DNA of 64,000 bases from Tubiluchus corallicola. Its lineage: Eukaryota; Animalia; Priapulida. Positions within the stretch are counted from its first letter, which is position 1. Each line of letters starts with the position of its first letter. Where the stretch lies: the NCBI GenBank assembly GCA_030141605.1, contig JAQGDQ010000324.1:77745-141744 (forward strand), given 5' to 3'. Made by a program: the position numbers and the translations under genes. The notes under the pieces were generated by a model. That model had not been told where the DNA came from and did no database searches. It saw only the letters and a list, made by a program, of their open reading frames with translations. Positions 1 to 64,000 of this stretch are shown here, piece by piece.

Positions 1-230
1 AAATTGAAAGAAAAGGGAAATTTATAAGCTCCAAAATAACACAGAGTAAACAATTTGCAAAAGTTACGTCAGACGATGAAAACTGACTGGCACAATTATT
101 GATTTTTCTACAGGTTTTCTATAGAAAGAGAAAGGCAAGGTTGTTGATTGTCGCTACACAACAGGAAGCTATTATGACTGCATAGTTTGGTCACGCATTT
201 AACACGAGAACGAAACCGTCTTAAACCAAC

Positions 231-309
231 CCGCGAGAGTGAGTAATAGTCGATGAGCTCCGGCCGATGCCTGTGTATGAGCGCACACAGCCCCAGACCG
301 TTTTTCCAG
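231..309 (-). CDS. ACTN: Alpha-actinin CH2 exon, alternative copy B ([27 protein letters not shown])
   Basis: 79-nt exon, acceptor tttcag, donor GTTGGT, phase 2 to phase 0. Paralogous to exon 1450-1528. The gene continues beyond the left edge. Confidence 0.88.
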
Positions 310-494
310 CTGAAAGATACAGTGAAAGAGATAAAACAACAGTTGGTGCATGCAAGAATACAACAAGGACCACAGTGTGAAGAGCGACAATACGAGATGC
401 ACGTGAAATGGGTTTCTGTCAAGCGTTTTGGAAGACATTTTTGATTTAAATGGCTGGATTCTAAATAAAACACTGAAAAAATCTCTGATAAATG

Positions 495-906
495 CATTCA
501 TATCTTGGTTTGCCGGACCCCGCTTTCACGGGTATCGGAAAATTCGGACAAAACCTCTGTTAAAAGTCCCGCATGTCCGTTGTTTCGCGAACTGACCTAT
601 AGTTGGCGGGCCGTGACTTTGTTTACATCACGTACATCAGTGTAGCTGCGTGTATATCTCTACATATAAAAATATAGAATCAATTATGCGTAGTCATTTG
701 AGTCAATTGCCGACAGTTTTTATACACTTTTCCATAGGCACATTCCATACTAGATATTTTTGAGACAATTAGGCGATTAATTCTGCATTACCTTGAGTCT
801 GATACATGACAATCTACTGTATTAGTTTACTATCGGAAAATGCGGACAATCGGCAAATTCGGACCAACGTCTCCCCGCTTTTGTCCGGCAAACCGAGATA
901 TGAGTG
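495..906. mobile_element. MITE with 24-bp TIRs, between the two alternative actinin exons
   Basis: Left end cattcatatcttggtttgccggac vs reverse complement of right end cactcatatctcggtttgccggac (22/24). TA on the right flank. No coding capacity. Confidence 0.7.
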
Positions 907-1449
907 TAGTTAAACACGATACCTAACTGCCTGACTAACTAGGTAACATGCTGTCCAAGTCGACCCCAAGGAAGAACTATTACGGTTTTACGTTTAAGAA
1001 ATCAAAAGGAGAACTAACATTGAAAATCTATTATCGAATATTTTCAATTCTTTGAGTTTGATCTGCCTCAAAACTCGATACTTCAAAATTACTGAGAATC
1101 ACAGCAGCACAATATGGATATCAAAAATATCCCGATAGATTTTAATAACCTTGCCTCTTAAACCATCTACTTTACTGTGATTATAGATAAAACGAATGCA
1201 TATTGCAAATATCAGCATACGGATTTTCAAATCGGATTTAACTAAATTCAAAAATGTTGACTCAACAGTTCTAATTCAGAATATGTTCATTTGTAATTCG
1301 AAAAGTGCTACAATGTCTTTCCCGGCACAAACACCCATTTCACGTGCAATTAAAATTAAATGCATTAAAAGTTCATGACAACAAAAGGCTGAAAACTGTG
1401 AAAGTTTTTAAGAAGCTGAAAGAACGAATGCATGTGAAGGACGATGTAC

Positions 1450-1528
1450 CTTCCGCAGGTCATCATAATCAATAAGTTCGGGACGGTGGCGATGTATGAG
1501 GGCGCAAAATGCCAGCCCATCCTTGAAA
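1450..1528 (-). CDS. ACTN: Alpha-actinin CH2 exon, alternative copy A ([27 protein letters not shown])
   Basis: 79-nt exon, acceptor ttttatttt-ag, donor GTACAT. Matches the actinin CH2 consensus [22 protein letters not shown]. Confidence 0.93.
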
Positions 1529-1738
1529 CTAAAATAAAACATCTTTTCATTTTTACCACCGGCATTTGCATTACTGAAAAGGTAATCTCACACGCCCCAA
1601 TATTATTGTTACTACATTTTCATCATTGATAAAATATGCCACAAGCGCTTAGAAGCCCCAGGTATCATAGTTTAATGGTAGAAATATTACACACGTGTCT
1701 TAAATATGATGTCAGTTTTTGGATTTCGACATGATAAT

Positions 1739-2005
1739 CAAGGTTGTGGAGTTGGTACATTAAACTCCTGACTCTGGCTCCGACTCCTAAAATTTTAGAA
1801 GCCCCAACTCCCGACCCCAACTCCGAGTTCTGCTTTAAATAATAGTTTGTAGTACTCTCAATATTTAGCTACAGTGGCACTCTATCACCACTCGAAAAAC
1901 AGTCTAGCTGCATAGACACCAATACAAAGTGTCCCAAAATCGGAAATTGTGTATAAAAGTAAAAGTTCAAGGTAACTACTGCAGACTCCAACTCCACATC
2001 CCCTA
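1739..2005. mobile_element. hAT-like MITE
   Basis: Ends caaggttgtggagttgg ... ccaactccacatcccta are inverted repeats. 8-bp TSD atgataat / atgataac (7/8). Internal gactcc repeats. Confidence 0.7.
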
Positions 2006-2912
2006 ATGATAACCATAAATTTCTTTATGTTTTTAGCTTACTGAGAACGGTTACCACTTTAAATGAAATGGTGAGAAGTCTTGAAAGTTGATCTTCTCAC
2101 AAACTTATGACAAATTATGTTGAATGAACTATTGGTCACACTTTTTGGGAATAGTAAAGTTTGGCACAGTGTGTACTAAGCAATAGAAATCACGCAATGA
2201 TAGACCTAGCTAATAAATGGAAGAGCGACCAACAGGACAATCACTTCCGCGTTCTTTTATCTGTCATACTACGTCTGGCTACGTGTTCTGCTAAAAGTGC
2301 TTACATTCAGAGATTGCTAAGACAACTGTGGGACTTCAATATCTCATGTTATACGATTACTGTTATCATTATCTGTAATAAAGAGAAAGGTGCCAGTCCT
2401 TCTACAACTATAAACATAACAAGTAGGTCTCGCTGTTGAGGGATGCATACTGGCTTGGCGCACCAAAACAGAACATCAAGGAACACAAAACAAAAACGCC
2501 AGGCCCAGCATTTAGCTGTTCGATATAAAACAAACTTGCTTACAAAAATGATATTTCTAATTATTGTTTCTAGTGCACAAAAACGAAGTAGTGATGACAT
2601 AAAAGTAGTAAAAGCTCTTTGATCACAAGCAAGTGTTTTATCCACGTGAAGCAAAAATAACGAGCCAATTACGCGAAGTTATTTCAGTGAATTACTGAAA
2701 GTTTTTATACACATTAAAATAGGAGCAGCCCTCCTATTTTGTTTCTGAGCGAATTAGGCGACTTATTCTTTTAACAGTGAGTCTAATAAATGGTGCCCAC
2801 TGCATTAGCTAGTGGGTCCTTTGCATTTTAGCATTAACTGCTGGCAAAATGCCAAGATAACGTTGCATCAATATGGCAGAAGTCAGAAACAAATAATGAT
2901 TTCATCTCGTAC

Positions 2913-3000
2913 CTCATGTGAAAGTTCTGTATGTTTACATTCTTGTAAGGAGCAGTCTTTCGTTGACACCATAACAGCAAGCCTTCTTTTGCTGTTGATT
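2913..3000 (-). CDS. ACTN: Alpha-actinin exon ([30 protein letters not shown])
   Basis: 88-nt exon, AG/GT bounded, phase-consistent with neighbours; start of CH2. Confidence 0.95.
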
Positions 3001-3344
3001 CTAGACAAATGAAAACAGAAATGATATCATCAGAAAAACCAGCATGTAAAACAACTATATCATGAGCTATAAAACAGTTCAAGTCTGTCGCATACAAGTT
3101 GCAGTATTAGTAAGCACAGTTATACCTCTCTACCTGACTAGAAAATTTTCTGAGGCAAGAAATTTTAAGCTCTACAACATTTACTACGAGTTGATTTACA
3201 GTCTAGTGTGAACGCTTCAACCAGTTACTTTCGACACTTCTCGCGGTGACAGTGTCACCTTGCACTTACTGTCGAGAGAGTAACTTTCGGCAAGTTTTGC
3301 TTTCTAGTCTGAACAGGCTAGCGAGTTTCTCAGTGAAAAAACTC

Positions 3345-3630
3345 AAGTATAAGTATAAGTTTATTTACGATTATTACAACAAAAAATTTTAATTACAGTA
3401 CATCACAAAATTGCAATATAAAAAGAATAAGCAAGGTAGAACATACAGCAATAAGCACTATTACATCGTTACAAGATACATAAACAAAGTAAATTAAAAT
3501 TAAATGAGTCAAAACTGAAGTTTGGAAATTAAATTAACCACAATGAGATAAAACTGTTCTTGCATTTCTCTGTTCCGCGTCTAGGTAAGGGGAGTTTCAA
3601 ACTGTGGCGAGTACAGTATCTGGGCATCTG
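3345..3630 (-). mobile_element. 5'-truncated LINE 3' end (L2/CR1-group-like) nested in a MITE-like repeat
   Basis: Minus strand encodes RYCTRHSLKLPLPRRGTEKCKNSFISLWLI*, resembling LINE ORF2 C-termini, then an AT-rich UTR, AATAAA and an (ACTTAT)n tail. Flanked by aactc on both sides. The host repeat (about 3137-3650) recurs near 36.2, 54.4, 55.4 and 63.4 kb. Confidence 0.55.
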
Positions 3631-3950
3631 AACTCGCTAGTTTGAACCGCCTTAACGACGACAATTAGGCATTCATTTAAAACATTCAAATCTTAAATTT
3701 TTCAGTTTGGCTTGAATACACTAAGACATTGCGAAGTTACTAAAAATAGTAGCCGACAGATCGAAATTTCATGTAAGCATATAACATTTCTTTAGAAAGA
3801 AAATAACAGTACCAAGTTTCACTAGACAGATAAATGAGAAAGAATGTAGTTGTAAATACTGACTTTAAACAATAGGAGCAATTTGGTGCAATTAAAGTTT
3901 TTATGATAAACAAGCATGGGTCACAAGTCATTTATTTCACATAATGATAC

Positions 3951-4037
3951 CTTCAATGCTGATGTCTTGTATAGTAAACCTGAGAATAATGGTCCAAATC
4001 AACCCAAGTGTCATTTTTACGTTCCCGTCAACAATTT
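3951..4037 (-). CDS. ACTN: Alpha-actinin exon ([29 protein letters not shown])
   Basis: 87-nt phase 1-1 exon, ttttgcag acceptor, GTATCA donor. End of CH1. Not in the ORF track. Confidence 0.95.
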
Positions 4038-5188
4038 CTGCAAAAGAGAAGGTTTTTGTTTGGTTAGGATTAATGGAGAAAAAAACCACAAATTTTGAAC
4101 TTAACAATAATCAGGCATATGTTGTTGGAATGTAATAAAACTAAGGCTAATAACGGCAAGTGAACTTTGGCATTCGAAATTTGTAAGTAAATAATGAATA
4201 AGGAATTGCATTACAGCAATAATTACAACCTAATTCACAAAAGAATTCTCTTTAATCTGTTTATAAACATGATTCCTTAGTGAATTAAGTACTAATACCT
4301 GGTAATCAATGTCTGATTAATTATCATTATTTTTCACTTTGGAATAGAGTTGAAATCCAGTATTTAATGGCACAACCTACTCAACGCGATGTTTGAGATG
4401 AGCTACCCTCTGAGATGAGCCACTGAACTGGCAGCTGTGCCTCGGCCACATTTGAATACATAATTACCGAGCAGTCCTCGCTCAACGAGCTCAGAGCAAG
4501 CATTGAACCTACATGGGCACTATCCACCGACCAGTCTCGGTGTGGCTTAACTTCAGTCGAGAAGCACGCACATGCGCATGACCACTCATGTATGAACAGC
4601 GTGTGCCCACATTCACTCATCAGGCTTAACTCTATTTTTGTGAAAGATAGGTATTGGCCATTCTTCACTACATTTTCTGACAGTAGCAACAGAGCGACTC
4701 GCATGTTAAAATGTTAAAGTGGCTCAGACAGCATTAGCAGACAGATGGCTAGAGAGCAAGAAATATGTGCTTTAACTATTAGGAAACCGATTACAGCACG
4801 TTCCAGCATTTCTACATATAAAGACAGATTAATTCCTTGGTCCCATTACAAGATTGTCTTATTAAATTGTTGTGTTTCAATGACAATTCTAAACGATTTG
4901 ATGATAATTTTAAACGATTCGACATCCATCATTGACACAAAAAAATCACAGACGGATTCATTGAAGGTAAAGTTTTATGTTTTCTTTATGGGTTTTACCA
5001 TCAGTGCATCAATGACAAATACCTGTTTGTTGTTTGAATTTCTTACAAATCATAAACATGACAACCCACCGTGTCTGTTTTATAAATACAAATTCATATC
5101 ATCTTGAGTACTAAACAAAACATTTGTTAAACCAGTGCTATAAAACACCTATGCACAACTAACTTGATTAGTTCATCGGGTAACTTAC

Positions 5189-5423
5189 CTTCAGCACCAA
5201 TAGAAACTAGGTACACGCCCTTGCTGGCGATGAAGTCCAGAGCTTTGTTGACGTTGGCTATTTTGTGGAAGCGCATTTTACCCTTCTCCGGCTTCGGCAG
5301 CTGTTCCCCGGATATGACTTCCAGGAGGAGCATGAGTTTGAGCCCGTTACAGAAGTCCTGCCCGATGTCCTCGATCTGGGTGCCCGCCTTGCGTAGATGT
5401 GAGTTGCACCATGCTGTGAATGT
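5189..5423 (-). CDS. ACTN: Alpha-actinin exon 2 ([40 protein letters not shown]...LVSIGAE), CH1 domain
   Basis: 235-nt exon, ttcttcag acceptor, GTAAGT donor. Actin-binding CH1 signature motifs. Confidence 0.96.
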
Positions 5424-6385
5424 CTGAAGAAAAAACAGATTTTTGATTATCTGGACCGAGTACTGGTCACATCAACTGCTGTTTTGTACTTATTATAACT
5501 TATTTTGAGTCTCGCATGATTAGCATACAGCAAACTGTTACTCCTTCAGGAAAACTCCAAATCAACCAGTATGGAATTGGATTTTGGATTTTACAGAATT
5601 GAACTGGAACTAGTTACTATTTATTAGATTAATTTTTGTGGGTTTACAGGTAGTGACGACTGACCACATATGCATTACTGCTAAGCATTACCAAATCGTT
5701 AACGCAGGTTGGCATGTGTCGCTAGATAATTCAGTAATGGAATGCATGAGTGAAATACTCGATTGTTTCCACAGTCCACATGCTGACAAGCAGACTTAAA
5801 TGCAACTAGAAAACATGAGAAATGAATCAGACATTAAACCGTATAACGATATTTTATCAAACCCACGGCAACGATCGAGCAATGCTTGTCAAATTGCTAA
5901 TATATGGGGCACGATCTAGCGACACATTGCTAATACATGGGGCACGATCTAGCGACACTTGTCAACATACGGGTAATGATCTACTGATGCTTAGCAGCAC
6001 ATGGTCACCACTAGTAAAGCCACAAAACTTTAATGACTATATGTAACTAGTTCAGGTTCAACTTTGTTGACTTGGAGATCTCAATCCTCAGAGGTTGACT
6101 TACAGTTCTTAGATAAGTTTCATAATTAATATAAACCTTTTCAGTGAAAGATAAGTTCATATAAAAAAACCATCACTTCTAAGTCCATAACAACTGATCA
6201 ACTTGTGTTCACACTGTTGAACAAAAACAACAAAACAAGTACGTTCAGGCGTCCTTTGCTACATAAAAACATTGAAACCATAAAGCAAGCTAATGCATCT
6301 CCTTAATGCCATAGAGATGTGTTTTTGACGGCAATTGACTGGAATTTGAAACTGGCTCACAGGTGCAAACGAGCAAATATCTTAA

Positions 6386-7069
6386 AGGACAAGAAAAGGG
6401 GTACCTGAAATAAGTTTCAGAAAAATCGCCTTACAAATTATATTACTTTATAGCAATTTTATGCGTATATCGTACTCGCTTTGAAAGGAATTTTTGTTTG
6501 TTTTCCTTTTAAATCTCCCACAATACTCTTCCGACTATGCCGTTGCATGACGTCATATATACACAATGTAAATCAGGAGAAGAAAAGGAAATGTTAAACT
6601 ATGTCCCAAAAAACTTTCCATGCAAAGTTATATTACTTAGCATTTCGCTTACATGTGTGAAAGACTTATGTAACTAGAAAAGAAAATTATTAATTATCTA
6701 AATGCTTTCACCAATTGGCAAAATGTTGCTGACTCACCCTCAAGGGTGCACCAGTAACCAAAAAACCTATTTTTAATCTTATTGACAAAACACAGTAATT
6801 TTAAATTTTATTTAGTTAGTGACGTGTGCGGTACGAATGCTTTGATTATTTTTTCGAACTTTACACAATGTTATCTAAACTTGCTTCAAATGTTTCAAAA
6901 TGGCCGCGTCTAGTTTGAGTTTAAATTTACATCGCGGGAGTTTAAATTTACATGTTTTATACAGCGTTACTGCCAACGCAAGTCCTGCATGCAAAAGGGC
7001 AGAACGAATGGGTATAAAATCTCAAGACAATTTTTTGAGCTTTATATAAGTGGAGGGTTTTCTTGTGCT
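6386..7069. mobile_element. Non-autonomous DNA element with TTAA target site (Kolobok-like), family A
   Basis: ttaa-aggacaagaaaa ... ttttcttgtgct-ttac. An inverted homologous copy lies at 41686-42352; partial copies near 33.5, 36.5-37.4 and 38.3 kb. Confidence 0.7.
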
Positions 7070-7719
7070 TTACCATCTTACTTCAAACTCATACTTCAGG
7101 TTTGCTTTTGCCTTTGCCTTGAGAAATAACAGTTCACACTGTCAGATGTATTTGCTTTACCACCTGATTCTAATAAGTGGCAGCCTTGCTAGCAATATTC
7201 TCCAGTATCATGCAAATATTTGACATAGCAATGTTACATACATTTATGTATCTTATATACATATCAACTCACTGTATTATACCAATTAACAAATATTGAA
7301 AACATTAACAAGCATTTAAATAAATATTAATGAATATTGTGTTTCAGCAAAACTATATTAAAAGACAAAATTTGCACAAAAGCAATTCCAAATTATTAAT
7401 AACACACAAAACTTTCTTATTATAGAAAAAAATTAATATATATTCGTATAACAATTAGCTATCTTATTGCAGTAAAAGCTAGGTAAAATCTAGTTAAATA
7501 AGAATTATGCTGACTTAACTGCTGAAATACGGTTACTCCAACCACATACATGTGTTTTATGTAGGTTGTCACATATTGTATTACAGAAAAAGAAAAATAC
7601 ACAAGGGATGGGTGCAAAAGTACAAATATGAATGGAAAAACTCCTCAAGGCCAGTAAGCGTGGCTTACAAATCAGCCAGTACAATTTTTCTTTCATGCAA
7701 AACTGAAGCTGGGGCATCA

Positions 7720-8247
7720 GTTGAACAATTGCACCATGTAATATTCAGATATTTAAAAGACTCACATGAATAATCACACTATGTAATATTCAGCTATTTA
7801 AAATACTCACTTGAATAATCACACTATGTAATATTCAGCTATTTAGCTATTTAAAAGTCACTTGAATAATCACATCATGTAATATTCAGCTGTTTAAAAA
7901 ACTTACTTGAACAATTGCACCATGTAATATTAAGATATTGAAAAGACTCACTTGAATAATCACACTATGTAATATTCAGCTATTTAAAATACTCATTTGA
8001 ATAATCACACTATGTAATATTCAGCTATTTAAAAGATTCACTTGAATAATCACACCATGTAGTATTCAGCTATTTAAAAGATTCACTTGAATAATCACAC
8101 CATGTAGTATTCAGCTATTTAAAAGATTCACTTGAATAATCACATCATGTAACAGTCAGCTATTTAAAATACTCACTTGAATAATCACGCTATGTAATAT
8201 TCACCTATTTAAGACTCACTTGAATAATCAAACCATGTAATATTCAG
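7720..8247. repeat. Minisatellite, about 45-bp unit, about 12 copies
   Basis: Unit cttgaataatcacactatgtaatattcagctatttaaaatactca repeated head-to-tail with point variants; no unique spacers. Confidence 0.92.
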
Positions 8248-9739
8248 TGAGTTGTGTTACTATGTGCATAAACTATGAACACGTGAAGGTAGAACGACAG
8301 TGATGAATGTATAATCTTAGCCTACCCACAAAAAAACTATAATCACCAGATGCCCCTATTATAAATTTTTACAAGCATTTATTAGTAGTCAAGACGTTGA
8401 ACTCGTATCTCAGAGATCGGGGTTCTAACGCAGGTTCAAATAGTATTTTCTCACATTAAATTTTCTTTCTGTTAACTAAATGTGCGGCCCGGATAGCAGA
8501 AGGCCTGGGTTCGAGTCCCAAAACTTTTTTAGATTTTCTAATTCAGTAATTCAAATAAAATAAAATAAAATAAAATCAAAAACTTATTATTTTTCCCAAC
8601 ACATAACGTTAGTTAAAATTTAGTAACGTATATAGCCTCACGTGGCAAGAGCCCGTCAAATGGGAAGGGGTGACGAAGAAGATACATTATCGAATCAGCC
8701 ACCCCAACTCAGTTCTGTTTTTCGCATGGAGTGCCGACGATCACTAATCAAAAATAATAATTAATATTAATATTATTACGTATTAATACGTAAATGAATT
8801 ACGTACTTGTTTTCACCTATATAACATTAAGCATATAATATATAATTCAGTACTGAATAAATAATTTCAAGCAAGTTACACCAGGAAAACTGTGTGTATG
8901 TTATTTTTCTCCGCAAACACCTCATATGCTTTTACTGTGATGAATACACTAGAGAAGAAATCACCTAAACAAAACTGGGTTAAACTAGCAAATCATTTTT
9001 AAATATCTTACTCGGCAGAAAAGGTAAAAAATCTAGACTCTAAATGCGTGGTCAGGCATTGAACAATCTATGCCTAAGAATTGTGAGAATAAGGAAAGGA
9101 AATACAGTCAGCAAGTCTGCAGCTGAAACAACAATAATTCCAGGATACAGAGGAACGTACTTTGAATTGTGGACATACAGCATTGCACGATCAATTTTCC
9201 TGTGACCAAGCCTGGCAAAACCACGAATATTAGCTCCATTAGAGAAAGCTTAACACCCGTATGCATAATCATTAATCAGACCAATCTGATTTAATTCACC
9301 CATTCAGGGGGAGGAAAATTAACAGTTTGGGGTGACAGTAATTTGAGGAAGCGACGCGGATAAACCTTTGATCACGAAGTTTACGTGTTAATGACATAGG
9401 TGACACAGTGTTTATATAATTTGCAGGTAAGAGGCATGCATGTGGGTCAACGCTCTTTAAACTTCACAACACTGGCTTTACTATGTTCATCTGCTGATAA
9501 TGTGCAGCACAACAGAGCCTCAGAACCCCGGGGGGCAAAGCCGGCGGATTTGTTTAACGTTGTTCTTTAAGAAACGGTAATGGTTTGGGTTTGACTGATC
9601 TCTGGCAACCATTAAGTGCAGCAAGGGCAGTGGCCACTGATAAATTACAACGTTATTTTGCTGTATGTCGAGACACCAACGATCTCAAGCAGACTACACA
9701 ATTATTGATTTTCTGAAACCAAACTGCACCGAAGAGAAG

Positions 9740-10071
9740 AAAATACGAAAAGCGCCGGATTTGAATCAGCGACCTTTAGATCATAAATCCAAAAACATGA
9801 CAACTGGACCACACAGCACCTTGTGATTGTGACGAATCTAAATTCGATCCTAATCGGTCAAAACTAATGTAACTGTTAGTTTACTAACACAATCTTGAGT
9901 AATTACTGACTAATTAGATTAAGTTTTGCAATTAATTTAGTGTCTAGAATAACTGAAAGATAATTAATTAATTATTTTGTCCTAATCACAAAACCTTATG
10001 TGGCCTAGAGGTTATGACATTGGACTTGTAATTTAAAGAAACATGGTTCAAATCTTGGCTTTTCACATTTC
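9740..10071. repeat. Inverted pair of degenerate tRNA-like (SINE-head-like) sequences
   Basis: 9999-10071 tgtggcctagaggttatgac...ggttcaaatc has A-box and B-box-like motifs and aligns with the reverse complement of 9740-9813. Related fragments near 8385-8520 and 29370-29420. Confidence 0.5.
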
Positions 10072-13000
10072 CTTTTGGAAAAGTTTGGAAACGTAAGGAC
10101 AAAAAACTCAGAATTAAAATGGTTGAAATTTCTTTGAATAAAATTACTGATATTTATAAAAGGATGTAAAATCAGTTTTAAAATTCATACAATTTACAGC
10201 ATCTAGTTATTGAAAAAAATGATATGCAGGTCTATGTCAAAAGTGTAAAAAATTCACACATTAATTCAGCAATTTCGAAAATGATTTTGTCAAAATTGTA
10301 ATATAACCTGTTTACCCTTTCTATTCTTACACACAAACACTAAAAAATTCTGCCGCCAATCTATAATAAACATTTCGTCCATTGGCTTAGCATAATAAAA
10401 TGTGTCACCGTATGCGTGATGCAATGTTAAAACTTCAACAAATTCTGTTTACAAATTCTGCACATGTAAAGAAATAAATAAAGGTGTGATGTGTGACAAA
10501 TGGGCCATTTTGTGACATACTTATTGCTAATAATGACGCAAATTCATAAAGCAAAGGTAATGGGTAATAAATTTTATTTAACAATGGCAATTCGGTGGTG
10601 AACTTTGCACACATTCTCTGCACTTAAAAGCCATAATAGGTACGTTTTACTTTTGAACCAAATTACACAATAATAAATGCCTTAAAATGTGTTTGCCAAT
10701 GATCTCAAACTAATATGCAGTAAGACGAGTGCAGAAGATGAATAAAAAATCATAAATCATAAATGTGCCCAAAAAAAATTTAAATCATATTTTGCACAGA
10801 AAAAGAAAGACGAGCCTAATTCTACAGAGAAAGATTGTATAGAGATACATCAAATGCACATTAAGTGACTGAATGTATCAATGCTGAACACGGTGGTATT
10901 ATGAGTATGAGTCACAACAAAGGCATACAAACATTGAGCAACCTTTGTGCCGGAGTTTGTTTAATCAAAGCACACTTACATCTAACCGGTAGCGCTTCAG
11001 TGGTGCAGATGGCGGAGACCAAACTCCCAGCCAGATACTCATTACATCACTATATCTATGACAAATGCTGACATATTAATCCAACTGATTGATTTCCATG
11101 CATGTTCCACTGGACTGTTCCAATAACATGTTCCATTATTATCCACTGGATTGACAGACAATACTAAGCACATTCCGAAACTTTGAAAAAAGCTCTAGGT
11201 CTGCTAAGGCTCATAACATCGAAAAAAAGATGGCTTTAATTTCCGTAACGGAATTTCTGGGAAGCTCACCATTCGGTAGTTTGCCTCTCACAAAAGAAAA
11301 TGCAATATCTATCAAAGAGAAGGTTGCTAAAGAGAACCAAGAGCACGCAGACAACAAGAAAAAGATGAAGAAACATTCAAAAGCTCGCAAAAACTAAAAG
11401 AGAGATGAACAAAGGTCCACGATTCCACAGGATGATTCCAATTCCACCCAGTCACCAAGAACTAGCAAATCTCTTTCCCAAGTGCTCATCAAAAACCAGC
11501 AAACAGATAACACAATGCCTGACGTCCTCATTTTTCTGACTAGACCCGGCACATTGCCACCTCTGACTAGATGAATTCAGGACTCTTGAAAAAAGCGAAG
11601 CGACACAAGGAAATTGCAAATCTAAAATAGACTAAATCTAGGACGGTCACATGAACGTTAGACAAGCAAAAGGCTTCGCTAATAATATTACAAAAATAAA
11701 GGCAAGTCATAGATAACGGTTCACACGTGCACTCACTCATGCTTCAAACCTAGCCGACGAGTTCTTTTCCTAAAAGAAAATATTGTTGCTAATCTGAAAA
11801 ACTCAAACTGTAAAAATACATTTGAATCGTTGTGGCACCATCCTATTTTTGGAAAGGCAAAAATGTAGAAGAAACAAATTAATAACTGGCCAAGAAATCA
11901 AATCATTAACACGAGTTATAATGACATTTTAAAATTCTTATTAGAATTTATTTATTATTATGACCTTGCATCGATGGAAGACAGCACACACACGTAAGCA
12001 GGTTCCTCAATTTATTAACTTCAAGCACATCACCAGATTGCAAAACCTACTGCCAATCTAATCTAGTTGACTATATCATCGAAGGTCAGCTACAACATCA
12101 AGTCTCTTAGAGGAGGTACCCCCATTACTACGTCTCCTCTTCGGCTTCGATGTTGCGTCTTACATTTTTCTTTGGAAATTCTTAATTTTTTTCCTTTGGG
12201 TCTCTCTTAACTTTGCATGCTTCATGAAAATGTTGCTTTCCTGTCAACTTCCAGAAGAATAGTAACAGATACTTTTTCCCACCAGCAAAGTGTGAGGTAG
12301 TTATAATTCAATCTTTAAAGAGCGGTATTCAAATTTTCACTTTGAAACTGCAACCCATTACTTTGAGGGCTGTTCTCCTTACTTGGTAGAATCTATCACA
12401 CAAGTTTGGGGTGATTTTGTATGTAATAACTGATTTCCGCAGCAAATTTTCCGATTTCAGAAATACTCGTTTTACTATATGTCATTGTTATCAATCTTAC
12501 TGAAGTTAAGCCTGGTTAGTGGTTTTTTGTAGATTATTCTTAAACTACTTATAGCTCTTACACAAGCTATCCATTTGACATCAGTTATTTCATTTATTAC
12601 AATGCTTTTTTTGTAAAAGTAGATGGCACTTTAGGGATGGCAGACTAGATGACCGTTTTGGTGTTTTGCCATCCCGGCATTCTTTAAATATTGTTGAACG
12701 TGCTATTATAGTTTTTTGTGTTTATTTGCAAGGCAAACAAATGAATCATTCTTATCATTAGTAGGAAATGTTCTTTTTATAACTGTAAGTGTATCTCGTT
12801 GTCTTTGTAGCGGATGCAAATGGATATTAATTTTTTAACAGTTATACAGAAGAATCTTGAGCTTGAGTTAAGCAGCTTCCTGCTGTATTGACAATACTGC
12901 AAATCTAAATAAATATGTTTATATGAAAATTTTTTTCAATCTTTACATCATGCAGTTGAAAAATGAACACCAAATGAAATTTTTTACACTAGAAATGAAA

Positions 13001-13577
13001 ACTGCAAATTATTTCATCTAAAATACTTCACTAATGCCAGTTATTATAAGAAGTCTCTTATAAAATATTTCAGAATGCGATTTCTAATAAAATGCTTGCT
13101 AGAGTCAACGACATTGAGACGTTCTCGTAGAGAAATACAGCCCAGACTTCAAAACAGCTTCCTTAACCAGCCGCAAACATGTAAATTTGTTTATCCAGGG
13201 CAAACACAGGCTTTATTCAGGCTACGTCTGCATGCAAAATTACACAAATTAGTTTCATTTGGGGGGCCTGACTCCAAAAAGGTGTCATTACATCTGTTTC
13301 CGGAAGTAGACGAATGGCTGCAAAAACCACCGATTAACTTTCCGCGCTCGAACCGTCCAAGTTCACATTTACAAATTAAACTACTTTTCACAAAAATGCT
13401 CACGATGACAGGTATCTGGCACAGACCACAATATTTAAATTCCAACAAAGAGTAGAACAAAATTAATCATTTTAGCAGGTAAAATTATATGTGTTAATTA
13501 ATCAACATAGAACTTCCATAATTAGAGTGCCCAATTTATCTATATTCGGTAAAGGATAGCAGACTAGGTGACTTTAT

Positions 13578-13850
13578 AGTCCTTTCGCTATCCTTTCTAG
13601 ACCTATCTATTCATTTTAACCATTCTTCAAAACTTATTAGCGATTCTTTTATTAATCTTGTTTTATCGTTGTATTATAGAGATAAATAAATTGAAATTGA
13701 ATTGAGTCGAATTGTCTTTTCGCTATCCTTTCTCTAGTTCTAGATCTATCTATTCATTTTAACCATTCTTCAAAACTTAGTAGAGATTCTTTTATTAATC
13801 ATGTTTTATCGTAGTATTATAAAGAGATAAATAAATTAAAATAGAATTGA
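13578..13850. repeat. Local tandem duplication, about 135 bp x 2
   Basis: ttcgctatcctttct...tatctattcattttaaccattcttcaaaactta...gataaataaatt occurs twice in succession. Confidence 0.85.
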
Positions 13851-14652
13851 GAAAAAATTGAAATAATTATGCTTTTTACACACTACCATATTTTGAAAAA
13901 ATTTTACTTATAATAACTAAAATGACAAATGGCATCTTGTAAGTCGCACAAATGGCTGCAATAGCAAATATGTAATATTCTGCACAGCAGGTATTAACTT
14001 TAATGAGATCAGTGATCTAGGTCCATCCTTTTCCAACGTTTACTTAAAATTAAATAATAAATGAATAAAATTAAAATTTAAAAAAAAACTTAATCCCTTA
14101 TTTAAAATAATCTAACTATTGTGATTTGCAGGTTGGTTTTAAAGTGTTACTTAAATTTTTTTTAGAGATTAAATGCAACATTATTATTTGCTTCTGCACA
14201 TTGAGAACGAGATCAGCTTGGAAATGATTGCCTTTGCTGGATGACCATTTTGAACCTCATACCATGTCAACTGACCCCCTCTTCTCTTCCTTCTTCGTCT
14301 AGAGTATCAACTCAGTACATGTATGTAGTAGATATACACATTTTTGCAACCTAATGTTCAATAAACATATCAAATAATTCAGCACTGTCGTCTTGCACAT
14401 CATGACAGGAACCTTCCTAGCTCAATTTGCACCTATTTTTTCTATTTAATGATTACATTTTATTTTATTTGTTGGGTTCTTTTCTGCATAAGGAAAAATT
14501 TACAAACGCTGATCCACAAGTCTGTCTTATAGGATGTAGGTAACAGGTTGAACCTCTCGAAGGCTAAGTAATTATACTGTACTTTGCTCTCTGTGGACAT
14601 TTTTTATAAAGGATCATAAATGCTGCTTTGTTTAAGTCAAAGCACTCACAGC

Positions 14653-15174
14653 TAGGAGTGAGCATTCTCTATGAAAAATTTCCATCGAATTTCTCACTTT
14701 CGAACTCTAATCAAGCCGAATTCCAAGATTTCGAATTCAATTTTAAAGAGTTTCGAATCATTAACAAAAAATTGCAGAGATCATGATTATCGGTACATTT
14801 TGTTCTCCAGTACAAACACCAACAATTTATTTAAAGATTGTACACAGAAATCGCATTTAGAACATGCCGATTGAGTGCTGTTTCAAACATTATAATGATA
14901 AAAAATGACCTAGATGAAGTAGCGGATTATTTGATACATAGTTTTAGGTTCGAATAGAATTCGAATTAAAAAACTCATTCGAGTCGAATTCGAACATTAA
15001 TAATTTATTTAAAGATTTGCACAGAAATCGTACCTAAAACATGCTGATTGCATGCTGTTTCAAACGTTGTAATGATAAAAAAATTATGATGATGAAGAGA
15101 TGAATTATTCGAATCCATAGTTACGGATTAAAAACTCATTTGAATCGAATTCAAACGTTCTATCCTCAGCCCTA
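14653..15174. mobile_element. hAT-like MITE rich in TTCGAA motifs (family C)
   Basis: Ends taggagtgagcatt ... atcctcagcccta. Homologous to 47856-48220. Contains an internal duplication. Confidence 0.6.
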
Positions 15175-17303
15175 CCCTCACACCTGTCACTGATAATAAT
15201 GACGCTATTAAGAAAGAGTAACTAAAAGTCACTTATGCTGTGTACTCAGTGCAGTTTTGTTCTTAGCTTCAACAACCAGATATAAATCACTTTATCTGTA
15301 ACTGTCAACAAGGCAATGCCCCCAAAGAAATATCACCAAACAAACAACCGAAATGATAACCAACTGCTGAACATTTTCACAGTGCAAACTACATGTCAGC
15401 TACTCATTGCTACATGAACAAAGGCTACATCGTCATCCAAGTGAGTCACTACAGATTTAATCCAAGGCGTACTACTTACTCATCAGCAGTAACATTCAGG
15501 TAATAACAAAACAGCCAAACTATAAAAAAAAATTAAAATACAAGAAATTGATTACCAGAGCACATTAATTACAGAGACTCAGTCAGATAATTGGCAGTTA
15601 ATAGAAAAACAGGTGTACACTCCTTGGAGCTGCAGATAAAAATTTTGGGCTCTTTGGAAGGTCTATTTTCCATTGACTAAAATGATTTAATATCATTGGG
15701 CAACTAAACCTGTCAAATGATGGTGCCTTCATCTAACGAGTGCTTTTGTTTCCAAGAAGCAGAAATGGACTGGTTACTAAAGAAATATTAATTACGAGTT
15801 TTAAGGTTGCTAACATAATCTACTTGATCAACTGTTGATTTTCACTGAAGACAAAAGCTAACTGTGTTTTTAGCAAATTGGCTAGGCATAAGACTTTATC
15901 AGTCGAAGTTATCAACAAAATAAATACAAACGAGTATTACAGATAACAGGTGAACATAGTTTTACTAAGCCTGGGACAAAGTTTGAACTTTCCAAGCCAA
16001 ATCTGGAGGGAATCATTAACATACAGGATGTCTCAAAAGTCACCATATACCTTGATTTCTAATTTTCTCTTAATTCCTCTAGACAAGCCCTTACGTGAAT
16101 CAAAAGGGGTCTTTGGCAAATGTTTTTATTTTTTGACTTGAACACCATTGCTATGGCGATGACAGTAACATTAGAAATGAGGTCAAAAATCAGCCTGGCC
16201 CGAGGTCCTTTGACCATCAACTATAATTCAGTATAAGGACAACAGTATGCTTTCATTATTAACAATGTAGTTTTTTGACAAGATGCAGAAGTACCTCATG
16301 AGCTGTGAGGTACTTTCTCAATGCAAGATAACATTTATCATTATTTTTTTTGATATAGTAACTGCATCTAATGTAATTGCACGATTCAGACAGCTACCGA
16401 AACATCAATCTCAAAATTCATGAATTGCATCTTTTTGGGAAAAAACACCAAGCTGCTATGCCCTCTTAGGATAGGTCTACATCATAATAAGTTTTTTAAC
16501 AACTTTAAGTTTCATACAAGCTATCGCGAATATTTTGCATGGCATGAAATGCAAATTACCTATATAGCATAAATTACAATGGTGTGGCTAGCTATTAAAT
16601 CAATTTGGCAAAACTATATATAAGGCCCTGGAAATAACTGTTCTTACATATAATTTAACTGAGTGTTATTGTCTTATTGATATGTAGATACAATCATACA
16701 AATAGAAAATGTGTCCAAGTGATACTATTGCAACTAAGTTTAATAACAGATGTCAGATATCTTAAAAAGCTATGTAACCTTACCTGCTGTGGATAAAATT
16801 TGACTAGAGTATCGAAAACTAAACAACTTCACACGTTTGGTTTTCTGAGGTGGGCTTAAAAAAACTCGAGTTGCAAAGGTTCTGAATTTGGCTTGTTTGC
16901 AGTTAAATAATTGAAGATACAAGACCTTAGAATTTGCAAATTTCCAACACTTACTGTAATTTACAGTATTCTGTAAAATATGGTATGGATGTTACCGGGC
17001 AAACGTATCTTAGATCTTCATCATCATCATGCATACCCCAAAATTTTCATACAGCAGAAGCAGTATGTGTCAGCAAATTAGAATTTGGCAGCCCTAAAAG
17101 TGACGTCCTAATAGTAATAACTGCACAACCGGCATCCAAAAAAAAGCCTAATCACAACTTGACACAAAATCACATGTAACATTGACACAATATAAAATGA
17201 AAAGAATCGAGAAAAATTTAATGAGATTATCAATTCATATCCATAATGTATGAATCGGAAACATATTATTACTCATCGATGTCGTTAACATAATGATTCA
17301 CAC

Positions 17304-17405
17304 CTTTCTTTGCTGTTTTTCCCAGGCAGGGTCGAGTAACAGGTCCCTCTCCCATTCGTCCTCCTGTTTCATGTAGGCCTCATCGTCGTTGTTGTTGGTA
17401 GTCAT
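17304..17405 (-). CDS. ACTN: Alpha-actinin first coding exon ([34 protein letters not shown])
   Basis: Actinin-specific N-terminal motif [18 protein letters not shown]; donor GTGTGA; followed by an intron of about 11.9 kb. CCAAT box near 17578. Confidence 0.95.
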
Positions 17406-20184
17406 GCTTTTTAAATGTGACGCGTAGATGCGTCAAATTTTCTTACAACACCTAATGCTGAGGTAAATAAACTTTGCAAATTCAAAACAAAACAGAATTC
17501 AACCAACACGTAAAACACCAACTAACGTGAAGGCCGTGAACGGCACTGCAGGGGAAGTCATGTGGCGCGGTTTTTAACCAATCAGCGTGCGTTTCCGGAG
17601 TGATGCAATTATATGAAAACCTAAAAGAGCTATTTCAATGCCTGTGAAGTTTGAATCTGAGGCCCTGAACTATTAAAGCCACAGTATCTGTGGAAAACTT
17701 TTGATGCAGTTAACAGCAATAACAGATACCAAACTTCAAATCGAGGGATTGGTCAGCTCTTACAAATTTGAATCGAGTGTACGTATAAAACCTAAGTTTA
17801 ATTGTTTTTAAAGAGACTGATTCCAGATTCACACATTAACCACACAAAATAACAAATTATTGATTAAGTATGCGTGTAAATTAAAACTACAGAAATTTGG
17901 CTTAAGTCGCACATTAACGGACATTCTACTGAACATAAAATTATTTAATTCGGTTAATGAAATAAAATGCGTGGAAAATTTCTTTAAATGTTTCTTTGCT
18001 AAGTACTATATTCTTGATTGATTAGTTTGCAAACTATTTTGCAGTCCGCCCAATAAATCGACAAGCCGCTAATCAATTGCTTATCGATAACGCTGCAGTA
18101 AGTTCTGAAAACATTTTTCCATAAGTATGTATTATCATAAATTCTTTTTTTGTTTTTGTCTCCGATAGGTGGCAGAATGGTGCAGTACAACTTGTACAAC
18201 TAACACGAGCAAGAATCATTAAAACGAACCTGGAGCGAACTAGAGTGAACTATTGAGTTGATCTCTGTATACAACATGACTTCTAGTATGTAAGGACTCT
18301 AAAATAATTTAGTCGGTGGCCACCGGACTGCACAAACCACAAAATTCCTATACATTATAGATCAAGATGTTGTATACATGTTATACAGCTTACACTAATT
18401 ACATGCATATACAGATAGGTTGATTTATTATCCACCTGATTGCTACATTCCATACGTTCAATGTTAGTTCACTAAGCAATCCTATATTTACGTTAATGAC
18501 TTAGTAATAGTACATATTTCGTAGGTAAATTCCTTCACACTAGATTATAAAAGTTTTCTTTTGACAACTGCGCACATGATTATTCATTAATGGCAACATT
18601 ACTGAAAGTGTAGTTGACTTTGATAACTTTTAGTTCTTCGTATGCATACACTACCTTCCTACATACCTACCTACCTGCATACATACGTACGCAGACGTCG
18701 CAGAAATTAATTCAGTAAACCTCTTTTAGGAAAGCTTCATTTCTGTAAGAAGTTTATGTCATAGATTTTTCTGCTGCTTGGATTTGCCTCAAGTCACCTA
18801 TCATTTTGACGATATTCAGGGTAAACGTGGATAAAAAAACTCTGAATAGCACATCGGGGGAATGCAGACCTATGTGTTTTCCTTGCACAGATTTCGGCTA
18901 TTATAATTGTTACAGTATTCCCATTGAAATGCGTAGAAACCATTGATTAAAATGGTAAAAAGTGGGGGAATAAGTCTGAACGCTTGCCAACTTGCATTCT
19001 AAAAAAATAATGGCAAAGAAGAAGAAAAACTCATAAAAACCATGTTAAATGAGTTGTATGAAGTTTGGAAATGGATGCGCTTTATTTGCTTTAAATGAGT
19101 TATACTTTGAAAATGTTTTCTAGTCGTTCTTTCAGCATACTAGAATTTATGCTGAAATTAACGTTACCATTAATACAAAGCGTTTAGCTCTAAACAAACA
19201 AAAAATATTAGTCCTTGTTCAAGTGCTGAAATACTGAAAGACCTTCATAAATCTGCCAAAAACAGGGAGGATGTTTAAGTACTAGACATTGATTGCAGTA
19301 TATTGATGGTTGAAATACTCAATCCCTCAAGTATCATCAGTACAGAAATTGTCTGAATGGAATTGAATGTGAGGCTTTAATTGATCTATTATTTTCACCT
19401 GTCACTCAGACTTCCAGGGAAGATAAAACCGACGCAGGTAGATATGATCAGCAGGTGGATGCGGCAAGCGCACAGTATAATCAGCGACAGGTAAATACAG
19501 GTGCGATGAAGCCGGCTTAGTGTTGTGATTGTGCAGCAACCTATACATCAGCTCATGCCTACATCATAAACCAGCGGAGTGACTACATGATTGTGTAGCT
19601 ACGCTTTTTATAATTTTCTGTTGAAATAAAACACTTAAGTTACTCTCAGTAATTCATGTGCAGTTTTTTCACCACTTGGTTGCAGTTAACCTTGAAAAAA
19701 CCCGAAATCTGATGATTTTTTCAAACATACCGCTTCGCTTTCCGTGGTGGACACGAAAACAGTTATAACACTCTAAATTAAACGTGTCTATGAAAATTGG
19801 TGTTGAAAATGCAAACATTTTTTTAATAGGCACGAACGGAAACAACGAAAATGCTGTTTAATAATTAATAATAATATAATTATTATTTGGCTTGATCACG
19901 TAATATGCGATTGTAGTTAGTGTGTGACTTGAAGTGGCAGATGTAGTTCTGGAGAACAATTATTACCATTAACAAATACGTGAAATAACAAACATCTTTA
20001 TTCCTAAATAGCGAAGACATTAGCTTTGTTGGGAAACTATAGGTGGACGACATCCATTTTCATCTGAAGTTCTAGAATGTGACGTTCGAGGAAGTGTTTT
20101 TACCACAGTACACATTTAGTGTTTAATTTTCGTTAGTAACTGAAATAGAAATTGAGAAAAAGCTTGTTCTTTCCTGGATATATC

Positions 20185-21696
20185 ATGGAAGACATATACA
20201 ATGAAACTAGTGGCCATTTTAACCCGGAAGAAATCATTTTTCATTTCTTCAGCAATGAACCAGCGAAGTTTGAATTTTCGCTGGCCGGGCGTCGTTCGGT
20301 GGCTACTTATCTGATGTTGGTGACTGTACTCAGCGTACTTTTTAACTCGGCGGTGCTCTTCGCAATAGCTCAAGTGCGACAACGCAAAGAACGCTTTTAT
20401 CCAAACTTGTTTATTATAGAAATCGTCTCCATTTCGGACATGGCCACTGCTTTGCTAACCATACCGTTTTTGGTGGTGACGACAGTCAAAGACGCGTGGA
20501 TATTTGGGGAGGTCTTCTGTAATTTGTCTGCTGGTTTGAATACGCTGCTTCTCTCTGGTTCTGTCTATAGCGTTTTGGTTTTGAGTGCTGAAAGGTACGT
20601 GTCAATAGTCAAACCTCATTTGTATAATAGTTTAATAACGCAGAAAAACTGTTACCTGGGGATGGGAGCCGGATGGACGCTGGCGGCCATTTTAACTCTT
20701 GTACAAATTTTAATGGAGAACTACTTTTTCTACCGCGGTAAATCAGGCTGCTTTATGAACTGGTACTCTGGAAGTAGTAATTTGGTATTTAACTACCTAC
20801 ACGTGTGTGTTTACATCGTAACACCAATGGCGCTCATACTTGTACTGGATCTTTTAATAGTCCGCGCTGCCAGACACCACCACTCAAACCCCAATCGGTT
20901 CTCAAACAGGAGTAACTCCATCGTACCGGTAGATGAGCAACACATGAACATATTAAAACGAGCTTCGAAATCAATCAGTTTAGAAGCCGATCACAAAGCC
21001 AATCAAATATCCTTGTATCAACTGAAAGCTGCCAGAGTTCTCCTAACCGTGGTTTTGTTTTTTCTCATTTGTTACACGCCATTTTGGACGGTGAATGTTC
21101 TCGCGTCGCTGGGGTACTTTGCCGGCGCGGTGATTCCAGCGAGGCTCGACAGGGTTGTGACTGTGCTCATCTACACGCACTGCTTTCTGAATGCAATGTT
21201 CTACGGATTCTCCAACCGTAACATCAAGAAGAGCTTGGAACGAAGCTGGCAGAACTTCAAGACTCAGTTAGCGTCACCTACCGCTTCCGTGACGGTAGGA
21301 GTGAGTACAGGTAACGAAGCGACGACACCTTCCCCGTCTCTGCCGCGGGGTGGTACACCCCTCTATTCCTCTTCAAGTGCTGTATCGACCATGGACATTC
21401 ATGATCTATTTCGCAAGCTAGAGCAATTGCAAGGTAACCGACAACAACTGAAGGTGCAGCAAGGATCGACTGCATCTGTGCCAGCTGACATCCGCCAGGA
21501 AGACTCCCATTCAAAAGGAAACAATTCCATTGAACCCATACTGGATGTATACGCTGTGGCAAGAAACTGTATCACGCCTGATTTCAATTCAAGAAATCGC
21601 TTACAGCTGCCTCTACATGTGGTGACTGCAAAAAGTGAAATTCTAAACAAAAGTTTTGCAAACGACGAACAACAGGAACAAGGGGACCTTGACTGA
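20185..21696 (+). CDS. Intronless rhodopsin-like (class A) GPCR, 503 aa, ligand unknown
   Basis: First in-frame ATG at 20185. Seven hydrophobic segments, TM2 SD motif, WIFGEVFC, ERY (DRY-like), TM6 CYTP, TM7 NAMFY, long Ser/Thr-rich C-tail. Confidence 0.93.
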   Translation: MEDIYNETSGHFNPEEIIFHFFSNEPAKFEFSLAGRRSVATYLMLVTVLSVLFNSAVLFAIAQVRQRKERFYPNLFIIEIVSISDMATALLTIPFLVVTTVKDAWIFGEVFCNLSAGLNTLLLSGSVYSVLVLSAERYVSIVKPHLYNSLITQKNCYLGMGAGWTLAAILTLVQILMENYFFYRGKSGCFMNWYSGSSNLVFNYLHVCVYIVTPMALILVLDLLIVRAARHHHSNPNRFSNRSNSIVPVDEQHMNILKRASKSISLEADHKANQISLYQLKAARVLLTVVLFFLICYTPFWTVNVLASLGYFAGAVIPARLDRVVTVLIYTHCFLNAMFYGFSNRNIKKSLERSWQNFKTQLASPTASVTVGVSTGNEATTPSPSLPRGGTPLYSSSSAVSTMDIHDLFRKLEQLQGNRQQLKVQQGSTASVPADIRQEDSHSKGNNSIEPILDVYAVARNCITPDFNSRNRLQLPLHVVTAKSEILNKSFANDEQQEQGDLD

Positions 21697-21755
21697 AGGC
21701 TGCAAACAACATCAGATAATGATGGATAATAGCCAGTTGCTGGTGGATAACCTAG

Positions 21756-22133
21756 TTATAAGCATGGTCCCGTTTGAACTAATAACTCCAACAAAGCAGT
21801 TAACATAGAATTTAAAAATCTATTCTTTACATTTCGGCTATCCTAGCAGCCATCTTCAACAAATCGTAACCTACAAACAAAAGCAGAATGGATTTACTTT
21901 GGAAACTGAAATTGTAACCGCAAGAACAAACGCATTGCTTGTTATTAGTATCCAAACTACTGTGCATTTCCTGGCTTATAATTTCAGTTTCTAAAGTAGA
22001 TCCATTCTGTTTTCGTTTGTGGGTTTTGATCTGCTAAGGATGGTTGCTAAGGCAGCGGAGACGCCCAGAACCAATTTCTTGGCGATGATAACTTCTTACT
22101 TGTTGTTACTATTTCAAATGGGCATTCTTATAA
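21756..22133. mobile_element. Palindromic (foldback/MITE-like) element just downstream of the GPCR stop
   Basis: Arms of about 170 bp are reverse complements, e.g. agcagaatggatttactttggaaactgaaattgtaa vs ttataatttcagtttctaaagtagatccattctgtt. Confidence 0.75.
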
Positions 22134-24369
22134 ACAGTCAAATAAGACAGCTGAATGAATGTAGAGGGAGGGTTTTATTTTTATTTTGTTGCTAGCTCTC
22201 ATTTACTGCTAAAACAAGATGTTATACTGTAAATGCAAGTGTAAAATGGATGGGCTGATTCCATAAGCTTTTGTCCACCTTTCCAGGTTGAATGTTGATT
22301 GCATTTATACAAAATTTCAGACGTTTTTATGCCAGGGATAACAGTCTCTACATATGTCATATAATTTTGATTCAAAGCTTCTAGATCACTTTCAAATCAC
22401 CAAACTGCTGTTATAAGTGCCAATGAATATCTGGAAAGATTTTAAAGGGAGGGTCACTAATGTTTTGTTGATTTCATATCTAAATGTATTAATAAATACA
22501 GTATAAAATATATGATATAATATTAAATATATTAAATAAGTTGTTGGAGGACTAAAATATGGTCATGGCATTGAGAATTAAAAATGGAATGTTATTTTTT
22601 TAATACCACACCTCTTTTTACAGTTATTAAATGTATACTTTGAAGTCAATAAATTTTAATTAATGTATCTTAAAAACTAATATTTAAATGATATTTAATG
22701 TTATTTAATGACTTCAAGACATTTCAGCATAGTGCTTATGCAGGGTGGAAATGGGATGCCAGTCACTGTCCGTTGGTGTGTTGGTTGTTGTGTTGAGGAT
22801 TAATAAGTTATTCGATTGTCGTCCATTTACGCCTCTGGCCAGTGCCTGGCACCTCAGCTTATACTTTTACTTATACTTGTTTCTCATATAAGTTAACTTG
22901 GTTGGTAGGTTGTTAAGTGAAAGCAAAACTGGATCCAATCTTAAACTGTAGGTCAAAACAATCTGCTCTTTAAAATATTGAAAGGAAACATACTATTTTT
23001 TTCAAAAATGACTTATGTGAAAGAATTGTTACCACGCAAACACAATTTCAAGTTCGCGCCACTAGTTCTTCGCTATTACATGCATTTCACATTCGCTAGT
23101 TATACGCGCACTTGCGCCATCATTTCGGAAACTCATTGCACAAAAAACAGGTGCTGTACCTCTCAGTTCAGACGTGTTAGTTTGTGACGAACTACACACG
23201 TTAGATAGCTCGTGCATGAGCACAGCGGTAAATTTGAATTTTTATCTTAAGACTTGCCTAGTTTTTGTACAACACACTGAATCTCTTACAGTAGCACTGT
23301 ACTTCAATTTTTGCTTTCGCAGACACGTGCAAGACGTTCGTGGAATATTTTCGCTGTTGGAAATTATGTTAGTTTGTGATGTCATCAATAGTTGGGCTCG
23401 CCCGCCGTTAATTAAGTTTCTAATCTATTATTTAATTATCAGAACCGCTTTTGCAGTATTAGTTCTGTTAAAATGTATACTTTTTATTGGATTTGAAAAT
23501 GAGGTCGTATATGAAAAATCGTTCGGTCTTCCTTTAAGTTAAGTAGACGAGTACTAGAATAGCTACGTGAATAATATAGTAAGCGGGCAGGTAGAGAGTC
23601 CAATCCATAGGGGTGAATAGGTAGGCAGACAGGTATTCAACGCTTATTTATTCTACAACACATTATGCAGGTGCTTCAGTAATGATACACTTGTCATTAT
23701 TATTACGTATATATTAAATTTGTTAGACCACTTCCCGTGGGTAAAAATCAAAGGACAAAAACAACATTTGTTTACCGTAGCTTATTTAACATACAACGTT
23801 GGCACTAATGGCTATTCGGCGATTTACAACAATACGGGTAAGGACGCAATACACAAATAACGAATAACATGCAGAATTTAATTGTAATTTAAACCACACG
23901 GCCACCCAACCCAGGACGACGGTACTTAAAATCAAAGCTTGAGCAAAACTGATATGGATTGTAACGCACGCACGCACATGCACACATACACACACCAGCT
24001 TCGGTTACTGCCATAGTAATGTGTCAAATAATTGCCAAAGAGCTGATCCGGGAATTAAGGACCACCAAAATCGCTAACACAATTGCACACTTTGTGAGAA
24101 GCTCACATCAGACGAAATCCTTCCAATACCGCCTCTCATACCAACTCGGCGAACACACGTCTCTATTTACGATTTGCCTGAATATTAAACGATACGTTAG
24201 AACTGACAGCGGCTGCTTGAAGACAGTATTCTTGGCACAGAATGTGCAGATAAGTAAGTGGGTACTGAGTAAGATAGGCAGATGAGTAGACACGTGTAGT
24301 TAGCTGGGTGGCTTTGCAAATTGGTAGGTAGGTGTAAACGTACTAGACAAATAGCAAAGTAAATAGGTC

Positions 24370-24513
24370 GGTAAATCGGTAGGTAGGTGAATAAGTAGGT
24401 GGGTAGTAGTTTTGTTGATAGGTAGCCAAAAAGGTAGGTATGTAGGTAGGTAGGTAGGTAGGTAGATACCTAGGAAGATGTATATGTATGTATGTATGTA
24501 TGTATGGTATGTA

Positions 24514-24554
<41 letters not shown>

Positions 24555-24760
24555 ATGCGTGCGTGCATGTGTGTGTATGTATGTAGATAGGTAGGTAGGT
24601 AGTTAAGTAGGCAGGTAGGTAGGTAGGTAGGTAGGTAGGTAGGTAGGTAGGTAGGTAAGTTAGTAGATAGGTAGATGGTGGCAGGCAGGCAGGTAGATAG
24701 GTAGGTAGCTAGAAAGTACTAAGTAGTTAGGTAGGTAGGTTGCTGTAGGCAGGCAGAGCT
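24370..24760. repeat. Compound microsatellite (TAGG)n/(TATG)n/(TG)n
   Basis: Directly visible. Confidence 0.95.
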
Positions 24761-25315
24761 AGGTAATTAAACCATTCGCAGACAGTGAGAGCATGATTTT
24801 TGCACCACAGACACATGCTTTGTGTAGAGTCATAAACTATTCTTGTTCCCACTAAATTCTTTCTGATAACATCCTTTTCAGGACGACCGAATCAGTTAGT
24901 AGCAGAATCTAGCGATTATCGCATTAACTCGGCTCAGTTTATTTAAGGGTGACGCCTAGACGCTACGTCCTGTTGACGGATTCACTTTTAACCTGGCTTC
25001 CTTTTGGCTTCACTTCATTATCGGCACATTTACCGATAGTAGAGTGGCAAATGGGTGTCCATGCATAAAGCAGCAATTGATAACAATAATGGCAGATCCA
25101 CGGATGGGAGATAGCAGAAATTAAGTGATGGATATACATTTGTTACTTACCCTTTTACGAGTGTCTTCGTCGCAGGCTTGGGGAATCAAATAAAGCTTGA
25201 TTTAAAAAACGAACTTTGAATTTGAATTATTCTCAGCAAATGTTTTACGTTAAAAAAACTTTGAAAGGTTTTATTTGTGACACAAAATGATGTAGTAAAT
25301 GAGGGGTCTTGAAGT

Positions 25316-26081
<766 letters not shown>

Positions 26082-27635
26082 ACTAAAAAACTGACGGCTG
26101 GGCACTGTTCGCAATTACACCACCTAATACTTATCAGTCTGGGCAGCTCAAGACGTTTAGCTTGTTTTCAATAATTTGTAGAAATTGCAAAATTGCAGTT
26201 AATTATTAACAATTACATGTAATATTACTTTCAAAATATGTAGGACGAAACCAAACAAAATTAAACGAATTAAATGTATTTATTATTGGCACATTCTTGA
26301 ATAGATTAATACACTGTGTATAGACGATTATAGATACTTTATATATTTTTTATAATTTACGTTCATACTGGAATTAATATAGTTAAATAATATACATTCA
26401 TCATCTAGAACTATATCTTTAGAATTCTATCATATAGTACATATATTTGTAGAATAAATACTTCAATAGATTGCAAAGATTTAATAACTATAATACATAG
26501 ATCTTTTCTAAAAATAGTAACGCCATTTTAGATTTCGTTGAGATTTAGATGAAAGCAGAGTGCGTCGTTTTTTATGTGTAACCATAAACAGTTGGTGCAC
26601 ATTTTTAGACATATGATCGTAATGCAGACTCAGTTGGATAACTGCATATAAAATATGTAATTAAGATAAATTACTTACCATGTTTATTGAAAGACAGGCA
26701 GTTTTTTTTACATGAGAACGATCTATTGAAAATACGTTAGAAATTTTATGGGGCTACTATTTTTTGGGACTGAGTATAGGTGCTACTATCCGACAAACCC
26801 TACCACCAATCTGATATAAGAGAACGTTGTTAAGGTTCATTATATCACAGAAGGCTCGTCAGATTACAACAGAACATTAAGAAACAAAAATATATCATTA
26901 TGTAACAGTAACAGATCACAAAATTCGTCATTATGTAAAAGGTTTTATATCATTATGTTACAGACAAAAAATAATCCATTACATATAACAGTCGAACGTA
27001 CGGTTGGTCCCGGTCTGTGGTCGGTATCTTTTTATCAAGATTTGGGTTTGGTTGTGACTATGTCTTGTCAAGTCTGGTTTAGTATCAAAGAGACCAGTTC
27101 CCAGTGACTCCTATATCAGAAAAACTATAATCACAGCCTCAGCCAGATCCACAAATAGAACAGGAGAACAAAAACTAATCTGAGCAAATCCAACCGTATG
27201 GCAATAGTATGGCAAGATGCAACTGCAGATCACGACCATTCTTACATTAGCTCATTACATAATGCAACATTTTTGTTACATAATGATTATATATATATAT
27301 ATACACACATTTCCTGATGCAAAAATTGTCATACAGTGTTTGTCACATTATGGCATAAAATTTGCTATGCAACGATGAATTTTGTGATCTGTTACATAAT
27401 ACAGCATTTTTGTTACACAATGTTATATTGTTGCATAATGACCATTTTGTCACATAGTGAACTTTAATAAAATAACGTCCTTCTGCTATTTGAGTTTTAA
27501 TAAAAGCCAGAAAGTTAAAGGGAAAGTCTTCTGCTGCACATAGCCAGTTAGTCAGTAGTTGGTGAAACGTAGAACGATTGAAGTTTTGGTTCAGTTTTGA
27601 AGTCGATGATTTCAGTGGGACAATAAATTTCTGCT

Positions 27636-28262
27636 TTAAGAATTGAAAATTTTGGAGACGTTTTGGCATCTACATTTCTTGATGATTTTTATCCGCTGGG
27701 TAAAAGCAGCCGGCGTTTGATCCGGGCATTTGAGCTGCACGTGGCGCCACCTAAACTTGCTCGGCTTGCAGAAGGAACAAGACTTGAACGCTTGAGTGTC
27801 CTTGACGAAATGACCACGCTTCGGTATGAAAAACGAATTGCATTGACCATAGCAGAACCGGTTCACGATGCTGACCGATTCACAGCCTTTGCGTCGAACT
27901 TTTTGGCGGAGTGGTTGCGTTTTACACCAGTCCCGTTTCAGGTATTTCTTCTGAGTAACGATCAGTGCTCGCCGACTGGATCTGAGAATCTGATTTCCAG
28001 GTGTTCTGACGAAGACATTTTTCGTCCGTGACGACACGCTCATGTCCGGTTGATGACCTTTCAACACGAAGTCCGGCTCGCCGAGAATTCTGATGAGACT
28101 GGTACTGTTGAGAAACACAGGGCCATTGTCATCAAGAAATGAATTCTCTTCTGGTATTGTGGCCACTCTTTTGTCCAGGTTCTGATCTTTACCATTTATA
28201 GTCGGGCTCAAGAACAAAAATGATGATGCGTAGATGATAAATGTTACTTCTTTGCTTGATAT
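27636..28262 (-). CDS. GREM: Gremlin (DAN-family cystine-knot BMP antagonist), main coding exon
   Basis: KYLKRDWCKTQPL...GC...NRFCYGQCNSFFIP...SCSFCKP...CP...KCRC closely matches gremlin. The frame stays open up to a tttttcag acceptor (exon start 28262) and begins with a signal-peptide-like stretch. The ATG-bearing exon was not resolved. Confidence 0.92.
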   Translation of the reverse strand: MSSKEVTFIIYASSFLFLSPTINGKDQNLDKRVATIPEENSFLDDNGPVFLNSTSLIRILGEPDFVLKGHQPDMSVSSRTKNVFVRTPGNQILRSSRRALIVTQKKYLKRDWCKTQPLRQKVRRKGCESVSIVNRFCYGQCNSFFIPKRGHFVKDTQAFKSCSFCKPSKFRWRHVQLKCPDQTPAAFTQRIKIIKKCRCQNVSKIFNS

Positions 28263-28449
28263 CTGAAAAATACGTTAATTGTTAGCAAATGATTAGCAAG
28301 CCACTGGCTCACCAGTTGGTTAGTTAACTGCTAAGTTGACTAGAAGATCCAACTAGACGCGATTAGTGAATCCTCAAAGCAAGGTGCCCGCATTCATTTG
28401 GCCTGCGAAACAAAACAGGATTGCGTCTGTCAGTCCACTGGTCATTCTG

Positions 28450-28760
28450 TTTGTCAGAATCAGTCAGACAGTCAGTTGAGCAAGTGGCCGGTCACTTGGT
28501 TAGTCAATTAGTTGGTTAGTTAGTTAGACAGTCAATAAGTCGGTCAGCCAGCGATTGAGGAGTCAAAGTGAGTGAGTGAATGAGTCAGTCAGTCTGTGCG
28601 TCCGTCCGTCCGTCAGTCAGTCGGTCGGTCGGTCAGTCAGGCAGTCAGTCAGTCAGTTAGTCAGTCAGTTAGTGAGAGACACAGCCAGTGAGCTGACCAA
28701 CCATCCAGCTAGTCAGTCAGTCATTCAGCGGCTAGGCAGACAGATATACCCTCAGTCAGC
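28450..28760. repeat. Degenerate (CAGT/CGGT/TAGT)n tetranucleotide tract in the gremlin intron
   Basis: Directly visible. Confidence 0.85.
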
Positions 28761-29879
28761 TAGATACGTGCCATCCATGTGGTCAGTGAACCAATTACGT
28801 CCATAGAAACTTTTGAGACTTCCCAACGACAGCATTGGCTTCCCTAAGTTGCATGCTTGAGCTAAATTGTTTAATGACATATTCAGGTACATTACCTGCT
28901 GAAGCTCAGTGGTCAGGTTATCATCACGAGTCTATCTCATTATCACTTGTACGGCTACCGTGGGTGGCGCATTCAACATAGGCATAAATTTTTTCGTGGA
29001 CGTGCGAATGATTGCATTAGTTACGGCTGTTATGAATACAAATAATGATTGCATCAAATGAAACTGATGTTGGTAATCATAAATACGACGACGACGACGA
29101 CGACGACAAAAGCAGTAGTGACGTCGACGATAGAAATGATGACAACATCGATATTGATATTTTAAGTATTAATTCTGATTAAAAGTGGTGTGTATAACGG
29201 CTTTAGTTAAGCGGATCTTACGCATACAGCTATGCATGATCACGTATACGCACGCACGCACACACACACACACGCACGCACGCGTTTAATATTTAAGACA
29301 AGCATCACTCTTCAGTACGATTAACGTAGCAGCTAAATAATTGAAGAAGGAAGGCATAAAAAATTATGAGCCAAAAGGATTCGAACCCAGAACCTTGCGA
29401 TCACGGATTGCATGCACTAATTATGCAGGTATGGGTCTGATATTTCATCCTAGTACCAAATGAATGAGAAATATGTTAAATTTCAATTAAAAAATTAGGA
29501 AAAATTGCGAAAACTGGTAGCTCAATTCAATAAATGAATACTTTAGGTTACGTTTTTATTACTTTTATTACTCACCATTCTGGAGGTCACGTATACAAGA
29601 CAGCACTTTTATGAAGCCTGCGGTTAAGTATTAAATCAGAAGTAGAATTATTATTGTTGCCTAACATTTTCTTGACGTTCAGTTCAAAATAAGCACCTCA
29701 GATTTTTGTGATTTTGTTGTTGTTGTTGTTTGCTTTTTCTTGCGCAATGTTTACAGTCATCACCGAGCTCTGTTAAGCGTTAGTTCCAAAGAAGCCAGCA
29801 CGTTTCATCAAACTGCATCCTCTCATCAAATTAAAGCTCGATAGAATCTAAGAAACACATCAGTCAGCGCCTGCAGCAT

Positions 29880-30125
29880 CATTCTAACTCTGCCTCTGGC
29901 GGGACAACTGGTTGTTCATGACTCCCAGACCCGCGCCGAATGTCCAGCAGCGAAGCCATGGGCGGGGAGCCCTGGGCCTCGTGCCGCCAAAAGTTCCACT
30001 TAGCTTCCAGAGAAGACGTGGGATAAGGTGCTGTGAGTGACAGTTAACTGTTCCCGTCTCGCCACCAAGGCATCGTGAGACCGGCGGCTGACAAAGCGAG
30101 CGCCGGATTTGACAAAGTTTATAGC
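29880..30125 (-). promoter_or_regulatory. GC/CpG-rich patch with a TATA-like ctataaac; probable gremlin promoter or first exon
   Basis: Locally high GC and CpG in an AT-rich background. Minus-strand TATA-like motif at about 30117-30124 is oriented toward gremlin. Inference only. Confidence 0.4.
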
Positions 30126-30332
30126 CTGTTGTTAACATCTTCTTGCATTATTCATGGACGATTCCAGATAACTGGCTTCAAGTTTATTGACCTGTAAAAT
30201 TAGCGACAGCTTGATGATCAACATTTTGAGACGCAGACGTCTGAAATGATTATATTGAGTAGCTCCTTTTTGCAGTTATAATTATAAATTAGGCTAAAAA
30301 ATTCTGAAACAAAAGGTTTGAAATTAAAGATG

Positions 30333-30369
30333 ACAACAACAGCAAAGTAACAATAACCACCAACACCAC

Positions 30370-30462
<93 letters not shown>

Positions 30463-30542
30463 CAACAACAACAACAGTAACAGCAGCAACAAAACAGCAA
30501 CAGGAGTAGCAACAACAACAACAACGGCAGCAGCAGCAGCAA

Positions 30543-30573
<31 letters not shown>

Positions 30574-30750
30574 AGGAGCAGCAGTAACAACACAACAGCA
30601 ACAAAACAATAGCAACATCATCATCAACAACAACAACAACAACAACAACATCAACAGCATCATTAACAACACAACAGCGACAAAACAACAGCAGCAGCAA
30701 CAACAACAACAACAAAGCAACAGCAACAACAACAACTTCACAAAGCAAAA
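30333..30750. repeat. (CAA)n/(CAG)n trinucleotide tract
   Basis: Directly visible. Confidence 0.96.
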
Positions 30751-31239
30751 CAAGACTTAACAAAATACCTCGGTTTCATGACTGAAAGCACAATAGCAGA
30801 ATGCGTTTGACATTTTTAGACAAAATTGCGGCGCTTTGCCATTAATTTGAGAAAATCGTGCAAAAAGTGCACAAAAACAGAGTAATGATGTTCCTGTACC
30901 TGTAAATAAACTTTTGACGCTTCGCCGTGTAGTTCTAAAATGTTACTCGTAATTTTTCCAGGAAAGGCCAAAGCAATTAATGAACACTAGGTGAAATTGC
31001 AGTATAAAAATCAAAAGGGTAAAACGTGTTTTCTGACGTAACAGGACAAGAAACCCTACGCCATTAATTAATGGTTGTCTACGGAGAAAGACAAACCAGT
31101 TTCGGTTACTTACTTTATGTTTTCTCTTGTTTAAACTGTGATTCCGTGTAATCAGATTTACGATCGTGTGCATTAAAGTTTTTGAAGACAGGTAATTACT
31201 GACTTCTTGTAAATGTACGGTAATTTCAGCAAAAGAAAA

Positions 31240-32190
31240 GATAAGTTAAGGTAAGGTAAGGTAAGGTATGGTAGGTTAAGGTAAGGTAAGGTAAGAAAAG
31301 GTTAGGTAAGGTAAGGTAAGGTAAGGTAAGGTAAGGTAAGGTAAGGTAAGGTAAGGTAAGGTAAGGTAAGGTAAGGAAAGATAAGATAAGATAAGATAAG
31401 GTAAGGTAAGGTAAAGTAATGTAAGGTAAGGTAAGTAAGGTAAGGTAAGGTAAGGTAAGGTAAGGTAAGGTAAGGTAAGGTAAGGTAAGGTAAGGTAAGG
31501 TAAGGTAAGGAAAGATAAGATAAGGTAAGGTAAGGTAAAGTAAAGTAAGGTAAGGTAAGGTAAGATAAGGTAAGGTAAGGTAAGGTAAGGTAAGGTAAGG
31601 TAAGGTAAGGTAAGGTAAGGTAAGGTAAGGTAAGGAAAGATAAGATAAGATAAGATAAGATAAGATAAGATAAGATAAGATAAGATAAGATAAGATAAGA
31701 TAAGGTAAGGTAAGGTAAGGTAAGGTAAGGTAAGGTAAGGTAAGGTAAGGTAAGGTAAGATAAGGTAAGGTAAGGTAAGGTAAGGTAAGGTAAGGTAAGG
31801 TAAGGTAAGGTAAGGTAAGGTAAGGTAAGGTAAGGTAAGGTAAGGTAAGGTAAGGTAAGGTAAGGTAAGGTAAGGTAAGGTAAGGTAAGGTAAGGTAAGG
31901 TAAGGTAAGGAAAGATAAGGTAAGGTAAGGTAAGGAAAGATAAGGTAAGGTAAGGTAAGATAAGGAAAGATAAGGTAAGGTAAGACAAGGTAAGGTAAGG
32001 TAAGGTAAGGTAAGGTAAGGTAAGGTAAGGTAAGGTAAGGTAAGGTAAGGTAAGGTAAGGTAAGGTAAGGTAAGGTAAGGTAAGGTAAGGTAAGGTAAGG
32101 TAAGGTAAGGTAAGGTAAGGTAAGGTAAGGTATGGTAAGATAAGGAGGTAAGGAAAGGAAAGCAAAGGTAAGATAAGATAAGGTAAGGTA
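31240..32190. repeat. (GTAAG)n/(ATAAG)n pentanucleotide array, about 950 bp
   Basis: Directly visible; source of the PYLTL-repeat ORFs. Confidence 0.98.
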
Positions 32191-32620
32191 ATGTAAGTTT
32201 TTTTAAATATGTTATTTGTCCAATTAAATTGTTAAAGATATGAAATTTGTCCAATTTATTGAAGAAAAAGGCGCGGCATTTGTGTCTACGTGTTTTAACT
32301 CGGATAAGATATTTTTGCTTAGTTTTGCAAATGTTTTACGTAAAATATCTTTCACACTTAGAGTGCCCCACTGATACTTCATTTCGACGAACTGTTCATC
32401 ACTGCTGCGCGCCGTTTAAATCTACTGACTGACGATTATAGTCTAGCTGAAGCGTCAGCATTGAAATTATTTACTCTGCTATAACGCAAGTGATGAAATT
32501 AATCGTTTCTGGGTAAGTAATCCTCTTTTAGCGTGTTCAAGTCGCGTAATCGCGCAATTAGGCGAAACTTGATGATTGATTTCTTTGAAAAATTATTAAT
32601 CCTTTCTCATACGCGTTAAT

Positions 32621-33130
<510 letters not shown>

Positions 33131-34613
33131 TGCTTTTTATTGTACTTCAACATGCAATAGGATATGAAAAATCATCCTGTTTTCCTTTAACAGAACTGAC
33201 TGGCATACCACATTAGCAGAGATAACAATTACAATTATGAAATAAGGGCATTTATCCAGAGCCAGACGGAAATTGCACGGATAATAGATTGGCGTTACAT
33301 GTTACACCGACACACATGTCAAAACACAGTCTGTACAGTCATGTATGTAAAAGTGACATGCGAGTCAACAATTTGATCGAATAAATCCTAATTACATTTT
33401 ACCAGGTCAGACACGGAACGAAACGATCAGTAATTAAAGGGAAAATATGGTATTTTAAAGTATAGGCCTATCCCAAAGCACTTTCCATACAAAGTTATAT
33501 TAGCATTCCTGTTTGAAAGACTTACGTAATTGGAAAAGGAAATTCTTAATAAATCGAGATATTTGCGCCATCTGGTAAAACGGCACTGAATCGCTATCCC
33601 AGTGTGCACCACTGATTCACGAAAACACATTATTGATCTGACTAACACTATAAATAATTCAAGCTTTTCCCTAGTCAGCGAAGAGTGTCATACAAGTGCT
33701 CTGATTATTTGTTCGAACTTTATACAATGTTACCTGAACTTATTTCAAACGACTTTTCAACATAATCAACAAATACCTTAATTACTTCTAAATCATTACT
33801 TCCCATCAAAAATAAAAATTTATCTGCATCACTCATAAGGAAAAATTCTGGTTTAATTGCACTGATGTGATTATATAATCTTCCTCTAAGAAGCGTCATG
33901 AATATTTAAGAATATGATCATTTATAACAAAGTGTAATTCGTCTTTGATTTCATAGCTTAAACAGTGTGTGCATATACGATTCTCAGCCGGGATTTTTCC
34001 AGGTTTAACGTGCCTCTCCCTTTGAATGCACAAAGCATGAGAGCTGATTCTCAGTTTTGTAAATTTCGTTATAGCATATTTGGAATAACCAGAAAGTAAA
34101 TAGTTTTCTAGTTGACATTGTTTTTTGAAGGTTCGATGCGTACGCAGTTTGTTTTGTCAAACCGGAGATTTCTTACACAGAAGAAATAACTGGGCACTTT
34201 TCAATGTTCTCAGTTTTCTTCATGCGTTAGCACCAGTGACCAATGACCATCGATTCAGGTCAGCGGTCTTAGTTAGGGTTCGTTGCAAACTATTAAACCA
34301 ACTGGCGTAAGCGAGTTTCCTACCCCTCAAAGGCTGTTGTAAAGGACGTTGCCCTGTTTGTAAATTGTTCCAGCTAGTTGGCTGGTCATGCTTAAGTTAG
34401 CACATAACTAAGATTGCTGTTCTGTGTTAATCTGTGTTTGTGGGTAATATGAAACGTAAGTGTTCGTGATTATGTGTGACAAATGGTTACAGAACAATGA
34501 ATCATCACACATGGTGGTCGCTAGTTTTGTGTCCCGTGGAAATAAACATCTAACTGTAATGAATTCGAAGCTAAAACTACCCAGGAGCACAGCTTCGAAT
34601 GTGATTTTATAAG

Positions 34614-35678
34614 ATGCATGATAGCTGCACAGAAAAGTTGCAGCTTGTTCATTTATACTGGAAGCAAGTTATACGATTGATCAGCAAACACAAGAAAGTG
34701 ATCATACTGTCATGCTGCGTAATGCAAGTGATGTGGTGCTTAATGTTAACGAACAGTATCAAAGCGCCACCATTTCATCTAGAAGTTGCCGTTCTCGCCT
34801 ATGACAGACCATACTCTCTTGCTCGCTTGCTGAAGTCTCTGCAAGAAGCCACTTATGATGGCGATAACGTCACGTTGAAAATCTGCATCGACAGACCAAG
34901 AAACGATGAAGATCTTTATAAAGAGAACATCAGAATAGCCGAGGAGTTGAACTGGCCCTTTGGTGCCAAAATAGTCAAAGCGCACCCAAAAAATGTTGGC
35001 GCGTACATACAGTGGTACGAGTGCTGGCAGCCAGATGACTCTGATGATATGTTTGGTTTGATACTAGAAGACGATTTGCGTCTATCACCTTATTATTACC
35101 GATGGCTCAAAGCAGCTTTATTGGAGTATAAGGATGATGCTAGTGTCGGTGGGATCACCTTGCAAAGAGGAACTTTGATTGCTCGGAATGGAAAGCACCG
35201 GAATCCTCTGTGTATAGGCTGTCAGGACCCCGTGTTCTTTTATCGCCTTTTGGGCACATGGGGCTTTGCTCCGATGCCCAAAGTCTGGAAGCAGTTTCGA
35301 CATTGGGTGTTCGCGGCCAAGTTGGATCCAGAATTTATTCCATACGTGCGCGGCGAAAAGTTGATGACCAATGCTTGGCTAATGAAGCGACACCTGGTGA
35401 TGAAGACCATGCCAGAATCGTATACCATCTATTTCCTGGGCAGCAATCATCTATTTACCGTTTATGCCAACCTCCCAGACAATCGGACTTTAGCCTGCAA
35501 TCACAGAGAGCCGGGCATGAACTATAAGGGCGGTAGGACCGACATACCTATCGGAGAATGTGATTTTGAACCGCTCATGAGTTGGAGTGACAAGTTTGTT
35601 AAGTTTCCTGTGACTCCCGTGAAACTGGATTGGGATGCATTGCCAGAATTGCCGACAACAACAGCAGAGAATTTATAG
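34614..35678 (+). CDS. Intronless type II membrane glycosyltransferase-like protein (GT-A fold), 354 aa
   Basis: Basic-flanked N-terminal TM; VLAYDRPYSLARLLKSL nucleotide-binding strand; LILEDD DxD-like motif; WPFG, QWYECW, LGTWG and HREPGMNY motifs. Confidence 0.85.
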   Translation: MHDSCTEKLQLVHLYWKQVIRLISKHKKVIILSCCVMQVMWCLMLTNSIKAPPFHLEVAVLAYDRPYSLARLLKSLQEATYDGDNVTLKICIDRPRNDEDLYKENIRIAEELNWPFGAKIVKAHPKNVGAYIQWYECWQPDDSDDMFGLILEDDLRLSPYYYRWLKAALLEYKDDASVGGITLQRGTLIARNGKHRNPLCIGCQDPVFFYRLLGTWGFAPMPKVWKQFRHWVFAAKLDPEFIPYVRGEKLMTNAWLMKRHLVMKTMPESYTIYFLGSNHLFTVYANLPDNRTLACNHREPGMNYKGGRTDIPIGECDFEPLMSWSDKFVKFPVTPVKLDWDALPELPTTTAENL

Positions 35679-35684
35679 TACATA

Positions 35685-36139
35685 CCGTATTTTCCCATGT
35701 ATAAGAGACCCTTTTTTGCTCAGAATTTTCACTTTAAAAATAGGGGGTCTCTTATACATGGGAGTAAGTCTTTTCAATAAGATGCATAAATTGTGACACT
35801 AATGATTTTAAAGAAATAAGTGCTCTACAACTGTTTTGCGTGTCGCGTTCGACTATGAAGCGGTTGTAAGCAATACAAGCATCGTGACACAGGCATTATC
35901 TCCTCGTTTTCTCTTTTCCTGTTACAGGTTTGCAGGTACGCACTTTAATATATACCAGTACTCTTTTTCTACAACACATTAACTGGTTTTATTTTGTTTT
36001 CAGTACCGCACTGAGTTGAAAAAAGTTGTACTTTACCCTCTAAAAATGTCCGTCTGAAAAAACTTTTTTCCAGAATTTTTGCCTAAAAATTGAAGGGGTC
36101 TCTTATACACAAGGGTCTCTTATACACGGGAAAATACGG
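35685..36139. mobile_element. Tc1/mariner/pogo-type MITE with TA TSD, 6 bp after the glycosyltransferase stop
   Basis: ta-ccgtattttcccatgtataagagaccc ... gggtctcttatacacgggaaaatacgg-ta (TIR about 27 bp), with subterminal gggtctcttatac repeats. Confidence 0.85.
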
Positions 36140-36689
36140 TAGTTATTGACACTTAATGACTTTGAACACGTGCTAATGGAAATTTGAGTCCCTTACCTCA
36201 CAATGTTTCTCCGCAGGGCTAAGAGCGCGTTCACACTAGCAAGTTTTCTGTCTGACAGCAAGTGTGAACTGCTTTGCGAGTTACTATCGGCAAGTCATTG
36301 CAAACATTAATTGAACACGCTTCCGAATTGCTTGGCGAGAAAACTCCATAGCCTGAATCCGTCTCCACAGTCAGTAACTAGTAACTATCTCGTTAATTTC
36401 TTCCAAGCACAAAAAACTCCTTTACTTACACTAAGAATAACACTGAAAATAACCAAATAAATAAAAAATAACTAAAAATAACACCAGAAATATTCCTATT
36501 GAAATTTTGTATCGCCTACTTACCGCTTTATTGTGCCCAAACCTTGTATTAGCAGCAACGTTGTATAAAATTTGAATTCCCACAATGACCGTTAGGCGCA
36601 GTCATTTTGACAGTATAGGACGTTATAATATAAGTTTAAATAATATTGCGAAAAGTTTGAAAAAATAAGCAGAATTTTCGTAGCACACT

Positions 36690-37404
36690 GTTCACTAATT
36701 AAGCAAAAGTATTCAGAAATCACTTAAAAATAATGTGTTTTATGGTGAGACAGTGGTGCACACTGGGAAGGTGAGTCAGTGATATGTTACCAGTTGGCGC
36801 GAACATTTAAATTACAAAGAATTCACTTTTCTAGTTACGTAGGTCTTTCAATCAGGTAAGCGTAATGCTAAGTAATATAACTTTGTGTGGAAAGTTTTTT
36901 GGGATCCTTTAAAGTATACCTTAAAATTACCTTTTCTTCCACTTTAACACTTCTGGATTACATCTGACGGAAGAACTAACAGATAACAGGTACTTCTGTT
37001 ACAGATACGGTAGTTGAGCACTACGGTTATCTGGCAAAATTGTTACGCCAGAATAAGTGGTGCTTTGCTGTTTTCAACAGCAGTTATAGTGTTACTAATA
37101 AGACAACTCTTCTGTTTAAATCCACATCCAGAAGCATTAAAGTGTGACAATTATTTTGCATATTATACGTTCACAAATGACTGTGTATAAAGAAACTTTC
37201 CAAGCGAAGTTACATTTCTTAGCATTACGCTTACCTGCTTGAAAGACTTACGTAACTAGAAAAGTAAATTCTTGGTAATTTAAATGTTCGCGCCAACTGG
37301 TAACATATCACTGACTCACCTTCCCAGTGTGCAGCACTGACTTACCATGAAACACATCATTCTTAAGAAATTTATAAATGATTTTGCTTAATTAGTTAAC
37401 ACTG
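36690..37404. repeat. Large inverted repeat (arms about 210 bp) built from family A sequence
   Basis: 36690-36898 is the reverse complement of 37192-37404, e.g. ggtgagtcagtgatatgttaccagttggcgcgaacatttaaattac. Confidence 0.85.
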
Positions 37405-37514
37405 TACATATTGTAAAAAAGATTGCACAATATGTTAATATTAAATGAAATCGTGAAGTATCTATGGAGTTGACATCATTTTTAGCCTCATTCTAGTCCG
37501 AATAAACCTATTAA

Positions 37515-38044
37515 AGGAAAACCGGATGATTGTGTAAACACTGGTTCAGACTAAAGAATGCTCTAAAATATTGAAAACTGCAATAGGTTATTTTAAATGA
37601 AAGCTTCGATTAAATAATAATTACCTCGGATACTCAAATTTTGTTAAACTTTCAAAGCTAGGCGCGTCTCAGTGAATCTTCTAAGATTGGCAACGTGCGC
37701 GTGGCCGTCAAATAGAAGGCGGTACCGTGATAGCCATGATCGTGAACTGCTGTGTTAGCTTCATGACGTCATATGATGTAAAGCTCATTTTTCGTGACAT
37801 CATGCGTTTGAGCAGTAACATCTATGCAAATCTGCATGAAGCGCAAAGGAAGACGCCTGCCATTGCACAAACTGTGGTTAGTTTCTGACGTAAGCAATAG
37901 CTGTGTTCGGTTGCCGTTAATTAACTTTCTAAGCTAATTATTCAAATATAAGGCACAAATTGTTAACTTTCATAGGCAGGAAAATGTATGTTTTGGACAG
38001 TAAATTAAAATGAGATTGAGTCTAAACAATCGTCCGGTCTTCCT
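37515..38044. mobile_element. TTAA-flanked MITE (Kolobok-like)
   Basis: ttaa-aggaaaaccggatgattgtgtaaac ... gtctaaacaatcgtccggtcttcct-ttaa (21/25 TIR). Confidence 0.75.
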
Positions 38045-40040
38045 TTAAGCATGGCTATCTATCTAGCGTTAACTTATTAATTTAATTCATACAATACAAA
38101 GACGACTCAGTTTAATTCACATTAACTCAACTCTACTCACAATTTCACTATTCAACACAACTCATTTCTACTCAAAACTCAACAAAGCAAAAGCTATTAA
38201 ATTACTTTATCTTGTCAATAATATCAATAATGTGCTTTTGGAGAATCAGTGGTGCACACTGGGATGGTGCCGTTTTACCAGGTGGCGCGAATTATTAAGA
38301 ATTTTCTCTTCCAATTACACAAATCTTTGAAATAGGTAAGTATAATGTTAAGTAACATAACTTTACATGTAAAGTCTTTTGGGATATACGTTAAAATTCC
38401 CTTAAGCTTAATCCAGCTTATCCTGTCACGACTCGAGTTTCAATTTAACAGCCTCATTTTAACTTCGAATTCAGTTTTTGAATGTTAACATTGGTTAGGT
38501 CTGGCTGCTCAAAGTAGGTTATCGTTGGCGTACTTTAGACATCGGATTTCTCTGCTTCTACTGAAACACCAAAACATGCTCTGTCACAAAAACTTGACCC
38601 TGCCACATTTGGCACACACAGGCACTAAACTAACACAGCAGTCACTCAACAAAAAAGTGGTAACTACTTAGAGTGACATCACTTTAAACAGTTAAAGAGC
38701 AGAACACTGCCTAGTAGTTGGTGAAGGTGACATTTACGCAAGGTCAAAGGTGAAGGTCAAAGTAGCCTAATTCGTTGCTTTTACACAAACAAAGCTAATC
38801 AATTCACATCGGGTTACAAAACATGAAAAATTGTTCAATGTTATTACGCCAATCCTTAGAGTAGTTTGAGAAGATGTTTGAAATTTTTCATTTTTTAAAT
38901 TTTTGACGCTGTGACATTTTCTGTCCACGGGGAGGATGACATGGGGGGGGGGGGCAGAGATATGGTGGCCCCCATCAGAATGTAAAAGGAAAGGTATTTA
39001 TATAACAATTAACGGACAGCGTATATAGTACAGATGGTTGTTTTCAAAGTTATAAAACTGACCTTATTTTACTTACTGGAAGTTGTTCGCTTATCACGAT
39101 ATTCGTGTAAATAGTTGTTAACACAATGTGCGGTACGTGCTCCTGCGAACATGCACAATCTAAGTTATTGTTTGAAATGTTTTTATATCGTCCGTCTTTT
39201 TGCTTTATAAAATTAAATTGCGAATTCTTGCCATAGATTTGCAACTTTCTTTCTATTAAGATCAAAATTAATATTCTGTTTTCGGAAAGTCAACCAGTTA
39301 CATTTTTGTAGAATTAATTAAAAACGATTGTGGCTGTAACAAGTTTTGTTTTCATTGTTATAACAAGTACGTACTGAAAATGATAACAACAATGATACTA
39401 ATTACAATGATGACTGGTTTAATTTATTATAGCAGCAGTACAAAATGTTATTTAAGGGAGGCTGTTAACTACCAATTGTTTAGTGAAAGATATCATTTTC
39501 CAAACGCATTAACGAACATACTGTGTACTAAAAAATCTTGAATAATGAGGTGACGTCTACATAATATTACTTGAGTTGCAGTACTTTGTACTCACATGCA
39601 CATTGTATGCATTATTACAAAAATGCTGTTTCGATTGTTAATGGAAAGTCATTATTACAACTGAATTACAACAGCATGATAATTACATGGCAAAACTATA
39701 GTTAATTTTTATACATAATGTTTGGTGCAGTTATTATTATGCCTGATGTAAATGAAAAATTTTCATAATCTATTCTCATTATCCTAACATATGTTATTGT
39801 AAACCTATAATTTTAATTTGTAATTTACTTATTGAAAGCTATCCTTTTTAACTTTGCGAACTGCATGGAACACTATGGAAACATTGTTCACATGCAGTTT
39901 TATTCATGTAGAAAAATCTACCTATCTATCTACAATTGCTGTAGATAAACAAGAGCCGAAAAATATGGAACGGTTGAAATATTTAAATACAGACAATCGA
40001 GCAAGGAGAAAACTATTGCAGAAAATATGGAGATTTTAGA

Positions 40041-40559
40041 TCACTTATTCAGGAATTCAATAGGAATGGCTGTCGACTGTCCACTCGCCTCCAACGCAGG
40101 TGCTTTCAACGGTGCACGAATGGAAAGCACCCCTCCAGAAAGAGATGACTTCATTTCCTCCATGTCGACCTTATCGGGCAATGTAAATGCTCTGTGAAAC
40201 TCCTTGTACATCTTCCCGTTTTCCCACTCTGCGTCGTGCTTGGCATCAACTCGCAGAGTTCTCCCGTCAGCTGTGATCCGAATCTCTTCCGGTTTGTACT
40301 GCCTCACGTCAAAACACATGTCCAGTGTCTTTCTACCCTGTTCGTCCGTGCCCTCCTTTGTAACCATGCCTTCTCTAAATCCTGAGCCGAAATATTCGTC
40401 CATTCCGCCAGCTCGAGCTCCTCTCAGACGAGTCATGGCGTCCATTTCGCCCAGAACGTCTCTCTCAAAACGTCGCATGTCACGTTGAAATCTGTCCAAG
40501 GCATTGTTCATAGCAGTACTCCCGAACACATCAAAATCATAAAATGGAAAAAGAGACAT
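40041..40559 (-). CDS. Small heat-shock protein (HSP20/alpha-crystallin family), 172 aa, intronless
   Basis: ATG at 40559 (MSLFPFYDFD). ACD FDVRQYKPEEIRIT...EFHRAFTLPDKVD...SSLSGGVLSIRAP. C-terminal IPI motif. Confidence 0.95.
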   Translation of the reverse strand: MSLFPFYDFDVFGSTAMNNALDRFQRDMRRFERDVLGEMDAMTRLRGARAGGMDEYFGSGFREGMVTKEGTDEQGRKTLDMCFDVRQYKPEEIRITADGRTLRVDAKHDAEWENGKMYKEFHRAFTLPDKVDMEEMKSSLSGGVLSIRAPLKAPALEASGQSTAIPIEFLNK

Positions 40560-40702
40560 AATGGTGATGTTGCTAACAGCCAAAATTGATCAAATCAAAC
40601 TCATTAATTTCGCACTTTAACACTTTATTCGCCCCTAACAACTCAAAACTGTGACTGTCTGACTGCAAGAAACGCGAAGATGGCACACTTTTTTATTCCA
40701 TG

Positions 40703-40788
40703 GGAACATTCCAGAAAAATCTCGCACAACGTTTCATTCGTACGTGCTCTACGTGCAACATCCTGTGATATACGTTCTAGACGATTCT
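40703..40788. promoter_or_regulatory. Heat-shock elements of sHSP gene 1
   Basis: gGAAc-aTTCc-aGAAa at 40703-40717 (perfect 3-unit HSE) and gTTCt-aGACg-aTTCt at 40774-40788. Confidence 0.8.
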
Positions 40789-40838
40789 CCATAGCGCATC
40801 CTACTCTAAGTTAGGAGACGACGTTCACCTTCCCGTAT

Positions 40839-41020
40839 GTTCTATTCTATTCTATTCTATTCTATTCTATTCTATTCTATTCTATTCTATTCTATTCTAT
40901 TCTATTCTATTCTATTCTATTCTATTCTATTGTATTCTATTCTATTCTATTCTATTCTATTCTATTCTCCACTCCGCTCCACTCCATTCCACTCCACTCC
41001 ACTTCACTCCGTTCCACTCT
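40839..41020. repeat. (TTCTA)n of about 25 units, then (CTCCA)n
   Basis: Directly visible, immediately upstream of the sHSP1 HSEs. Confidence 0.97.
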
Positions 41021-41685
41021 ATTTTATTCTATTATATTTCGAAATGGGTTTTGGCTGCAGGAATTAACTCCAGGTGAACGTCAATGAAAGATATTGCAAA
41101 AAAGCTTCGAAAATAGATATCTTTTTTTATTATATTTTCAGTTTACACCTAAAGTTAACTAAAATATTAATTTCATTTGCAATGTCTACAGTAAGTTAAT
41201 GAAAGGTAGTCACCAGGTGGTATCTATCAAGTATTGCCGACTACAGGAGGATCAATAGCAGCATTCGAGTAAATTCTCGAACTGGAGTTTAACAATCCGT
41301 CGCTTCAACTGTATTAGTATTCCTTTCGAAGTCATTTACCTGAAACAAGCTATTAGGCACTAAAAATTTCAAAATTAGTAGGTGTGATAGTTTTATGCAT
41401 AATGTGAGCGAATTTTTGCATGCATTTAGTTCCCGTTCGACAGATCAAGACTGAATCACCTTCTAGTGGTTACAGGATATATTCCAGTAGTGCAATTTTA
41501 CGAACAGCCGTTGTCCTGGAGACCTATGCTTTTACTACATGCTAAATTAATGCATGTTGGTGGCTTGTCAGTACATCTAATTAGTAGTTATCTGACATTA
41601 AATTGCTGCTGATACATGCGTATAAAACATACCTTTGTAGCACATTAGTTTGCATTTTGTTTTGTTGCCTTTTAAGCTGCTTTAA

Positions 41686-42352
41686 AGCACAAGAAAACCC
41701 TCCACTTACATAAAGCTGAAAAAATTCGTCTCGAAATTTTATACCACTTACATGCTACCTTTTCGTATGCACGGCTTGCATCGGCCGTAAGGCTGTATAA
41801 AACGTGGAAATTTAAACTCCCGCGGTGACCGTTAGGCGCAGCCATTTTGAAGGTAGGTCGTTTGAAACAAGTTTTGATAATATTAAGTAAAGTTTGAAAA
41901 AATAATCAGAGCATTCGTAGTATACATGTTGCTAATCAAGTATAATTTTAAATTACTGTATTTTGTCGATAAGATTAAAAATACGTTTTTGGCTAGTGAG
42001 TGGCACACCCTGGACGGTGAGTCAGTGACATTTTACCAATTGGCACAAACATTTTAAATCATTAGTCTAGTTACATAGGTCTTTCCAGCAGGTAAGTGGA
42101 ATTCTAAATAAAATAAATTTGCACAGATAATTTAACATTGCCTTTTCCCTGATTTACGTGGCGTAGTGACGTCATGTAATGGCGCTGTCGGAACAGTATT
42201 GCAGGAGATTTAAAATGTGAAAATGAATGAAAATTCCTTTCAACGCGAATACGATATGTGCATAAAATTGCTGTAAAGTAGTATAATTTGTAGGTATTAA
42301 TTACTTAAGGTGATTTTTCTGACACCTACTTCAGGTGCCCTTTTCTTGTCCT
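41686..42352. mobile_element. Family A TTAA-flanked DNA element (Kolobok-like), complete copy
   Basis: ttaa-agcacaagaaaa ... ttttcttgtcct-ttaa; inverted homolog of 6386-7069. Confidence 0.78.
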
Positions 42353-43508
42353 TTAATGTATTGTTGATTTGTCTTTCTACGCCTTATTATATTGCTTGTT
42401 GCTTCACCGAATTAGTAAATTTTATAATAATATGAAGCTTGTTGTTTAAGTAAGTTAAACTAGTGAAATTTTAATCGAAAAATAGTAACAAAGTTGTTTT
42501 TTTGTAAAAAAGAAACATTGATCTTGATTTTTGCTCAATATTGAATTTATTTAACAAGATTTGAAAAGTTACAACATTCATATATTAAACAGTGAATTGG
42601 AGAAAGACTTGGTAAGGTAAAAATGGTGACATAAATGCATGTAATGCTATGATCTGATCTTTTGTTGTATTGTACAATAGGATCATCGTTTAGGTATCCC
42701 AAAAATATAGATATATGAGATACTAATAAAAAGTAACACGTTATTAAAGTCAAAAATATGTCGATTTTTAATTACTAACATGATTTTATTATATAATATG
42801 ATAACTCTAAAACATTAGTCTCTCGCAAGTTGCTAACAGCACTACTAAGTTAACTAAATTCAACAGTAATGTTTTATTAATAGGTGTGGCCGCTCTGGTG
42901 ATCATTATGGTCTTTCGCCACCCCGTCTCAATGCAATTATAATGAACCGTAAGGAATTAAAATTCATCTTCATGACATAAATAAACTAAACAGCAGTTTT
43001 ACAAAATTATAACACAGCGGCATAACGAGGAATTACAAACGTAAATATTTGATTTTACATTTTAGTTTACTATACAATTGTATAATTTCATAAATTATAC
43101 ACGTACATACACATTCTGTTACTGCATAAAGATAAACACAATAAAAATCTTATAGTATAAAACCATCTCTTATACAATAGGCAATGGCAAATTGCAGGTA
43201 TAGATATGTGCAAAAATCGATAAAGACGAATATTTCTAAGTTCGACTTAAATCACATATTTGTGACTGAATCCATTTCCAAAACGTAACTGGGGCCTATA
43301 TACTATCATAGACCTGAATACAATAAACGAATAATTACTTAAATTAAGATTAATTAAAAGCAAAATAAATAAATTTAACATAAAGTCCTAGTACGTAAAT
43401 TAGTCGTGTTAGCATATACTGCTAAGCACATCAGATACTAAGTGTACTTATAGTGAATCTTTCAACTTGAATAAATCATTACAAAATGCGGATAAACCGC
43501 ATTAATTT

Positions 43509-44630
43509 TTAATTCTCCTGAGAATCTTGTAAGTGAACTCTTGGTCCAATTATCTTCAAAATTCCGTCTTCGTAGAGACGAGAAGAAATTCGGTCTACAT
43601 TTACACTTTCTGGAATTGTGAATCTCCTATTCACTTCTGTGAAAAAGCTTCCGTGTTCGTCTTCCTGCTCTTTTCTGGCGTGTACCAATACGACGTTATC
43701 AGCAACCTTCACGCTCACGTCTTCAGGTTTGAATTCAGGCAACTTCACGGTGATGATCCAGTCAGCATCCGACTGCTGCAAAATCGTCTCTTTCTCCTTT
43801 CCTGCTGCCTTTTCATCATCTTTAGATTCGACAGCAGCCTTGAGAAACTGTTGACAAACCTCGCTGTCCTCCTTACATGGAGTAACTAGCAGAGGAGACA
43901 CGGGATCTTCTGGCAAAGTAGAAGTTTCTCTCTTGCTCGTGGAAGCCTCATTGGCAACATCCTTCTCAGTAATATCAACTGGAGTCATTCTTTCAGGCTT
44001 GTTGATCTCCATTGAGATGTCAACGATTGGTATTTCCCGAGTATCATCCACATTGCTTTCTGTGTTCTCCATGGTACTTGCAGTTCCTTGATTTCTGTTG
44101 ACTTTTCGCTCCAATGCTTTTGGTGCTTCTATGGTAAGCACGCCATCAGCCAAAGACGACTTTAATGACTTTTCATCCACGCCATCTGGTATCTGAAGTT
44201 TTTGACTAATTTCTTTGACGAAATATCCCCTATGATTCCTGCATTCCTTTCGGGCATGAACCTTGACCGCTCCTTTTTCTAGTCGAACTTTTATGTCATC
44301 AGGATGAACGTCTCCTACAGGCACGTGCACGGCAAATTTTGTAGAGGCATCAGTAATAGTCTCTGCCGTATCCTTTAGCTGTTCTTTTTGTTGCTGATTT
44401 TCTTTCTTCTGCTTCTTGCCGTAGCTGACGCACGTACATGGCTTTCTCCGTTTTTCGTTGCCGTTGTCGTTTGGAAATCCAGCAGCTGGGCAACTTGGAA
44501 ATCTGAGCATGTCCATGACGTTGTACTCCCGCCTTGGAGTTCGCCTCGGAACAAGGAAGTTCCATGCCATGTCTTCATCTAATGGAAGGATATCACGCTC
44601 AAAAACAGCTACTGGTACTTCAACTCGCAT
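43509..44630 (-). CDS. Small heat-shock protein with two alpha-crystallin domains, 373 aa
   Basis: ACD1 FAVHVPVGDVHPDDIKV...SSLADGVLTIEAP; acidic linker with IPI; ACD2 ITVKLPEFKPEDVSVKV...RRFTIPESV...DGILKIIGP. Confidence 0.93.
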   Translation of the reverse strand: MRVEVPVAVFERDILPLDEDMAWNFLVPRRTPRREYNVMDMLRFPSCPAAGFPNDNGNEKRRKPCTCVSYGKKQKKENQQQKEQLKDTAETITDASTKFAVHVPVGDVHPDDIKVRLEKGAVKVHARKECRNHRGYFVKEISQKLQIPDGVDEKSLKSSLADGVLTIEAPKALERKVNRNQGTASTMENTESNVDDTREIPIVDISMEINKPERMTPVDITEKDVANEASTSKRETSTLPEDPVSPLLVTPCKEDSEVCQQFLKAAVESKDDEKAAGKEKETILQQSDADWIITVKLPEFKPEDVSVKVADNVVLVHARKEQEDEHGSFFTEVNRRFTIPESVNVDRISSRLYEDGILKIIGPRVHLQDSQEN

Positions 44631-44868
44631 CTTGGAAACTGCCCAACTATGTTGATCGAATAAATACTCGCAAAACTTCAGTAATTATCAAACTGTATAA
44701 TAATTAACAATGTCACAGTAAATCAGACCTTTTAACTTTATAAAATCACTTTGTTTTCTAATAAAATACGAAGCTATATAAATACACTATAAGTAATGTT
44801 TGCTATACACCTCGTGAACACTCGTTTTCTCAGTGGCTATGTCTGGCATGCCCTGTTCCAGTAAACGC

Positions 44869-45010
44869 TTATATACAAGCAGCGTCGAATCTGCGGCATT
44901 CTCGAACATTCGATAATCTTCTGGATTGAGCCGGTACTGTCTGCTCAGATCTCGGCTACCCGAAGAGTGTAGCTGGGAACGGGGTAGACAATTCTAGAAC
45001 GTTCCAGAAG
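44869..45010 (-). promoter_or_regulatory. TATA box and two HSEs of the double-ACD sHSP gene
   Basis: Minus-strand TATATAA at about 44869-44875; aTTCt-cGAAc-aTTCg at 44898-44912; perfect 4-unit aTTCt-aGAAc-gTTCc-aGAAg at 44991-45010. Confidence 0.87.
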
Positions 45011-47353
45011 TGCTCAATCGAGCAAAGGTAGTGATTTGCGCAAGACGGGCGAAGAGTCACGTGCCAAACATCGCCTTCACCGCGTTATAAACTCCAGCAT
45101 AATTTATTCGCAATTTTGACTCTGATTGGCTGAATCCTCGTCGCTCATCTTGCATGGATTAATTCGAAATCCTGCCGACGCGCCTTTGTGAATACTCTGC
45201 CCACTCATAATATTAGTAAAAATGAAACAGAACTCAAATTTTTTAAGAGCAAATCAGAAATTGTCGTTGTACATGTCGTTCTTGCAATAATTTTTACTAA
45301 TTAAGTTATACATTCGTGATTTGTCCTATGATGTAGATTTTTGCTCATATTTTTAAAGTAGAAGTTATTTTATAATTTTATTAAGTCATTCTCACTGTAC
45401 TGTACTTAATTAGTTTTTAACTGCAGCTGAATAGTTTTGACATAAGCTCTAAGACTTGCAGTTTGTAGTTGTGTTTTTAAAATCTTATACTGATTTATGC
45501 TGCACGATTTTCCGCACGCTAAACTGATGAAATCTAAACCTTTAATTCGTTTTTCAAATAGGCCATGACATAATTTATGTTAATTGGTACCAGAATTCCG
45601 ACTTGCCATTTATAATGAAGAACTAATTATTGTTGTTTTCACAGCTGAAATACAAACACACTTTTCGTCTTTTAAAGCAAGAAACACATCAGTTGGTACA
45701 TAGAAGGATCTCACAAAAAGAATTTTTCTGCTTTTTTACTGATACAAATACATCTTTCCTCATCTTGAAAAATAATCGCTGACAACATGGCTGATAAAAC
45801 GCCAATAAGCAGTTTTTCTGTTAGTAACCCATGAGTTTAATAGCTAGGCACAGTGCTGCTTAACTTTCGTTGTTAAGTACACATGGTGGTGGATTTCAGT
45901 CAGCTATTCTCCTTGTTCAAAACTGTTATTGCAGTTCAGTTATATATTTTTTAGTCTTTGCTTCTATGAGCTAAATTCTAAGTTATACACAGTATGGCAG
46001 ACGAAGCTACTCAGAAACAATTTTCTTGGCCACCCATCCTTTTACTTACTAACCAGACCTGACGCTGCTTTACCTGCAAATTCTTAGGTATTTTATTGCA
46101 CCCAAATGACCAGCCGTTTATCGAAAGAAACAGATCGATCGCAAAAGGTAAAAATAATTGACCAAATATCAATAATAATCTATTAAATTTTGAATAATAT
46201 CAACACCACAACCAACAAGACCGAATTATTCAGATAAAAAATAAAAAAAACTTGGAACTCTATATTCGTTAACAGATAATATAATTTATTAGTGTAAACA
46301 TCACTTGCAGGAATGAGCTCATATAGAATAAATAAATAAATTCATAAATTTTGCTACACATGTTACTCACGCAACAGCTGTTACAGTAATTTACACGTAA
46401 TTTAAGTTACTATAAATACAAAATATCACTAATTTTGACAAAGAAAAGGTCACATTTGTTTCAGTATTAAAATGAATCACCTTACATGTATGAAATACTG
46501 AGTGGGCCACACTGTACGTTGGTTATATACAAAGTGTTAAGTCTTCGACATCCCTACATAGTTTTTCGTTAACGTCGAGGTGTCGACATTCAAGCACATA
46601 AGCATTTGGGTTATACGTTCAAATCAGAGACATGGGAAGATTACTTTTTCCACGTCTCTGGTTCAAATAAACAGCAATTAATAGATAGTATTTACAAACT
46701 TTGATACATTACACTCAAACAATCATGGCAAAGATGTACTTTCATACAGGCAAAATTTTCATTAACATTCAAAATGGCATACAAAGTGTCACTGTTGAAA
46801 ATTTTACAGTTTAGAACTGCAGTACATATAATTTAATGAGTATTTTGTGCAAACTCTGAATGTTTCCATATTTTTATTATTATTATTTATTTTTTTACAA
46901 AAGATGATTATAAAATAACAAAAAACCATCACTTCTTGAACACGGTAGCAAACAAGTTTGATGTTACACCTAACGTGCATGCCCGAGCCATGGTAGCAAA
47001 CAACTTCATTCTCGCATTAACAGATGGAGCTACATGCTTGGGAATATATACCAAACCAAATTGCTTAAAGTACCCGTGTCACCATCTATTGAAATTGTCA
47101 TCAAATTACTAGCAGTTAATGCAATTTTAATCTTATAATTTCAAGATAGCTGATTAGTAATTGAAAGAACTTACAATTAAAGAATTTTTTATGAATTCAG
47201 TATTTGTGAGTACGCTCCTTCATCAATAATAAACACAGGTATTCCTTTGAAAGACATTTTTAGGTTGCATAATGTATATATTCAAAACCAAAGCTGCTGA
47301 ATACAGAAAATCCACGAGAAAAACTGAAATATCACGCGAAAAATATTACTTAA

Positions 47354-47822
47354 AGGAAAAGTCAAGCCTTCTGGGAATATTCGCGAAAAGTACTAGAGGG
47401 ATTTAGTAAGTGCGGTAAGTGTCTCATGTAATTAGTAAAATCACTTTAAAGTCGCAATCATTTCACAGTTGGGCGCTGCCGCTTTTGAACGTCCATTCTT
47501 CTACCAATGACTCATTCGTGGACTGAAGGAAAGCAGCGCTCTGTAAACTTGTTTCAAACGTATAAGAAACGTTCACAAAAAATTAGACAGAATGCTACAA
47601 GTGACGTGCAGAAGTTTGACGAAAAGTCACGAAGCCACCAGTTATATCGTAATTTTCCTGTAAATGGCAACAGCCAATGAGCCTGTAAATCTCTGCGCAG
47701 CACTAGTATGAATAAACTTTGCTTTATAGAGAATTTTTTTGCAACTTTCTTCGCGTCAATTTTCTAAGTTTAAGTGATAACAGTAAAATAATCCCAACAT
47801 GGTAAGTGACTTGCCCTTTCCT
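47354..47822. mobile_element. TTAA-flanked MITE (Kolobok-like)
   Basis: ttaa-aggaaaagtcaag ... cttgccctttcct-ttaa. Confidence 0.6.
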
Positions 47823-47855
47823 TTAACCTTAGATACTAGTAGTCTGGGTTACTAT

Positions 47856-48220
47856 TAGGGGTGACCATTCTCAACCAGAAAACTAATTCGAATCGAACCG
47901 AATTTCAATATTTCGAATCTGAATCGAATTCCAATTGAGTTTGAAAGATGTTCGAACAAGTTTTCGAATCACTAGTAAAAAGTGGTCTTACAAAGATCAT
48001 GCATATTACTTTATTTTGTTCTGCAGTAAAACCACTATTAGCTTGTTAAAAACTTTGCAGAGAAACTGTAGCTAAGTTCTGTAAATTGCATGCTATTTCA
48101 AACATTTTAATGGTCAAGAATATACGTGGCCAAAGTGCCGAATTATTCAAATCTATAATTTTAGGTTCGAATTCGAAGTAAAAAAACTCGTTCGAATTGA
48201 ACGTTCGATGCTCACCTCTA
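47856..48220. mobile_element. hAT-like MITE (family C)
   Basis: taggggtgaccatt ... gatgctcacctcta with 8-bp TSD gttactat / gctactat. Confidence 0.75.
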
Positions 48221-48688
48221 GCTACTATTAGACAAAAATATCATAGAATCCAATTCATAGCCGTTTTGTCAAAAGCAAGTTAATGCACAGAACTTGCTAT
48301 GCCTCGTAGAAAATGAGTTAGCAGAGCACAGTGTGAACACATCAGCACATTTCAATTTACAAATAAGGAAAATACAGCAATAAATAAAGAATTTAACATC
48401 AAAAATATATTTCTTCAGTGCTTTGTACAAAAATTTATTGCATTCTTGTATCATCAATAAATTATAAAAAATTTAGTCAAGCAACAGAAGTCAAAATCAC
48501 AATAAATTATGAGCTTAAAAAACGGAAGCCAGCAAAACTTAGTGCAGTGCTATGCAAAAATTGTACATCTATCAATAAATAAAATTTCGTCAGTGGCTCA
48601 AAACCTACATTTTTGTGCATAAATTCTCTCGTCTAGTTGAAACAAATTACAATACTTAAATAAACTGTCCAGCATGACATCAAAGCTA

Positions 48689-49111
48689 AGGACCATCCAC
48701 AGATAAAGATGTCAAGTTTCTGGTTACCTACCTTGCGTTATAATGGCGTTATCATGTGCTCTACCACCTACCTAGCCCTTATACTGATATGGATATCACA
48801 CAGATGTAGATTTTTGTACATTTTATTTTTCCTTCTCCCAAGACTGTTCTCCCAACAGCATTACTTGTGTTAGTTAACGGGAAACCATTAGTGGATTATA
48901 CTAGTATTGGCGGTGGAGGTAGTGACAGCCCCAATTCACTGAACTTATTCTCATCGACCCACTCTGCAGATTTCAGCAGAAAAAAACCCAGCAAAGTTGA
49001 AAAAAGCATGGTCAGATATCGTGACTAAATTACTTACCTACCTTGCATTACATCCCCTACCATCCACCCACCTACCCCAAACTTGATATCCTTATATGTG
49101 TGGATGGTCCC
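48689..49111. mobile_element. MITE with TIRs of about 31 bp (PIF/Harbinger-like)
   Basis: aggaccatccacagataaagatgtcaagttt vs aaacttgatatccttatatgtgtggatggtccc; TAA flanks. Confidence 0.7.
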
Positions 49112-51151
49112 TAATTAGTAGGATTAATTTTGCATGCATGAATAATGTTTTTTTAATTGTGCAACAAAGATGTCAATTCCTCTTATTTCAGCAATAAGTT
49201 GTGGAAGCGTAACTCTATTATCTTACTAAACATGTCTTCAAGGCAAATCTACGATGTCTACGAATCTGACGACCCGGAATGACCGAAGGCTGACAGCATT
49301 TCTGCTTCCTCCAGTAAGTCTGAAAATTGGGAATGTAAGAAGTTTGATAGTTTCTCCGTTCTTCCGATGGATCAGGAATGTTTGGTAGCCTTTGTGCTCC
49401 TTGCAGTAGCTTGATGATCAGGAATCTCTGAAGTCTGATAGCCTTTCTGCTCTTTCTGGTAGTCATGACGACCAAGACTGTTTCGTATTCTTTCTGCTCT
49501 CTCAGGTTAGTTGTAACATCAGATCATGCCTTTTCTCACCAATCTTGCTTTCTGTAAAATAATCAAATCGGAATTAATCCGCGACTGCACTGCACAAATC
49601 TTCTTCTACGTTTACTCCCCGATTATTGAGCTTCTGTGGTGACAGCAATTTCTCTAGTAATCTGAGCAACCAGCATTAAAACAGTCGGGAAATCTAATAG
49701 AGTGAGTAGCAGACAATCAATGAATGTTTCTAGTCTCCTTTCCAGTTCATGAAGATGCACCGCTATCACTACCGACAATTAATGAAAATAGTAAAAAATT
49801 TGTAGCATCGAGGGCTGAGTTATGAACACTATTTTTTCACTCCACCTGATCGTAAAAATTCGCTATAATTAATAAAATCATAAAAGCATTTGAAGCTATT
49901 CGAATTGGAATCATAAATCATAAATTGGAATTGCAGAGTAAGATGTCAAAGGTTAGAAAAAGTCAAAACAAAAACAAGTTTAGGTTACAGCTAATTTTAA
50001 AATTATAACAAAAATTACGTAGAATTTCTACAATCTATTAAATACCTGTAATTCTCTATTACTTATAATTTTAGATGTATTTCTACTGCCTAGGAGTTTC
50101 TATTGCGAAAATGAGAATTTCGATTGCCAATATTTCTCATTTAGATGCTCCCCCCTCAGTTTCTATGACATCAATTAATAAGCTGCCATAGCAACTAAAA
50201 ATTGGTAACAAACATGTCTCTATTACATGTCCCTTGCACACAAATGTGCCCTTCAATTTCCAGGCATGCCTGCGTGGAAGGACTAGCCTAACTTAGCTAT
50301 TGTAAAGTAATGAGTCGCCGTAAGTAATTTACACAGTAAGTGTTAAAATATCCCAATTAAAGAACAGTTTCTTATGTTTTAACTTGAAAATGACGGAGTA
50401 AAAGACCACGAGAAACTAGTACCCTAAATCTAATTTTTGGTCGTTGGGTTTTATATGCTTTAGATATGATATATCGTTGTTGCAAAATGGTTGTAACTTT
50501 GTTGTGCTGCATTGCACAAGACAAAGTACGAAGTCACTGAAGTAAAAATACAATAGATGGATTACAAAATTAGCATGAACGAGCTCTGTTTAGAAAACCT
50601 TTAACAAGAAATACGAAAGAATTTATTACGTTCCTCTTATATAAACCACCAAAATGATAACATTTTCCATTCTCCCATGCCCCCAATAGTATTCTACTTC
50701 TCAATTACAGCTTTAATAAATAATATATACAAGTCTATTCAATCATCTGTGTATAATGCCAAACTAAGGTCTCTTTTTATTATTATTTTGATACACAAGT
50801 CGAATTTTATTGTATCATAGACAATTTATACCGTATTTCGATTGTAGTCTCTGTAAAATATACTTAAATTATTGTGTACTAACTTTGTAGTAGTATTTTG
50901 GATTATTTTATACGATCTAATATTGTATAAAAGTTCCAGTTGTGAGTCCTTCTGTGTATCTTTTTAATAACGGCTTGTACTTGTAATTTTAATATTTTAA
51001 CTTGCACTTTGTAAAATTACTACTATAATTTGGACCAGATGCATTTGCCATTAAGCAGTGTAAGTTTTTAATCCTTATTAAGGAATGATGAATTTACAAT
51101 GATTTTAATTGTTTTCATCTGTTCTATCTGGCAAATAAAGATTTAATATAC

Positions 51152-51182
<31 letters not shown>

Positions 51183-51605
51183 CCACTGTGTAGCAAGGAG
51201 GAAAGCAGAAGTGAAGACAAATGTGTGCAATCTTGCTGATTGGGCTTAACTGGCCCAATTGCAGTGCATCCGGAAAGAAGATAGTCTATGTGTCCACAAA
51301 GAGGACACTCGACTCTAAAGCAGGACACGAGAAATTCATCTTCATTGCTGTCAAATTCATCTTCAGATGAGGTTAATCAGTAAACTTTTTTTTACTAAAT
51401 TCAGGTGTTTTTATTGTGCAGGTTCCTTGTCCCGTAAAAGTTCTGATGAAGGAAGGAGCCTAAGCTGGCACGCTTACACCAGCCTATCTCAGACAGGTAT
51501 CGAAAGATGCGGGTCGGAGCTCAGCAGAACAGGTAGCAAATAAATGTATGAATCTAACCTGATCCGGCAGGGGACCGGCCCAGAACACTGCAGTTTAGGG
51601 CTGAC

Positions 51606-51913
51606 CAAGGTCGAATTAGGACCTTTTGGGGTCCCCTAGGCTAATGAAATTATGGCCCCCCTGACAAGGGCCCTTTATCTCAAATAAAGGGTCACAAACA
51701 ATGGTCACTTTTTAAAATTGGGTTTTCAGACCCCTGGGACTCTCTTCTTTAAAGTTGAAATTTTATTTCAAGTTAAATGAATTATTCATCAATGCAAAAT
51801 ATTAACTTATTTTTCAAAAAAAATTATATTTGCACTGCCCGTCAAGCTTCGGGCCCCCAAGCTTCCGGGCCCTAGGCTGTAGCATATATGGCCTATAGGG
51901 TAATCCAGCTCTG
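51606..51913. mobile_element. GC-rich hAT-like MITE
   Basis: Degenerate inverted ends caaggtcgaatta ... taatccagctctg; ggcccc subterminal motifs. Confidence 0.5.
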
Positions 51914-52033
51914 GACATGACACATTTTCAGTACAATATCCTAAGAACAGAACAATTTTTTGTTACTTTCAAGTTCTGAAACCTTGTTCAGGTTGTCTCA
52001 ACATCACGTAAACTTCTTACTATATATTTTCAG

Positions 52034-52227
52034 TATCTCACACAAGCTTAATATGTGGAGACATAGATATGCAAATGGCGAGGTCACGCGAAACCCTGAA
52101 CAGAATGACGCCGCCAGGTGTTAAAAAGCAAAGTAACGAAAGCAAGGCTAATGTAGATGGAACCAACGTCCAAAGGAGTGGAGTTGATGTGCCTGAAACG
52201 AACTGCAAGTGCTGTGCAATACAATAG
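52034..52227 (+). CDS. Terminal exon of a small CaaX-ending protein (...MARSRETLNRMTPPGVKKQSNESKANVDGTNVQRSGVDVPETNCKCCAIQ*)
   Basis: tattttcag acceptor, phase 1, open for 194 nt to TAG, ending CKCCAIQ. A compatible phase 1-1 exon lies at 51422-51496 (or -51532). An internal ATG at 52075 gives a 50-aa MARSR peptide. Confidence 0.55.
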
Positions 52228-52524
52228 CACACAACAGTATGGCAGCGGCTGGAACTAAGTGGAATGTGATTCAATGCATTCATATGAAATATTTTTGTAG
52301 AAAAAAGACCATACAGTATGTTGAGACAATTAAATTTCACCTAGCTATATGAGTACGTTGTTTTTATGTAGATTATTAGTTGGAACAGTTCATTTGTCTT
52401 TAACCTTTATTACGTTTTATTTTAATAAGTTGCAAGTTACATATTAAAGAAAGTAAAATCCGTGCGAGTGGTTCTCTTTGCCACGAACTGAAGTCCAAAA
52501 GGAATTGTTACTTGACCCGATTTG

Positions 52525-52686
52525 GCTCTTTTTAACCCTTAATCTGTCACTAAAACAGTTTACTTGCTCTTCTTAACCATTAACCTGTCACTAAACAGTT
52601 TACTTGCTCTTCTTAACCATTAACCTGTCACTAAACAGTTTACTTGCTCTTCTTAACCCTTAACCTGTCACTAAAACAGTTTCCTT
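52525..52686. repeat. 40-bp minisatellite x4, directly upstream of a TATA box (tataaaa at 52701)
   Basis: Unit gctcttcttaaccattaacctgtcactaaacagtttactt. Confidence 0.9.
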
Positions 52687-53291
52687 GGCCTGCAAAACAA
52701 TATAAAACATGTAATACCACATGCAGTCTTCGGGGTTGTAACAGCAAGAAATCAATTCATGCTGTCTCTTGCAACATGTCAGGTACGACATAGCATAATA
52801 TTCCCATTCCTCTTCTCTTGTGCAGTTTTTCTTAAAATGTGAGCTACTTAATCGACATTGGTGAATACAACAGTTGCGTAGTACACTAGCATTAATTTTT
52901 ACTATAACGTGTATTTTACAGAATGTCTATTTCCAGTAAAAAATTTTTAATTGTCATTATTGTTTATAGCAACTACATACAACTACAGGAAACCTGTATC
53001 AATTGTTTTATTATGCTGTCATAAAATTCTAAACTCGTTACCATGGATTACATCAGTTAGTTCTAGGTTACCTAGGATTCTGGGCTCGCAAAAAGCAAAA
53101 TGAGACTATAAGGTGCCAGAAACTGGCGGCTCTGAGCCTACTAACTTCTCTGGAGCAAGTTAAAGAGCTTTAGAATGGCTTGCTAAGTGGACTACAGACA
53201 GGAAATCACCATTGCTCGATTGTAGGTCGTCAAATTCAAATGTCAACCATAATTTGTTAACTGAAGGAAGGATACAAACTGGACTAGTGGA

Positions 53292-53658
53292 ATGGCTCGT
53301 AAGTAACATTACTTGTCAGCTCAGGTATTTTGTCCACCTAATCTAGTTTACTTTGTCTACGTGCTAACCTTGTCTCTGTCACTTGTACACCTACAGAACC
53401 GTAACCTATAGTTTCACAACTACTTTCAGAAAACGTTTTCACTTTGCAGGAGCTAGATCTACCAGTGGTTCCAGAAGGAGGCGCTCCAGGGGAAGAAGGA
53501 GGTCACCACAAATGCGCCGCAGCAGTCAAAGTGGCAGATCAAGATCTAGACGATCACGAAGTCGTGGAAGCAGCAAGGGTAAGAAAGGAGGCACTGAAGA
53601 CCCAGAAGCGCCATGGCCACCACTCCCTGATCCACCTGGTCCATGCACCCTTCTGTAG
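53292..53658 (+). CDS. RS-rich protamine-like CaaX peptide, copy A, join(53292..53298,53450..53658), 71 aa MARARSTSGSRRRRSRGRRRSPQMRRSSQSGRSRSRRSRSRGSSKGKKGGTEDPEAPWPPLPDPPGPCTLL
   Basis: ggaATGGCTC/GTAAGT donor, 151-nt intron, ttttcactttgcag acceptor, phase 1 restores the frame. Same structure in the paralogues. Confidence 0.8.
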
Positions 53659-56393
53659 AAATGAGGCAACGAGCCTAAAAGAGACTAGATGCCTAAAATC
53701 AGTCATGCCACTTTATCATAAAATTCCATTTGAAAGAAATTGGCAATAATTATAAATTCATGTTTTTCCACAAGATGTTCGCTTACAACAAAAATGACAA
53801 AAATGACAACAAACAAATTAGCTGTTTTTTTCTATGAAACTATGTGCAGTCCAGTGCTGTGAAAAGTAACTCAAATGTTTATACAAGGCATGAGAAGCAC
53901 TTCTTACTCACAACACACACAGTATGCTTATGGACATTTAAATCAGTTAAAGATGCAAGTTTTGTTTAAAAATAGAAACCATGTACTACGCTTAAGTTCA
54001 TAAAACGTAGAAAAATAAATGATTTTTTTCTATTGGAACTAGTTGTTGCATTTTTGATTTTTCATTCATGTATCTGATGTATTTATTCTTGCCAGTATTT
54101 AACAATATCTGCAAACTAGTCTCAGATGACTATCAATGAAAGTCAAAAAAGTCAAAAAGATTCTTTTCCTTGGTTGCAAAAGAGACTGACTTTTTGTCCA
54201 TTTCTTTGCCTTTTTAACCTTTTTCACTTCCAACTTTTCTGGTAATTGTCAAATATTCCGGTGAGTAAGAAAGAATTTTTGACAGTGGGCCAATTTTTAA
54301 ATTTTGTTTCTTACTTAATCGCATGTTCAAGTGATAAAAGATTAAAGAAGCCAAATGAAACAAAGGGACCCCAGTTTATAGTTTATTCAACTTTAATGGC
54401 ACGTTCAGGCTAGCAAGTTTTCTGTCACGGGCAAACTCGCAAGTGTGAACTGCTTTGCGAATTGCTGCCAGCAAATTATTGCAAACTCTCTGCAGTTGAT
54501 GCGAGATGATTGCCTGCGAGTTACTGTCTAGCGTGAACACTTTGACGAGCTACTCTCGACACTGCTCACAGTGAATAGAGAAGAGAGTGTTAGCTCGCAC
54601 TTACTGTCGGAGAGTAACTAAATACCTAAACCAGTCATACCACTTTGTCAAAAGATTCCACCTGCAAACATTTGATATAGTTGGAAATTTATGGTTTTCC
54701 CAATATATTTGCTTGAAACAAAAAGTGACAAAAAATTTGCTTGTTTCATCCATGAAATTGTGTGCAGTCCAGTGCTGAGAAAAGTAACACAAAATGTTAA
54801 AGACGTGGCCTTTGTTTGAAAATAGGAACCAGGTACTACATTTAAATTCATAAAATCCAGAATGATGAATAAAGAAATTTCTATCAAAACTTGTTATAAG
54901 TTTTTGATATTTCATTCATGTATCTGATCTGTTTATTATTACCTGTATTGAATAACATGTGCAAATCAGTGTAAGACGAGTATCATTGAAAACCAATAAG
55001 GACGCTTTCTCTTTCTTTCCAACATTTCTCTGTGCAAGAAATTTGTTAACTACTGCAGTGAGCAATTATAGCCTGATAATGGCATAAGTTCTAAATTTTG
55101 TTTGTTACCTAATCGTACTTTCACATGATAAAAATACTGCAAAAGTCAATAGAATTCTAGTGAGTAATATTATTTTAAAAGTATTTTCACACATGCCGCG
55201 TTTCATTTAGGTTAAATTATCGCCACCCAGTGGGTGATCTAGAGAGCAAATAGAACAGAAACCAAAGCAAAATGCCCGACATTCATTACCACGAACATTG
55301 GTTGCATTTAGTACGAAACAAAGTGATCCCAGTTTAAAACTAACCAAAAGTAAATGAAAAAATTGTTATAGCTTATTCACCTTTAATGGCACGTTCAGGC
55401 TAGGGAGTTTTCTGTCATGGCAAACTCGCACGTGTGAACTGCTTTGTGAGTTACTGTCAGCAAGCTATTGCAAACTTTCCAACAGTTGCTGCTAGTTACT
55501 GTCTAGCGTGAACCCCTCGTAGAGTGACTCTCGAAACTTCTTGCAGTGCAAATACACAAAAATTCGAAAGATACTATGGTGCATGCGTTAGAATGTGGGA
55601 TGATGAGTTGTCTAACTAATTTTAATGTTGTCCAAAGCTTTTAAATTAAAACACAACTAAATCTGAAGAGATACGATTTTTGAGAAGTAATTAGTTATAT
55701 GTTAAACAATCTAAAATCCATGTGAGCGGCTTAACATACTTACTGTAATAATACTTAACATAATATTGTTACTTAACCTGATCAGCTACATACTTTGCTT
55801 AACTGTCAGTAGATCGGTTCAACTGGTCTATAAAAGAATATAAAACATGTACTACTACATGTAAGCATGTCCTCTGCAGGCTTTGAGTGTGTAAAACAAA
55901 GAAATCAAGCTAGGTATGAAGATTTGCTAATCACATAAATGTAATTTGCTTATGTACCTTTCCTCATACAAAATAGTACATAATGTGTCTGCTACGTTCC
56001 TTTTTTCATGTGCAGTTTTTCTTAAATTACAAGCTACTTAACTGCCTTAGATGGATACAACAACTGTTTAATACTCCAGCACTAATTTTTACTAATGCAT
56101 ATATTACAGGATGTCTAGTTCTCATAGAAGAATTTAAACTGCACTTATAGTTTATTGCAACTACATCTGTGCCAACTGCAAACTGCGGGAAATCCGTATT
56201 AGATGTTCTATTTAATCTGTTGCATCGTCATAAAATAACAAACTCGTTACCAAGGATACAGCGGTTAGTTGTAGGTTACCTAGGATTTGGGTTTCTTGGA
56301 TACTGCAAACAGCAAAATGAGACCATAAGGTGCCAGGCACTCATCAAATTTAAGAATCGTTCCTGAAGGAAGGGTACAAGCTGGACTTGTGAA

Positions 56394-56742
56394 ATGGATC
56401 GTAAGTAACATTACCTGTTAGCTTTACTACTTTGAATACCTAATATAAGCTTGTCTATTTGCTAACTTTATCGTTGTCACTTGTACACTTACAGAAGCAC
56501 AAGTTATTAAATTCACAACTACTTTCAGAACGTGTTTTTGGTTTGCAGGACCAAGATCTGCTAGTAGTTCCAGTAGGAGACGTTCTAGGGGAAGAAGGAG
56601 GTCACCACAAAGGCGCCGCCGCAGTCAAAGTGGCAGATCCAGAACTAGAAGATCTCAAAGTCGTAGAAAAAGCAAGAGCAGAATACGCAAGGCCAGGCCA
56701 GGTACGAAGCCAGGAGGAATATCAAATTGCAAAGTACAGTAG
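56394..56742 (+). CDS. RS-rich CaaX peptide, copy B, join(56394..56400,56549..56742), 66 aa MDRPRSASSSSRRRSRGRRRSPQRRRRSQSGRSRTRRSQSRRKSKSRIRKARPGTKPGGISNCKVQ
   Basis: gaaATGGATC/GTAAGT, 148-nt intron, gtttgcag acceptor. This frame is absent from the ORF track. Confidence 0.8.
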
Positions 56743-58016
56743 AAAAGAATGGAACCTAAAAGAGCCTAAATACCTAAACTAGTCATACCATTTTGCCAAG
56801 TGATTCCATCTGCAAAAATTGGACATAGTTGTAAATATGCGGTTTTTCCCAATATATTTGCTTGCAACAAAGAGTGACAAAAAATTCGTTTGTTTCACCC
56901 ATGAAATAGTGTGCGGTCCAGTGCTGAGAAAAGTAACACAAAAGCTTATTCAAGATGCGATAAGCACTTCTGTACACGACAGACAGTGTACTTATGGACA
57001 TCTAAATCAGTTAAAGATGCGAATTCCACTTTAAAATAGAAACCATGTACTCCATTTCTTTGTTTTTTTACTTCTTTTATTTCCAACATTCCTGCATACA
57101 AGGAATTTGTCAAGCATTCGAATCAGCAGATGGGCATCTGACAGTGGTTCAGGTGTTTTATATTTTTTTAACCTAAGTACACGGCCAAAGTGATAAAAAA
57201 AATTGCGGAAGCCATTAGAATTCTAGTGGGTAATATTATTTAAAGGTACTTTCACACATGCTGTGTTTCATTTTGGTTAAATTACCACGACGCAGCAGGT
57301 GAGAGAGCAAACAGAATAGAAACAAAAGCAAAATGTCTGACATTTGTTATCATGGACATTGTAACCACACAATTAAGTTTGAAACAAAGTGCCCCCAGGT
57401 TAGATCAAGAAAAAAAAGGAAACTATATTGCAGCTCATTCACAGTTAAGCCTTAACACAACTCAATCGCCATTTCATCATTTTCATTTTTAAGCTTTTCA
57501 AACACTATCATATTTTTCATTTCATCTCAGCTTCGTGCATAGTTTCAAGGCTTTATAGATTACGTAGTTTTCAATTAAGGCACGACGTTAAATTTTCTTA
57601 CTGGCTTAACTACAAGAGCAGATCTGACTGTTTGGCAGTTGCAAAAACCACAAAAGGAAAATCTATTTGGTAAATTCATTTCCACGAAATTCTTCAAAAC
57701 ATTCTGTTTGATTTGTCTTCGATTATTCCATGAAATGGCTATCGGAGAGAACAAGTTAAAAATAAAATGAGAAACAGAAGAACGAACGATGTTGAAAAAG
57801 CCAAACTAAGATCTACAAGTGATGGTATCTACATTTTTTAACTTGGTATCAGGATTTGTGATTTTGCCATGGCAGAATACTAAAGCTAAAAACGCTAGAA
57901 TAACTTGCTAAGAAGATTACAAATTGGAAATCACTGTTATTCAATTGTGATGTCATCAAATTCAAATGTCGTTCTTAATTTGTTAACTGATCTAACGGTA
58001 CAAGCTTGGGTGATCA

Positions 58017-58250
58017 ACGAAGCGTAAGTAACTTGGCATGTCTCCACTAGTATTTTGTCTGCCTAGTTTAGTCTACACTGTCTATTTGATAATGTATTTT
58101 TTGACATTGTATATTTAATTGTCTACTTTGTATATTTTACATGTCACTTGCACACGTACAGAATCACACGTTATTGTTTTATTTTCACAAAGCGAATTTT
58201 CACCTTACAGGACCAGGATCTCCCTGCAGTTCTAAAACCAGGTGCTACAA
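58017..58250 (+). pseudogene. Truncated family copy C (ACG in place of ATG; exon 2 breaks off after about 40 nt)
   Basis: acgaagc/gtaagtaac, homologous intron, ccttacag/gaccaggatct at 58211, then a junction into the upstream flank of copy D. Confidence 0.65.
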
Positions 58251-58345
58251 GCTGGAAATTATCATTGTTCAATTGTGACTTCATCAAATTCAAACGTCAT
58301 TCTTAATTTGTTAATCGAAGGAAGGGTACAAGCTGGACTAGTGAA

Positions 58346-58715
58346 ATGGCTCGTAAGTAACACTGCCTGTCAGCTCTAGTGTTTTATCTACCTAATCTAG
58401 TTTACTTTGTCTATTTGCTAGCCTTATCTCTGTCACTTGTACACCTATAGAACCACAAGTTATAGTTTCACAACTACTTTCAGAAAGAGTTTTCACTTTG
58501 CAGGACCTAGATCTACCAGTGGTTCCAGGAGCAGGCGTTCCAGGGGAAGACGAAGGTCAACAGAAAGACACCACCTTAGTCGAAGTGGCAGATCAAGAGC
58601 TAGAAGATCCCAAAGTCGTGGAAGAAGCAAGAGTAGAGCTCGCAGGACTAAACCAGAAGCGGCCAAAAGGGCATATTCACCAAACGATGGCCCACCTGGT
58701 TGCAATATATCGTAG
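58346..58715 (+). CDS. RS-rich CaaX peptide, copy D, join(58346..58352,58504..58715), 72 aa MARPRSTSGSRSRRSRGRRRSTERHHLSRSGRSRARRSQSRGRSKSRARRTKPEAAKRAYSPNDGPPGCNIS
   Basis: gaaATGGCTC/GTAAGT, 151-nt intron, tttgcag acceptor. Confidence 0.8.
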
Positions 58716-60961
58716 AAATGATTGAAGGAGAGGTGCCTAAATCCTTTCGCACACTTTGTAATAAAATCCTATCTGTAAAAAATGGAAATAATTGCAAATT
58801 GACATTTTCCCAAGATGTTTGTTTGCAACAAAAAGTGACAAGAAAATGACTTGTTTCATCTGTGAAACTGCGTGCAGTCAAAAGCTGAGAAAATAAGTCA
58901 GAGGTTTATGCAAAATGTAAGCAACACTAAATTCAAGTACTACAGACAGTACGCTTAACAGAGAAACTCCGTGATGCTCCTCAAAATGTACAAATGATAA
59001 AAGAAATATTCTTTATTATTGAAACTTGCTGTTATACTTTTGATTTGTATTTCAGACAGTCTTTAAATTCATAAATTAATTTTTTTCCTTTAAATGTGAA
59101 ATATAGCAACTTTGTAAAGTTTCAATTTTACACAAAAACAGAAAGCAAATGCTCTAGGTCTTTCTGATACCTTTAACTTTTTCTTGGTGGTTCATAAAAG
59201 AGGAAATGTGGTGTGAAGGTGTCACTTCCAAAGAAAGTCTGGAGCTTCATTTCACGTGTTCTACTCATTAGATGACCCCAGAAACTGCTTAGTCCTTAGT
59301 TATAGCAGTGTTTGTGTTTGATTATCACTTGTCAAAATTTGGCTGAGTAGCATTGCTTACAAATCCAGAGTCATAGAAATGACACCGTTATCCCAGCGTT
59401 ACTAGAATCTTCATTTAGTTTGCGTTTTCTGAAGTTTCAGGAACAAAAAAGTCGGTTAATTTTATTTGCACAATATTTCTGTTTGTCCCTTGCATAAGAA
59501 GTTTTTGCAGCAAAATAACTGCAGTAGAATTCATCACCTTAAAAATATCTCATTATCACACTGACTTGCTTACAGAAAACAGCTGGGTGATAACCAATCA
59601 GTGACTCATTGCTAGTTAACAAAATAAATTCATTTCTATGTATTTTCTTCAGAATGCTCTCAATTGTAACTGGCCTCGTTTATCGCCACAAAGTGGGTAA
59701 TTGAGAGAACAAGTTAAAATGATGATGATGGTTTTAATAAGAAAACAAAAAAAGAGAAGAACTAGGAATGTTGAAAAAGCAAAATGATGCACTTCAGGTG
59801 ATGGTTAAAGATTACAAGTGTTATTTCAAAGAAGATTTAAATGTCTAATACGTAAAAATGAGAATGATACTGCAGCACATGTGATGAAATGTGGAATGAT
59901 AGAAAAATATTGTGAAACTACAAAATTTTAAATGAAAACACCATTAAAACGTAGGAGGCAATTGATTTACGAGAAGTGATTAATTATATTAAACAAGCAA
60001 TGGAGATGAGAAAATGAAGAGGTTTTGAACTTACACTGCACAATGAAGACTAAGCAAAGAAGCTAAAAGAAGTTTGTAGTACCATAGCAAGTTATTTTAG
60101 CGCTTTTTAGCTTGCTCCAGAGTGTCTGGCATCTTATGCTCTCATTTTGTTGTTTGCAATATCCAAGTAGGAAGCTCAGAATCATAAGTAACCTAGGACT
60201 AAACTATGTAACCCTTGGTAATGAGTTTGGAATTTTATGATTGCACAATAGAAGAATTGATGCTAGTTTAATGTAGTTTGTAGCAAGTGCAAGACCTTGT
60301 GCATTTTCTTAATATTTAAACGACTTAATAGTGCCTGTTAGTTTAACAGAGTTTAATAGAGAAGACCATAAAAGTTATTCATATTACAGAAATTTATACA
60401 GCAAATTTATAAGTAGTGATACAGCTGGATGGTGGTATCACTTTTCTAGGCAAGACCTGGAATGAGTTGTCATGGTGAGAACAAATTAGAAATTACTGTT
60501 GTTCAATTATGATGTAATCAGATTCTATTGTGTTTCTTAATTTATCGTTTGATATATTTCGTGTGATTGTAATATGCATATATGTGTTTGTCAATCCTGT
60601 ATTTTACAGAAATCTCTATTTCTCATAGAAGATTTTAATCAAAGTTATAGTCGATAGCAAGTACAAACTACCGGATACTAGTATCAATTCTTCTATTGTG
60701 CTGTGATAAAATGCTAAACTCGTTACCAAATATTACATCGTTCATTGCTAAGTTACCTAAGATTCTGGACTTCCTACTTGGATATTTCAAACAGCAAAAT
60801 GAGAGCATGATATGCCAGACACTTTCTGGAGCAAGCTAAAAGCCCTAAAATAACTTGCTAAGGGACTGAAAATTAGTATTGTTCAAATGTGAGGTCATCA
60901 AGTTAAAATGTCATTCTTAATTTGTTATCTGAAGGAAGGGTACGAGCTGGACTAGTAAGAA

Positions 60962-61289
60962 ATGGATCGTAAGTAACATTACCTGTCAGCTTCACTATAT
61001 TTATTATTGTTTACTTAGTCAAGTCTACCTTGTCTAATAATTTTGCTAACCTCATCTTTGTCACTTGTACATCTACAGAGCCACAAGTTATTATTTCACA
61101 ACTAGTTTCAGAAATAGTTTTCACTTTGCAGGACTAAGATCTTCCCGTAGTTCCAGGAGCAGATGTTCCAGGGGAAGATGGAAGTGACCACAAAAGCGCC
61201 ACCGTAGTCGAAGTGGCAGATCAAGAGCTAGAAGATCCCGAAGTCGTGGAAGAAGCAAGAGTAAGAACAGGCAGGGCCAAACCACGTAG
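60962..61289 (+). pseudogene. RS-rich family copy E with premature stops
   Basis: ATG at 60962, donor at 60969, exon 2 from 61132. TCA to TGA at 61185-61187 and a second stop TAG at 61287-61289. Confidence 0.72.
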
Positions 61290-61424
61290 GGACGGAGACA
61301 TAATTCCATTTGTCACACCTCCTGCTGTTGTGGATTTTTACACCAGCCTGCTGTTGTGTGGATTGATAGTTGCAACAGTTCATTTTTCTTTAACTTTCAT
61401 TGTGTTTTCGTTTAATAATAAGTT

Positions 61425-63650
61425 ATAAGTTATATGTTAAACAATCTAAAATCCATGTGAGTGGCTCTCTTTGCCAAGAACCAAAGTGGTAACGGTACTG
61501 TTACTTAATCTGATCAGGTACATACTTTGCTTAACCATCAGGAGATCGGTTCAACTGGTCTATAAAAGAATATAAAACAAGTACTACTACATGTAAGCAT
61601 GTCCACTGGATGTGTAAAACAAAGAAATCAAGCTAGGTATGAAGATTTGCTAATCACATAAATGTAATTTGCTTATGTACCTTTCCTCATACAAAATAGT
61701 ACATAATGTGTCTGCTACGTTCCTTTTTTCATGTGCAGTTTTTCTTAAATTACAAGCTACTTAACTGCCTTTGATGGATACAACAATTGTTTAATACTCC
61801 AGCACTAATTTTTACTAATGCATATATTACAGGATGTCTAGTTCTCATAGAAGAATTTAAACTGCACTTATAGTTTATTGCAACTACATCTGTGACAACT
61901 GCAAACTCTAATTCTCATAGAAGAATTTAAACTGCACTTATAGTTTATTGCAACTACATATGTGCCAACTGCAAATTGCGGGAAATCTGTATTAGATGTT
62001 CTATTTAATCTGTTGCACTGTCATAAAATAATAAACTCGTTACCAAGGATAAAGCGGTTAGTAGTAGGTTACCTAGGATTTGGGTTTCTTGGATACTGCA
62101 AACAGCAAAATGAGACCATAAGGTGCCAGGCACTCATCAAATTTAAGAATCATTCCTGAAGGAAGGGTACAAGCTGGACTTGTGAAATGGATCGTAAGTA
62201 ACATTACCTGTTAGCTTTACTACTTTGAATACCTAATATAAGCTTGTCTATTTGCTAACTTTATCGTTGTCACTTGTACACTTACAGAAGCACAAGTTAT
62301 TAAATTCACAACTACTTTCAGAACGTGTTTTTGGTTTGCAGGACCAAGATCTGCCAGTAGTTCCAGGAGGAGACGTTCTAGGGGAAGAAGGAAGTCACTA
62401 CAAAGGCGCCGCCGCAGTCAAAGTGGCAGATCCAGAACTAGAAGATCTCAAAGTCGTAGAAAAAGCAAGAGCAGAATAAGCCAGGCCAGGCCAGGTACGA
62501 AGCCAGGAGGAATATCAAATTGCAAAGTACAGTAGAAAAGAATGGAACCTAAAAGAGCCTAAATACCTAAACCAGTCATACCATTTTGCCAAGTGATTCC
62601 ATCTGCAAAAATTGGACATAGTTGTAAATATGCGGTTTTTCCCAATATATTTGCTTGCAAGAAAGAGTGACAAAAAATTCATTTGTTTCACCCATGAAAT
62701 AGTGTGCGGTCCAGTGCTGAGAAAAGTAACACAAAAGTTTATTCAAGATGCGATAAGCACTTCTATACACGACAGACAGTGTACTTATGGACATAGATGT
62801 GGCTTTTGTTTGAAAATAAGAAACAGGTACTACGTTTAAATTCATAAAATGCAGAATGATGAATAAAGAATTCTTTATCGAAACTTGTTATAAGTTTTTG
62901 ATTTTTAATTCATGTATCTGATCTGTTTATTATTACCTGTATTGAATAATATGTGCAAATAGACGTGTATCTAGCCAATAATGTCTCTTTCTATTTTATT
63001 TCCAACATTTCTGCATGCAAGGAATTTGGGCAACTGTTCCAGTGAGCAATTATAGTCATCGATAAAGTTCTAAATTTTGTTTGTTACCTAATCGTGCATT
63101 CACGTGATAAAAATACTGTAAAAGCCACTAGAATTCTGGTGAGTAATATTATTTACGGGTATTTTCACGTACACCGTATTTCATTTAGGTCAAATTGTCA
63201 CCACCCAGTGGGTGATCTAGAGAGCAAACAGAACAGAAACCAAAGCAAAGATTCATCACCACGAATATTGGTTGCATTTAGTATGAAACAAACTGACCCC
63301 AATTTAGAACAAGCCAAAAGCAAATGGGAAAAGTGTTATAGCTTATTCACATTTAATGGCACGTTCAGGCTAGCGAGTTTTCTGTCATGGCAAACTCGCA
63401 AGTGTGAACTGCTTTGCGAGTTAATGGCAGCAAGTTGTTGCGAACTCTCCGCAGTTGATGCGTGTTACTGTCTAGTGTGAACCCCTCGTAGATACAAAAA
63501 ATGAGAGCGATACTACGGCGCATGTGTTAGAAAGTGGGATGCTGAGTCGTCCAACTAATTTTAATGTTGTCCACAGCTTTAAATGGAAACACAATTAAAT
63601 CTGAAGAAGCAGATCATTTTCGAGAAGTAATTAGTTATATTAAACTAGCA
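61425..63650 (+). repeat. Recent segmental duplication: 61425-62790 matches 55690-57000, and 62560-63650 matches 54615-55700
   Basis: Near-identical promoter, intron and 3' flank. The ORF track shows paired near-identical ORFs (56169/61962, 56459/62252, 56819/62612). Confidence 0.9.
62187..62535 (+). CDS. RS-rich CaaX peptide, copy F, join(62187..62193,62342..62535), 66 aa MDRPRSASSSRRRRSRGRRKSLQRRRRSQSGRSRTRRSQSRRKSKSRISQARPGTKPGGISNCKVQ
   Basis: Near-identical to copy B; intact ATG, splice sites and CaaX. Confidence 0.8.
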
Positions 63651-64000
63651 ATGGAGAAGAGAAAATGAAGAAGCATTTCTTCCATACACCAAAGACAGTA
63701 TGCTTATGGACATTTAAATCAGTTAAAGATGTGACTTCTGTTTTAAAATAGAAACCATGAACTACACTTAAGTTTATAAAACATAGAATAATAAATGAAA
63801 AATGGAACTTGTTGTTATAAATTTCTGATTTTTAACTCATATATCTGATCTGTTTATACTTACCAGTAGGAAAGCCAGTAATGGCTGTTTTTGCTTGGTT
63901 GCAGAAAATTCTGACTTTTTGTCCATTTCTTTGTTTTTTACTTTTTTTATTTCCAACATCTCAGCCTACAAGGAATTTGTCAACTATTCAATTTAGGAGA

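Follow-up and report, generated by a model that had tools for sequence, protein, structure and literature searches.

Tandem two-exon genes of Tubiluchus corallicola with predicted protamine-like Arg/Ser-rich peptides and candidate C-terminal prenylation motifs

The 64-kb stretch of T. corallicola DNA analyzed here (the window) contains six related loci in which a coding stub runs directly into GTAAGT, one of them opening with ACG (Table 1). Introns of 151, 148, 187, 151, 163, and 148 nt in copies 1 to 6, respectively, end at a common acceptor, (T/C)T(G/A)CAG. Splicing, as predicted from sequence, would yield peptides of 71, 66, 72, and 66 aa from the intact copies 1, 2, 4, and 6 (the RS peptides), with C-terminal tetrapeptides CTLL, CKVQ, CNIS, and CKVQ; in all four, the sole Cys lies at position -4, the placement expected of a CaaX protein. 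A sequence-only reading of the window had proposed six stub loci at these positions with introns of about 150–190 nt, and all were located. Its junctions 53298/53450, 56400/56549, 58352/58504, and 62193/62342 are correct as gene models, and its four intact peptides of 66–72 aa, with their terminal tetrapeptides, were reproduced. The four CaaX tails that it counted are all present, but copies 2 and 6 are recent duplicates with 97.6% identity across 888 nt, and the four boxes therefore amount to three independent tails. All five ATG copies carry G at -3 and +4, and none has an in-frame ATG upstream of the start before a stop is reached. With a coding first exon of 7 nt and low complexity, genes of this class are likely missed by annotation.

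Table 1. Features of the RS gene array and its upstream neighbor (window coordinates; gene models predicted)
Feature	Positions	Strand	Description
Candidate start stub of upstream gene	50310..50319	+	ATG + 7 nt, then phase-1 C/GTAAGTAA donor as in RS genes
Candidate last exon of separate upstream gene	52034..52227	+	63 codons after a phase-1 acceptor; C-terminus of three further Cys-rich residues, then CAIQ
Copy 1, intact	53292..53658	+	Stub 53292-53298, intron 53299-53449, exon 2 to stop 53658; 71 aa; CTLL 53644-53655
Seventh remnant	54611..54746	+	3' untranslated part of unit only; nhmmer E 1.7e-25
Copy 2, intact	56394..56742	+	Stub 56394-56400, intron 56401-56548, exon 2 to stop 56742; 66 aa; CKVQ 56728-56739
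Copy 3, broken	58017..58252	+	ACG for ATG; 187-nt intron; exon 2 truncated after ~40 nt by copy 4 start
Copy 4, intact	58346..58715	+	Stub 58346-58352, intron 58353-58503, exon 2 to stop 58715; 72 aa; CNIS 58701-58712
Copy 5, broken	60962..61290	+	Intron 60969-61131; premature TGA 61185-61187; later 1-nt insertion; without CaaX end
Copy 6, intact, recent copy-2 duplicate	62187..62535	+	Stub 62187-62193, intron 62194-62341, exon 2 to stop 62535; 66 aa; CKVQ 62521-62532

Alignment shows that the boxes of the intact copies all descend from one ancestral TGC...TAGAAA. With three of its seven loci broken or remnant, the family is evolving by birth and death. Upstream of the array, a non-basic exon ending in CAIQ supplies a fifth CaaX box at the locus; it may belong with the stub at 50310, a link suggested by matching phase. 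No similarity between this exon and the RS genes could be detected, no Pfam family matched it, and its top Atlas score of 0.79 is a non-match. When the start region of the upstream gene was compared with the RS genes, 98–197 of 300 random windows scored as high.

Codon comparisons point to purifying selection of moderate strength on the RS frame. Over 41 core codons, dN/dS in this frame is 0.42, 0.60, and 0.39, whereas the acidic frame gives 1.22, 7.19, and 1.71, in keeping with the earlier proposal that the RS frame is the coding one (0.39–0.60 versus 1.2–7.2). On a star tree of the three intact lineages, 2 radical codon changes were observed versus 6.9–7.5 expected (P 0.011–0.019), and the synonymous excess was borderline (P 0.04–0.10). 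Broken copy 5 displays a relaxed pattern of 2 synonymous and 14 non-synonymous changes. Ser and Arg codons are drawn from mixed codon families, which places the RS repeat at the protein level.

The peptides are predicted to be disordered. Arg makes up 25, 33, 29, and 32% of the four intact peptides over their whole length and 38–42% of the first 45 aa. Protamines take the place of histones in sperm, and their Arg threshold is 30 mol%, a value reached by two of the four. Their 66–72 aa fit the size of P-type sperm nuclear basic proteins (SNBPs) and protamines, given as ~3–10 kDa (PMC13251019). Each peptide contains 10–15 RS/SR dipeptides and 1–4 acidic residues. The 15 residues before the Cys include 0, 4, 2, and 2 basic and 3, 0, 2, and 0 acidic residues, leaving this segment net negative in copy 1 and neutral in copy 4; a polybasic run directly before the CaaX box, as in K-Ras4B, is thus absent. 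Pfam and PDB searches found no winged-helix globular core of the PL-type, H1/H5-related SNBPs and no other domain; the peptides are too short for such a core and poor in hydrophobic residues. The rod or coiled coil of lamins and Kugelkern is likewise absent from these 66–72-aa, domain-free peptides, and Pfam found no RRM of the kind that marks SR splicing proteins, though RS dipeptides are present.

Linkers of 66, 51, and 69 nt, all multiples of three, reach the same TGC...TAGAAA, and the Cys and stop codons are homologous and in frame across all three lengths; every linker length change among the intact window copies preserves the frame. Between Cys and stop, 4–6 of the 9 nt differ among lineages, and the a2 position stays Leu, Val, or Ile via three different codons. 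Linker identity among paralogues is 24–56%, with the stretch right before the Cys the most variable part. The six frames of the window hold 608 stop-terminated stretches of at least 40 codons, 23 with Cys at -4 and 6 with a strict CaaX, and five of those 6 fall within 52.2–62.5 kb. CaaX ends at the locus exceed chance. The box is present in three of three window lineages; in neutral simulations with the stop kept, all three lineages retained the Cys in 20–47% and the full CaaX in 4.5–22%, so tail conservation by itself is not significant.

Judged by yeast and human enzymes rather than the host's own, all three tail types are acceptable to prenyltransferases. In the supplement of PMC9231725, CTLL and CKVQ are positive by four of four published predictors and CNIS by three of four, where these predictors score 17–42% of all 8000 Cxxx sequences as positive; each tail that had been put forward for prenylation is thus called prenylatable by at least three of the four. 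CKVQ is described as the CENP-F farnesylation motif (PMC4384735), and its Ydj1 enrichment in a published yeast table is 4.37 versus 1.61 for the natural CASQ. CTLL appears in a published figure of retested GGTase-I screen hits. Yeast FTase is reported to accept the majority of CXXX sequences (PMC10320760), so that a permissive aaX counts for less. Of two cleavage models, one predicts that CKVQ stays uncleaved.

Contigs of a second sample, X1, and of a further data set, X2 (taken as RNA by guess), were compared with the window. X2 contributed five contigs on bits of dispersed repeat, none over copy 4, and is uninformative on expression. A single listed X1 contig covers the copy-2 tail (524 nt across 525 reference bases, depth 19.5); in it, the loss of 1 nt near 56690 throws off the reading frame and abolishes the CaaX box. 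A copy-4-like X1 tail contig is gap-free, with 8 linker residues changed and 2 of 15 differences not placeable; at least seven X1 contigs span the core. Linker changes in X1 include 1 synonymous among 10 nt. X1 also has 3 nt inserted in frame within the core, and its intron carries indels of 1 and 7 nt. Orthologues lacking the Cys at -4 had been named as evidence that would count against a lipid anchor; the copy-2-like contig partly supplies it.

Database searches returned no homologue. Pfam assigned no family to any of the four exon-2 peptides, and a search with the four-peptide alignment confirmed none of 5422 candidates, with none in 1.84 billion representatives and none in PDB. None of 601 metagenome or 600 viral pattern matches was confirmed, a degenerate core DNA pattern had no matches, Atlas gave no usable match, and exact look-up of window proteins in the sequence collection found 0 of 8. 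At the same database size, paralogues at 60% identity reach just E 1e-4 to 0.4 with each other; sensitivity is poor beyond near-identical copies, and blank searches therefore do not show absence. A viral, P6.9-like origin was rejected in view of the introns, the host flanks, and the lack of a viral locus. One marker gene points to a priapulid as the likely host; Gremlin, with 62% to an unnamed protein as its best match and 38–55% to named ones, gave no placement. The literature searched, in which subscription journals and older SNBP work were thinly covered, contained no prenylated protamine or farnesylated transition protein, matching the earlier statement that no such protamine is known to have been described; the word "protamine" was absent from the 2026 reviews term-searched for it. 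Nor did that literature contain a sperm basic protein for priapulids, for which the RS peptides would be the first candidate.

We tentatively favor the view that these tandem two-exon genes encode prenylated, protamine-like chromatin peptides of male germ cells that are held at the inner nuclear membrane. The sequence itself supplies the gene models, the homology of the Cys and stop codons, and the selection on the RS frame; that the tails are acceptable substrates comes from published yeast data. The link to sperm is drawn entirely from composition and tandem turnover. The Arg/Ser block would likely serve as a nuclear localization signal and bind and condense DNA in male germ cells, with SRPK-type phosphorylation of RS dipeptides tuning DNA binding as for protamine 1. 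The Pro/Gly linker may act as a spacer between this block and the lipid of a likely prenylated CaaX box, which would hold condensing chromatin against the inner nuclear membrane, dock it on the envelope, and possibly bend the envelope; the tail may later be clipped, as in prelamin A. Of the original lipid-anchored protamine proposal, RS-frame coding, a protamine-like build, and prenylatable tails stand, but one copy-2-like contig of the second sample lacks the box through a frameshift. A bolder and more doubtful version makes this the first prenylated protamine, one that condenses DNA while molding the nuclear envelope from inside and that would have arisen when a CaaX mini-protein gene resembling the upstream neighbor acquired an RS block. 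The matter bears on how condensing sperm chromatin is tethered to the envelope and how this shapes the nucleus. The sperm nucleus of Tubiluchus troglodytes is described as double-helical (PMC5371643), and a lipid-anchored peptide, if real, could help explain such extreme priapulid sperm nuclei, provided that sperm of this kind occur in the host or its relatives. At ~70 residues, with one mutable Cys and a block that would bind DNA, such a peptide makes a minimal system open to direct testing.

It is unlikely, if far from negligible, that the RS peptides are ordinary protamine-like sperm proteins for which prenylation is irrelevant, the Cys at -4 being an evolutionary leftover, a disulfide cross-linker, or a residue of a tail that the protein can do without; the locus would then be a lineage-specific protamine-like cluster of modest interest. 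Neutral retention of the Cys, the poorly conserved linker, the box-less X1 contig, and the altered linker residues of the copy-4-like contig all suit this account; against it stand a lone Cys exactly at -4 in every intact peptide, an aliphatic a2 kept through three different codons, linker indels that are all in frame in the intact window copies, and the rarity of strict CaaX ends among long stretches of the window. We give a similarly low probability to prenylated peptides with another destination, whether somatic nuclear-envelope, RS-domain RNA/speckle, or K-Ras4B/MARCKS-like peptides that leave the plasma membrane upon Ser phosphorylation. The abundance of RS/SR dipeptides would fit, a polybasic region plus farnesyl is reported to send K-Ras4B to the plasma membrane (PMC13524398), and, given the CaaX end of the neighboring non-basic exon, membrane mini-proteins may be clustered here. 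Nevertheless, the residues before the Cys are unlike a K-Ras4B tail, and no RRM or other domain is present; the K-Ras4B-like alternative in the sequence-only reading is weakened by the Pro/Gly linker, which parts the basic block from the Cys and is neutral or acidic before it in two of three lineages. Rapid tandem birth and death, moreover, suits reproductive genes.

Wrong gene models or untranslated loci, with upstream acceptors opening the acidic frame or the array a decaying duplicated segment, appear improbable. Rival AGs occur at -20 and at -53/-54 of the acceptor, each in five of six copies, with CTAAC ~33 nt before the latter (at -86) in four of six; introns (77–87%) are conserved as well as the core (82–85%), and broken loci are frequent (3/7). 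Against this, the acidic frame, which the initial reading had set as a refuter, has dN/dS above 1 and, from the -20 acceptor, stops at unshared sites after 108, 86, 82, 54, and 10 aa, and the -53/-54 acceptor opens frames that differ between copies. X1 has lost the -20 AG of copy 1 and has 7 nt inserted between that site and the final acceptor, and the start contexts, with no earlier in-frame ATG, also favor the models. Splicing out of exon 2 at GTAAGA, likewise named as a refuter, is disfavored in that this donor exists in copies 1 and 5 only. Finally, it is highly improbable that the genes encode precursors of exported lipopeptide signals comparable to fungal a-factor, with the Pro/Gly stretch and prenyl-Cys as mature signal and the RS block as pro-region. 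Small size and a CaaX end fit, and the pre-Cys stretch, most variable among paralogues, differs again in X1 variants; however, selection on the RS block would be needless for a disposable pro-region, the X1 linker changes suit relaxed constraint equally with positive selection, and CKVQ may stay uncleaved.

Among known systems, protamines and P-type SNBPs (PMC13251019) share with the RS peptides small size, an Arg-rich disordered block, RS dipeptides, and tandem copies, and two RS-gene copies have the protamine-like MAR start; the Pro/Gly linker with acidic residues, the single terminal Cys in a CaaX box, and the lack of a Pfam, PDB, or database match are unlike protamines. Lamin tails, Drosophila Kugelkern, and a GFP-NLS-CaaX construct (PMC2947476) similarly join a basic nuclear-targeting stretch to a CaaX box, a combination reported as sufficient in constructs for nuclear-membrane association and shape change, GFP-NLS-CaaX alone reaching and deforming the membrane. 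The RS peptides differ from lamins and Kugelkern in having no rod, coiled coil, or Ig fold, in being ~70 aa and strongly basic, and in the geranylgeranyl predicted for one copy where those proteins are farnesylated. K-Ras4B (PMC13524398) offers positive charge, a CaaX box, and phosphorylatable serines. In the RS peptides, by contrast, the charge is Arg/Ser rather than Lys and lies 15–25 residues from the Cys, and no GTPase domain is present. Hepatitis delta large antigen and petunia CaM53 are nuclear or nucleic-acid-associated and have a prenylated C-terminus. CENP-F, whose CKVQ is identical to that of copies 2 and 6 (PMC4384735), and yeast Nap1, with CKQS (PMC10320760), are described as prenylated chromatin-associated proteins. 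All four, unlike the RS peptides, are larger folded or coiled-coil proteins, and none is protamine-type. Protamine 1 reportedly docks on the lamin B receptor (LBR) during spermiogenesis, a result attributed to Mylonis et al. in 2004. A review describes protamine as docking at LBR (PMC5617974), and RS-bearing protamine 1 is an SRPK1 substrate (cited in PMC13327716). As in the role proposed here, an RS-containing basic protein thereby reaches the inner nuclear membrane ahead of chromatin condensation or while it proceeds. Whereas the anchor of protamine 1 is a separate membrane protein, that of the RS peptides would be their own lipid, and one peptide would combine the roles of mammalian protamine 1 and LBR.

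All six coding stubs, donors and acceptors that the sequence-only reading had claimed for the Arg/Ser-rich (RS) genes were found at its positions, with ATG or ACG at 53292, 56394, 58017, 58346, 60962 and 62187 (copies 1–6). Predicted splicing, which joins a 7-nt stub to a pyrimidine-rich acceptor common to the copies, bore out copies 1, 2, 4 and 6 as intact, yielding peptides of 71, 66, 72 and 66 aa with tails CTLL, CKVQ, CNIS and CKVQ. Each predicted peptide has a core of 42 codons (17–21 Arg+Lys, 12–14 Ser) and a net charge of +17 to +26, and ends in a variable Pro/Gly linker followed by a single Cys at -4. Positions -3 and +4 relative to the ATG are both G, and no in-frame ATG precedes it. 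Copy 3 has ACG for ATG and is truncated, copy 5 carries a premature TGA and a frameshift, and a seventh remnant (54611–54746, + strand) comprises only the 3' end of the unit. Because identity between copies 2 and 6 reaches 97.6% across 888 nt, the intact copies represent three independent lineages, with overall identity of 73–76%. The tandem family is real, moderately constrained and lineage-restricted, with an unusual architecture.

Several further features accompany the copies. A 14-nt stretch about 60–70 nt 5' of the acceptor (e.g. 53379–53392) is nearly invariant in all six introns, broken copies included; this, together with intron identity equal to that of the exon, may reflect a regulatory element or gene conversion. 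Copies 3 and 4 (57880–58345) lack several hundred bases of upstream sequence common to copies 1, 2, 5 and 6. TATA-like boxes lie about 560–630 nt 5' of the ATG in copies 1, 2 and 6, within this same region, and the promoter of copy 4 may be different or damaged. An inverted duplicate (84%) of the copy 5 upstream region occupies 60078–60282 and 60662–60867. Among contigs of a second sample (X1, covering 27% of sampled words), one of 586 nt over 58403–58646 shows 44 differences relative to copy 4 and represents an additional paralogue, with another linker start in the same frame.

The acidic +1 frame of exon 2, which the sequence-only reading had named as a challenge to its own model, is disfavoured. 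Over 41 core codons, the RS frame gave dN/dS values of 0.42, 0.60 and 0.39, and the acidic frame 1.22, 7.19 and 1.71. A star tree of the three intact lineages gave 12 synonymous and 21 non-synonymous changes (synonymous excess, P 0.04–0.10) and 2 radical codons versus ~7 expected (P 0.011–0.019); broken copy 5 displayed 2 synonymous and 14 non-synonymous changes. X1 intron indels comprised one of 7 nt and two of 1 nt, and the one core indel among those listed was 3 nt. The RS-frame argument is tempered by intron identity among copies (77–87%), which is as high as that of the core (82–85%).

The three lineages have homologous Cys and stop codons, and the frame is preserved through linkers of 66, 51 and 69 nt. 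The aaX codons differ between lineages at 4–6 of 9 sites, with a2 being Leu, Val or Ile and X being Leu, Gln or Ser. Among the window's 608 long stretches that end at a stop codon, 6 finish in a strict CaaX, five of them inside the cluster. In published tables for all 8000 Cxxx motifs, CTLL and CKVQ are positive in all four prediction methods and CNIS in three, methods that accept 17–42% of all Cxxx motifs (PMC9231725). Enrichment in a yeast Ydj1 screen was 4.37 for CKVQ, 1.31 for CNIS and 0.65 for CTLL versus 1.61 for CASQ and 0.41 for CVIA, and FTase reactivity is there described as broad (PMC10320760). CTLL appears in a figure among retested GGTase-I hits (PMC10942308), and CKVQ is given as the CENP-F motif (PMC4384735). 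A gap-free copy-4-like X1 contig changes 8 linker residues (15 differences, 2 of them unplaced). All four intact window copies bear the box under the predicted splicing. In X1, the only contig listed over the tail of copy 2 lacks 1 nt near 56690, giving a longer, 76-codon frame with no Cys at -4. This contig may be another dying copy, but it shows that at least one haplotype can do without the CKVQ type. Prenylation of the peptides is probably functional.

That the Cys is incidental is somewhat unlikely, although neutral simulation (10–20% change per branch, conditional on the stop surviving) kept it in all three lineages 20–47% of the time, and the full box 4.5–22%, and the X1 copy-2-type contig is without the box. 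A wrong gene model is quite improbable: rival acceptor AGs occur at -20 and at -53/-54, each in five of six copies and the latter with CTAAC ~33 nt before in four of six, but their lengths and frames differ between copies and one X1 contig alters the -20 AG in copy 1. The peptides might instead have a somatic or plasma-membrane role, which is unlikely, or be precursors of a lipopeptide signal, which is highly improbable; K-Ras4B is described as having a polybasic plasma-membrane tail (PMC13524398), whereas the 15 residues before the Cys of the RS peptides are not polybasic. We tentatively favour prenylated protamine-like germ-cell peptides that would anchor chromatin to the inner nuclear membrane as it condenses, with an RS block binding DNA or RNA, then a spacer, then a lipid. 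This choice draws on the non-polybasic pre-Cys stretch, on GFP constructs in which a basic signal plus CaaX reportedly suffices both for reaching the nuclear membrane and for deforming it (PMC2947476), on the Lamin B receptor, described as a transient protamine dock (PMC5617974), and on the build of protamines, given as 3–10 kDa, Arg-rich and disordered (PMC13251019). The sperm step of the favoured reading we infer purely from composition and gene turnover.

A candidate small gene (50310–52227, + strand) lies just before copy 1; its CAIQ tail is prenylation-positive in all four predictors, and the extra cysteines before that tail are reminiscent of paralemmin-type palmitoylation. At the DNA level the gene does not resemble the RS genes, and no family was found for it (Pfam, Atlas). 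A second CaaX kind beside the cluster hints at a possible origin of the RS-gene tail. The glycosyltransferase-like gene had no Pfam match. Its best 4 of 51 matches were Priapulus caudatus paralogues (445–279 bits, 55–43% identity), the next scoring 197 bits, and the next named matches were red algae (38–40%), ahead of Capitella and Mactra; the family is patchy. On this one patchy gene, the host is likely a priapulid other than P. caudatus, the gremlin gene being uninformative here, while the alpha-actinin, GPCR, gremlin and small heat-shock genes mark the window as animal DNA. The basic open frame ending CLVR had no Pfam match, and its short repeated units occur in three different frames, which suggests decayed repeat-coding sequence. 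The dispersed repeat, matched by many X1 contigs and a few from another run (X2), is likely a small mobile element.

Features of the window outside the RS genes
Feature	Position	Strand	Remark
Alpha-actinin exons	108-5471	-	
Rhodopsin-type GPCR	20149-21696	+	intronless
Gremlin/DAN gene	27636-28274	-	
Glycosyltransferase-like gene	34605-35678	+	intronless
Two small heat-shock genes	40041-40589, 43509-44684	-	several alpha-crystallin domains in one
Basic open frame	49218-49523	-	101 codons, ends CLVR
Candidate start stub	50310	+	phase-1 donor as in RS genes
Possible exon, Arg/Ser-rich	51421-51495	+	75 nt, phase 1/1
Candidate last exon	52034-52227	+	ends in Cys cluster and CAIQ
Short dispersed repeat	54376-54620, 55366-55550, 63336-63470, 36225-36308, 3193-3285		internal repeats

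Searches of Pfam, PDB, protein, metagenome, viral and core-DNA-pattern data found no relative of the RS peptides, and the same searches barely link the paralogues. No prenylated protamine was found in the openly available text of the literature, two recent reviews included. That the peptides are truly prenylated protamines is doubtful. Another priapulid, Tubiluchus troglodytes, is described as having a double-helical sperm nucleus (PMC5371643). The predicted RS peptides would work like a protamine carrying a lamin-type anchor.
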